Positions 1 through 32,000 of a DNA stretch of 32,000 nucleotides are shown here, piece by piece. How positions within the stretch are numbered: position 1 is the stretch's first letter; each line of letters begins with the position of its first letter. The notes below the pieces were generated by a model. The model was not told the DNA's origin, did not search any database, and saw only the letters and a program-made list of their open reading frames with translations. A program made the translations under genes and the position numbers. The DNA lies in contig CAVRAI010000004.1 in the NCBI GenBank assembly GCA_963718915.1, positions 420,001-452,000 on the forward strand, read 5' to 3'. This stretch comes from an uncultured Chloroflexia bacterium. GTDB lineage: Bacteria > Chloroflexota > Ktedonobacteria > Ktedonobacterales > JADMIN01.

Positions 1-567
1 AGCGCCATCGCCTGCTATGCCACCGACACCCGCGGAGCCAGCAGTGTTGTAGTTACCCGCGTTGCCGTTGATCGCTAGACCGTTGTCGCCTATGGCAACA
101 TTGAATGCAGTTGGCTTCGTTTCACTGCCATCATACGTCAACGTAGTCACGTGTTCAGCCATGTTACTCGCGTTGCCCAACACTAAATTGGCGCCATCGG
201 CGGCATGGGCTGTCGGCATCCTCAGCGCCGTGCCTCCGGCAGTGGCCAGGGCAGCGGCGGCGCCGACTCCGCCCCACTTGAGCAGCGTCCGTCGACTCGT
301 CGGATGTACTGAGAAGTCGGATTGTTCGATAGTGGTGACTGGAGCGTGATCGTTGAGAGCGGCGGCTGAGGCTGCCTCAAGTGACGCAATCTCGGCCGCC
401 AATTCCGCGCGAAACGCCTCGAAATCCTCTTGCTGACGCCGACGCAACGAACCTATCTCTTGCCGAAGTAACCCAAGATCGCAGTTGGCGGGTACATCGG
501 TGGCTTTCTCTGTCAGAACGGGAACAATCGGCGCCGTTGACCACGACGCATTGTTATGAGCAGACAT
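1..567 (-). CDS. Exported Gly/Asn-rich repeat protein with long N-terminal coiled-coil extension (3' end beyond window); paralog of 622..2001
   Basis: Minus-strand frame open from ATG at 567 (AAGGTGA about 8 nt upstream) to the window edge; not in the ORF track because it is open-ended. My translation: MSAHNNASW...LLRQEIGSLRRRQQEDFEAFRAELAAEIASLEAA...TSRRTLLKWGGVGAAAALATAGG..PTAHA/ADG, then Gly-rich repeats. About 55 nt around the RR motif (250-300) are nearly identical to 1575-1627. Confidence 0.6.
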   Translation of the reverse strand, partial: MSAHNNASWSTAPIVPVLTEKATDVPANCDLGLLRQEIGSLRRRQQEDFEAFRAELAAEIASLEAASAAALNDHAPVTTIEQSDFSVHPTSRRTLLKWGGVGAAAALATAGGTALRMPTAHAADGANLVLGNASNMAEHVTTLTYDGSETKPTAFNVAIGDNGLAINGNAGNYNTAGSAGVGGIAGDGA

Positions 568-621
568 GCGATATCTCACCTTCTTGCCTGGTACTCTTCA
601 TAACCATCGACAATGTGGCGG

Positions 622-2001
622 CTACATGATATAGCCACTGGCATCGAAGAGGACATGTGTCACGGTACCTGCCGGCATATCGACCTTGATATTCATCTGC
701 CCACTGTTATCGAGCCCGACGATCACGCCGTTGGCAATGATCTGGCCGCTGGCGAAGTTGATCGAGCTGGTGCCAGGCAGGGGCGCGCTGGCCGGATAGA
801 GGCGCAGGTCGCCGCCGCCAGTGGGTTGTACCACGGTGACGTTGCCCACCACGCCGATTGCGCCGTTTGGCACTTCGATGGAGCCAACCAGGACACCCGT
901 GACCGGGAGTGTATGCACCGAGCCGGAGGCCCAGGGGGTATGGGAGGTGCGGGTATCGAGCAGGCGAATTGGGGCAGACAACAAACTCATGATCCCAGTG
1001 TTGCCAGCATCCACCGTGAGTACCTTGTGCCATGTGCCCGGCGAACCAGACAAAACGCAGATGTAGAGGTCGCCGTTGTTATCGCGAATCTGCTCGCCGA
1101 TGAGGTAAGAGCCACTGGTAGGCGCGCCGACGAATCCGGACAGGTTCTGTAGCAGTCGCCCGGTCCCTATGGCGACGATATCAATACCTGTAACACTGAG
1201 GCCTACCACGCCGAAGCCCGAGTCAGTTGCTCCATACACTCCAACAGAAGAGCTGCCGGTTGCGCTTCCGGACACACCGACGGCATCCACTCCGGCAGAG
1301 CCAGCGACACCGATAGCAAAGGCGCCAGTGAGAGCTGTGCCGTATACACCATAGGCAGTGTTCCCCGACGTGGCGTTACCGGCGGCTCCTAAAATGCCTG
1401 TGCTATCATCATTGCCGATCGACACCTCGAAGGCGGTTGGCGTTGCTTCGCCGCCATTATAGGTGAGCTGAGTCAGATGTTCGGCGGTGTTGCTGGAACT
1501 GCCCAGCGTCAGTGTTCCGCCATCGGCGGCATGGGCCGTCTGCGTGGTGAGGGCTGCACCTCCGGTGGCGGCCAGGGCAGCGGCGGCGCCGACCCCGCCC
1601 CACTTGAGCAGCGTCCGCCGACTCGTCGTGCCAGTCGTGCCAGTCGTGCCAGTCGTGCCATTGGCTTGCGCGTGGGAAGGCTCGCTCGGCTCCTCAACAG
1701 TATCGTCTGGAGTATCATCTGGCGACACTGGCGCATGTGGAAGCGATTCCTGCGGGGAAGAGGTCACTATTGGCTGGGGTTGCGTCCCCGCCAGGGCTGT
1801 GCGTAGCATCACAATCTGTGCTGCCATCTCCTCGCGTAGCGCTGATAATTCCTGCTCGTGAGCGGCGCGCAACGCTGCCAACTCTTGCTGAAGCGCGATG
1901 GCCTCACTCTCGTACGATGCGGAAGACGCGGACTGGTTTGCAGGGGAATCGACCGGGGAAAGAGGTGATGGGGAAGAACCGTCTTGGCGCTGCGTTGTCA
2001 T
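622..2001 (-). CDS. Exported Gly-rich repeat protein: coiled-coil N-region, internal Tat-like signal, Gly/Ser/Thr repeats, C-terminal beta-rich domain
   Basis: ORF 622..2046. Preferred start is ATG 2001 (GGAGG 5 nt upstream; the 2046 start would translate through that SD). Heptad-like AIALQQELAALRAAHEQELSALREEMAAQIVML, then SRRTLLKWGGVGAAAALAATGGAALTTQTAHA/AD (S-R-R-x-L-L-K + h-region + AxA). C-terminus DLRLYPASAPLPGTSSINFASGQIIANGVIV...HVLFDASGYI resembles a domain common in actinobacterial cell-surface proteins. Confidence 0.7.
   Translation of the reverse strand: MTTQRQDGSSPSPLSPVDSPANQSASSASYESEAIALQQELAALRAAHEQELSALREEMAAQIVMLRTALAGTQPQPIVTSSPQESLPHAPVSPDDTPDDTVEEPSEPSHAQANGTTGTTGTTGTTSRRTLLKWGGVGAAAALAATGGAALTTQTAHAADGGTLTLGSSSNTAEHLTQLTYNGGEATPTAFEVSIGNDDSTGILGAAGNATSGNTAYGVYGTALTGAFAIGVAGSAGVDAVGVSGSATGSSSVGVYGATDSGFGVVGLSVTGIDIVAIGTGRLLQNLSGFVGAPTSGSYLIGEQIRDNNGDLYICVLSGSPGTWHKVLTVDAGNTGIMSLLSAPIRLLDTRTSHTPWASGSVHTLPVTGVLVGSIEVPNGAIGVVGNVTVVQPTGGGDLRLYPASAPLPGTSSINFASGQIIANGVIVGLDNSGQMNIKVDMPAGTVTHVLFDASGYIM
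1627..1660 (-). repeat. 9-bp tandem repeat (CGTGCCAGT x about 3.8) encoding (GTT)4 immediately N-terminal of the RR motif
   Basis: Direct reading of 1621-1660: cgtg ccagtcgtgc cagtcgtgcc agtcgtgcca. Confidence 0.85.
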
Positions 2002-2314
2002 GCAACCTCCTGCTTTCAAGCTGTCTCTGCGGCTTACTGTCGCCAATCCAGGGCGTGCCGGAAATGAAGTGAAATGTCCTTACATAACACTTCATGCTGT
2101 GATATGTCAGCCATGCGCGTGGAGCATAGCATAGCTGAGCTATTGTGTATAGACGTGCGAGAAGTCTGGAAGTATCGCAACACGCCTGTTTGGCATATCT
2201 CTGATAGCCAGACGGATAGCGACTGATGCATAGAGCGGTACATAGCGTGTCGAGAATCACCCCGCCTCACTGCTGCGGGCATGCCGCGCGAGACGGCGGC
2301 GGTTTGTCTGGTTG

Positions 2315-2323
2315 TGATATACT
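2315..2323 (+). promoter_or_regulatory. Candidate extended -10 element TGaTATACT for the small gene at 2401
   Basis: tgatatact at 2315-2323 in a lower-GC intergenic stretch, about 78 nt upstream of the ATG. The same TGnTATACT form occurs upstream of the PrsW operon (19197-19205, minus strand). No convincing -35 element. Confidence 0.3.
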
Positions 2324-2400
2324 GTGGTGTATCGATGCGCCATTACATAGCGCTATTTCAGAAGAACCACACACTATCCCATTGAGGAGTACCAGGAACC

Positions 2401-2589
2401 ATGGCGAAGAAGGGCGAGCTTTCCAAGACGGCGCGCGCCTCGCTGGCGCAGCGCGATGACAAAGACTTTATGACCAGCCGTGTCTGTGAGAAGTGCGGCG
2501 AGCCAATTACGCTCAAGGATCTGCAGGCCGTGAAGGTTTTCGGTCAGGGCATGCAGTATTACCACAAGGATCACTTCAAGCTGGCTTAG
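2401..2589 (+). CDS. Small (62 aa) putative metal-binding protein, C-x2-C...H-x2-H (TRASH/YHS-like pattern)
   Basis: GAGGAG 10 nt upstream of the ATG and a strong terminator downstream. Sequence ...RVCEKCGEPITLKDLQAVKVFGQGMQYYHKDHFKLA. The family assignment rests on pattern inference only. Confidence 0.6.
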   Translation: MAKKGELSKTARASLAQRDDKDFMTSRVCEKCGEPITLKDLQAVKVFGQGMQYYHKDHFKLA

Positions 2590-2626
2590 GTCTTTGTACG
2601 TGTCTGGCTGCCGCCAGGCGGCGATG

Positions 2627-2660
2627 CCCCGGAGGGAGTCCTTCCGGGGCTTTTGCTTTG
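2627..2660 (+). terminator. Rho-independent terminator
   Basis: Stem CCCCGGA (2627-2633) / TCCGGGG (2643-2649) followed by CTTTTGCTTTG. Confidence 0.6.
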
Positions 2661-2713
2661 CCATGGATGGATGATGCACATCTAACAGACATCGGCGGCA
2701 TCTCCCCAAAACA

Positions 2714-2743
2714 TTGACGTTAACGTAAATCAAAGGGTACAAT
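2714..2743 (+). promoter_or_regulatory. Sigma70-like promoter TTGACG-N18-TACAAT with embedded palindrome ACGTTAACGT
   Basis: TTGACG 2714-2719 and TACAAT 2738-2743. The perfect 10-bp palindrome at 2717-2726 overlaps the -35 element and spacer. It lies about 55 nt upstream of the MFS start (GAGG 7 nt before GTG 2799). Confidence 0.5.
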
Positions 2744-2798
2744 GATGGTATCATCCTCATCTTCATTTCAGGTTATTCTCAGTTTGTGAGGCGGTTTC

Positions 2799-4160
2799 GT
2801 GGTTCGTGTGAAACAACTCTTTCTTCCCCCGCGCTTACCGACATTGCGCGCTGATGCCGCGATCCCGGCACGCAACGGCGCGGCGAATGGCGGCATCTTC
2901 TCGGCCTTGCGCTATCGCAATTATCGGCTCTTCTGGTTTGGTCAACTGATATCCGTCACCGGCACGTTCATGCAGGGCACCGCGCAACAGTGGCTGGTCC
3001 TGACGCTCACGTCTGATCCCCTGGCGCTCGGCATTGTTGGCGCCCTTCAGTTCGGCCCATTGCTGGTGTTGGGGCCATTCGGCGGCGCAATCGCCGATCG
3101 CTGGCCGCGACGCAACGTGCTGATTGGCACACAGATTGCTTCGGGAATCCTTGCGCTCGTCCTCTGGGCGCTCACCGCGACGGGGGCCGTGCAATTATGG
3201 CAGGTCTTTGTCCTGGCGGCATTGCTCGGTCTGGTGAACGCCGTCGATATGCCGACGCGCCAGGCCTTCGTCAGCGAGATGGTGCCGCCTGACGGTCTGC
3301 TCAACGCTGTCTCGCTTAACTCGGCGCAATTCAACGCCTCGCGCATTGTGGGGCCGGGTCTCGCGGGCGGAATGATCGCTCTGCTAGGAGGGACGCCGCC
3401 GCTCTTTCTATTCAACGCGGTTAGCTACATCGCGGTGATTGGCGGTCTGCTCCTGATGCGCGTCGGGGATCTAGTGCCGATACCGCATGCCGAACCACAG
3501 CACGGCCTGGCGCGACTGCGAGTGATGGGCGACGGCATTCGCTTCGTGATGGAGCGTCCCAAACTGCGCGTCACTTTCCTGATGATCGCGGTCATCGGTA
3601 CGATGGGTTTCAACTTCAACGTCTTGCTGCCGCTGGCTGCGACCGTGATGTTGCACTCGGACGCGGTGGTTTTCGGGCTGCTTAGTTCCGCTCTTGGCGC
3701 TGGCGCGCTCATCGGCGCGTTGATGCTGGCGCGGCGCAGCGGCGTGCCGACGAATCGGATGCTGGTGGGTATGGCCATTGCCTTTGGCCTGCTGGAGGCG
3801 ACGATGGCGCTGACTCGCTCGGTGCCGCTCGCCATGATGCTGATCGCGGCGACTGGCTTCGCCATGAGCTCGTTCTCGGCCTCGGCGAATACGCGCGCGC
3901 AACTTTCCAGCCCGCCAGAAATGCGCGGGCGTGTGATGAGCGTCTACACGATGGTCTTCGTCGGCACGACGCCGATTGGCAATCTGATCGTCAGCAGTGT
4001 GGCAGGCACGGCGGGTGTCCCCGCGGCGTTTGTCATCGCTGGTCTGCCATGCCTGGCGGTGGCGTTGCTGGCCGCATGGCTCTGGCGGCGACAGGAATCC
4101 CATAAATCGGCGGACGCTGTGTTGCGCGAGCCTTCGCAGAGTGTAGAACTGGCGGATTAA
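2799..4160 (+). CDS. MFS transporter (MFS_3 / EntS-like family)
   Basis: 453 aa with about 12 hydrophobic spans. The N-terminal RYRNYRLFWFGQLISVTGTFMQGTAQQWLVL is typical of this MFS subfamily. Confidence 0.85.
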   Translation: MVRVKQLFLPPRLPTLRADAAIPARNGAANGGIFSALRYRNYRLFWFGQLISVTGTFMQGTAQQWLVLTLTSDPLALGIVGALQFGPLLVLGPFGGAIADRWPRRNVLIGTQIASGILALVLWALTATGAVQLWQVFVLAALLGLVNAVDMPTRQAFVSEMVPPDGLLNAVSLNSAQFNASRIVGPGLAGGMIALLGGTPPLFLFNAVSYIAVIGGLLLMRVGDLVPIPHAEPQHGLARLRVMGDGIRFVMERPKLRVTFLMIAVIGTMGFNFNVLLPLAATVMLHSDAVVFGLLSSALGAGALIGALMLARRSGVPTNRMLVGMAIAFGLLEATMALTRSVPLAMMLIAATGFAMSSFSASANTRAQLSSPPEMRGRVMSVYTMVFVGTTPIGNLIVSSVAGTAGVPAAFVIAGLPCLAVALLAAWLWRRQESHKSADAVLREPSQSVELAD

Positions 4161-4178
4161 TCCACAGGTGACGGTGAC

Positions 4179-4757
4179 ATGCTGAACCATATGCGCCTTG
4201 TCTGGATACCCGCGGATGAGCCGGGCATCGAGGATGTGCAGATCACGCACGATCCGATAAGCGGCACTGGGTTCGCCAGCGCCGTTGTTCGCCTCTGGGA
4301 AGGGCAGCCGCTGAGAGTGGAATACACCTTGTTCTGTGATGCCCAGTGGCACGTCCGCACATTACAAGTGGTCAGCCCAAGCACAGCAGTAAGCCCGCGC
4401 ATGATTAGACTTGAAGCTGATGGCGCAGGCAACTGGAAGGATAGGGATGGGCAGCCACTTGTCGCGCTGCAAGGCTGTATCGATGTGGATATCATGCTGA
4501 CGCCGCTCACCAACACGCTGCCCATCCGGCGGCTCGCGCTGGCTCCAGGAGAATCGAGTGAGATCAGCGTTGTCTACATCGCGGCGCCGGACCTGAGCAT
4601 CAGCCCCCTCCGGCAGCGTTATACTCGCCTGGACGATGGCCAGCGCTATCGCTACGAGAGCCTGGATAGCGGCTTCACAGCGGAACTGTTGGTCGATGAA
4701 GATGGCTTCGTCATAGACTACCCCGGCATCTGGCGCCGTGTCTGGCCCACTTCCTGA
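4179..4757 (+). CDS. Putative glycolipid-binding family protein (COG3554 / Glycolipid_bind-like)
   Basis: 192 aa, AGGTGA upstream. Motifs GCIDVDIMLTPLTNTLPIRRLAL and LLVDEDGFVIDYPGIW match my recollection of that family. Confidence 0.6.
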   Translation: MLNHMRLVWIPADEPGIEDVQITHDPISGTGFASAVVRLWEGQPLRVEYTLFCDAQWHVRTLQVVSPSTAVSPRMIRLEADGAGNWKDRDGQPLVALQGCIDVDIMLTPLTNTLPIRRLALAPGESSEISVVYIAAPDLSISPLRQRYTRLDDGQRYRYESLDSGFTAELLVDEDGFVIDYPGIWRRVWPTS

Positions 4758-4882
4758 CACCTCACAAGTATCGCCTGCCGACTTTTGAAATAGCTCGTCA
4801 ATAGCTGCTGATCAGGCGCGTCAACATCCTCATGCAGAGGCAACACACCCCCAGAGTTTGTCACACTGTCTAAGAGGGTTCC

Positions 4883-5584
4883 ATGCGATTCAGTCGGTTC
4901 ATACACGCAACGCGCGCCCCGCTGGCAATCATTGCGCTTGTGTCGTGCGCTGTGGTTGCGCTCGCTGGCTGCGGTACATCTTCCGCGCGTCAATCTCCAT
5001 CCACGCCAACTCTTACGCCTGTCGAGGCGGCGACTCCCACACCGCCAGCAATGCCGCGGGTGGTCTTTCAGGCGGATTGGTCGCATGGAGCGGGCGCGTG
5101 GAAGCTGCCACCGCACTGGTCCATTCAGGGTGGCGCGCTCGTCGCCGACGGGCTGACGCAGGACCATCTGCCGGTTCCCTACATAATCACAGCCAAGAAC
5201 TACCGGATTCTGATGACGGCGCGCATGGTGGATGTGACGTTCAAAACGACCAGTTGCAACAATTTCTTTGGCTTTGGCGCTCAGGATACCGCTGGTTCTC
5301 GCCTGTTCACCGCCGAGTCCGCCTGTTTCGGTCCGCTGCCTTACCACGGGCAATCGCAACTGTTTGCGGCGGATGGCGCCGACCAGGTCTGGGAACTGAT
5401 AATCGGCAGCAACGCCCGCACCTATCGGGTGGATGTCTATGACAACAGAGCCATCTACTATCCTGGCGGCGCTGGTTCCATCGGCGGCATCACCAATCAG
5501 CAGCCGAACTCGCCCGCCCAACTCTTCATCGAGGCGTCTCAGGTCAAGCTCGTCATCACCAGCTTCGTCATTATGACAATCTGA
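4883..5584 (+). CDS. Lipoprotein with LamG/DUF1080-like domain
   Basis: AGAGGG SD. Signal plus lipobox AIIALVSCAVVALAG/C. Body FQADWSHGAGAWKLPPHWSIQGGALVADG resembles the concanavalin-like DUF1080 pattern (inference). Confidence 0.65.
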   Translation: MRFSRFIHATRAPLAIIALVSCAVVALAGCGTSSARQSPSTPTLTPVEAATPTPPAMPRVVFQADWSHGAGAWKLPPHWSIQGGALVADGLTQDHLPVPYIITAKNYRILMTARMVDVTFKTTSCNNFFGFGAQDTAGSRLFTAESACFGPLPYHGQSQLFAADGADQVWELIIGSNARTYRVDVYDNRAIYYPGGAGSIGGITNQQPNSPAQLFIEASQVKLVITSFVIMTI

Positions 5585-5599
5585 CGGCAGGCGATAGTA

Positions 5600-6382
5600 T
5601 TACCACGCCTCGAAGAGACCGGCGTTTGCGGTCAGGCGTATCTCGCCATGCTCATCGAGCGCGCGCTGGACAAGTGGCCCGACATCTTTGTATATGCGCT
5701 CGTGCAACTCAATGGCCGACTGAGGCGTCATCGACACCATGTAGGCGATCAGCGGCTCGGACTCGGTCACGACCAACGTGTTGTCGAAGTGGTGAAGCGA
5801 CACATGGCCAAACTGCGCCGCGAGCATCTCCGCGCCGTTATCGAGGTTGAAACTGAGGTGTGGTGGTTTGCGGCCAGACATGAATTGTTCCAGCTCATGC
5901 ATGTAGTCACCTGCGAGCGTGGAGGCGTAGAAGCGCCCGCCAGGCTTCAACACGCGGCGAATCTCCGCCAGCGCGACGGGGATATCGGGCGCATGATAGA
6001 GCATGTGGTTGGCGATTACCATGTCGAAGCTGTCGTCCGAGTCGGGAATCGCCTGCACATCCGCCACGGCGAAGGCGAACGCATGGGCTACGGGCGCCAG
6101 GTTTTGCTGGGCCTCTACCAGCATCCCTTCGGAAAAGTCGGTGAGCGTAATATGCCAGTCTGTGAGGATGCGCTCGCGATTCGTGAGCCAGAGCCAGCCT
6201 GGCCCGCAGCCCAGCTCAAGGATTTGGGCGGCCGGTGACGTCTGAAAATGATCGAAGAGCCAGGAAAACCAGCGCGTGGGATTCGTGCTGAAACGTGCGT
6301 GTAACGTCGCGCGTGCGGTCAGGCGTGATGCGTCGTGATACTGTTGAGTCAGCAGCCAGTCCTTGCCGGGTTCGTCTGTCAT
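5600..6382 (-). CDS. Class I SAM-dependent methyltransferase
   Basis: 260 aa, motif I ILELGCGPGWLW, AAGAGG SD. Confidence 0.85.
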   Translation of the reverse strand: MTDEPGKDWLLTQQYHDASRLTARATLHARFSTNPTRWFSWLFDHFQTSPAAQILELGCGPGWLWLTNRERILTDWHITLTDFSEGMLVEAQQNLAPVAHAFAFAVADVQAIPDSDDSFDMVIANHMLYHAPDIPVALAEIRRVLKPGGRFYASTLAGDYMHELEQFMSGRKPPHLSFNLDNGAEMLAAQFGHVSLHHFDNTLVVTESEPLIAYMVSMTPQSAIELHERIYKDVGPLVQRALDEHGEIRLTANAGLFEAW

Positions 6383-6555
6383 AGCGCCTCTTTATTATCC
6401 CTCGTCATTCAGAGTGCTTTTGGAAATGCGGCCAGACACAGTATGGCACTGCGCGTCCAGCGCGTCTACGTGGGAGTCTCCAACGGGCGTGAGACATGCT
6501 ATACTGGCAGGGAGGCTCCTTTTAGGTCGTATGTTCGAGAGCGCGGGAGGCGTAT

Positions 6556-8022
6556 ATGAGCGGAACCGACGAGCCACGTCAGCAGACATCGCTCTTTGGC
6601 GAGGTAACGCCCGCACCGCAAGCCAGGCCGTTGCGCAAGCCTACCACGCCGCAGAGCGCGCTGGATGGGCCCGAGGCGACCAATCTCCCGCCCAATGCGC
6701 GCCCGCTTGCCGCGCGGATGCGCCCGCAGACGCTGGACGAGATTCTGGGGCAGGCTCATCTGCTGGCCGAGGGACGCGCCCTGCGCCGCAGCATCGAACG
6801 CGACCAGACGCCGTCGATGATCTTCTGGGGGCCACCAGGCAGCGGCAAGACGACGCTCGCCAGTGTGATCGCACGGACAACCCAGGCGCGTTTTGTGGCG
6901 CTGAGCGCAGTGACGGCGGGTGTTGCAGACCTGCGGCGCGTGGTGGATGACGCGGCGAAGCTACTACGCGCGACGGGCCGCCGAACCATCCTCTTCATCG
7001 ACGAGATTCACCGCTTCTCCAAGTCGCAGCAGGATGCGATTCTGCCGCATGTCGAGCGCGGAACCGTCACGATGATCGGCGCGACGACCGAGAACCCATC
7101 TTTCGAGGTGAACGCGGCGCTGCTCTCGCGCTCGCGCGTCTTCACCCTGCACGCGCTCAGTGACGACGATATTCGGGCGCTGCTCAACCGCGCGCTACAC
7201 GATGCCGAGCGCGGGCTTGGCGCGCAGCCCATCGCGATGGACGACGACGCGCTCAACGCGCTGGCGACCTACGCCAATGGTGACGCGCGCACGGCTCTCA
7301 ACGCCCTGGAACTGGCGGCAGGTGTCGCCCCAGAGGCAGATGATGGCTCGCGCCACATTGCCCTGGCAACCGTCGAGGATGCCTTGCAGCACCGCGCTTT
7401 GCTCTATGACAAAGCGGGCGAAGAGCACTATAACCTCATCTCAGCGCTGCACAAATCGCTACGTGGCTCTGATCCCGACGCCGCGCTCTACTGGTTGGGG
7501 CGCATGCTGGAGGCGGGGGAGGATCCGCTCTATGTTGTGCGGCGGCTGATTCGCTTCGCCAGTGAGGATGTTGGCATGGCTGACCCGCAGGCGCTTCTGG
7601 TCTGTGTCGCGGCGCAGCAGGCAGTACACTTCGTTGGTATGCCCGAAGGCGCGCTGGCGCTGGCCCAGGCCGTCGTTCATCTGGCGACTGCCCCCAAGAG
7701 CAACGCGGTCTATACCGCCTATGACGCGGTACAGGAGGATGTGCGCGCGACCCGTAATGATCCGGTACCGCTGCACCTGCGCAACGCTCCGACCAATCTG
7801 ATGAAGCAGCTCGACTATGGCAAGGGCTACGAGTATGCGCACGACATCTACGCGGGCCAGCCCGATCCCGACGACCCCTCGCGTCCGCCGCCAGCGCGCC
7901 CACAGGACTACCTTCCGGAGCAGATGAGCGCCCGCGAGTATTACCACCCGACGGCCCAGGGTGCTGAAGCCTCGATTCAGGCATGGCTCAGGCGTCGGCG
8001 CGGACATAGTGAACACGACTAG
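6556..8022 (+). CDS. rarA: Replication-associated recombination protein A (AAA+ ATPase)
   Basis: Walker A GPPGSGKTTLA, Walker B FIDEIHRF, C-terminal MgsA-type region HYNLISALHKSLRGSDPDAALYWL; GGGAGG SD. Confidence 0.95.
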   Translation: MSGTDEPRQQTSLFGEVTPAPQARPLRKPTTPQSALDGPEATNLPPNARPLAARMRPQTLDEILGQAHLLAEGRALRRSIERDQTPSMIFWGPPGSGKTTLASVIARTTQARFVALSAVTAGVADLRRVVDDAAKLLRATGRRTILFIDEIHRFSKSQQDAILPHVERGTVTMIGATTENPSFEVNAALLSRSRVFTLHALSDDDIRALLNRALHDAERGLGAQPIAMDDDALNALATYANGDARTALNALELAAGVAPEADDGSRHIALATVEDALQHRALLYDKAGEEHYNLISALHKSLRGSDPDAALYWLGRMLEAGEDPLYVVRRLIRFASEDVGMADPQALLVCVAAQQAVHFVGMPEGALALAQAVVHLATAPKSNAVYTAYDAVQEDVRATRNDPVPLHLRNAPTNLMKQLDYGKGYEYAHDIYAGQPDPDDPSRPPPARPQDYLPEQMSAREYYHPTAQGAEASIQAWLRRRRGHSEHD

Positions 8023-8032
8023 GAGCAGGCAG

Positions 8033-8620
8033 TTGAACGCCAGGAAGAAGCGCGAGATTATCATCGTGGACTATCGTCCCGAGTGGCCCGATGAATTCGC
8101 GCAGATTGCGGTGGGGCTTCGTGGCGCGCTCGGCGCCTTAGCGCTGCGTATCGACCACATTGGCTCGACCTCGGCGCCGGGATTGTCGGCGAAAGATATC
8201 ATCGATGTCCAGGTGACGGTGGCTGAGCTTACACACGATCTCGATGCGCCATTCGCGCGAGCAGGCTGCGCGCGAGTCGTGGAGATCGATCACGATCATG
8301 TCCCACCGACAATGACAGACAGCGATCACAACTGGCGGAAACTCTACTATCAGCCTCCCGCGGAGATGCGCCCGGCACATATCCACGTGCGTCAGGCGGG
8401 CAGCGCCAATGGGCGCTATGCGCTGCTTTTCCGCGATTACCTGCAGACGCATCCCCTGGCAGCGCTGGCCTATGCCCAGGTGAAGGTGGCGCTGGCGCGG
8501 AAGGATTCCTACGACTGGGATCTGTACTACGATGTCAAGGATCCCGTCTGCGATATCATCATGGCGGGCGCAGAGGATTGGGCCGCGCAAACAGGTTGGC
8601 GCATCGAGCACTATGCCTGA
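8033..8620 (+). CDS. GrpB family protein
   Basis: IIIVDYRPEWPDEF and IDHIGSTSAPGLSAKDIIDVQVTV are GrpB hallmarks. I prefer TTG 8033 (AGGAG 8 nt upstream) over track start 7961, which overlaps rarA. Confidence 0.85.
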   Translation: MNARKKREIIIVDYRPEWPDEFAQIAVGLRGALGALALRIDHIGSTSAPGLSAKDIIDVQVTVAELTHDLDAPFARAGCARVVEIDHDHVPPTMTDSDHNWRKLYYQPPAEMRPAHIHVRQAGSANGRYALLFRDYLQTHPLAALAYAQVKVALARKDSYDWDLYYDVKDPVCDIIMAGAEDWAAQTGWRIEHYA

Positions 8621-8655
8621 GGCTGCGCCAACGAACCGATGTGATGGAGCGCGCT

Positions 8656-9351
8656 ATGCCGACGGTTCAGGTCGACGACATCCAGATGTATTACGAGCTA
8701 CGCGGCGAAGGTCAGCCGTTAGTGTTGATCCTTGGCATGGCGATTGACGTATCCGAGGTCGAGCCGATCATCCGCTGGTTTGCCGAGAGATACCGCGTGC
8801 TGGCGTTCGATAATCGCGGCGCGGGCCGCACCGATAAACCTGATATCCCATATACCATCGAGATGATGGCGAACGACACTATTGGACTCATGGACGCGGT
8901 GGGCATCGAGCGCGCACACGTCCTCGGCATCTCACTGGGCGGGCGTATCGCGCTGGCGCTGACACTCGCGCATCCGGAGTGTGTCGAGAAGCTGGCGCTC
9001 GTCTCCACCTCCGCGCGAGTTCTCCCGCGAAGCTGGCGGTTCCACGCGCTCGGTCTCCTGTCCAGCGTGCCGATGTTTCAGGGTAAGTACCCACAGCCGC
9101 GCTATGCCTTCGTGCGCCAGCGTGACGCATCCACCCTGTTTAACTGCACCGCCAGGCTATCTGAAATACAGGCGCCCACGCTCATCATGCACGGAAGGAA
9201 CGACAGAACCGCGCCGTTCGCGCTGGCTGAGGAGATGCAGCGCGGCATACGCGGCTCGAAGCTGCTCCCCTTCGCGGGCGGCCATCTCTTCTTTCTGATG
9301 CGCGAGCGCCAGCGCTTCCTCGACGCCACCGCCGATTTTCTGGGACGCTGA
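8656..9351 (+). CDS. Alpha/beta hydrolase
   Basis: MPTVQVDDIQMYYELRGEGQPLVLILG, nucleophile elbow GISLGG. ATG 8656 has GGAG 6-7 nt upstream; alternatives are 8644 and 8578. Confidence 0.85.
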   Translation: MPTVQVDDIQMYYELRGEGQPLVLILGMAIDVSEVEPIIRWFAERYRVLAFDNRGAGRTDKPDIPYTIEMMANDTIGLMDAVGIERAHVLGISLGGRIALALTLAHPECVEKLALVSTSARVLPRSWRFHALGLLSSVPMFQGKYPQPRYAFVRQRDASTLFNCTARLSEIQAPTLIMHGRNDRTAPFALAEEMQRGIRGSKLLPFAGGHLFFLMRERQRFLDATADFLGR

Positions 9352-9371
9352 AACAACGGCCCTTTGTCCTG

Positions 9372-9644
9372 TTATCCCCGTGCCAAGGACGTCTTCCGAG
9401 AACGCACGAACAGCACGGCAAGGCATGCGATGAAGACCCAGATGAAGAAGAGCGGCGGCGCCACAAACACGCTCACGACGGACGGCGAGAAAAAGCCATC
9501 CTGGGCAAACGCTCCAGCGGCGACGAGGTGCGCCGGTGCGTTGATGGGTGGCAAGTCAGCGATGAACATGTCTCCCAGCGCGTACAGGATAACGCTTGTG
9601 ATGCCAGCAAGCGCGGTGAGTCGTCTCAGCGATACATCTGTCAT
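9372..9644 (-). CDS. Small hypothetical membrane protein (90 aa)
   Basis: AGAGG SD and 2-3 hydrophobic spans. Lies downstream of, and co-oriented with, the SnoaL-like gene. Confidence 0.45.
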   Translation of the reverse strand: MTDVSLRRLTALAGITSVILYALGDMFIADLPPINAPAHLVAAGAFAQDGFFSPSVVSVFVAPPLFFIWVFIACLAVLFVRSRKTSLARG

Positions 9645-9684
9645 GACGAACCTCTGGGTTGGAATATGCCGTCACTTCGGAGCG

Positions 9685-10131
9685 CTACGGTCGCCCCGGA
9701 AGCGGGATTATGCCTAACTGCAACATCATGGGGAGATCATCGCGCACTGCCCAGTGTTCGGCCAGTTTGCCACCCGCGACCCTGAACCAGTGTGTCTGCC
9801 ATCCGGCGAAATGTCTGCCAGTCGGCGGGATTGTACCGTTGAACGGGCCAAGATTTGTCCCCTCGGAGAAGACACGGCACGAGACCAGGTCTCCTTCGGC
9901 AATGGCCATTTCGACGCGCATCCGCATATCCGGAAACTGCGCGTGTAGCCACTCGGCGGCGCTCCGGGCGTGCTGTGGCCCCTGAACGCTACCCGGCTCC
10001 GACTGGCCAAACGGCGCGACGGCATGCTCGATATACTGCCCCTCCATGATCTCGTCGCACACCGCGTAGTTCTGCCTGGTGAGGATCTCTTCAAAGAATC
10101 GCTGAGCCAGGATCTTGTTCGCGTCAGACAT
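9685..10131 (-). CDS. SnoaL-like ester cyclase family protein
   Basis: ANKILAQRFFEEI...PPTGRHFAGWQTHWFRVAGGKLAEHWAVRDDLPMMLQLG is the typical ester-cyclase pattern; GGGGAG SD. Confidence 0.85.
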   Translation of the reverse strand: MSDANKILAQRFFEEILTRQNYAVCDEIMEGQYIEHAVAPFGQSEPGSVQGPQHARSAAEWLHAQFPDMRMRVEMAIAEGDLVSCRVFSEGTNLGPFNGTIPPTGRHFAGWQTHWFRVAGGKLAEHWAVRDDLPMMLQLGIIPLPGRP

Positions 10132-10204
10132 GACAATCTCCCCCGATGCTCACTATGGTGGGCATCGTGTGTGTTCTTGATATTTTTCCGGCCTGTAAAC
10201 CAAC

Positions 10205-11041
10205 TCACTCAACGTCAAGCTGGTGTTGAATCTCGGTGAGGTAGTCTGAAGGGTCACAGTGATGCATCGGCCCGCGATGATAAAGAAATCGCCACGTGCC
10301 GCTCAGGTGATAGCCGTTTTCTACCGCCCAGCGCTGGAGCAGCAGATATTTCTCGTTGAGCGTATCGTAGTCGCCCTGATGCATGTAGACTGCCGCCGTT
10401 TCGATGGCGGGCACTTCACGTAGGGTGAGGGTTCCAACATCACCGAGTGAGACGCTAGGAGTGTGTGTCGGGTCGACAGGCGCCGCCGTTTCGGTATCAA
10501 GATAGTCGCCACGAAACTCGTCCTCATAGAAGATGGAGACGGGCGCTCCGCCCGTCCAGCCGATATCGCCCCTCTTGACCGCCGACTCGATGCTGCGACC
10601 TACGACCTCACGCTCTTGCCGCGACCGAAATGTTCGTCGCAGCGTCAGCGCGGAGAATGGCTCGATACGTTTGACGACGATGTCTAATGTCGATGCGATA
10701 CCCTCCTGTTCAATCTGCCGCAGACGAAACTCCACCTGCGCCAACCGCGCCTGCTCCTCGCGTACCCGCTGGCGCAACTCAGCCTGCTTCAGCCGATACA
10801 TGCCCCGTATCTGATCTACTGTTAAATCTTCAGACAACAATTGGGCGATCTCATCCAGCGACAGACCTAATTCTTTCAGCGCGATAATCGTGTGCAGGCG
10901 TGGGAGCTGGTCGAGCGTGTAGTAGCGATAGTTGGTGAACGGGTCTGTCTGTGATGGTTTGAATAGCCCCACCTCGTCGTAGTGGTGCAGCGTTTTGACA
11001 GTTACCTGACTCAAACGCGAAAATTCGCCGACTTTGAGCAT
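10205..11041 (-). CDS. MerR family transcriptional regulator with GyrI-like effector-binding domain
   Basis: N-terminal MLKVGEFSRLSQVTVKTLHHYDEVGLFKP (MerR HTH), a coiled-coil linker, and a C-terminal GyrI-like half; GGGAGG SD. Confidence 0.9.
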   Translation of the reverse strand: MLKVGEFSRLSQVTVKTLHHYDEVGLFKPSQTDPFTNYRYYTLDQLPRLHTIIALKELGLSLDEIAQLLSEDLTVDQIRGMYRLKQAELRQRVREEQARLAQVEFRLRQIEQEGIASTLDIVVKRIEPFSALTLRRTFRSRQEREVVGRSIESAVKRGDIGWTGGAPVSIFYEDEFRGDYLDTETAAPVDPTHTPSVSLGDVGTLTLREVPAIETAAVYMHQGDYDTLNEKYLLLQRWAVENGYHLSGTWRFLYHRGPMHHCDPSDYLTEIQHQLDVE

Positions 11042-11086
11042 CGCTACCTCCCGTGACCATGTGTGGGGCCGCCTTCATGCATAAGT

Positions 11087-11114
11087 TTGCACCCTCCGGT
11101 TAGCGGAGGGTCAA
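11087..11114 (-). promoter_or_regulatory. Candidate MerR-type operator/promoter: TTGACC-N19-CAAACT with perfect 8-bp inverted repeat in the spacer
   Basis: ACCCTCCG (11091-11098) / CGGAGGGT (11104-11111). On the minus strand this reads TTGACCCTCCGCTAACCGGAGGGTGCAAACT, about 45 nt upstream of the merR ATG. The 19-nt spacer is the MerR-family signature. Confidence 0.45.
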
Positions 11115-11188
11115 GGGGGTATGCGGAGATTGGGTGAAAGTCGGGCAAAAGTCAGGTGACAGCGATGCCCAGCAAGGCGTAGCCCCGA

Positions 11189-12238
11189 CTATTTTGTCGT
11201 GTCGATGACGATTTTGCCGAAGACCTCGCGCTCTTCAAGCAGGCGTTGCGCCTCGGCAATCGATTCCAGCGGCAGCGTCCGGGCGATCACCGGGTGGAGC
11301 TGGCCATTCGCCACCAGTCGCAGTACCGTGGCGAGATCGGTGCGCGTGCCACCGTAGGAGCCAATCAGCTTCAGCTCTTTGGCAAAGAGCGTCCAGATGT
11401 TGGTCGTGCCCTCGTTGCCGGTCGTCGCGCCACAGGTGACCAGCCGCCCCTCGCGCGCGAGACACGTAATGCTCGCGGCCCAGGTTGCCGCGCCGATATG
11501 CTCCACGACCACCGAGACGCCGCGTTTGCTCGTCAGCTTGCGCACCTCCTGCGCGAAATCAAGCTCGTTGTAGTTGATGACATTGTCCGCGCCGAGTCGT
11601 TGCGCGTGCTCCATCTTCTCACGGCTACCCACCGTTGCGATGACTCGCGCTCCCGCCAGCTTCGCGATCTGAATCGCCGCGCTGCCCACGCCACTGCCAC
11701 CCGCCTGCACCAGCACAGTCTCGCCCGGCTGGACCTTTGCTCGCACGATGAGCATGCGCCAGGCGGTAATCATTGCCAGGCCCACCGCCGCGGCAGAGGC
11801 CGCGCTCACTCCGTCTGGCGCCGGGACGAGGCTCGACGCGGGCACAACGACGTATTCGGCGAACGCGCCCTGGCTCGCCAGCCCAAGGATGTCGCCGCGG
11901 ATGCACATCGTCTCCTCGCCCGCGAGGCAGAACTCACACTGCCCGCAGAAGAGATATGGCGCTATGGCGGCAAGACTGCCCACAGACACTGGCTCCGTCG
12001 CGACACCCGGCCCATAGGCCACGACCTCGCCCGCCGCCTCAGAGCCGGAGGTGTGGGGCAGCTTGACGGGCGTTCGGCCGGTGCGGGCGTAGATATCCAG
12101 CCGGTTGACGCCACATGCCAACACGCGCACCAGCGCCTGTCCGTTGCCGGGCTGCGGGCGCGGCAAATCGCCAAATCGCAGCACATCCGTGCCGCCGGTC
12201 TCTTCGAAGAAAACACCCTTCATGGTATCCGCTGTCAT
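11189..12238 (-). CDS. Zinc-type alcohol dehydrogenase / NADPH:quinone oxidoreductase (MDR superfamily)
   Basis: MKGVFFEETGGTDVLRFGDLPRPQP and the Rossmann motif VLVQAGGSGVGSAAIQIAK. Start is 12238 or 12223 rather than track start 12286. Confidence 0.9.
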   Translation of the reverse strand: MTADTMKGVFFEETGGTDVLRFGDLPRPQPGNGQALVRVLACGVNRLDIYARTGRTPVKLPHTSGSEAAGEVVAYGPGVATEPVSVGSLAAIAPYLFCGQCEFCLAGEETMCIRGDILGLASQGAFAEYVVVPASSLVPAPDGVSAASAAAVGLAMITAWRMLIVRAKVQPGETVLVQAGGSGVGSAAIQIAKLAGARVIATVGSREKMEHAQRLGADNVINYNELDFAQEVRKLTSKRGVSVVVEHIGAATWAASITCLAREGRLVTCGATTGNEGTTNIWTLFAKELKLIGSYGGTRTDLATVLRLVANGQLHPVIARTLPLESIAEAQRLLEEREVFGKIVIDTTK

Positions 12239-12475
12239 GTGGCAGGCATCCTTTTCCGCAACGCAAGATGTCGCGACTAGCCCCAACGTCGGTACCTCGC
12301 GGTCACTTGACCAGAGTATACCGCGCCTGATGTCGTCTCTATTATGGCAGTGTCGAGCAATGAACGAGAGTCAGCCGATTTGACGCGCCTGAATCGTGCG
12401 GCGATAATGGGCGAACGAGAGGTAGCCCGTCACACCATGCGTGCGGCGGGTGATGCAGTGAAGGGAGCGCAGCTC

Positions 12476-13211
12476 ATGATGCGACAATTGCGCGGAACCG
12501 GATGGCGCGGGATTCGATGGAGCGCCATGCTGGGACTTGCCATACTGATGACGATAGGTATTCTGGCGGGATGTAGCGGGCCATCCGCGCCGACCTCCAC
12601 CATATTGCTCGCGGCGGCGCAGAAGACCTTCAACGACGCCAAGACATTTCACTTCACGCTGAAGGCCGATCACCTTGGCCCCAAGCCAGCGGGTGATCCT
12701 GGTCTAAGCAGTCTCTCGGCAGCTGATGGGGATGTGCAGCGGCCTGACCGGCTCAGCACCAACGGTACGGTTGATTTGGGCGGGCTTACCGTCTCCACGC
12801 AGTTGGTGATTATTGGCGATAAGGCATGGTATCAAAACCCATTGACAGGCTCGTTCGATGAGGATGACTCGTATGCCAGTTTCGTGACACTTTTTGACCC
12901 GACGAAGGGGCTGGGAGTGGCTCTGGCCGCGTTACGCAATCCCTCGACGCCCAGCGACGGCAGCGCCAATGGCACGCCCTGCTGGAAGATCAGCGGTGAC
13001 GTGGATACCGCCGCTTTGAGCGCGCTCCTTGGGGAGTGCCGCGGGATCCGCCAAGGCGCCTCACGCTACCGTCTGTATCGGCAAGAGCGACAACAAGCTT
13101 TATTCCATCGTGCTCGTCGGCCAGGTGATCGCGGGCGACACCGACCAGACAACGCGCACCATCTATATCTCGAAGTATGATGCGCCCGTAAATATTCAGC
13201 CGCCAGCCTAG
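12476..13211 (+). pseudogene. LprG/LppX (LppX_LprAFG)-like lipoprotein, frameshifted at a G4 run (13031-13034)
   Basis: AAGGGAG SD before ATG 12476; lipobox GILAG/C. Frame A runs to ...DTAALSALLG, then degenerates into an Arg-rich tail. Frame B (track ORF 13029..13211) gives SAAGSAKAPHATVCIGKSDNKLYSIVLVGQ...TIYISKYDAPVNIQPPA, the family-typical C-terminus. Frame B is closed upstream by TGA 13017-13019, so the shift lies within 13020-13040. Confidence 0.75.
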
Positions 13212-13252
13212 GCGAGCGAAACTGCGGCGTGTGGGCGAGAGGAGCAGCGCGA

Positions 13253-14947
13253 GTGGCGAAAGTAGTCGGAGAAAGCGGCGTAGCGAGTGTGGATGATCCG
13301 CTCAAGCAGCGTGACGGAACACTTTCGACGCTTGGCTATCTGGCGCTGGGTGTTGTCTGCGTCGCGGTATTTCTGACGGCGCTCGATCAGACGGTAGTGG
13401 TGACCGCCCTTGACGCAATGCGCTTAGATGTCGGAGTACCGATTACACAACCTGACCGCATTGCATGGATCGTCAGCGGCTACCTGCTGGGCTACGTGAT
13501 CGCCATGCCATTGATGGGCCGCATCAGCGACATCTTTGGGCGTCGGCGTGTCTTCATGATCTGCCTGGTGATCTTCGGCCTGGGTTCACTGACTTGTGCG
13601 CTCGCGCCACAGCTCGGCAGTTCGATTGCGCCAGACACCACCACACTCGGCGGCGCGCTTTTGACGCCGCTCTACAACGCGGTGCAGGCGATAGTCACTC
13701 CCTTGGGGCAATTGGGGATAGACACGTCAGCGCCGGGCCTCGACATTCTGGTGGCGGCACGCTTTATCCAGGCGATTGGTGGCGGCGCGCTCGTCCCGGT
13801 GGCGATGTCGGTGGCGAGCGATCTCTTTGGCGGTACCCGACGCGGGCTGGCGCTGGGACTGATTGGCGCGGTGACGGAGGCTGGTGGCGTGGTTGGCCCA
13901 GTCTGGGGTGGCTGGGTCACGTCCACCTTGGGCTGGACGTGGATTTTCTGGCTCAATCTGCCGCTGGTGGCGCTCTTGCTGGGCATTGGCGCGTTTTGCC
14001 TGCCGAGGGCGCGCGGCGCGCGTGAGCCGATAGATATTCTTGGCGCACTGATATTTGGCGCATCGCTGATATGTCTAACCCTGGGACTCGGACAGCAAAG
14101 CGGTGGCACGGGTATACTCGATCCCAGGGCGCATAGTACATTTAATCCGCTGTTTCTAGGCGCCGCGGCAGTGCTCTTTGTCACCTTCGTCGTTTTGGAG
14201 TTAACCATTCGCTGGCCAATCGTAGACCTGCGGCTCTTCAAGCGCGTCGCGTTTAGCGCTGCGGCGCTGCTCAGTCTGATAATCGGCGCGGCTTTAATTC
14301 TTGCGCTGGTCGAGATCCCGCTATTCCTGGCATCTCTGCAAAATACGACGGCAATTGCCGCTGGGCTGGCGCTGCTACGGTTGACGGCGCTCGTGCCGGT
14401 GGGCGCGTTCGCGGGCGGGTGGCTCTCTGGCCGCATCAGCTGCCCGCTAACTGCCGCGATTGGGACGATGCTGACGGCGGCGGGTCTCTACCAGATGAGC
14501 CTCTGGCCGATCAACGTGGGTGAGCTTCAGGTGACGGCGGCGACGGTGACGGCGGGCCTCGGTTTCGGACTGGTGATCGCGCCGATCAGCACGAGCGCTC
14601 TTAACGCCAGTCCGGCGAGCCAGGCAGGTGTCGCATCGTCGGTAGTGACGGCGTTACGCATGACTGGGATGACCGTAGGCCTGGCTGCGATGGTTGCCTG
14701 GGGATTGGGTCATCTGCGGGCGTTACTGGCCCATCAGCCGTTGCCAGGGACGCCTGGTGGCCCAACCATCAGCGCCTACCTGACAAGCGTCACCCATGCG
14801 CTGCACCAGGTGTATAGTGACATGTTCCTGGTGACGGCTGTGCTTGCGCTCATCGGTGTGATCCCCGCGCTGCTGCTCTGGCGGCGTGGTAAAGGCGCGG
14901 CGGACAATGCGCCTGTCTACGAAAGCTATGTCGCCCCGCTGGGGTGA
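13253..14947 (+). CDS. MFS transporter, DHA2 (EmrB/QacA, 14-TMS) family
   Basis: ALDQTVVVTALDAM, GRISDIFGRRRVF, about 14 hydrophobic spans. GTG 13253 has GAGAGGAG 9 nt upstream (alternative 13229). It sits 41 nt after the lipoprotein gene. Confidence 0.85.
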   Translation: MAKVVGESGVASVDDPLKQRDGTLSTLGYLALGVVCVAVFLTALDQTVVVTALDAMRLDVGVPITQPDRIAWIVSGYLLGYVIAMPLMGRISDIFGRRRVFMICLVIFGLGSLTCALAPQLGSSIAPDTTTLGGALLTPLYNAVQAIVTPLGQLGIDTSAPGLDILVAARFIQAIGGGALVPVAMSVASDLFGGTRRGLALGLIGAVTEAGGVVGPVWGGWVTSTLGWTWIFWLNLPLVALLLGIGAFCLPRARGAREPIDILGALIFGASLICLTLGLGQQSGGTGILDPRAHSTFNPLFLGAAAVLFVTFVVLELTIRWPIVDLRLFKRVAFSAAALLSLIIGAALILALVEIPLFLASLQNTTAIAAGLALLRLTALVPVGAFAGGWLSGRISCPLTAAIGTMLTAAGLYQMSLWPINVGELQVTAATVTAGLGFGLVIAPISTSALNASPASQAGVASSVVTALRMTGMTVGLAAMVAWGLGHLRALLAHQPLPGTPGGPTISAYLTSVTHALHQVYSDMFLVTAVLALIGVIPALLLWRRGKGAADNAPVYESYVAPLG

Positions 14948-15861
14948 ATGCGCGAACCACTTACCCCACGAATTGCGGCATTGGAGGGACACCACTCATA
15001 GTCGGGAAGTTCTGCGCCGTGCGTACTTGTAGGTCGTGTGGTGTCACGTAGTACCAGCGGCCAGCGGCCATCGGCGCCTGGCACGCGCCACATTGGGTCA
15101 ATTGTGAGATCGCCGCCCTCCGTCCAGGCGTCCGCATTGCCAGTAATCGTGGCGAGATGGTCGGAGCTGTAGAAATAGACCAGTTCCGGCGACCTGCCCC
15201 CCATAAGCGAGATGTGGCGCGTCTGCCACACCAGTGAAGTGGCCTGTGTTGCGCTGAGGTATGGGAAGTGGTGAGACGTGTAGAACATATTGTTGCTCAC
15301 AGCCCCGAACGATCCCGCGCGCAGCCGGTGGTTGGGGCGGTCGTAGACGAATTCCAGCATGGCTGTTGGATATCCCACAGGGCCGACGACGGGAATAACC
15401 CATACGGTCGCCATAAGCGTCCCACTGGTATACGGTGTAACAAGAACTGGCTGACCGATTGCTCCTGTACCCAATGCTATCCCGATAGGGTCGTTGCTGT
15501 GCCTGGCGCTTTGGAACATCGCCGTACACTCAGCGGCGGCAAGCACATCGGCAGGCGATGCCGAAGGCAGCGGCGCCCATTCAATCGCTGGGCTAACGCA
15601 CACTGGCTGTCTGGAAGTCGCGCTCGTGGAAATTGTGGCATTCGCAGTGGCCCGAGCCGTAGAAAATACCGCTGGACTGGCGGCGCTGCTATGGGCTGCT
15701 GGGGTGGTCGCGTCTGAGGCGCCAACTGCCAGCCGGATCCCCATGAAGGCGATCCCCGATATCCCCAAAAGCAACAGGCAACCTATAATCACCGCGCGGC
15801 GCATATCTGTATTCCGTTCTCGCTTCATCTGTTGTCTACCAGTGTGATGAAGCGATGACAT
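14926..15861 (-). CDS. Hypothetical membrane-anchored/secreted protein
   Basis: 311-aa ORF with the N-terminal anchor MRRAVIIGCLLLLGISGIAFMG. The start is ambiguous (15861, 15828 or 15804). It overlaps the convergent MFS 3' end by 22 bp. Confidence 0.5.
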   Translation of the reverse strand: MSSLHHTGRQQMKRERNTDMRRAVIIGCLLLLGISGIAFMGIRLAVGASDATTPAAHSSAASPAVFSTARATANATISTSATSRQPVCVSPAIEWAPLPSASPADVLAAAECTAMFQSARHSNDPIGIALGTGAIGQPVLVTPYTSGTLMATVWVIPVVGPVGYPTAMLEFVYDRPNHRLRAGSFGAVSNNMFYTSHHFPYLSATQATSLVWQTRHISLMGGRSPELVYFYSSDHLATITGNADAWTEGGDLTIDPMWRVPGADGRWPLVLRDTTRPTSTHGAELPDYEWCPSNAAIRGVSGSRIHPSGAT

Positions 15862-15879
15862 GCGGGTGTTTTCGGTCAG

Positions 15880-16446
15880 TTACCATGAACCCTTGCGAAG
15901 CGCGGGAGCGCTCACCTCATAGCGGTACTCGTCGCTGACGGACCCCTTGAAGAAATCCGCGCCATGAGTTGTGGCAACGAGCGTAAAACCGAGTGCCTCG
16001 ACAAGCTGGATTGAGGCGGTATTGCGCGTATCTATCTCGGCGGCGACACGGCTCACGTGATAATCCTCGAACAGGTGGGCGAGCACGCGCGTGCAACTCT
16101 CCAGCGCATAGCCCTGTCGCCAGAATGGCACGAAGACCATGTAGGCGAGTAAAGCGGTGTGGTTCGCAAGCACGGTCGCCTGAATCGTGCCAACGTAGTC
16201 GCCCGTCGCGTGTTGGCGGAGCGCCCAGTTCAACCAGTCTTCCTGCCCGTCGGGCGAGCGACGGCTGGCGAGAGCCGAGAAGCGCGTTGTGAGCGCTTCC
16301 AGCGAGGATGGTGGATCCTGGGGAATGTAGGTGTACAGGTCGGGAGCCTGGTGCGCCTCGAATAGCGCCGTAGCATGGCCGACGACGAGCGGCTCCAGGA
16401 GCAGCCGTGGCGTCTCAAGTGTGCGTTCTGGGTCTATTCGCGGCAT
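15880..16446 (-). CDS. GNAT family N-acetyltransferase (RimJ/RimL-like), likely the real independent gene
   Basis: The internal ATG 16446 gives 188 aa: MPRIDPERTLETPRLLLEPL...WRQGYALESCTRVLAHLF...NTASIQLVEALGF. This is canonical in size and motifs for this family. Confidence 0.6.
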   Translation of the reverse strand: MPRIDPERTLETPRLLLEPLVVGHATALFEAHQAPDLYTYIPQDPPSSLEALTTRFSALASRRSPDGQEDWLNWALRQHATGDYVGTIQATVLANHTALLAYMVFVPFWRQGYALESCTRVLAHLFEDYHVSRVAAEIDTRNTASIQLVEALGFTLVATTHGADFFKGSVSDEYRYEVSAPALRKGSW

Positions 16447-17319
16447 AGTACCATTCTCGTCTCGAAGAGAGGCTGCGCATACGCAGCCATCCGCGCTGAG
16501 AATAGACAGTGAAGCCCGCTGAAGGATATCGCCAGCGGGCTTTGTGGCTGTGAATCCTTTTGACGTCAGGACACGCTGGCCGCGTAGATGCGTGACGTGG
16601 GTAAAGAGCGCCTCACCACTCGACGAGGTCGTCAGCGCGATCGTTGGGCTGGAGCTAATGTCCGCGCTTGCTTGATCCACGAACTGCCCGTTTGCGTAGA
16701 AGGCGACGGTATCCTGATCGGCGTTATAGAGTACCGCGATCTCATTGGGCACGAAGGCGTCGGCATGCCACGCGACCGTTGACCCGGAAGCCACCAGACC
16801 AGAGGGCTGGAAGTCACCTGCGGTAAATGAGGAATCACACGTGTCATGGCAAATCTGGTAATCACCCTGCTGCGTGATGATGACAAGCAACGAGTTGTCC
16901 AGCAGAATCCCGGCATCCTCCGAGGTTGGCACATCTGCCGCGGGCGCGAGCTGCGCATCGATAAGTACGCCGCCATCAAGCGTGGCGTCATTCCTCGGTT
17001 GGAACTTGCAGCTAGAGTCGCTCTCAATCGCCAGACCTTCCGAAGGGAAGTCACAGCCGACCGCGTTGTCCCAGGCGCCCGTCGTGTCGCCGGGATTCGC
17101 GCTATAGACCTGCTGCCAGCCCACGGGGACTTGCAGCTTCGGCGCGCTCGTGAGTTGCGGCGCAAAGACCGCAAGAGCTATAGCGGCGAGAGTCAGCACC
17201 GATGCGACGATGCCAAAAAAGAGGCCGAATCGCGACGGATGAACTGGTTGAGCAGGCGGCGCGGAATCAGGGACGGTTGGTGGCATTGCCGTTGGTGTGG
17301 TCATGGGTGGCGTCATCAT
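15880..17319 (-). CDS. 479-aa ORF: membrane-anchored LamG/DUF1080-like ectodomain reading in-frame into a complete GNAT acetyltransferase
   Basis: The N-terminal Pro-rich tail and TM FGLFFGIVASVLTLAAIALAVF are followed by a beta-rich domain ending GEALFTHVTHL. A roughly 45-aa low-quality linker spans two strong hairpins, then the GNAT module follows. The start overlaps the prsW-like stop (ATGA at 17316-17319). Confidence 0.6.
   Translation of the reverse strand: MMTPPMTTPTAMPPTVPDSAPPAQPVHPSRFGLFFGIVASVLTLAAIALAVFAPQLTSAPKLQVPVGWQQVYSANPGDTTGAWDNAVGCDFPSEGLAIESDSSCKFQPRNDATLDGGVLIDAQLAPAADVPTSEDAGILLDNSLLVIITQQGDYQICHDTCDSSFTAGDFQPSGLVASGSTVAWHADAFVPNEIAVLYNADQDTVAFYANGQFVDQASADISSSPTIALTTSSSGEALFTHVTHLRGQRVLTSKGFTATKPAGDILQRASLSILSADGCVCAASLRDENGTMPRIDPERTLETPRLLLEPLVVGHATALFEAHQAPDLYTYIPQDPPSSLEALTTRFSALASRRSPDGQEDWLNWALRQHATGDYVGTIQATVLANHTALLAYMVFVPFWRQGYALESCTRVLAHLFEDYHVSRVAAEIDTRNTASIQLVEALGFTLVATTHGADFFKGSVSDEYRYEVSAPALRKGSW
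16471..16542 (-). terminator. Two GC-rich hairpins inside the linker of the 479-aa ORF (intergenic-like)
   Basis: AAGCCCGCTG (16512-16521) / CAGCGGGCTT (16533-16542) form a 10-bp perfect stem. GGCTGCG (16471-16477) / CGCAGCC (16482-16488) form a 7-bp stem. There is no clean U-tract. Confidence 0.35.
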
Positions 17320-24345: not shown

Positions 24346-27232
24346 CTACTCCAAAACATCGAGATTGCAGCCCAGTTGCGCCGCCCGCTGGCGCACCCGC
24401 GTCGCCGCAGCGTCCTGCCCCAATCGCGTGTACATCTCCACCGCCTGGGCGAGCAACTGGCAGCCCTCATCTGTCTTGCGCTGATGTCGCAGCAGGAACG
24501 TCCCAAGCCTTCTTGTATTGGCGCTGAAAGCGGTGCCAGTTGCAGACGCAAGGCAATCGCCAGCGACTGACGATAGCTATGCTCCGCCGCATCGAGGTCG
24601 CCCTCCGCCTCCTGCACAGTAGCCAGATTGAACCAGGCCACGCCTTCGTCGCGCTGGTCATGCACCGCCTGCATGATGGCGAGGTAGCGGGTGTAGTTGG
24701 TCTTGGCGGTCGCCAGATCGCCCTCTTGCCGCGCCAGGTCGCCGAGCAGGGAGAGGGCCACGCCTTCGCCGCGCTGGTCATGCACCGCCTGCATGATGGC
24801 GAGGAAGCGGGTGTAGTTGGCCTTGGCGGTCGCCAGATCGCCTTCCTGCATCGCCAGGTCGCCGAGCAGGGAGAGGGCCACGCCTTCCCGCGCTGGTCAT
24901 GGACTTCACGAAATTCATCGACGCTGGCTGCCGCCATCGCCTTCGCACTCAGGAATCTGGCCAAGTTGCTGTAACAGCGTCGCGTAATGGCCATGCAAGA
25001 TTGCCGCATCCCTGACCGTCGCATCGTTGCGTTCAGCGGCAACCCGGCGCTCAGCCGCAGCCACCGCCGCCGGGAGATATTCTTCGCGCGCCGCTGTCCG
25101 GCTATGAGTCGTTCCAGTAGTTGGCGCTGCCCTGGCAGAGGCGGATCAGCAGCGTGTCGTTGCTGGCGGCGAGCGCCCAGGCAAGCGCGCCAAGGATGTT
25201 GCGCTCGTCGTTTCCAAAGCGGCGTCGCTTCGTGTCATTGCTATAGTCCGCGTACCACTGCGCCACCGCCTGGGAGAGCGCCGCGCGGTCATCGCTGGCG
25301 ATTTGGCTGAAGCGGTCGCGGGCGTCGGTGTAGACGAGCGGGTGCAGCCTGACGCGCTCGCGGTCGCTCTGCTCTGGCATCGCCTCGTCGAGGCCGGGAT
25401 CGGCCAGCCGCAGGGTAATCAGCGCCTTCAGGCTGCGCTCCGCTATCGCCTCATCCGCCGCATCATCCTCCGTCTCATCGTCGCTGGCGACCAGCGCGCC
25501 GATGGAGAGCGCGGCCTCGCGTCCCACATCGCCGGTGGCGAAGGCGCCGAGCGCCACGAAGAGCCGCTGGGCGGGCGCATCGAGCGCGGCGAAGCTCGAA
25601 TCGAGGACGTAGCGCACCGCCTCCGCGCCATCTTCCAGCAGCAGCGCCTTAGTGGGGTTCGCCTCCAGTTCCGCCGCCAGCCGATCCAGCGGCCGACCCA
25701 GGCTGGCCGCGTTGGCCGCCTGGAGCTTCACCGCCAGCGTGTGGCGGCCTAGCAGGGTCACGATGGTTGTCACATCGCGCAGTTCGGCGGCGGTCAGGTC
25801 GAGCGCCGCGCCGCGCCCGTAATACGACGCGAAGAGGTCGAGCGCCTCGGGCAGCGGCAGCACGTCCAGTTTCACACGCGCCTCCCGTGGGATTTCGGGC
25901 AACTCCGCGCGCGAGGTCAACAGCAGCGCCACCCCCGCCGCGCGCAGCGCCTGCGCCACCTCGCCGACATGCGGCCCCGGCTCCATATTGTCCAGCACGA
26001 CCAGCGCCCGCTTCTCGCCGAGTATCTGGCGCGCCCGGTCGCCAAGCGCCGCCAGGTCGGTGTCCTCCGGCTCGCTCCGTCCCGTGGTGAAGCGGGCGAG
26101 AATCTGCCTAAGCAGCCGTACGGGATCATGCTCATCCCTGGCGACCACCACCGCGATGCCATCGGGGAAGGCGTTGGCCACCATCAGGCGGCGAATCACC
26201 TCGGTGGCGAGCGCCGTCTTGCCGATGCCCGCCAGCCCATTGGTCGAGGCGATGCCCGCGATGCCGCCACCGTTCGCGCCAGTGAGCAGCGCCACCACCC
26301 GGTTCGCGTCCTCCTCACGCCCGATAAAGCGCTCGATGCCGGGCAGCGCCCCGATGTCGAACGGCGGCCCCACCTCCACTGGCGGCGCGGGGATCGTGCT
26401 GCCATGGCGGAGGGCCACGAGCAGCGTCGCGAAGGCGGCCTCGTCGGCAACCTCCAGCCGATAGTCCACATACTGCGCCAGCGTCACCAGCGGCGGTACC
26501 GCGCAGGTCTGGCGCAGCACTGGCACGACAATCTTGCCGTCTTTGACATTGGCGCTATTCTTCTGGCTCCACGCCAGCCCGATCTCATCATGCACCCACT
26601 TCGAGGCGGCGGATTGCGAGGTCAGGATGACGAGAAAGATTTCGCGCGTGGTCAGCTCGCGGACAATGTCATCTTGCCAGTAAGTGGCTAGGCGCGATGC
26701 CACCCTCCCAGGTTCCCTCGGCGCCGGGGCCGCCCCGCGAGTCATACCAGGCGTCGAAGCCCGCAGCGCGCAGGCGCTCAAGCAGCGCCTCGCCAAAGGC
26801 GTTGTCGCCGTTGCTGTGGCTGATGAAGACGCGCCGCCGGTCGCTGCCTGGGACGGGCGCGGACACGGAGGCTGGCGCGGGCGCGACCGACGACGGCGCG
26901 GTGGAGACAGTAGACGGGGCGGCAGGGGTTACAGCGGAGGCTAGCGGTTTGGGTCGCAGTAGAGAAGGCGAAGCGCGCAACGCCAGGACGAAGACGCCGC
27001 ACATCAACACGAAGAGCAGCGCGTCGGCGGGTGGCGCTGGCGGCAGACCAGGCAGCGCAATCGCATGGAGGACGGCGGAGAGCGGCGACGGTGGATTGGT
27101 CGTATCTGGCGCCGCGCCGCGCACGTTCCAGACGAGCAGAGCGATATAGCCGAGCAGAACCAGCCACGTGAGGCCAAAGGCAAGCCAGGATGTGAACCGC
27201 ACCCAAAATGACGAATGATTGCCCGTTTTCAT
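24346..27232 (-). pseudogene. 2xTM - TIR - NB-ARC (STAND NTPase) - TPR protein gene with at least 5 frame disruptions
   Basis: ATG 27232 (GGGAGG 6 nt upstream). TM1 WLAFGLTWLVLLGYIALLVW and TM2 ALLFVLMCGVFVLAL. TIR: RRVFISHSNGDNAFGEALLERL...SKWVHDEIGLAW. NB-ARC: Walker A GLAGIGKTALA, Walker B ALVVLDNME, LLLTSR, GRHTLAVKL. TPRs run to a reconstructed C-terminus ...AVEMYTRLGQDAAATRVRQRAAQLGCNLDVLE with stop at 24346-24348. Frame changes are needed near 26690-26740, 25100-25112, 24947, 24887 and 24500-24505. Confidence 0.8.
24637..24899 (-). repeat. Near-identical 120-bp tandem units encoding TPR pairs
   Basis: Unit A (24661-24780) versus unit B (24781-24899) shows about 6 substitutions and 1 missing base (ccttcGccgcg versus ccttcccgcg at about 24887). 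They encode EGVALSLLGDLA(R/M)QEGDLATAK(T/A)NYTR(Y/F)LAIMQAVHDQRG. Confidence 0.85.
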
Positions 27233-27427
27233 GGCGCCTCCCAACGTGGTTGTATAAACGACTTGCGCAAAGTATGGCAGATTTCGTCACTGCCCGCAAG
27301 GCATCAGTTTCCTGTGAACGATCAGCGCGCCAGCAGAAAGGACTGGACAGGCCCAGTAAAATGGAGAAGCAATCTATCGCAGGAGATGATGTGTATTCTG
27401 GCAAGCGGATAGGATAGGGTCAATCGG

Positions 27428-27595
27428 ATGGATCAGGTGAATGTGGCCACTAGCACAGGTCTCATGTCGCCGCAGCCGCCCTCGCCCGCGCCGCCGCAGC
27501 CTGCCTATATGCTGCTTACGCCCGCCGGAGCAACCGACGCCGAGGCTGTCGAGACGGAACTCACTAAGTTGCTCTTCATGCCGAAAAAGAAGTAA
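27428..27595 (+). CDS. Candidate small ORF (55 aa; or 43 aa from ATG 27464)
   Basis: Below the ORF-track cut-off. MDQVNVATSTGLMSPQPPSPAPPQPAYMLLTPAGATDAEAVETELTKLLFMPKKK. The 3' two-thirds has strongly G/C-biased third positions. AGGA/AGGG lie 8-13 nt before ATG 27428. No homology recognised. Confidence 0.25.
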   Translation: MDQVNVATSTGLMSPQPPSPAPPQPAYMLLTPAGATDAEAVETELTKLLFMPKKK

Positions 27596-28848
27596 CAGGT
27601 AGCACTTGGGGGCTGATGCGTCCGACAACCATTGCAGCCAGCACCTCATCTGCGTCGACTTGCTCAGTGGGGGTGAGCGCACCTAGCGGGACGCAGGCCA
27701 TCGCAGCGAGTTTGCCCGGTTCCAGCGTGCCTAACTCATCCGCCAGGCCAAGCGCGTCGGCTCCTCCGAGTGTTGCCAGTCGTAGTAGCTCGGTAGGTGT
27801 CGGCGTCTCGCCAGCCGCGCTATGTAGCTCATGCGACGCGATAGCGTCGTCCCAGACCGCGAGGGAGGGACTACTCGCCAGGCTATCGGTGCCGAGCGCC
27901 AGCCGGACGCCCGCCGCGCGATACAACTCATAGGGTATGCGCCCGCAGTGCAGCCGTGAGTTACTGCGCGGGCAATGCGCCACCGCCGCATTCGCATGGA
28001 GAATGCGTGCCACATCATCCGTGTCCACCTGGATGCCGTGGGCCAGCAGCGGACGCGCCGCCAACACGCCTAACTGGTCGAGATACGCGATAGGAGAGAC
28101 GCATGGCGCGCGCATTGGATGGATCGGCCAGCCAGCGCCGGGATAGAGCAGGTCGGCAATCGGGCCAGTGGCGTCGCGCAGGAACTGGGTCTCGGCGGGC
28201 GACTCGGCGGCGTGGATGGTGAGCGGGACATCCTCGGCGTGACACCACTCGGCTGTGGCTCGCAGTAGTTCGGCGGAGACGGTATACGGCGTATGCGGCG
28301 CGAGGCCGAAGCGGATGCGGTCCTGTGGATACTCGCGGCGCCACTGTTCGATCTGCCGCTGGCCCGCGCGCAAAAGGTCGTCCGCCCGCTGCCGGGTCGG
28401 GGCTGAGCAACTCGAAGTAGACAACGCCGTGGAGGCCGCTCTCGACCAGCGGACGCACGCTCTGGCCGAACGTGCATATCTCGCCGACCGCCACCGTGCC
28501 ACTGGCGACCATCATTTCGACGCCCGCATAGGCAGCCCGCTCGAAATCGTCCGACGTGCGCGTTCGGCTGTAGCTCACCAGCGGATAGATCCACTCGATC
28601 AGCGGCAGGTTATCGGGAACGTGCCCGGCGTGGTGGGTTAGCTCCAGATGTGTGTGGGCGTTGACCAGCCCCGGCAGCAGCGCCCGCTCGCCCAGGTTCA
28701 CCACCCGCGCGCCGGGATAGCGCTCGCGCAGGTATGCGGCCGTCCCCACAGCGACGATGCGCCCAGCCTCGGCGGCGACCGCGCCATCGGGAATCGGCTC
28801 CGCGCTCACCGGGAAGACGTGGCGGGCAGTGTAAAGGGTGATGGTCAT
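27576..28848 (-). pseudogene. Amidohydrolase, ATZ/TRZ-MtaD (nucleoside/nucleobase deaminase-like) family, one frameshift near 28392-28402
   Basis: ATG 28848 (GGAAGG upstream). PGLVNAHTHLELT, IHAAESPAETQFL, HCPRSNSRL, LGTDSLASS. Frame 1 ends meaningfully at ...VVYFELLSPDP; frame 2 continues RQRADDLLRAGQRQIEQWRREYPQDRIRFGLAPHTPYTV. The shift sits in a GGG/GGGG-run region. Confidence 0.8.
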
Positions 28849-29009
28849 GTGGTCGTAACTACCTTCCGTTCGGCGATGTAGCTGCCTGGTGATTGTACCA
28901 TTGTCTGTCTCCACCACAGCTGCCTGTTCCCCACGCCGATAGGCAAATCATCAGGCAAATATACGCTCCTGGGTACACATCAACTCGGCGAGATATACGC
29001 CAACATGTC

Positions 29010-29038
29010 TATACAAGCGGATGGTTATCCTGTATGAT
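29010..29038 (+). promoter_or_regulatory. Promoter-like TATACA-N17-TATGAT, conserved with 31463-31491
   Basis: TCTATACAAG at 29008-29017 and TATGAT at 29033-29038 (preceded by TG). The same decamer and the same spacing occur upstream of the paralogous TIR gene. Confidence 0.45.
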
Positions 29039-29100
29039 AGCAGCAAGCCTGCCATACTGTGTGGAATCACGATTTCACTGTGCTGAGGGATTTTCACGAT

Positions 29101-30789
29101 ATGTCGTTCAAGACCGCGTTCATGAGCCATGCTCATGTCGACAATGCCACATGCGACCCGTATGCGAAGGCGCTACGCGAACGAGGCGTTCACCTCTACT
29201 ATGATCGCGAAGAACCGATGGAATTGGACGGCAGACTCCTCAGCGAGGTTCTGGTGAGAGAGCTGAGGCAAGCCCAAACCCTTATCCTGATGGCTACTCC
29301 AGCGGCTGTAGCGTCTCAATGGGTGATCGAGGAGTATAACTTCTTCCACACGCTCATGATGCGCGACGCCACGCGACAGATTATCCCAGTGATGATCGAG
29401 CAGTGTGAACTCCCTGGCTTCTTGCCGTCGCGGGGACGGATCGACGCGACCTCGCTGTCTCCAGATGAATTAATTGATCGGTTGATAAAAGCGCTGACGG
29501 TGAAGGACGCGCCAGACGACGCCACAACTCCTCCATATGTACCACGGCCCGCGCCAATTACGCCCACGCTGGAGTCACCGCTTAGTTCAGGCACAAATCC
29601 ATCTCCAGCGCCACAGCCTGGAACTCCGCCATCGGCTAAGCCACAACCCACGCCAAAATCGCGCCCATCGCCTCAACGCGCTCCGAAGTCTTCCACTCCT
29701 CCGCTCAAACGCAGGCGTAGAATCGCGCGGCGTGTGTTCTTGACAGTGGGTACAACTGGTATCCTCGCGGCCACTGCTGGTGCGTTCTTCTGGCTTCACA
29801 ACGATCCATCGGCGTTGCCACCATTCTTTACGCAGCCGACCGCGACGCCGCAACCGACGGCCACGCCGCAGCCGACCGCGACGCCGCAGCCAACCGCGAC
29901 GCCGACCGCGATTAGCGCATACCATGGACATTCTGCCGCAGTCAATAGCGTCTCATGGTCACCTGATGGACGATTCATCGCTTCGGCCAGTGACGATCAC
30001 ACGGTACAGGTATGGGATGCGACAACAGGCGTCAAACAGAACACCTTTTTGGGTAGCCCTGGCGCGGTATTGACGGTGGCGTGGTCACGTGATGGGTCTC
30101 TCATCGCAGCGGCGGGCGATGATGATTTTGTAGAGGTGTGGCAGGCAGGCAGTAATATCTTTGCCCCTTTGCTTATCTATCGTGGTCACACGAGTGCGGT
30201 GAACTCGGTTGCCTGGGCGCCACACGGGGCGCGTATCGCCTCGGCAAGCAGTGACAAGATTGTGGAGGTGTGGGACGCGGTGACAGGCTCGCGCATCTGC
30301 ACCTGTATCGGACACGCGAACGCGGTGAACGGCGTGGCCTGGTCGCCTGACGGAACACGCATTGCCTCGGCCAGCGCCGACAAATCGGCGCAGGTGTGGG
30401 ATGCGTCAAGGGGAAGCCATGTCTATACCTATCATGGTCACACGGACTGGGTGAATGCGGTGGTCTGGTCACCGGACAGGACGCGCATTGCCTCGGCGAG
30501 CAATGATAAAACCGCGCAGGTGTGGGATGCGACGACGGGAGCCAACCCCTACGTCTACCGTGGACACCTGGATTATGTGCTTTCGGTCGCCTGGTCGCCC
30601 GACGGTCGGCGCATTGCCTCGGCCAGCTATGACACGACGGTGCAGGTATGGGATGCGTCTGATGGCGCCCACGTCTATACCTACAATGGACACTCAGCGC
30701 CAGTGAATTACGTTGCCTGGTCGCCCGATGGGACACGCATTGCCTCGGCCAGCGCTGACAATACCGTACGGATATGGAGTCCCCAATAG
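29101..30789 (+). CDS. TIR domain - Pro-rich linker - Tat-like signal-anchor/TM - (PTATPQ)4 - 7-bladed WD40 propeller protein
   Basis: I prefer ATG 29101 (GAGGGA 10 nt upstream; aligns with paralog start M..KTAFMSHAH) over track start 29059. TIR: KTAFMSHAHVDN...LILMATPAAVASQWVIEEYNFF. KRRRRIARRVFLTVGTTGILAATAGAFFWL follows, then seven GH...WSPDG.RIASAS.D...VWDA repeats. Confidence 0.9.
   Translation: MSFKTAFMSHAHVDNATCDPYAKALRERGVHLYYDREEPMELDGRLLSEVLVRELRQAQTLILMATPAAVASQWVIEEYNFFHTLMMRDATRQIIPVMIEQCELPGFLPSRGRIDATSLSPDELIDRLIKALTVKDAPDDATTPPYVPRPAPITPTLESPLSSGTNPSPAPQPGTPPSAKPQPTPKSRPSPQRAPKSSTPPLKRRRRIARRVFLTVGTTGILAATAGAFFWLHNDPSALPPFFTQPTATPQPTATPQPTATPQPTATPTAISAYHGHSAAVNSVSWSPDGRFIASASDDHTVQVWDATTGVKQNTFLGSPGAVLTVAWSRDGSLIAAAGDDDFVEVWQAGSNIFAPLLIYRGHTSAVNSVAWAPHGARIASASSDKIVEVWDAVTGSRICTCIGHANAVNGVAWSPDGTRIASASADKSAQVWDASRGSHVYTYHGHTDWVNAVVWSPDRTRIASASNDKTAQVWDATTGANPYVYRGHLDYVLSVAWSPDGRRIASASYDTTVQVWDASDGAHVYTYNGHSAPVNYVAWSPDGTRIASASADNTVRIWSPQ
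29833..29910 (+). repeat. 18-bp tandem repeat x4.3 encoding (QPTATP)n
   Basis: cagccgaccgcgacgccg / caaccgacggccacgccg / cagccgaccgcgacgccg / cagccaaccgcgacgccg / accgcg. Confidence 0.85.
30232..30786 (+). repeat. 126-bp phased WD40-coding repeats with conserved nucleotide core
   Basis: CGCATTGCCTCGGC recurs at 30358, 30484, 30610 and 30736 (exact 126-bp phase). A diverged copy lies at about 30232. Confidence 0.8.
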
Positions 30790-30901
30790 AGGCTAGGGAC
30801 CCTTCTCTACCACGTACTACTCAAACACTTCGAGAATCCCGTAGCGGGCGTTGCGGACGGCGGGACGAATGTTAGCCGACTCGAATGACACCAATGCTGA
30901 T

Positions 30902-31357
30902 TCATTGGTACCGCTCTGAGAGCGTGAGTCCGGGCCGTTCGTCATCCCAGGCCATCGAGCTGATTTTCCAGCCGGTGGGCGTCGCGATGAACTGTATTAC
31001 GATCACGCCACGACCCTCGATCGTCGTCCCCGCACTGAGGCCATGTTTCTCATATATGCTAAAGCGGTGGGCAACGTTGCCAAATATTTCTGTGATCTCC
31101 GCCGTTTCAGATTCTCGCAAGCTTTTGAGTTCGCCCGACTCAACCATGCGTTGGCGTGGCTCGATGAACTGGCGGACGGTATAGATCTCTGGCGAGGACG
31201 AACTGTTCTTGATGATCTGTCCGCTCTCGATAAAGATGTCGTACAGATTTACGTACGGTGGAGTCTCACCGTCATCGAACGAGACGGCCCGGTAGAACGC
31301 AGCCGTCAGGGTATCTATCTCGGCCTTACTGCCTGATTCGTCGTCGTCAATTTTCAT
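30902..31357 (-). CDS. Hypothetical protein, NTF2/SnoaL-like fold (inferred)
   Basis: ATG 31357 with AAGGGA 7 nt upstream. The track start 31522 would run through the promoter block of the neighbouring gene. EIDTLTAAFYRAVSF...GRGVIVIQFIATPTGWKISSMAWDDE resembles the DUF4440/NTF2-like pattern. Confidence 0.6.
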   Translation of the reverse strand: MKIDDDESGSKAEIDTLTAAFYRAVSFDDGETPPYVNLYDIFIESGQIIKNSSSSPEIYTVRQFIEPRQRMVESGELKSLRESETAEITEIFGNVAHRFSIYEKHGLSAGTTIEGRGVIVIQFIATPTGWKISSMAWDDERPGLTLSERYQ

Positions 31358-31462
31358 ATAACATCCCTTACCTGCCAGCACCAGCCTCGTCGAAGCTGTC
31401 AGTCTGTCTTGTGAAGGCCTCGCCGTTGCGCACCTAAATGCCCAAAGTCGCTCCGTTGCATC

Positions 31463-31491
31463 TATACAAGTAGCAGCATCTCCTATATGAT
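31463..31491 (+). promoter_or_regulatory. Promoter-like TATACA-N17-TATGAT (paralogous to 29010-29038)
   Basis: TCTATACAAG at 31461-31470 and TATGAT at 31486-31491, about 65 nt upstream of ATG 31556. Confidence 0.45.
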
Positions 31492-31555
31492 TACAACACG
31501 GAACCATTGTTCGCCAGATCAAGATGCGCTATCAAGCCGCTGAGGATGTAACGCA

Positions 31556-32000
31556 ATGCTGTATAAAACTGCGTTCATGAGCCATGCACATGCTGATAAC
31601 GCCAAGTGCGATCCCTATGCGGATGTTTTGCAGAAACGTGGCATCAGCCTTTATTATGACCGCGCTAATCCACAGGTTGGCCGTGACCTCGGCATAACGC
31701 TGGAGCGTGAAATCCAGCAGGCCAACGCTTTGATCGTGATGGTGACTCCTTCAGCGCTCAAATCTTTTTGGGTAACTGAAGAAATCAGCATGTTCTTCTC
31801 ACTCATGGCACAGGATCCGTCGCGATTGCTGATCCCGGTGAAGCTGGAGCCTTGCCAATTGCCGCCCCGCCTTGCTGCCCGATGGTGGATTGATGCGACA
31901 ACTCTGCCAATGCCGCAGGTGGTGGATCAATTGGCCAAAGCGCTCGAAGTGGCAGGCCCACCGTTCGTTTCATCGCCTGCACCGTCGCCTTCTGTGCGCC
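31556..32000 (+). CDS. TIR-domain protein, paralog of 29101..30789 (3' end beyond window)
   Basis: Open-ended and not in the ORF track. GAGGA lies 9 nt upstream. MLYKTAFMSHAHADNAKCDPYADVLQKRGISLYYDR...LIVMVTPSALKSFWVTEEISMFF...VAGPPFVSSPAPSPSVR is roughly 45% identical by eye to the other TIR module and enters a Pro-rich linker at the edge. Confidence 0.85.
   Translation, partial: MLYKTAFMSHAHADNAKCDPYADVLQKRGISLYYDRANPQVGRDLGITLEREIQQANALIVMVTPSALKSFWVTEEISMFFSLMAQDPSRLLIPVKLEPCQLPPRLAARWWIDATTLPMPQVVDQLAKALEVAGPPFVSSPAPSPSVR

Follow-up and report, generated by a model that had tools for sequence, protein, structure and literature searches.

The window, the 32,000-nucleotide stretch of DNA that was analysed, carries on its minus strand a gene whose reading frame is broken several times, and it raises the question of whether this gene is decaying or is intact and misread in the assembly. 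In a six-frame translation (27450→24200), six successive coding segments from 27232 to 24346 stitched to one protein, and the repaired ORF ran from an ATG at 27232 to a stop at 24346-24348 with no in-frame stops. The stitched protein contained, in order, two TM helices, a P/A linker, TIR_2, NB-ARC, and TPR:

24346..27232, minus strand: whole TM–TIR–NB-ARC–TPR gene, 961 aa once five single-base repairs are made
27119..27196, minus strand: predicted TM helix 1, residues 13-38 (Kyte-Doolittle 19-mer above 1.6)
26954..27040, minus strand: predicted TM helix 2, residues 65-93 (Kyte-Doolittle 19-mer peak)
26840..26953, minus strand: Pro/Ala/Ser-rich linker, predicted disordered (composition; equivalent region of the homolog P0003 at pLDDT below 50)
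26419..26830, minus strand: TIR domain (Pfam TIR_2), with its RRVFISHS start at 26813-26836 and the putative catalytic-Glu motif SKWVHDEI at 26581-26604
25804..26313, minus strand: NB-ARC (AP-ATPase) NTPase core (Pfam NB-ARC, invariant columns)
26215-26238, 25981-26004, and 25909-25926, minus strand: NB-ARC motifs Walker A GLAGIGKT, Walker B LVVLDNME, and LLLTSR, respectively
25723-25749 and 25336-25356, minus strand: GRHTLAVKL and RLHPL, just downstream of the NB-ARC core
24349..25134, minus strand: TPR sensor region with a conserved C-terminal cap (…RKTDEGCQLL…LGC) (Pfam TPR_12/TPR_2, PDB LGN/Pins TPR matches)

This is the architecture that the sequence-only reading had proposed, including the clean C terminus, and Pfam, the hydrophobic peaks, and the repaired ORF all agreed with it. 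As that reading anticipated, the stitched segments matched both the TIR and the NB-ARC profiles. TIR_2 (PF13676) scored 63.8 bits (gathering, 28) over residues 135-270, which correspond to profile positions 1-122/122 and span the first of the frame breaks listed below, while NB-ARC (PF00931) scored 41.1 bits (gathering, 23.5) over residues 306-475, covering only positions 3-174 of the 248 in the profile. The motif SKWVHDEI occupies residues 210-217; S274, W276, and E280 (P0003 numbering) were invariant in 35 homologs and are kept in the window copy, and we take the Glu to be the catalytic residue by analogy with plant and SARM1 TIRs. The Walker A, Walker B, sensor TxR, GxP-like, and MHD-like His motifs were all present on invariant columns of the family alignment. 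Downstream, TPR_12 scored 46.5 bits, with additional matches to TPR_2 and TPR_8, and a tandem repeat of 120 nt × 2.2 was found by TRF at 24636-24901. A sequence search of the PDB gave only remote TPR (LGN) and NRC2a matches. A SLATT-type identity of the two-TM region was rejected, with no Pfam match at E≤0.1, and no Rfam family was found in the window. With three TIR genes in a span of 8 kb, the window looks like a conflict-gene neighbourhood.

We placed the frame breaks by frameshift-aware alignment to the intact homologs P0003, P0005, P0008, and P0002 and by nucleotide alignment to the syntenic ortholog. A GC3 frame plot was too noisy at this composition, and Pfam profile coverage and the frameshift-aware aligner were used instead. 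The events were as follows:

26689, minus strand: frame break 1, +1, CCT[A]GCC, within the TIR domain
about 25211..25233, minus strand: compensated +1/−1 pair, with 7-8 codons reading 'TKRRRFGN'
25110, minus strand: frame break 2, +1, AAC[G]ACT
24944, minus strand: frame break 3, +1, TGC[G]AAGG
24888, minus strand: frame break 4, −1, missing C, GGCGAAGG→GGGAAGG (GG[-C]GAAGG), relative to the sister repeat and the ortholog
24502, minus strand: frame break 5, −1, missing A, GGGAACG→GGGACG

The five net breaks lie where they had been located from the letters, and the pair at 25233/25211 is additional; there the ortholog has 'KADAALES', which fits the family pattern DxALxxDE. All lesions in the window copy were ±1 indels, none of them in a homopolymer run of ≥3 at clearly aligned sites, and the inserted bases were mostly not copies of the neighbouring base. 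Real mutations seldom insert a base different from its neighbours, and a long-read consensus at low coverage often contains such insertions. The occurrence of breaks outside homopolymers had been offered as an argument for decay, but it rules out only homopolymer-type platform error. The fallback offered alongside it, poor assembly across the repeats, comes closer to the evidence, although frame break 4 is the only one of the gene's seven indels to lie within the 120-nt TPR tandem repeat. In a check for a methylation-type explanation, no 4- or 5-mer around the 26 indel sites survived multiple testing (best raw P=0.002, 175 tests). DGR-type hypermutation of the sensor was rejected, the lesions being indels and not adenine substitutions, and no reverse transcriptase was matched among the window ORFs scanned against Pfam.

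The two genes on either side served as flanking controls:

19332..23780, minus strand: dnaE, intein-containing, with four ±1 events (23207, 21255, 21202, and 21153)
27579..28917, minus strand: amidohydrolase, with one +1 event at 28390

Five frame events were found outside the TIR-STAND gene, within the three to five that had been estimated, and all of them were in these two genes. The proposed enrichment in the TIR-STAND gene held against all other verified coding sequence (the gene makes up 13% of the length and has 7/12 events, P=2.5e-4) but not against the two flanking genes (P=0.07 for all indels and P=0.21 for net frame breaks). The three-gene region as a unit differed from the rest of the window (P=1e-5), and the verified genes at 2.8-19.1 kb (about 14 kb) had no frame break. 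The excess of indels belongs to the region at 21–28.4 kb and not to the gene alone. The dnaE gene is under strong constraint, with omega (dN/dS) values of 0.067 and 0.090 and 95% amino acid identity to its ortholog over the N-terminal part. Its breaks cannot be lesions that the cell tolerates, unless the genome has another dnaE. The events at 21255, 21202, and 21153 fall within the intein, and a premature stop follows at 21221. A split intein, or "fractured gene," was rejected as the explanation of this stop because the ortholog's intein is read in a single frame throughout and three ±1 events have to be invoked for that of the window.

The syntenic ortholog (L001) belongs to a Microflora Danica MAG, which was assembled from Nanopore reads alone with Flye and one round of Medaka (PMC12313526). 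Bins below 40x coverage need short-read polishing (PMC9262707). A genome scan for closer relatives returned L001 only (72% best-segment protein identity, 80% nucleotide identity), and none was found in metagenomes with a protein scan and a DNA pattern spanning break 2. Comparison with orthologs had been suggested as a search for intact versions: the closest 76 homologs were intact Ktedonobacterales proteins, and L001 was itself broken, at different sites. Its TIR-STAND gene had 7-8 frame events and its dnaE and amidohydrolase genes had 3 each; none of these coincided with an event in the window, and each copy was in frame where the other was broken. One possible −4 event in the L001 gene was in a poorly aligned stretch, and its other frame-breaking events were ±1. 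In both assemblies the indel density was highest in the TIR-STAND gene (2.4-2.8 per kb, versus 0.7-0.9 in dnaE).

The repaired window and L001 proteins were 77% identical over 958 residues with no in-frame stops, and neither copy carried nonsense substitutions or larger deletions. Omega between the two copies of the TIR-STAND gene was 0.30 overall and 0.08-0.58 by segment, including segments downstream of breaks. The window copy kept 42/43 invariant and 50/53 near-invariant family residues, among them the motifs FISHS, SxWxxxE, GxGK, hhhD, TSR, HTLA, and RLHP. The substitution pattern indicates that the TIR-STAND gene is under purifying selection, and a very recent inactivation would be compatible with an omega of 0.30.

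Assembly error is the most likely source of the breaks because similar breaks occur in the essential dnaE gene and because the same genes of the sister genome are broken at different sites. The locus is probably an intact membrane-anchored TIR–NB-ARC–TPR STAND (NLR-like) conflict or immunity gene, and its fragmentation is probably, mostly or entirely, an artefact of indels in a long-read consensus, for which we infer a long-read platform behind the window's own assembly. Several observations speak against an artefact: the clean stretch at 2.8-19.1 kb requires a strongly nonuniform error process; the indel density peaks in the TIR-STAND gene in both assemblies, and the same three genes are affected in both, which random low coverage does not predict; no enriched sequence motif accounts for the indel sites; and the omega of 0.30 is above that of the neighbours. 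An indel hot-spot common to the two independent assemblies, reflecting a local property of the DNA such as a base modification that disturbs nanopore base-calling, is less likely than the membrane-tethered clade proposed below.

Genuine decay was the explanation preferred in the sequence-only reading, and the results did not support it. We consider it unlikely that a costly NADase effector that is no longer needed has recently been accumulating frame-shifting indels, although indels are denser in this gene than anywhere else in the window (7 in 2.9 kb, with the enrichment given above), its omega exceeds that of its neighbours, its ortholog is broken too, and defence genes turn over rapidly. 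The adjacent gene content indeed differs between the window genome and that of L001, with a rearranged, variable gene set at 29-32 kb. However, with no event shared between the 7 in the window and the 7-8 in L001, two independent decays would be required, and the dnaE and amidohydrolase genes bear similar lesions in both genomes. The near-complete set of invariant residues also argues against decay, as does the absence of nonsense substitutions and larger deletions. By our own estimate, which takes each indel to be accompanied by about 10 neutral substitutions, some 3% of them stop-creating, approximately 2 stops would be expected per copy. The ±1 events, with insertions that mostly do not copy the neighbour, are unlike slippage or the deletion bias generally reported for bacteria. 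The deposited sequence does have the frame-disrupting lesions of a pseudogene (five net breaks), whereas confinement of the lesions to the gene, relaxed selection (omega near 1), and a mixed lesion spectrum were not found.

More doubtful still is a chimeric consensus, in which strains, related co-occurring species, or paralogs were collapsed and in which some haplotypes may be truly lesioned and others intact, with a published consensus that corresponds to no single haplotype. The indels gather in the block most conserved between the two species (80-90% nucleotide identity) and are absent from blocks of 73-77% identity, as expected if foreign reads map to the conserved block, and this block adjoins the variable gene set at 29-32 kb. 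The gene also has many paralogs with near-identical TPR units, and these soil MAGs are reported to be limited by, among other things, microdiversity (PMC12313526). On the other hand, six of the gene's seven indels are outside the tandem repeat, dnaE is more conserved than the TIR-STAND gene yet has fewer indels, and an intact 1285-aa paralog-like gene, which has 14 near-identical TPR units, lies on a contig named in a similar way. Programmed recoding, in which ribosomal frameshifting or transcriptional slippage yields the full protein, has nothing in its favour except that the segments join to one protein and is effectively refuted, with five or more events of both signs needed in one gene, no slippery heptamer or homopolymer at any site, and an ortholog that is in frame at every site.

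For structural comparison of the presumably intact protein, we used the AlphaFold model of P0003 (pLDDT 83), a 52%-identical homolog, and not a model of the window protein itself. Foldseek matches of this model included RPP1, NRC2/3/4, ZAR1, Apaf-1, and CED-4 (E from 1e-10 to 2e-7), and for P0003 the model predicts the NBD–HD1–WHD fold of Apaf-1 and plant NLRs. The best matches of the modelled NB-ARC, winged-helix, and helical-sensor region were Apaf-1 (3sfz, E=2.9e-9) and CED-4 and an archaeal STAND-TPR protein (6mfv, E=1.4e-13), but they lack both a TIR and a membrane anchor, their effectors are CARDs or are missing altogether, and their sensors are WD40 or of other kinds. Plant TNLs (RPP1, PDB 7crc, and ROQ1) likewise have a TIR followed by NB-ARC and likely share the logic of an oligomerisation-activated TIR NADase; the P0003 model matched RPP1 with an E of 1.7e-10 over 577 columns at a sequence identity of about 14%. 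The catalytic-Glu motif of plant TNLs is SKWCLxEL, which the family motif SxW[VC]xxE fits. Unlike plant TNLs, the window protein has a TPR sensor, not an LRR with C-JID (Pfam gave no LRR match in the stitched protein), and is predicted to be membrane anchored. Membership in the plant TNL family was rejected, since the C terminus is TPR.

Among bacterial proteins, the TIR–AP-ATPase(NB-ARC)–TPR STAND proteins (Leipe et al. 2004; Kaur et al. 2020, PMC7159879) have the same domain order, and AP-ATPases with N-terminal TIR and C-terminal TPRs have been described (PMC7159879). Like the STAND proteins of multicellular or filamentous bacteria, the window gene is from a filamentous lineage, the Ktedonobacterales of the Chloroflexota. 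Unlike the bacterial TIR–AP-ATPase–TPR STANDs, the window copy and its closest relatives add two N-terminal TM helices and a P/A-rich linker, and no description of this arrangement ahead of a TIR was found in the literature searched. The Avs/AVAST proteins (Gao et al. 2020, 2022; PMC13581612) are also single-polypeptide STANDs with an N-terminal effector and a C-terminal TPR-like sensor; some Avs carry TIR (10.64898/2025.12.03.692087), and TM effectors are among the listed STAND N termini (PMC13581612). However, the window NTPase is of the NB-ARC/AP-ATPase type, and the PADLOC-DB 2.0 hits were confined to generic TPR and TIR/ThsB-type models, with none to an Avs model. Thoeris ThsB and other bacterial TIR NADases share the TIR fold with its conserved Glu (ThsB-type TIR models gave weak PADLOC/Pfam matches, E=4.6e-5 to 0.02), but ThsB acts as a small signal generator on its own and relies on a separate effector protein (ThsA and others), whereas in the window protein a STAND switch and a sensor share one polypeptide with the TIR.

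By analogy with plant TNLs (RPP1/ROQ1), Apaf-1, and bacterial Avs, we infer a mechanism with NADase, oligomerisation, and membrane steps. The two N-terminal helices would fix the protein to the cytoplasmic membrane so that its TIR, NB-ARC, and TPR parts face the cytoplasm, and the TPR array would bind a trigger, e.g., a phage or other non-self protein. Binding would relieve the autoinhibition of NB-ARC (ADP to ATP exchange) and lead to oligomerisation, after which the clustered TIR domains could build composite NADase sites with the conserved SKWVHDE Glu at their centre. The resulting depletion of NAD+, or an ADPR-derived signal, would cause growth arrest or cell death.

The membrane anchor had been called unusual, which is not the case in this family: of the 42 homologs with a recognisable TIR start, 24 had one or more TM-like segments N-terminal to the TIR, 19 of them two. 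Both predicted TM helices are kept in L001, and the model of P0003 has helices at 28-60 and 94-114, the first of them a long helix at the position of TM helix 1 of the window protein. Close homologs share the NB-ARC–TPR module with swapped N termini (XRE-HTH, SARP, nucleoside phosphorylase, and cyclase). Tentatively, and with clearly less confidence than for the artefact, we propose that the gene is unbroken in vivo and that its product falls in a clade, specific to the Ktedonobacterales, of membrane-tethered TIR-NLR-like receptors (2TM–linker–TIR–NB-ARC–TPR) whose anchor is functionally important. The anchor might put the sensor where phage DNA or proteins enter or, alternatively, might couple TIR activation to membrane damage. 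If this is true, the clade would be an uncharacterised variant of bacterial NLR-type immunity; no experimental study of a clade member was found in the literature searched.

Clusters of ±1 frame breaks can mimic gene decay in MAGs built from long reads alone, even when the breaks lie outside homopolymers, and the fastest check is to look for different breaks of a similar kind in essential neighbours and in orthologs. A pseudogene at this locus would matter little and is probably not the true state of the gene. Overall, the locus is one further member of a populous TIR–NB-ARC–TPR family in filamentous Chloroflexota, many of whose members are membrane anchored, and the proteins of this family are candidates for the study of TIR-NLR-type immunity outside plants.

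Three-frame translation of minus-strand positions 27450 to 24200 gave six successive open segments, which joined end to end into a single protein of ~961 aa. Hydrophobic stretches at residues 13-38 and 65-93 were followed by a Pro/Ala/Ser-rich linker and then by the TIR domain. Pfam TIR_2 matched residues 135-270 over the full profile, spanning the first frame break (E=2.8e-17, 63.8 bits versus a cut-off of 28), NB-ARC scored 41.1 bits (cut-off, 23.5), and TPR_12, TPR_2 and TPR_8 also matched. Thus, the TM-TIR-NB-ARC-TPR anatomy claimed in the sequence-only reading was correct, and the stitched segments were recognized by both TIR and NB-ARC profiles.

The breaks were placed by a frameshift-tolerant protein-to-DNA aligner against four intact homologs, and a second placement by DNA alignment to the syntenic ortholog locus L001 agreed. 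The five positions proposed from the sequence alone each lay within a few bases of the aligned sites.

Frame events in the TIR-STAND gene and its two flanking genes (window positions)
28917→27579, minus strand: amidohydrolase, flanking, with an extra base at 28390
26689, minus strand: frame break, extra A, CCT[A]GCC
~25233/25211, minus strand: compensated +1/−1 pair, 7-8 codons become 'TKRRRFGN'
25110, minus strand: frame break, extra G, AAC[G]ACT
24944, minus strand: frame break, extra base, TGC[G]AAGG
24888, minus strand: frame break, missing C, GGCGAAGG→GGGAAGG
24636-24901: TPR tandem repeat, 120-nt × 2.2
24502, minus strand: frame break, missing A, GGGAACG→GGGACG
23780→19332, minus strand: dnaE, flanking, with an extra C at 23207, GACT[C]TGG
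21255, 21202 and 21153, minus strand: dnaE intein events (−1, −1 and +1) within 100 nt

Deleting three bases and adding two restored a 2886-nt ORF with no in-frame stops. Only the break at 24888 falls within the tandem repeat, and at the compensated pair, where the window reads 'TKRRRFGN', the L001 ortholog has 'KADAALES' and the family pattern is DxALxxDE. Every lesion in the window was ±1, none at sites with clear alignment fell in a homopolymer run of three or more, and the inserted bases mostly differed from the neighboring base. Such a spectrum is typical of low-coverage long-read consensus errors and is at odds with slippage-driven mutation and with the deletion bias commonly reported for bacteria; it fits errors better than decay.

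Frame integrity of the other window genes was judged by Pfam profile coverage. The genes at 2.8-19.1 kb (~13.8 kb in total) were uninterrupted, including two MFS transporters, a glycolipid-binding protein, a methyltransferase, MgsA, GrpB, a hydrolase, SnoaL, MerR, ADH, LppX, GNAT and PrsW. Twelve indels were found in 21.1-28.4 kb versus zero detectable in the remaining verified genes (P=1e-5), whereas the TIR-STAND gene did not differ clearly from the two genes beside it (all indels, P=0.07; net frame breaks, P=0.21). The enrichment described earlier therefore held for the three-gene region but was not specific to the gene. The dnaE intein (~20560-21545, minus strand) sits at the GYGFNK|SHAAAYG site, with junctions '…FNK|CAHGSTEIQL' (Cys1) and '…IVSHN|SHAAAYG'. 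It gave only a weak Pfam Intein_splicing match, and its middle of ~200 aa had no Pfam match and by eye was Vsr/DUF559-type nuclease-like. The window intein has a premature stop at 21221, while L001 is single-frame through the same stretch.

Among species-representative genomes, L001 (CAVPDP010000019.1, 'uncultured Chloroflexia bacterium isolate MFD00031.bin.2.123') was the sole related locus, and no closer relative was found in genome and metagenome collections. It shares the order MFS/PrsW block, dnaE, TIR-STAND and amidohydrolase, with nucleotide identities to the window of 87% for dnaE and 80% for the TIR-STAND gene. The sister genome offered no intact version, as its TIR-STAND copy was itself fragmented by seven frame events (11645, 11716, 11936, 12441, 12532, 12603 and 12662). 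None coincided with the window sites, which project to 10543, 12012, 12033, 12134, 12299, 12355 and 12736, and in the DNA alignment the broken sites of each copy read in frame in the other. The L001 dnaE carried three insertions (15038, 15483 and 16123) and its amidohydrolase three indels (7253, 7345 and 7409); in blocks of 73-77% identity, gaps were multiples of three or lay in intergenic or poorly aligned stretches. In both independent assemblies the ±1 indels lay in the same three syntenic genes (window 21100-28400, L001 7250-16130), with no site in common, and the adjoining blocks had almost none in either. Additionally, L001 has an extra 2.3 kb between amidohydrolase and TIR-STAND gene (7512-9784), absent in the window and coding on the opposite strand for a DUF6932 protein and an M48-like peptidase. 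Another gene-content difference was the C-terminal GNAT domain part (15880-16580, minus strand) of a 479-aa ORF (15880-17319), which has no L001 counterpart (775 nt in the window versus 153 nt in L001).

Omega (dN/dS) between window and L001, from codon alignments in repaired frames, was 0.30 for TIR-STAND (dN 0.15, dS 0.51; 772 codons), 0.067 and 0.090 for the N- and C-terminal parts of dnaE (839 and 597 codons) and 0.16 for the amidohydrolase (433 codons). All TIR-STAND segments, including those past the breaks, fell at 0.08-0.58. The repaired TIR-STAND proteins were 77% identical over 958 residues (95% for the dnaE N-terminal part), and neither repaired ortholog contained an in-frame stop. 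By our rough estimate of ~10 neutral substitutions per indel, ~3% of them stops, 7-8 real indels per lineage would predict about two nonsense codons in each copy.

The breaks are most economically read as consensus errors clustered in a poorly resolved 7-kb region, with the gene itself undamaged in the organism. Genuine recent decay, the interpretation originally favored for the five breaks, is unlikely: similar ±1 breaks occur in flanking dnaE and amidohydrolase, the lesions of the two copies lie at wholly different sites, the expected nonsense codons are missing and omega is low in every segment. The L001 assembly, a Microflora Danica MAG, is Nanopore-only and was built with Flye and a single Medaka round (PMC12313526); the same group showed that bins below ~40x coverage require short-read polishing for HiFi quality (PMC9262707). 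Strain microdiversity beside a variable gene set and cross-mapped reads from related species in a more conserved block are both plausible causes of the error cluster, and base modification is a further candidate for the cluster common to both assemblies. No sequence motif was enriched around the indel sites of window and L001, and the two genomes differed by a rearrangement at 29-32 kb.

Searching 5.8 billion proteins gave 116 matches, among them the window's own 533-aa fragment (P0001; NCBI/ENA, contig of 1,051,705 bp). All organism-named matches were Ktedonobacterales, and the closest 76 were full-length (530-1476 aa). The nearest intact homologs (P0003 at 52% identity and P0005 at 44%; also P0008, P0011 and P0025) share the window's order of hydrophobic helices, P/A linker, TIR, NB-ARC and TPR, and keep the C-terminal cap '…R(D/x)EGCxxL…LGC'. 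Among 42 homologs with a recognizable TIR start motif, 39 had SxW[VC]xxE and 24 had at least one TM-like segment ahead of TIR (two in 19); therefore, the membrane anchor, previously called unusual, is common in the clade and no oddity of this locus. The protein search also found the NB-ARC–TPR module joined to XRE-HTH, SARP, nucleoside-phosphorylase or cyclase N-termini, and such effector swapping is typical STAND behavior. An alignment of 35 homologs had 43 invariant columns, including FxSH, SxWxxxE, GxxGIGK, the Walker B Asp, TxR, HTLA and RxRxH, and the repaired window protein retained 42 of these and 50 of 53 near-invariant residues. The AlphaFold model of P0003 (pLDDT 83) showed two long N-terminal helices, a disordered linker, an α/β TIR, NB-ARC and a TPR solenoid, with archaeal STAND-TPR 6mfv, plant TNL RPP1, NRC/ZAR1/Sr35, Apaf-1 and CED-4 as best PDB matches.

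Other loci were also recorded. A TIR_2 + 7×WD40 protein (576 aa; 29059-30789, plus strand) and a TIR_2 ORF continuing beyond the window end (31544-32000, plus strand) bring the count to three TIR genes in 8 kb, suggestive of a conflict-gene neighborhood; in L001 they are ordered differently. At the locus encoding the intact 1285-aa homolog P0002 (L002; ENA ERZ25039538 contig_21839), DprA domains at 1-619 and 13835-14101 flank a ~13-kb stretch with a Mrr_cat–ParA-like gene and the TIR-NB-ARC-TPR gene, resembling the insertion of an island into dprA; the DprA N-terminal portion was itself called in two pieces. A paralogous ORF pair (625-2079 and 1-597, both minus strand) has coiled-coil-like N-termini, a TAT signal ('SRRTLLKWGGVGAAAALA') and a repetitive Gly/Ala/Ser-rich C-terminal part, with no Pfam family except the TAT signal.

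The analysis established the domain order, retained motifs, fold relations and purifying selection. By analogy with plant TNLs, Apaf-1 and bacterial Avs, the protein would sense a trigger through its TPR array, after which NB-ARC would change state and oligomerize. The clustered TIR domains might then become an active NADase, and NAD+ depletion or an ADPR-derived signal could arrest or kill the infected cell or filament compartment. Two TM helices place both ends of the anchor on the same membrane side, compatible with a cytoplasmic TIR-NB-ARC-TPR, and the anchor may serve localization or an additional effect directed at the membrane.

In multicellular bacteria, TIR–AP-ATPase–TPR proteins were reportedly described by Leipe in 2004. 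Such proteins are documented (PMC7159879), TM segments are among STAND N-terminal modules (PMC13581612) and Avs proteins bearing TIR are known (10.64898/2025.12.03.692087). The TIR-STAND protein lacks an LRR and so is not a plant-type TNL; the curated PADLOC Avs models did not match it, its matches there being limited to generic TPR and TIR/ThsB-type models. The 2TM-plus-TIR combination, which we did not find discussed in the literature searched, is a clade-level variant. Overall, the gene belongs to the already described TIR–AP-ATPase–TPR kind, and the frame breaks that drew attention to it are probably an artifact.

Follow-up and report, generated by a model that had tools for sequence, protein, structure and literature searches.

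Three TIR-domain genes with different predicted sensor modules among housekeeping genes of an uncultured Ktedonobacterales bacterium

Three TIR genes and their domains

We analysed a 32,000-nucleotide stretch of DNA, hereafter the window, that dnaE-based comparison of loci by sequence assigns to an uncultured soil bacterium of the Ktedonobacterales (Chloroflexota). Positions 24348-32000 hold three TIR-domain genes, all three with the catalytic glutamate kept: gene A on the minus strand and genes B and C on the plus strand, in three separate intergenic insertions and no operon. A sequence-only reading of this DNA had proposed such a cluster within 7.7 kb and had named failure of the TIR assignments in profile searches as grounds for rejecting it; the cluster stands, with three matches to the Pfam profile TIR_2. 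The S-x-W-V-x-(E/D)-E signature reported by the same reading was found in all three translations, as SKWVHDE, SQWVIEE and SFWVTEE. Among the loci searched with a TIR profile made from both TIR types, domains were found only in the window, in the relative L001 and in L081, a locus included in the search on account of its TIR gene; the remaining Ktedonobacterales loci, ~1.1 Mb mainly from the surroundings of dnaE, yielded none, indicating that the clustering in the window does not reflect background density.

Gene A (24348..27232, minus strand) encodes a STAND/NLR-like protein with the order 2TM-TIR-NB-ARC-TPR (Pfam TIR_2, NB-ARC and TPR_12), which we reconstructed along a frame path as a 961-aa product after five frame corrections (~26689, 25105, 24945, 24890 and 24500). 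As assembled, it is spread over ORFs 26669-27244, 25102-26796, 24467-25042 and 24240-24881; the domains earlier assigned to a minus-strand TM-TIR-NB-ARC-TPR gene are therefore present, but not in a single ORF. Two TM-like helices (residues 16-34 and 69-87; 26972..27187, minus strand; Kyte-Doolittle 2.17 and 2.13), called like that of gene B by a simple hydropathy scan, form an N-terminal hairpin, and the homologues P0007 and P0008 conserve both. The TIR domain that follows (26440..26842, minus strand, motif SKWVHDE) is broken by a 1-bp insertion at ~26689, an extra base relative to L001, and its TIR_2 match is split between model positions 1-35 in one ORF (25.2 bits) and 38-122 in the next (40.9 bits), whereas the intact L001 orthologue, which runs in a single frame through TM-TIR-NB-ARC, scores 71.4 bits (cut-off 28). 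An NB-ARC (AP-ATPase) module (25801..26313, minus strand; 42.3 bits, cut-off 23.5) and a TPR region matched by TPR_12, the presumed sensor (24348..25100, minus strand), complete an architecture of effector, STAND NTPase and repeat sensor, which is the Avs order. Close homologues of the TM-TIR part are very few, with five matches that include the window's own proteins, and the nearest whole-length resemblances of the STAND-TPR part in NCBIfam are AfsR- and HaaT-type regulators, far below cut-offs.

The broken frames suggest another account of the locus, namely that it is decaying: gene A would be a pseudogene, the M48 peptidase gene next to it deleted and the nearby amidohydrolase gene broken, leaving a cluster that is partly a graveyard of accessory genes. 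Five breaks fall within 2.9 kb of gene A, compared with one in the 1.3-kb amidohydrolase gene, one in dnaE outside its intein-like insert and none in gene B or in ORFs of 600 and 479 aa, and the M48 gene carries an internal deletion. However, dnaE, which is assumed to be essential, is frameshifted in the same assembly, and the closest relatives are MFD-series MAGs, with a dnaE in L001 that is also frame-broken, suggesting error-prone assembly. The TPR region contains a tandem repeat of 94% identity (a 120-bp unit in 2.2 copies, 24636-24901), a kind of sequence that assembly and polishing handle poorly, and four of the five gene A frameshifts fall inside this region or on its edge. Gene B is intact, and the dN/dS of gene A (below) points to long-term constraint. 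We consider decay of the locus distinctly unlikely; gene A by itself may be a recent pseudogene.

Gene B (29101..30789, plus strand) is intact, in agreement with the earlier description of a plus-strand TIR-TM-WD40 gene, and encodes 562 aa comprising a TIR domain, a Pro-rich linker, a TM-like segment, a Thr/Pro linker and a WD40 domain of seven repeats (TIR_2, 54.8 bits, cut-off 28; WD40, 250 bits). An AlphaFold model of the TIR domain (pLDDT 82.5) had 51 PDB matches at E<=0.001, and the 50 listed were all TIR domains or TIR-containing proteins, including AbTIR in its active, filamentous state (7uxu; TM 0.79, rmsd 2.5), SPARTA and SARM1. The TM-like segment (residues 212-230; 29734..29790, plus strand; hydropathy 1.69) comes directly after KRRRRIARRVFL, a twin-arginine-like RRxFL motif, and is flanked by seven K/R residues on its N-terminal side and none on its C-terminal side. 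Read from this charge bias alone, and for a segment that scores only 1.69, the predicted topology places the TIR domain in the cytoplasm and the WD40 domain outside the cell. The pairing of a Tat-type motif with a mildly hydrophobic segment takes the form IARRVFL, then TVGTTGILAATAGAFF, in gene B, and comparison across family members revealed RRxFL-like motifs also in P0047, P0049, P0083 and P0100. As a standard Tat-exported protein gene B was rejected: its motif lies at ~residue 205, after the TIR domain and linker, and is not N-terminal.

Gene C (31556..32000, plus strand) runs off the window and shows, in translation, the N-terminal TIR domain (TIR_2, 70 bits) and start of a linker that had been reported for a TIR-linker gene. 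Its TIR is paralogous to that of gene B (~52-53% identity). Membrane association had been predicted for all three TIR proteins, and the prediction stands for A and B, but the 148 residues of gene C within the window contain no TM segment. Homologues of gene C end in a C-terminal TM (P0002), an FGE-sulfatase domain (P0001 in L081) or WD40 (P0005 in L001). The B/C TIR family comprises 62 clusters at E<=1e-30, and among 80 members the TIR is N-terminal in 72 and is followed by WD40 in 10, by FGE-sulfatase in 8, and by FKBP or unknown tails; a TM-like segment lies behind the TIR in 27 of the 80, and the TIR-TM-WD40 order recurs in at least six clusters. To judge by these domain matches, the C-terminal module of the family is exchangeable, WD40, FGE-sulfatase and FKBP being the versions recognised. 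The sole invariant column across the 80 members is the catalytic glutamate, and the glutamate of W-V-x-x-E aligns with that of W-T-N-Y-E in BtTIR (7uxr), AbTIR (7uwg) and PdTIR (3h16). A, B and C are probably NAD+-cleaving TIRs.

A housekeeping backbone with variable sites

In relatives, the genes of this region follow the order MqnC - 151-aa protein - amidohydrolase - M48 peptidase - dnaE, and the far side of the block consists of the menaquinone gene MqnC (TIGR03699, 449 bits, cut-off 428) and a radical SAM gene. On the near side, dnaE starts at 23780, directly adjacent to the cluster as had been stated. The gene (19329..23780, minus strand), recognised from its ORFs, from synteny and from 57-96% identity among the matches listed (80 Ktedonobacteria loci), contains an intein-like insert, a 1-bp insertion at ~23207 and indels at 21116-21263; the indels were seen against L004 and L005, and L005 dnaE is one 1556-aa ORF. 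Positions 1-19000 of the window encode MFS transporters, a methyltransferase, MgsA, a hydrolase, MerR, an alcohol dehydrogenase and a lipoprotein.

The genes interspersed with the TIR genes belong to the same backbone. A possible small ORF (27428..27595, plus strand, 55 aa) is not a gene of its own: its sequence aligns with the start and the final ~40 residues of 439-454 aa proteins in L001, L004 and L005 that match Pfam Peptidase_M48, and is a remnant of the M48 gene in which an in-frame internal deletion of ~1.2 kb has fused the N- and C-termini. The deaminase-family amidohydrolase of the sequence-only reading (27576..28848, minus strand) is a TRZ/ATZ-type protein by its Amidohydro_1 match in Pfam and resembles aminofutalosine deaminase, although every NCBIfam match is below the curated cut-off; the family assignment is upheld, but the gene is split by a 1-bp insertion at ~28389 and is intact in L004, L005 and L001. 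The 151-aa protein (30902..31357, minus strand) is 88-89% identical to its L001 and L004 orthologues, with dN/dS of 0.15-0.19. Its family is unknown: the NTF2-like label it had been given finds no Pfam match even at E<=5 and no NCBIfam match, and its structure model (pLDDT 41) is unusable.

The presence of these genes could be taken to indicate one cooperating system, in which, for example, a nucleotide signal made by one TIR protein is read by another protein of the block, as in Thoeris, or the amidohydrolase or 151-aa protein serves as accessory or effector. The three TIR genes are indeed close together, two of them occupy matching sites in L001, and the unrelated contig L084 likewise has three TIR genes together. 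In L004 and L005, however, which lack the TIR genes, the interspersed backbone genes sit side by side and evolve under purifying selection. The TIR genes occupy both strands as separate insertions with no operon, searches with Pfam and PADLOC found no ThsA-, SLOG-, SAVED- or Macro-type reader domain, and homologues of A and C occur singly elsewhere, in unrelated contexts. We see no sign that the three TIR genes act together and regard a cooperating system as very improbable. The amidohydrolase, the 151-aa protein and the M48 remnant belong to a backbone that is conserved next to MqnC, as gene order and sequence comparison indicate, and are neither TIR partners nor parts of a TIR system.

The insertion sites themselves differ among relatives. 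The window and L001 have gene A, whereas L003, L004 and L005 lack it; its site, between the upstream regions of M48 and dnaE, spans ~3.0 kb in the window but measures 67 bp in L003 and 35 bp in L004. Similarly, the 151-aa and amidohydrolase genes are nearly contiguous in L004 but ~2.0 kb apart in the window, with gene B between them, and other extra genes lie between the amidohydrolase and M48 genes in L001 and L004. The synteny comparison suggested earlier thus shows a variable block, in which the A site is unoccupied in L003, L004 and L005, as is the B site in L004. As had been said of the borders, no tRNA was found in the window and no integrase domain in the ORFs scanned, and no target-site duplication is evident at the borders of gene A. 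The earlier preference for a chromosomal variable spot over a mobile island is a fair description of a block that varies without marks of mobile elements.

Once inserted, gene A appears to have stayed. Between the window and L001, its dS is 0.41, with dN/dS of 0.24, across the C-terminal part of the TIR and the NB-ARC, and backbone dS is 0.40 for dnaE, 0.39 for the 151-aa gene and 0.58 for the amidohydrolase (dN/dS 0.23). A dS equal to that of dnaE, together with the low dN/dS, indicates at the sequence level that gene A has descended vertically and been maintained by purifying selection since the two lineages split. Retention since that split is as compatible with a stable cellular role as with defence.

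Such a role might be that of signalling or developmental regulators in a filamentous spore-former, with WD40 and TPR modules sensing cues from within the cell or from its environment and the TIR acting as a regulated NAD-metabolising or scaffolding module. The vertical descent of gene A with the backbone under purifying selection would agree with this, as would the housekeeping neighbourhood, the lack of a match to any known defence model and the resemblance, well short of cut-offs, of the STAND-TPR part to AfsR and HaaT types. Against it, the TIR genes come and go among species of one clade, and the B-site genes of the window and L001 are strongly diverged (their WD40 parts share 30-37% amino-acid identity, versus 79-92% for the backbone). 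Swappable sensor modules and one cluster beside a Pbe system are, moreover, usual marks of conflict genes. We judge a regulatory role unlikely.

Searches for defence systems gave little. PADLOC over the window genes identified no known system, Thoeris and Avs included, its matches being limited to weak TIR and TPR ones, and the full-length reconstruction of gene A matched no Avs model, only generic TPR and TIR models. None of the three TIR proteins reached a curated defence-family model, and no ThsA-type effector (SIR2, Macro, SLOG or TM) adjoins the TIR genes, as assessed with PADLOC and with Pfam on neighbouring ORFs. The proposal of a candidate defence island was not borne out, there being no known defence system among the neighbours by PADLOC and housekeeping or metabolic genes in the rest of the window; the locus is neither a recognised defence system nor a classic defence island. 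Guilt by association with defence is absent at the window flanks and rests on one unrelated metagenome contig, L084, where three B/C-family TIR genes within 6.5 kb directly adjoin a Pbe defence system (PbeA, 609 bits, and PbeC).

Predicted sensing at the cell envelope

We favour, with moderate confidence, the view that the locus holds three lineage-variable, separately inserted and self-contained genes, each predicted to join a TIR NADase to its own sensor, within a housekeeping backbone. Three consecutive intergenic sites of the backbone would each have taken up one TIR gene separately. In gene A, a two-helix hairpin would tether an NLR-like STAND protein to the membrane, with the TPR array as presumed ligand sensor, the NB-ARC driving nucleotide-dependent oligomerisation and the TIR as output. 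Gene B would cross the membrane once, with its N-terminal TIR in the cytoplasm and its WD40 propeller outside the cell, and gene C would be its paralogue, with a C-terminal part beyond the window. Ligand binding may gather the TIR domains and switch on NAD+ cleavage, and the resulting NAD+ depletion or ADP-ribose-derived signals could lead to growth arrest or cell death, in phage defence or in another conflict or cell-death process of a filamentous bacterium. We infer the NADase activity, membrane topology, ligands and biological role of A, B and C, and the function given to these accessory TIR genes of an uncultured soil bacterium is a prediction.

TIR domains are an output module common to plant, animal and bacterial immunity, and the bacterial TIR systems characterised in the papers considered here are mostly cytoplasmic. 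Should the predicted topologies prove right, the locus adds two membrane-linked variants, an NLR-like TIR-NB-ARC-TPR protein on a two-helix anchor and a TIR-TM-WD40 protein whose sensor may be external, to the known ways of coupling TIR enzymes to sensing, and offers a testable bacterial counterpart of receptor-type TIR signalling. It also illustrates how such genes accumulate: not on a mobile island, but as single insertions between housekeeping genes that are long kept and vary between species. A bolder and rather doubtful proposal is that B-type proteins form a family of transmembrane TIR receptors, in which the WD40 domain, possibly folded, is exported by Tat through the internal RRxFL signal-anchor and conveys what it senses outside to a cytoplasmic TIR NADase. 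If so, a phage particle, a neighbouring cell or a wall fragment would be candidate cues, B-type receptors would be a bacterial functional analogue of Toll-like receptor topology and, together with the membrane-tethered, NLR-like gene A, they would mean that this lineage places TIR surveillance at the cell envelope.

Relation to known TIR systems

With Thoeris, the window TIRs share weak matches to ThsB models (E 1e-5 to 4e-8), but no ThsA or other signal-reading effector lies nearby and the neighbours are the housekeeping backbone. AbTIR, BtTIR and PdTIR are the best PDB sequence matches to the B/C TIR profile, with the catalytic glutamate aligned; sequence identity to these proteins, including AbTIR, which is deposited as an NAD(+) hydrolase, is only ~15-23%, and B and C differ from them in that long Pro-rich linkers connect the TIR with TM, WD40 or other modules.

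Gene A is closest in plan to bacterial TIR-STAND proteins of the Avs type and the AP-ATPase TIR-NB-ARC-TPR type, with which it shares an N-terminal TIR, a central NB-ARC and C-terminal TPRs. AP-ATPases with N-terminal TIR and C-terminal TPRs are described in multicellular prokaryotes (Kaur et al. 2020, PMC7159879), and TIR-II of E. coli combines TIR and TPR, sometimes with an ATPase, among single-protein TIR-TPR-ATPase antiphage systems (PMC11350192). In contrast to these, gene A adds a conserved two-helix membrane hairpin before the TIR and has no Avs match.

TLR-like membrane features are seemingly absent in the E. coli TIR systems studied (PMC11350192). Gene B is predicted to resemble animal Toll-like receptors in spanning the membrane once, with a repeat sensor on the outer side and a TIR on the inner, but the domains run in the opposite order, starting with an N-terminal TIR, and the sensor is WD40 rather than LRR. 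Unlike those receptors, gene B, whose topology is predicted, retains the enzymatic glutamate that characterises NADase TIRs. Set against these systems, the locus is an unusual version of a sensor type already known from bacteria.

The dnaE neighbourhood and its accessory genes

The clustering of the three accessory TIR genes is real and not random, and the chromosomal spot that holds them is variable; there is no sign of a joint system. A scan based on dnaE, run on one genome per species, assigned the window to the Ktedonobacterales (Chloroflexota); its top loci were L001, with 96% amino-acid identity over the N-terminus of dnaE, L004 (94%), L003 (93%) and L005 (91%), several of them MFD-series MAGs. 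We built the gene map from the ORF list, translations and Pfam. The minus strand carries dnaE (19329-23780), gene A (24348-27232; two transmembrane helices, TIR, NB-ARC and TPR), an amidohydrolase gene (27576-28848) and a 151-aa ORF (30902-31357), and the plus strand a 55-aa ORF (27428-27595), gene B (29101-30789; TIR, linker, transmembrane segment and WD40) and gene C, a paralogue of B that starts at 31556 and runs past the window end.

The genes interspersed among the TIR genes belong to a conserved order that in L001, L004 and L005 begins with a variant radical SAM gene and MqnC (TIGR03699, 449 bits; cut-off 428), continues with the 151-aa gene and the amidohydrolase, and ends with an M48 peptidase on the opposite strand and dnaE. 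The amidohydrolase is likest to the aminofutalosine deaminase and TRZ/ATZ families, with scores under their cut-offs. The 151-aa protein matched no family in Pfam, even at E ≤ 5, or in NCBIfam, and its structure model (pLDDT 41) is too poor to assess the NTF2 likeness proposed for it. The 55-aa ORF (27428-27595), previously listed as a possible small ORF, is not a separate gene and proved to be an in-frame fusion of the N- and C-terminal segments of the M48 peptidase: the M48 gene, which sits between the amidohydrolase and dnaE in L001, L004 and L005, has an internal deletion of ~1.2 kb in the window. Because the interspersed genes are kept in genomes lacking TIR genes, gene content identifies the amidohydrolase, 151-aa and M48 genes as backbone rather than components of a TIR system. 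Their occurrence without TIR genes in relatives also led us to reject a Thoeris-like or otherwise cooperative system.

Comparison with these relatives located the inserted genes. Window segments 27329-27447 and 24175-24299 match sequences separated by 35 bp in L004 and by 67 bp in L003, and gene A therefore fills an otherwise empty site, ~3.0 kb long, that is occupied in the window and L001 and empty in L003, L004 and L005. L004 has hardly any gap between the 151-aa gene and the amidohydrolase, whereas in the window ~2.0 kb separates the two and carries gene B on the opposite strand. At the gene B site, L001 holds a TIR-WD40 gene whose TIR is 65% identical to that of C versus 52% to that of B, and whose WD40 part is 30-37% identical to B's; frameshifts in this gene disturb its codon alignment against B and C. 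Gene C probably occupies the position where MqnC adjoins the 151-aa gene in relatives; the window ends within gene C. Between the amidohydrolase and the M48 gene, L001 has a DUF6932 gene with a weak PADLOC match to PDC-M63A (4320-4910) and L004 two ORFs of 155 and 276 aa without family match (6339-7824); this interval is therefore variable in several lineages. The synteny comparison thus bore out the suspected variability near dnaE, with the A and B sites empty in some relatives and other extra genes elsewhere.

No integrase, tRNA or target-site duplication was found at any border of the inserts, and tRNA and Rfam scans of the window returned nothing. We rejected a mobile island on these grounds, in agreement with the sequence-only reading, which had likewise seen no integrase or tRNA at the borders and suggested that the cluster may be a chromosomal hot spot. 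High TIR density in Ktedonobacteria was also rejected as the cause of the cluster: a TIR profile detected no TIR domain in ~1.1 Mb of DNA from other Ktedonobacterales loci, a set dominated by dnaE neighbourhoods rather than sampled at random from genomes. Against this set, three such genes in 7.7 kb exceed background density.

The dnaE gene (19329-23780) itself contains an intein-like insert, in which a Cys-starting block follows GYGFNK and a block ending in VSHN is followed by Ser and the remaining dnaE. Its variable part has several indels relative to L004 and L005 (21116-21263). Some relatives align straight across the region and, as judged from these alignments, seem to lack the insert. 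Upstream, a stretch of the dnaE 5' region is 365 bp long in the window versus 98 bp in L004 and includes an insert of ~290 bp (23860-24151). The ends of this insert form nested inverted repeats, one of 33 nt (88% complementary) and one of 24 nt (100%). The 24-nt arm was found in 0 of 82 loci, and the insert, apparently window-specific, may represent a MITE-like element or a structured leader.

TIR domains and predicted membrane layout

All three TIR assignments made from sequence alone were confirmed by profile search, genes B and C matching Pfam TIR_2 at 54.8 and 70 bits (cut-off 28). In gene A the match is divided over two ORFs (profile positions 1-35 and 38-122), and the assignment was made through its L001 orthologue, in which TIR_2 is unbroken at 71.4 bits. 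The signature S-x-W-V-x-(E/D)-E also held, reading SKWVHDE in A, SQWVIEE in B and SFWVTEE in C. Its final glutamate aligned with the W-T-N-Y-E glutamate of BtTIR (7uxr), AbTIR (7uwg, 8g83) and PdTIR (3h16), and is the sole invariant column in 80 members of the B/C family. An AlphaFold model of the gene B TIR (pLDDT 82.5) gave 51 PDB matches at E ≤ 0.001, all 50 of those listed being TIR domains or TIR-containing proteins, and superposed on the active AbTIR filament 7uxu with a TM-score of 0.79.

Gene A additionally matched NB-ARC (42.3 bits, cut-off 23.5) and TPR_12 in Pfam. A hydropathy scan of its N-terminus predicted two TM-like helices, which are kept in the homologues P0007 and P0008; the TM-TIR part drew five close-homologue hits, two of them the window's own proteins. 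Gene B has seven WD40 repeats (Pfam) and one TM-like segment at residues 212-230, with seven Lys/Arg residues before it and none after, a bias that predicts a cytoplasmic TIR and an extracytoplasmic WD40 domain. The earlier proposal that all three proteins are membrane-associated thus stands, as a prediction, for A and B, whereas gene C has no TM segment in the 148 residues visible up to the window end. Homologues of gene C carry tails as varied as a C-terminal TM segment (P0002), FGE-sulfatase (P0001, in locus L081) and WD40 (P0005, in L001). In L081 (10001-11315), two FGE-sulfatase fragments in different frames lie downstream of the TIR gene for P0001, which at 71% identity is the homologue closest to gene C; together they are probably a single TIR-FGE-sulfatase gene split by frameshifts in another MAG with apparent indel errors.

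The partner domains of the B/C TIR family vary. Searched against 1.84 billion representative proteins, its profile retrieved 62 clusters at E ≤ 1e-30 and 971 at E ≤ 1e-10; a homologue search with gene B residues 1-250 gave no match at E ≤ 1e-8, and a metagenome scan for the family yielded seven loci, six of them short. All of the 80 best hits match TIR_2, with the TIR N-terminal in 72, a TM-like segment downstream of it in 27, and WD40 (10), FGE-sulfatase (8) or FKBP (at least 1) as other domains. TIR-TM-WD40 proteins occur in at least six clusters, and the FGE-sulfatase forms lack the TM segment.

An RRxFL-like motif precedes the TM segment in gene B (29716-29790) and in the other members with both TM segment and WD40, reading for example IARRVFL in B, TRRAFL in P0047, SRRTFV in P0049, ARRSAL in P0083 and SRRAVV in P0100. 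It is missing from the FKBP member and from two members with unknown tails; a similar one occurs in P0080, a member without a WD40 flag. The motif is twin-arginine-like but internal, ~200 residues into the protein, and hints, as a lead only, that an internal signal-anchor may direct the WD40 propeller to Tat-dependent export. The predicted extracytoplasmic linker of gene B also contains an 18-bp unit encoding TATPQP, repeated 4.1 times (29831-29920).

Inheritance and integrity of gene A

Between the window and L001, gene A shows a dS of 0.41 and dN/dS of 0.24 (365 codons, covering the C-terminal part of the TIR and NB-ARC). The corresponding values are 0.40 and 0.14 for dnaE, 0.39 and 0.19 for the 151-aa gene, and 0.58 and 0.23 for the amidohydrolase, so that gene A dS lies close to backbone dS for this pair. 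From this similarity in dS and dN/dS we infer that the ancestor shared by the two species already carried gene A and that purifying selection has acted on it since, so that it is not a recent arrival. Its TPR region contains 2.2 copies of a 120-bp unit that are 94% identical (24636-24901), which points to a recent repeat duplication.

As assembled, gene A consists of several ORFs. A frame path and alignment to L001 placed five corrections at ~26689, 25105, 24945, 24890 and 24500, yielding a 961-aa protein that ends near 24348. Neighbouring genes are also broken: dnaE has a 1-bp insertion at ~23207 not found in L004 or L005 (in L005 it is a single ORF of 1556 aa), and the amidohydrolase has one at ~28389 not found in L004, L005 or L001. 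A frameshift in dnaE, which we assume to be essential, supports assembly error. Four of the five gene A breaks lie within or at the edge of the TPR region, which is difficult to assemble and polish because of its 120-bp repeat. Breaks per kilobase are nevertheless more frequent in gene A than in its neighbours, and we therefore retain the reading that it is possibly a recent pseudogene.

Possible conflict context and relation to known systems

The proposal that the cluster is a defence island did not hold by neighbourhood: PADLOC returned weak TIR and TPR matches alone for proteins A (full-length reconstruction included), B and C, no Avs, ThsA or other system model matched these proteins, and the genes in the other 19 kb of the window have metabolic or housekeeping functions. 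Accessory status in close relatives and swappable sensors nonetheless point toward conflict genes, as does an unrelated metagenome contig (L084, Ga0078972_1000099) in which three B/C-family TIR genes lie within 6.5 kb (9974-16440). These encode TIR-FGE-sulfatase (671 aa), TIR-unknown (605 aa) and TIR-FGE-sulfatase (475 aa) proteins, and directly adjoin the defence genes PbeA (609 bits) and PbeC as well as a TnpB gene.

By analogy with the established biology of TIR NADases and STAND proteins, each TIR gene most plausibly encodes sensor and effector in one protein. The TPR array of protein A would, on binding its ligand, trigger NB-ARC-dependent oligomerisation and gather the TIRs at the membrane; protein B would capture a ligand with its WD40 propeller, possibly outside the cell, and its cytoplasmic TIRs would come together. 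Once clustered, TIRs bearing the conserved glutamate would cleave NAD+. The scheme also draws on architectures described in PMC7159879 and PMC11350192.

On the features tested, the genes fall outside Thoeris, Avs and mobile islands. A limited literature search found no description of a membrane hairpin on a TIR-STAND protein or of the TIR-TM-WD40 layout, and we regard both as unusual variants. Gene A is closest to bacterial TIR-STAND proteins and to the AP-ATPase TIR-NB-ARC-TPR proteins of multicellular bacteria, and the catalytic domain of B and C to AbTIR-type bacterial TIRs.

Follow-up and report, generated by a model that had tools for sequence, protein, structure and literature searches.

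A predicted single-pass TIR-WD40 receptor of Ktedonobacterales with a twin-arginine motif ahead of its membrane span

To our knowledge, known bacterial TIR systems respond to intracellular events (phage proteins, cyclic nucleotides, or guide-target duplexes). AbTir, PdTir, and TcpB (BtpA) (structures 7uxu, 7uwg, 3h16, and 4c7m) are soluble or secreted proteins whose TIR domain has a coiled-coil partner or none, and soluble TIR-WD40 proteins have long been known in actinobacteria and cyanobacteria. Among kinases, Mycobacterium tuberculosis PknD is a kinase-TM-NHL propeller protein. A periplasmic WD40 domain has already been predicted for kinase-TM-WD40 proteins of Planctomycetota, and the accessible part of that report describes no twin-arginine anchor (PMC11032199). 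In dual Sec/Tat proteins, Tooke et al. (2017) reported, RR, low hydrophobicity, and a following positive charge make the final helix Tat dependent, low hydrophobicity being what causes Sec to abort insertion; one Ktedonobacter protein is among the predicted dual Sec/Tat substrates (PMC5449189). For TMD3 of Sco2149, a rise in hydrophobicity has been shown to rescue Sec export. Here we describe a gene whose product joins a TIR domain to a WD40 propeller through a predicted membrane anchor. It lies in a stretch of 32,000 nucleotides (the window) from a filamentous, soil-type bacterium of the order Ktedonobacterales. The literature that we searched described no TIR-TM-WD40 protein, no twin-arginine motif combined with WD40, and no internal Tat signal behind a cytoplasmic domain, in agreement with the initial annotation, which knew of no characterized bacterial TIR system with such a topology.

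The complete coding sequence occupies 29101..30789 (+) and specifies 562 amino acids plus a stop codon. The enclosing open reading frame spans 29059..30789 (+); ATG 29101 is supported as the start because the orthologue P0365 begins alike (MPYKSAFMSHAHADN, against MSFKTAFMSHAHVDN in the query), and GAGGGA can be read 10 nt upstream of this ATG. Relatives were collected by exhaustive HMMER search, and genomes were scanned for orthologous loci with a 7-sequence alignment. Three proteins, P0084, P0089, and P0002, align with the query from end to end at 41-49% identity, and about 10 relatives, all unstudied, have the same architecture of TIR, anchor, and WD40. A positional orthologue, 49% identical, is present in the Ktedonobacterales genome L005, where, as at the query gene, the amidohydrolase and the DnaE region lie next to it; this shared setting excludes a chance ORF. 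No record was returned by an exact-sequence look-up of the 562-aa protein, and the N-terminal 243 aa gave no matches in a word-indexed search, probably because the Pro-rich linker swamped it. P0084 and P0089 offered no gene context (encoding contigs of 2-2.6 kb). L019 carries three tandem paralogues, two of them with degenerate TIR-like heads. We conclude that the gene is real and that it has a TIR fold with its glutamate, a span with its charges, seven blades, and a conserved cassette.

The neighbors of the query gene encode DnaE, an amidohydrolase, and MFS transporters. A location in a defense island had been raised as a point to check; no such context was found, and the gene sits among housekeeping genes. 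A TM-TIR-NB-ARC-TPR protein is encoded at 24240-27244 (-), 1.8 kb from the query gene. We rejected it as a conserved partner because its gene is absent from the syntenic L005 locus, and comparison of the window with that locus yielded no conserved partner gene. PADLOC gave weak, generic ThsB-like TIR matches only (E=4e-7 to 5e-6). Membership in Thoeris, CBASS-TIR, or SAVED-TIR was likewise rejected, the similarity being generic to TIR domains and no system being complete. The likeness to Thoeris ThsB is weak and lies at the level of the TIR, and the query has no ThsA nearby: no ThsA-like gene was seen in the window or in L005.

Residues 1-134 (29101..29502, +) form a TIR domain, predicted to be a cytoplasmic NADase-type effector. 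Pfam TIR_2 (PF13676) matches aa 7-128 over profile positions 2-121 of 122, at 53.3 bits (cut-off, 28; E=5e-14), and profile matches to the AbTir, PdTir, and TcpB structures have E values of 3e-8 to 9e-6. The AF2 model of the domain (pLDDT 87.4, pTM 0.85) predicts a flavodoxin-like alternation of strands and helices that superposes on solved TIR domains, with Foldseek TM-scores of 0.84 both to AbTir (7uxu; rmsd 2.0 Å) and to the SPARTA TIR (8spo). The N-terminal TIR module that had been proposed is thus upheld by profile and model alike. A catalytic-type glutamate had also been claimed, in a W-x-x-E position. Its retention was confirmed, but its position was not: the candidate catalytic residue is Glu78 (codon at 29332..29334, +), the last residue of WVIEE. 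It lies four positions beyond the Trp (W-x-x-x-E) and in the helix after the third strand. In the PDB profile alignment, Glu78 falls on the E of AbTir 'WTNYEL', its catalytic Glu. It is invariant in 15 relatives (alignment A1) and in alignment A2, and the SHAHxDN, S72, and W74 positions are, like Glu78, invariant or nearly so across the TIR subfamily (A1, A2). With AbTir, PdTir, and TcpB the query shares the TIR_2 family, the fold, and the Trp...Glu motif, at 18-23% identity; unlike them it has a membrane anchor and a predicted outside propeller. We conclude that the TIR is probably of the bacterial NADase type, AbTir/TcpB-like and with the catalytic-type Glu retained, and that its output would be NADase activity.

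Behind the TIR domain lies a Pro-rich disordered tether (aa 135-202; 29503..29706, +), modeled with pLDDT 30-37 and without secondary structure, whose length and sequence differ among orthologues. The linker had been described as Pro-rich, which it is, and as 80 aa long, which it is not: the stretch with AF2 pLDDT below 50 covers aa 135-199, or about 65 aa. It is followed by a basic cluster, KRRRRIARR (aa 203-211; 29707..29733, +), ending in R210-R211 of A-R-R-V-F-L, both of which are invariant in alignment A3. Next come a marginally hydrophobic span, VFLTVGTTGILAATAGAFFWL (aa 212-232; 29734..29796, +), predicted to be an N-in/C-out signal-anchor, an aromatic belt (FFW) on the far side of the span, and a (QPTATP)4 linker (29831..29904, +), an 18-nt tandem repeat (TRF: period 18, 4.1 copies, 87% matches). 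Cluster, span, and repeat are all as first annotated. The span alone reaches a Kyte-Doolittle mean of at least 1.6 over 19 residues (1.69), in line with its reading as a membrane segment, and its simple Hessa sum is positive (+1.21), on a crude scale that differs from the full ΔG predictor. In the full-length AF2 model, the span has a pLDDT of about 25 and no helix, and neither the anchor nor any contact between TIR and propeller is resolved. Since AF2 gives no helix there, we infer membrane insertion from the hydropathy scales.

The C-terminal part is a seven-bladed WD40 beta-propeller (aa 265-560; 29893..30780, +), predicted to be an extracytoplasmic sensor. PF00400 matches in 7 stretches (E=1.4e-76), local HMMs match seven times, and the AF2 propeller has 28 strands with pLDDT 85-98, so that the seven blades originally counted are all accounted for. 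Tandem GH...WD repeats of about 42 residues close into the propeller; the blades are 53% identical to each other, and the propeller DNA has a 126-nt period.

A survey of related genomes, as had been suggested, found anchor and propeller combined in roughly 50 Ser/Thr kinases and in several STAND NTPases of Ktedonobacterales, besides the TIR relatives of the same build. Propeller identity is 45-63% in the kinase versions, which carry the same SRRxφφ-G/A-rich helix (φ, hydrophobic residue) ahead of the propeller. One of these kinases, P0045, occurs in cultured Thermogemmatispora argillosa; such kinase-TM-WD40 receptors have a homologous cassette and the same predicted topology as the query, with a kinase instead of a TIR as output. 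The N-terminal partners of the cassette are kinase, nSTAND1/AAA, and TIR domains and a polytopic membrane domain. The same TIR and RR-anchor also precede a PQQ-like propeller (P0225) and FGE-sulfatase domains (P0212, P0220), and propellers 43-52% identical to the query's are found in kinases without a TM (P0051, P0048, P0064, P0008). As far as sequence comparison goes, anchor plus propeller is a mobile sensor cassette in Ktedonobacterales.

How would such a protein lie in the membrane? N-in/C-out is the best reading because the one hydrophobic span shows a strong positive-inside bias, with 7 K/R in the 15 residues preceding it against none (and one Asp) in the 15 that follow. Across 69 cassette proteins, the position of the span is conserved, and the flanks carry average net charges of +3.4 (N side) and +0.9 (C side). 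Kinase and nSTAND1/AAA domains depend on cytoplasmic ATP, and we counted their place in front of the cassette for the N-in topology, as we did the PQQ-like propeller and FGE-sulfatase domains behind the same TIR and RR-anchor. These data favor a single-pass type II protein with the TIR predicted inside and the WD40 domain predicted outside, as the initial annotation had deduced from the positive-inside rule. Its phrase "inverted Toll-like-receptor logic" does not hold beyond analogy. Toll-like and IL-1 receptors share with the query a repeat-built outside sensor, one membrane pass, and an inside TIR, and clustering would be a natural model of activation. However, they are type I proteins with LRR or Ig ectodomains, whereas the query is a type II protein with WD40 repeats and an N-terminal TIR of the enzymatic bacterial type, with its Glu, instead of a pure adaptor, and its nearest relatives are bacterial kinase-TM-WD40 proteins. 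The resemblance would be an analogy only, with no sign of shared descent of the architecture.

The initial annotation had also seen a Tat-type RRxFL motif before the span. The motif is there: the query reads I-A-R-R-V-F-L-T, which agrees with the consensus S/T-R-R-x-F-L-(K) in its RRxFL and has Ala at -1 instead of Ser/Thr and no Lys. The 69 cassette proteins have RR in 67 cases, [ST]RR in 62, and [STA]RRxφφ in 63, compared with 14, 5, and 3 among 22 other WD40 proteins with a TM; none of the 69 has solely KK, KR, or RK. Their spans have a mean simple Hessa sum of +1.1 (1.13); in TIR relatives, anchors that lack RR score from -0.3 to -6.2. Conservation in the cassette spans extends to G at +6 and L at +7. 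K/R occurs within 12 residues after the span in 51 of the 69, and the query has none. The query thus has the low hydrophobicity of a Tat-dependent helix without a positive charge after it, and its signal is not N-terminal. With RR at aa 210-211, behind a folded TIR, it is no classical Tat signal peptide and at most an internal signal-anchor. Rieske signal-anchors and dual Sec/Tat proteins likewise have RR before a low-hydrophobicity final helix and, as in most members of the cassette family, a positive charge after the helix and a globular C-terminal domain (PMC5449189). Their signal, however, stands at the N terminus or after Sec-inserted helices, whereas that of the query follows a soluble part of about 210 residues and its cargo has no known cofactor.

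We ran curated Tat profiles on anchor segments of 45-54 residues. The query anchor matched neither TIGR01409 nor PF10518, and PF10399 only at E=5.4. The P0084 anchor reached 19.7 bits against a cut-off of 24 (E=6e-4) with PF10399, the Rieske Tat signal-anchor profile and its best match; P0084 with TIGR01409 (15.6 against 16.7) and P0089 with PF10518 (15.4 against 22.7) also stayed below cut-off. The textbook SRRTLLK signals of the same window, scanned against NCBIfam only, do not match TIGR01409 either, so this test has little power. The strict pattern, [ST]RRxφφ plus an uncharged stretch, gave 11 matches in 412 kb of Ktedonobacterales DNA; 8 of these fall in TIR-like WD40 proteins with an RR-anchor (six different ones), and the query, with its Ala, is not matched. 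In the 412 kb of related DNA we found no clearly N-terminal Tat signals; internal textbook signals turned up instead. In the window itself, textbook Tat signals occur in two genes, and a second family is encoded (window 622-2046) in which 64 of 67 homologues have an SRRTLLK...AHA|A signal at aa 34-129, about 100 residues from the N terminus; internal Tat-type signals hence recur in this lineage. Neither tatA nor tatC appeared in the 32 kb available from the source genome. The conserved [S/T]-R-R-x-φ-φ and the low hydrophobicity of the span are the reasons for proposing a Tat route, and we regard posttranslational handling of the anchor by Tat as roughly an even call. The motif claim therefore stands, with its conservation in the family and the low hydrophobicity of the span added to it; Tat export remains a hypothesis, against which stand the Ala before RR, the lack of charge after the span, and the lack of a profile match.

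The reading that we prefer, and consider fairly probable, is a type II single-pass receptor in which a cytoplasmic NADase-type TIR, a tether, an RR-flanked anchor, and an outside WD40 domain are combined and, at about even odds, the protein is handled by Tat. The propeller would take up its fold in the cytoplasm and be moved across the membrane in that state by Tat while the TIR stays inside. The disordered tether of about 65 residues would hang the TIR from the anchor, and the Pro/Thr linker would present the propeller outside, where it might bind an external, probably multivalent ligand: phage, a cell-wall fragment, or the surface of a neighboring cell. Binding would cluster the receptors, and the tethered TIRs would self-associate. 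Self-association switches on other TIR NADases. The TIRs could then use up NAD+ or produce a signal derived from ADP-ribose, so that the affected cell of the filament would stop growing or die. We infer the topology and the Tat dependence, and likewise the ligand, the clustering step, and the NADase output.

Perhaps the receptor is the same and its anchor ordinary? A type II signal-anchor could be inserted cotranslationally by SRP/SecYEG/YidC, with the propeller folding outside, as TolB-, BamB-, and PknD-type propellers do, and with SRR supplying positive-inside charge and a juxtamembrane or TM-dimerization motif inherited with the cassette. A span of 21 aa that passes the Kyte-Doolittle value of 1.6 would suit this, as would the absence of Sec-avoidance charges after the query span and the curated Tat profiles, which neither query nor homologues reach. 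Conservation of G+6 and L+7 together with RR indicates that the whole helix is under constraint, beyond the Tat motif; since the 69 proteins are also homologous, RR might serve a juxtamembrane function other than TatC binding. The Planctomycetota kinases, too, have predicted periplasmic WD40 domains behind an ordinary TM, and Tat goes unmentioned in the accessible part of that report (PMC11032199). Yet any K/R would satisfy the positive-inside rule, and RR is nearly universal in the cassette with Ser/Thr usually before it; span hydrophobicity is systematically below that of the non-RR anchors of sister TIR proteins; and the related propellers in TM-less kinases point to a fold at home in the cytoplasm. 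We therefore judge Sec insertion to be possible and the less probable course.

Two further explanations change the protein itself. If the TIR were a nonenzymatic adaptor, it would pass its signal through TIR-TIR contact to another TIR protein such as the TM-TIR-NB-ARC-TPR neighbor, much as a Toll-like receptor recruits MyD88. That neighbor supplies a second TIR protein close by, and the degenerate heads of the L019 paralogues would suit scaffold or decoy roles. We consider this improbable given the (near-)invariance of Glu78, SHAHxDN, S72, and W74, their alignment to catalytic AbTir, and the absence of the NB-ARC gene from syntenic L005. Least likely, and very improbable in our judgment, is a wholly cytoplasmic, ordinary soluble TIR-WD40 protein with a flexible or peripherally membrane-associated Gly/Ala/Thr-rich stretch. 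The missing AF2 helix at aa 212-232, the positive Hessa sum, and the TM-less kinase-WD40 relatives would fit it. But this is the only strongly hydrophobic window of 19-21 residues in the protein; it lies between a 9-residue basic cluster and the FFW belt, is kept in position in 69 proteins, and is followed by the Pro/Thr repeat linker, and the same anchor precedes the PQQ-like propeller and FGE-sulfatase domains.

The Tat-handled receptor that we prefer is an architecture built from known parts with a testable and potentially new route of membrane insertion. The Tat-screening tools known to us examine the N-terminal region, so internal Tat substrates would be missed systematically. Tentatively, we suggest that [S/T]RR-anchor plus WD40 may be an unrecognized class of Tat substrate, with an internal signal-anchor behind a large folded domain (TIR, kinase, or STAND NTPase) and export of a prefolded, cofactor-less propeller, the TIR version being the first bacterial receptor with an outside sensor and an inside TIR. 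The twin-arginine anchor lets one ask whether Tat takes a signal behind a folded N-terminal domain and exports cofactor-less repeat proteins, and the cassette is within experimental reach because it is present in cultured Thermogemmatispora. If the TIR is wired to an outside sensor by one membrane pass, bacteria would link recognition at the cell surface directly to death or arrest signaling based on NAD+, the same logic as animal Toll-like receptors, independently reached. If the Tat reading is true, the internal signals of the second family would represent a cleavable form of this principle, and Ktedonobacterales would hold a family of transmembrane innate-immune-type receptors.

The gene for the TIR-TM-WD40 protein, our query, lies in an intact ORF (29059-30789, + strand), and an ATG at 29101, with GAGGGA 10 nt 5' of it, gives a product of 562 residues. 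We place the start at 29101 because the N-termini of the query (MSFKTAFMSHAHVDN) and of its orthologue P0365 (MPYKSAFMSHAHADN) correspond. The elements listed in the initial annotation (TIR, tether, basic cluster, span, (QPTATP)4 and seven WD40 blades) are all real, with the tether running to ~65 residues instead of the 80 first assigned to it. The hydrophobic span VFLTVGTTGILAATAGAFFWL at aa 212-232 (Kyte-Doolittle 1.69) is the sole window of the query to pass the 1.6 criterion; KRRRRIARR precedes it, and it is followed by HNDPSALPPFF and then by (QPTATP)4, an 18-nt tandem repeat at 29831-29904. The propeller is canonical WD40, matched in seven stretches (E=1.4e-76). AlphaFold2 (AF2) modeled the full-length protein with a confident TIR and a confident 28-strand propeller at aa 270-559; aa 136-266 were left without any structure, and the span was not modeled as a helix. 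The parts of the query and their conservation are established by computation.

Is the TIR domain of an enzymatic kind? As the initial annotation had anticipated, Pfam TIR_2 matches aa 7-128 (E=5e-14); the score is 53.3 bits, the cut-off 28. Exhaustive HMMER searching with the first 240 residues brought up 2,419 relatives, of which 147 have E≤1e-10. When 15 of these are aligned, S9, D14, C18, G29, S72, V75, E78, R92, P105 and D115 are invariant, and H10, H12, N15 and W74 nearly so. The conserved glutamate had been located within WVIEE, and the exact residue proves to be the second E. A profile built from the seven closest relatives matches solved bacterial NADase TIRs, namely AbTir (7uwg/7uxu, 8g83), 7uxr, PdTir (3h16) and TcpB/BtpA (E=3e-8 to 9e-6), and in this alignment W74 and E78 coincide with the Trp and Glu of AbTir 'WTNYEL', as expected of a catalytic-type glutamate. 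AF2 modeled aa 1-134 with a pLDDT of 87, and the model superposes on AbTir with a TM-score of 0.84 and an rmsd of 2.0 Å, and also on SPARTA, SARM1 and plant TIRs. By every computable criterion, then, this is an enzymatic TIR, a TIR_2 member of the AbTir type, and activity is predicted. The query belongs neither to the TLR/IL-1R family nor to Thoeris, and the TLR likeness drawn in the initial annotation is one of function only.

Our main result concerns what follows the TIR. Searching with the full-length query returned mostly Ktedonobacterales Ser/Thr kinases with C-terminal WD40, including one of Thermogemmatispora argillosa (P0045), and these kinases and the TIR proteins share one junction, for example ...RGISRRTVLLGLGGLVVVGGGG...W. 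Sequence comparison indicates that the query's twin-arginine (RR) anchor and propeller form a cassette homologous to that of local receptor kinases. From the proteins retrieved we took all that combine 5-8 blades with a hydrophobic window starting the cassette ≤70 residues ahead of blade one (n=69: ~45 kinases, ~10 TIR, the remainder other) and set them against 22 further WD40 proteins with TM, most having 9-14 blades and a helix 60-100 residues upstream. RR was present in 67/69 cassette proteins versus 14/22 of the others, [ST]RR in 62/69 versus 5/22, and [STA]-R-R-x-φ-φ (φ, hydrophobic) in 63/69 versus 3/22; KK, KR or RK only occurred in 0/69 versus 3/22. Span hydrophobicity divides the same way in simple Hessa sums: cassette RR-anchors average +1.13 (84% above 0) and the query span scores +1.21, against -0.3 to -6.2 for the non-RR anchors that precede FKBP or unknown domains in sister TIR proteins, and a mean of +4.5 for cleavable textbook Tat signals of the same lineage.

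The RR-anchor is not tied to any particular cytoplasmic domain: it stands behind kinases, TIR, nSTAND1 and AAA_16 NTPases, plus a polytopic membrane domain in P0062, a layout shared with known dual Sec/Tat proteins. Among TIR relatives it also occurs ahead of a PQQ-like propeller (P0225) and of FGE-sulfatase domains (P0212, P0220). A strict [ST]RRxφφ pattern plus an uncharged hydrophobic stretch occurs 11 times in 412 kb of Ktedonobacterales DNA; eight of these occurrences, in six distinct proteins, are TIR-like RR-anchor WD40 proteins, and the query, whose RR follows an Ala, falls outside the pattern. P0101, P0111, P0032, P0041, P0016 and P0062 carry an RR-anchor with 7-10-blade WD40, which after nSTAND1/AAA_16 STAND-type NTPases would make a transmembrane NLR-like build. 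The blades of P0045, P0028 and P0036 are 71-85% identical to one another, some fully so, compared with 53% in the query; as in fungal NLR WD40 sensors, such similarity suggests that the repeats have turned over recently or evolve in concert.

Several features point to an N-in/C-out topology, predicted for query and cassette alike. Seven K/R lie before the query span and one Asp after it, and the cassette family averages a net charge of +3.4 before and +0.9 after. This bias argues for the orientation, as do the need of kinases, STAND NTPases and TIR for cytoplasmic nucleotides, the Pro/Thr linker after the span, and the propeller or FGE domains behind the anchor in relatives. An outside WD40 is not new in itself, since PMC11032199 already predicts periplasmic WD40 in Planctomycetota kinase-TM proteins with DeepTMHMM. 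Closely related propellers occur in TM-less kinases (P0051, P0048, P0064, P0008), which fits a propeller that would fold in the cytoplasm.

Would such a propeller be exported by Tat? Experiments on dual Sec/Tat proteins traced the Tat dependence of their final helix to three features: a twin arginine before the helix, relatively low hydrophobicity (predicted ΔG ~+0.2 to +1.8) and downstream positive charges (Tooke et al. 2017, PMC5449189). All three are found in the cassette family, with K/R within 12 residues downstream of the span in 51/69 proteins; the query, with none there, has only the first two. The anchor of P0084, the query's orthologue, best resembles the Rieske Tat signal-anchor model PF10399 (19.7 bits, E=6e-4) and reaches 15.6 on TIGR01409, against a cut-off of 16.7. 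The twin-arginine motif pointed out in the initial annotation is conserved across most of the cassette family. The query's anchor segment gave no match to Tat profiles. That miss weighs little, because textbook signals gave no TIGR01409 match in the NCBIfam scan either.

Those textbook signals belong to a second family of unassigned function, found in the window at 622-2046 (-) and as a paralogue at the left end, 1-~570 (-). Both carry TSRRTLLKWGGVGAAAALAA..TAHA|AD, 95-140 residues from the start and behind a coiled-coil-like leader. The databases hold 67 homologues, all from Ktedonobacterales, and in 64 of them the signal lies at residue 34-129 (median 98), preceded by a conserved N-terminal MTxQR...ALQQELxALRAAHEQEL coiled-coil-like segment. 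Conservation of the leader suggests that it is translated; if so, internal Tat-type signals behind cytoplasmic regions recur in this lineage. The second family may consist of Tat substrates that begin with a long cytoplasmic extension. Its signals make a working Tat pathway likely in this organism; no tat genes were seen within the 32 kb window.

All genome matches are MAGs of Ktedonobacterales (Chloroflexota), and the exact protein had no match in any collection looked up. Locus L005 (DATBIB010000055) carries the orthologue P0084/P0365, 49% identical over its full length, in a related neighborhood. L005 reads DnaE (-), amidohydrolase (-), small gene X (-), TIR-TM-WD40 (+), MqnC/CofH-type radical SAM (-); the window reads intein-bearing DnaE (-), TM-TIR-NB-ARC-TPR (-), amidohydrolase (-), TIR-TM-WD40 (+), gene X (-). 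Hence the TIR-TM-WD40 gene has long been settled in this part of the chromosome. The NB-ARC gene is missing at syntenic L005 and is therefore an addition in the window genome, not a conserved partner. It lies at 24240-27244 (-) and encodes two N-terminal TM helices, TIR_2, NB-ARC and TPR repeats, its TIR being split over two frames by an apparent frameshift near 26669-26796. The amidohydrolase (27576-28917, -) is likewise split over two frames (overlap 28015-28502). DnaE (19329-23780, -) falls into three ORFs, PHP (23037-23780), polymerase (21221-23392) and HHH/OB (19329-21128), and is a single 1488-aa ORF in L005; an Intein_splicing match covers aa 652-702 of ORF 21221-23392, and the ORF after it, across a 93-nt gap, begins with ~235 additional residues. 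At least three frame breaks in 9 kb, an essential gene included and the query ORF itself intact, suggest assembly indel errors rather than pseudogenes.

Gene X (window 30902-31522, -; L005 ~9361-9843, -) had no Pfam or PADLOC match. It is downstream and convergent in the window, upstream and divergent in L005, and the two copies are putative homologues, judged from the likeness of their antisense ORFs. PADLOC gave only weak ThsB-like TIR matches. The rest of the window holds MFS transporters, a methyltransferase, MgsA, MerR, ADH, GNAT and a PrsW protease; it is not a defense island. Another Ktedonobacterales locus, L019, has three tandem paralogues (8535-12947, +) with a TIR-like head, [S/T]RR anchor and WD40: 8535-9968, 9983-11437 (P0201) and 11424-12947. 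The heads of the outer two are degenerate, apparently lacking the W...E motif. Such recurrent duplication would suit a diversifying receptor family.

How might the query work? Its blades vary from one another at few positions. The propeller would bind an external ligand, clustering would bring the flexibly tethered TIR domains together, and their association would switch on NAD+ cleavage, as in other TIR enzymes; the affected cell of the filament would then be arrested or die. The literature searched, with incomplete coverage, described neither a TIR-TM-WD40 receptor nor a twin-arginine anchor that comes after a soluble domain. The query does not have a classical Tat signal peptide. The potentially new element, its other parts being already known, is an internal Tat signal-anchor that would export a cofactor-less propeller; we consider the chances of this about evenly balanced for the cassette family and somewhat poorer for the query itself.
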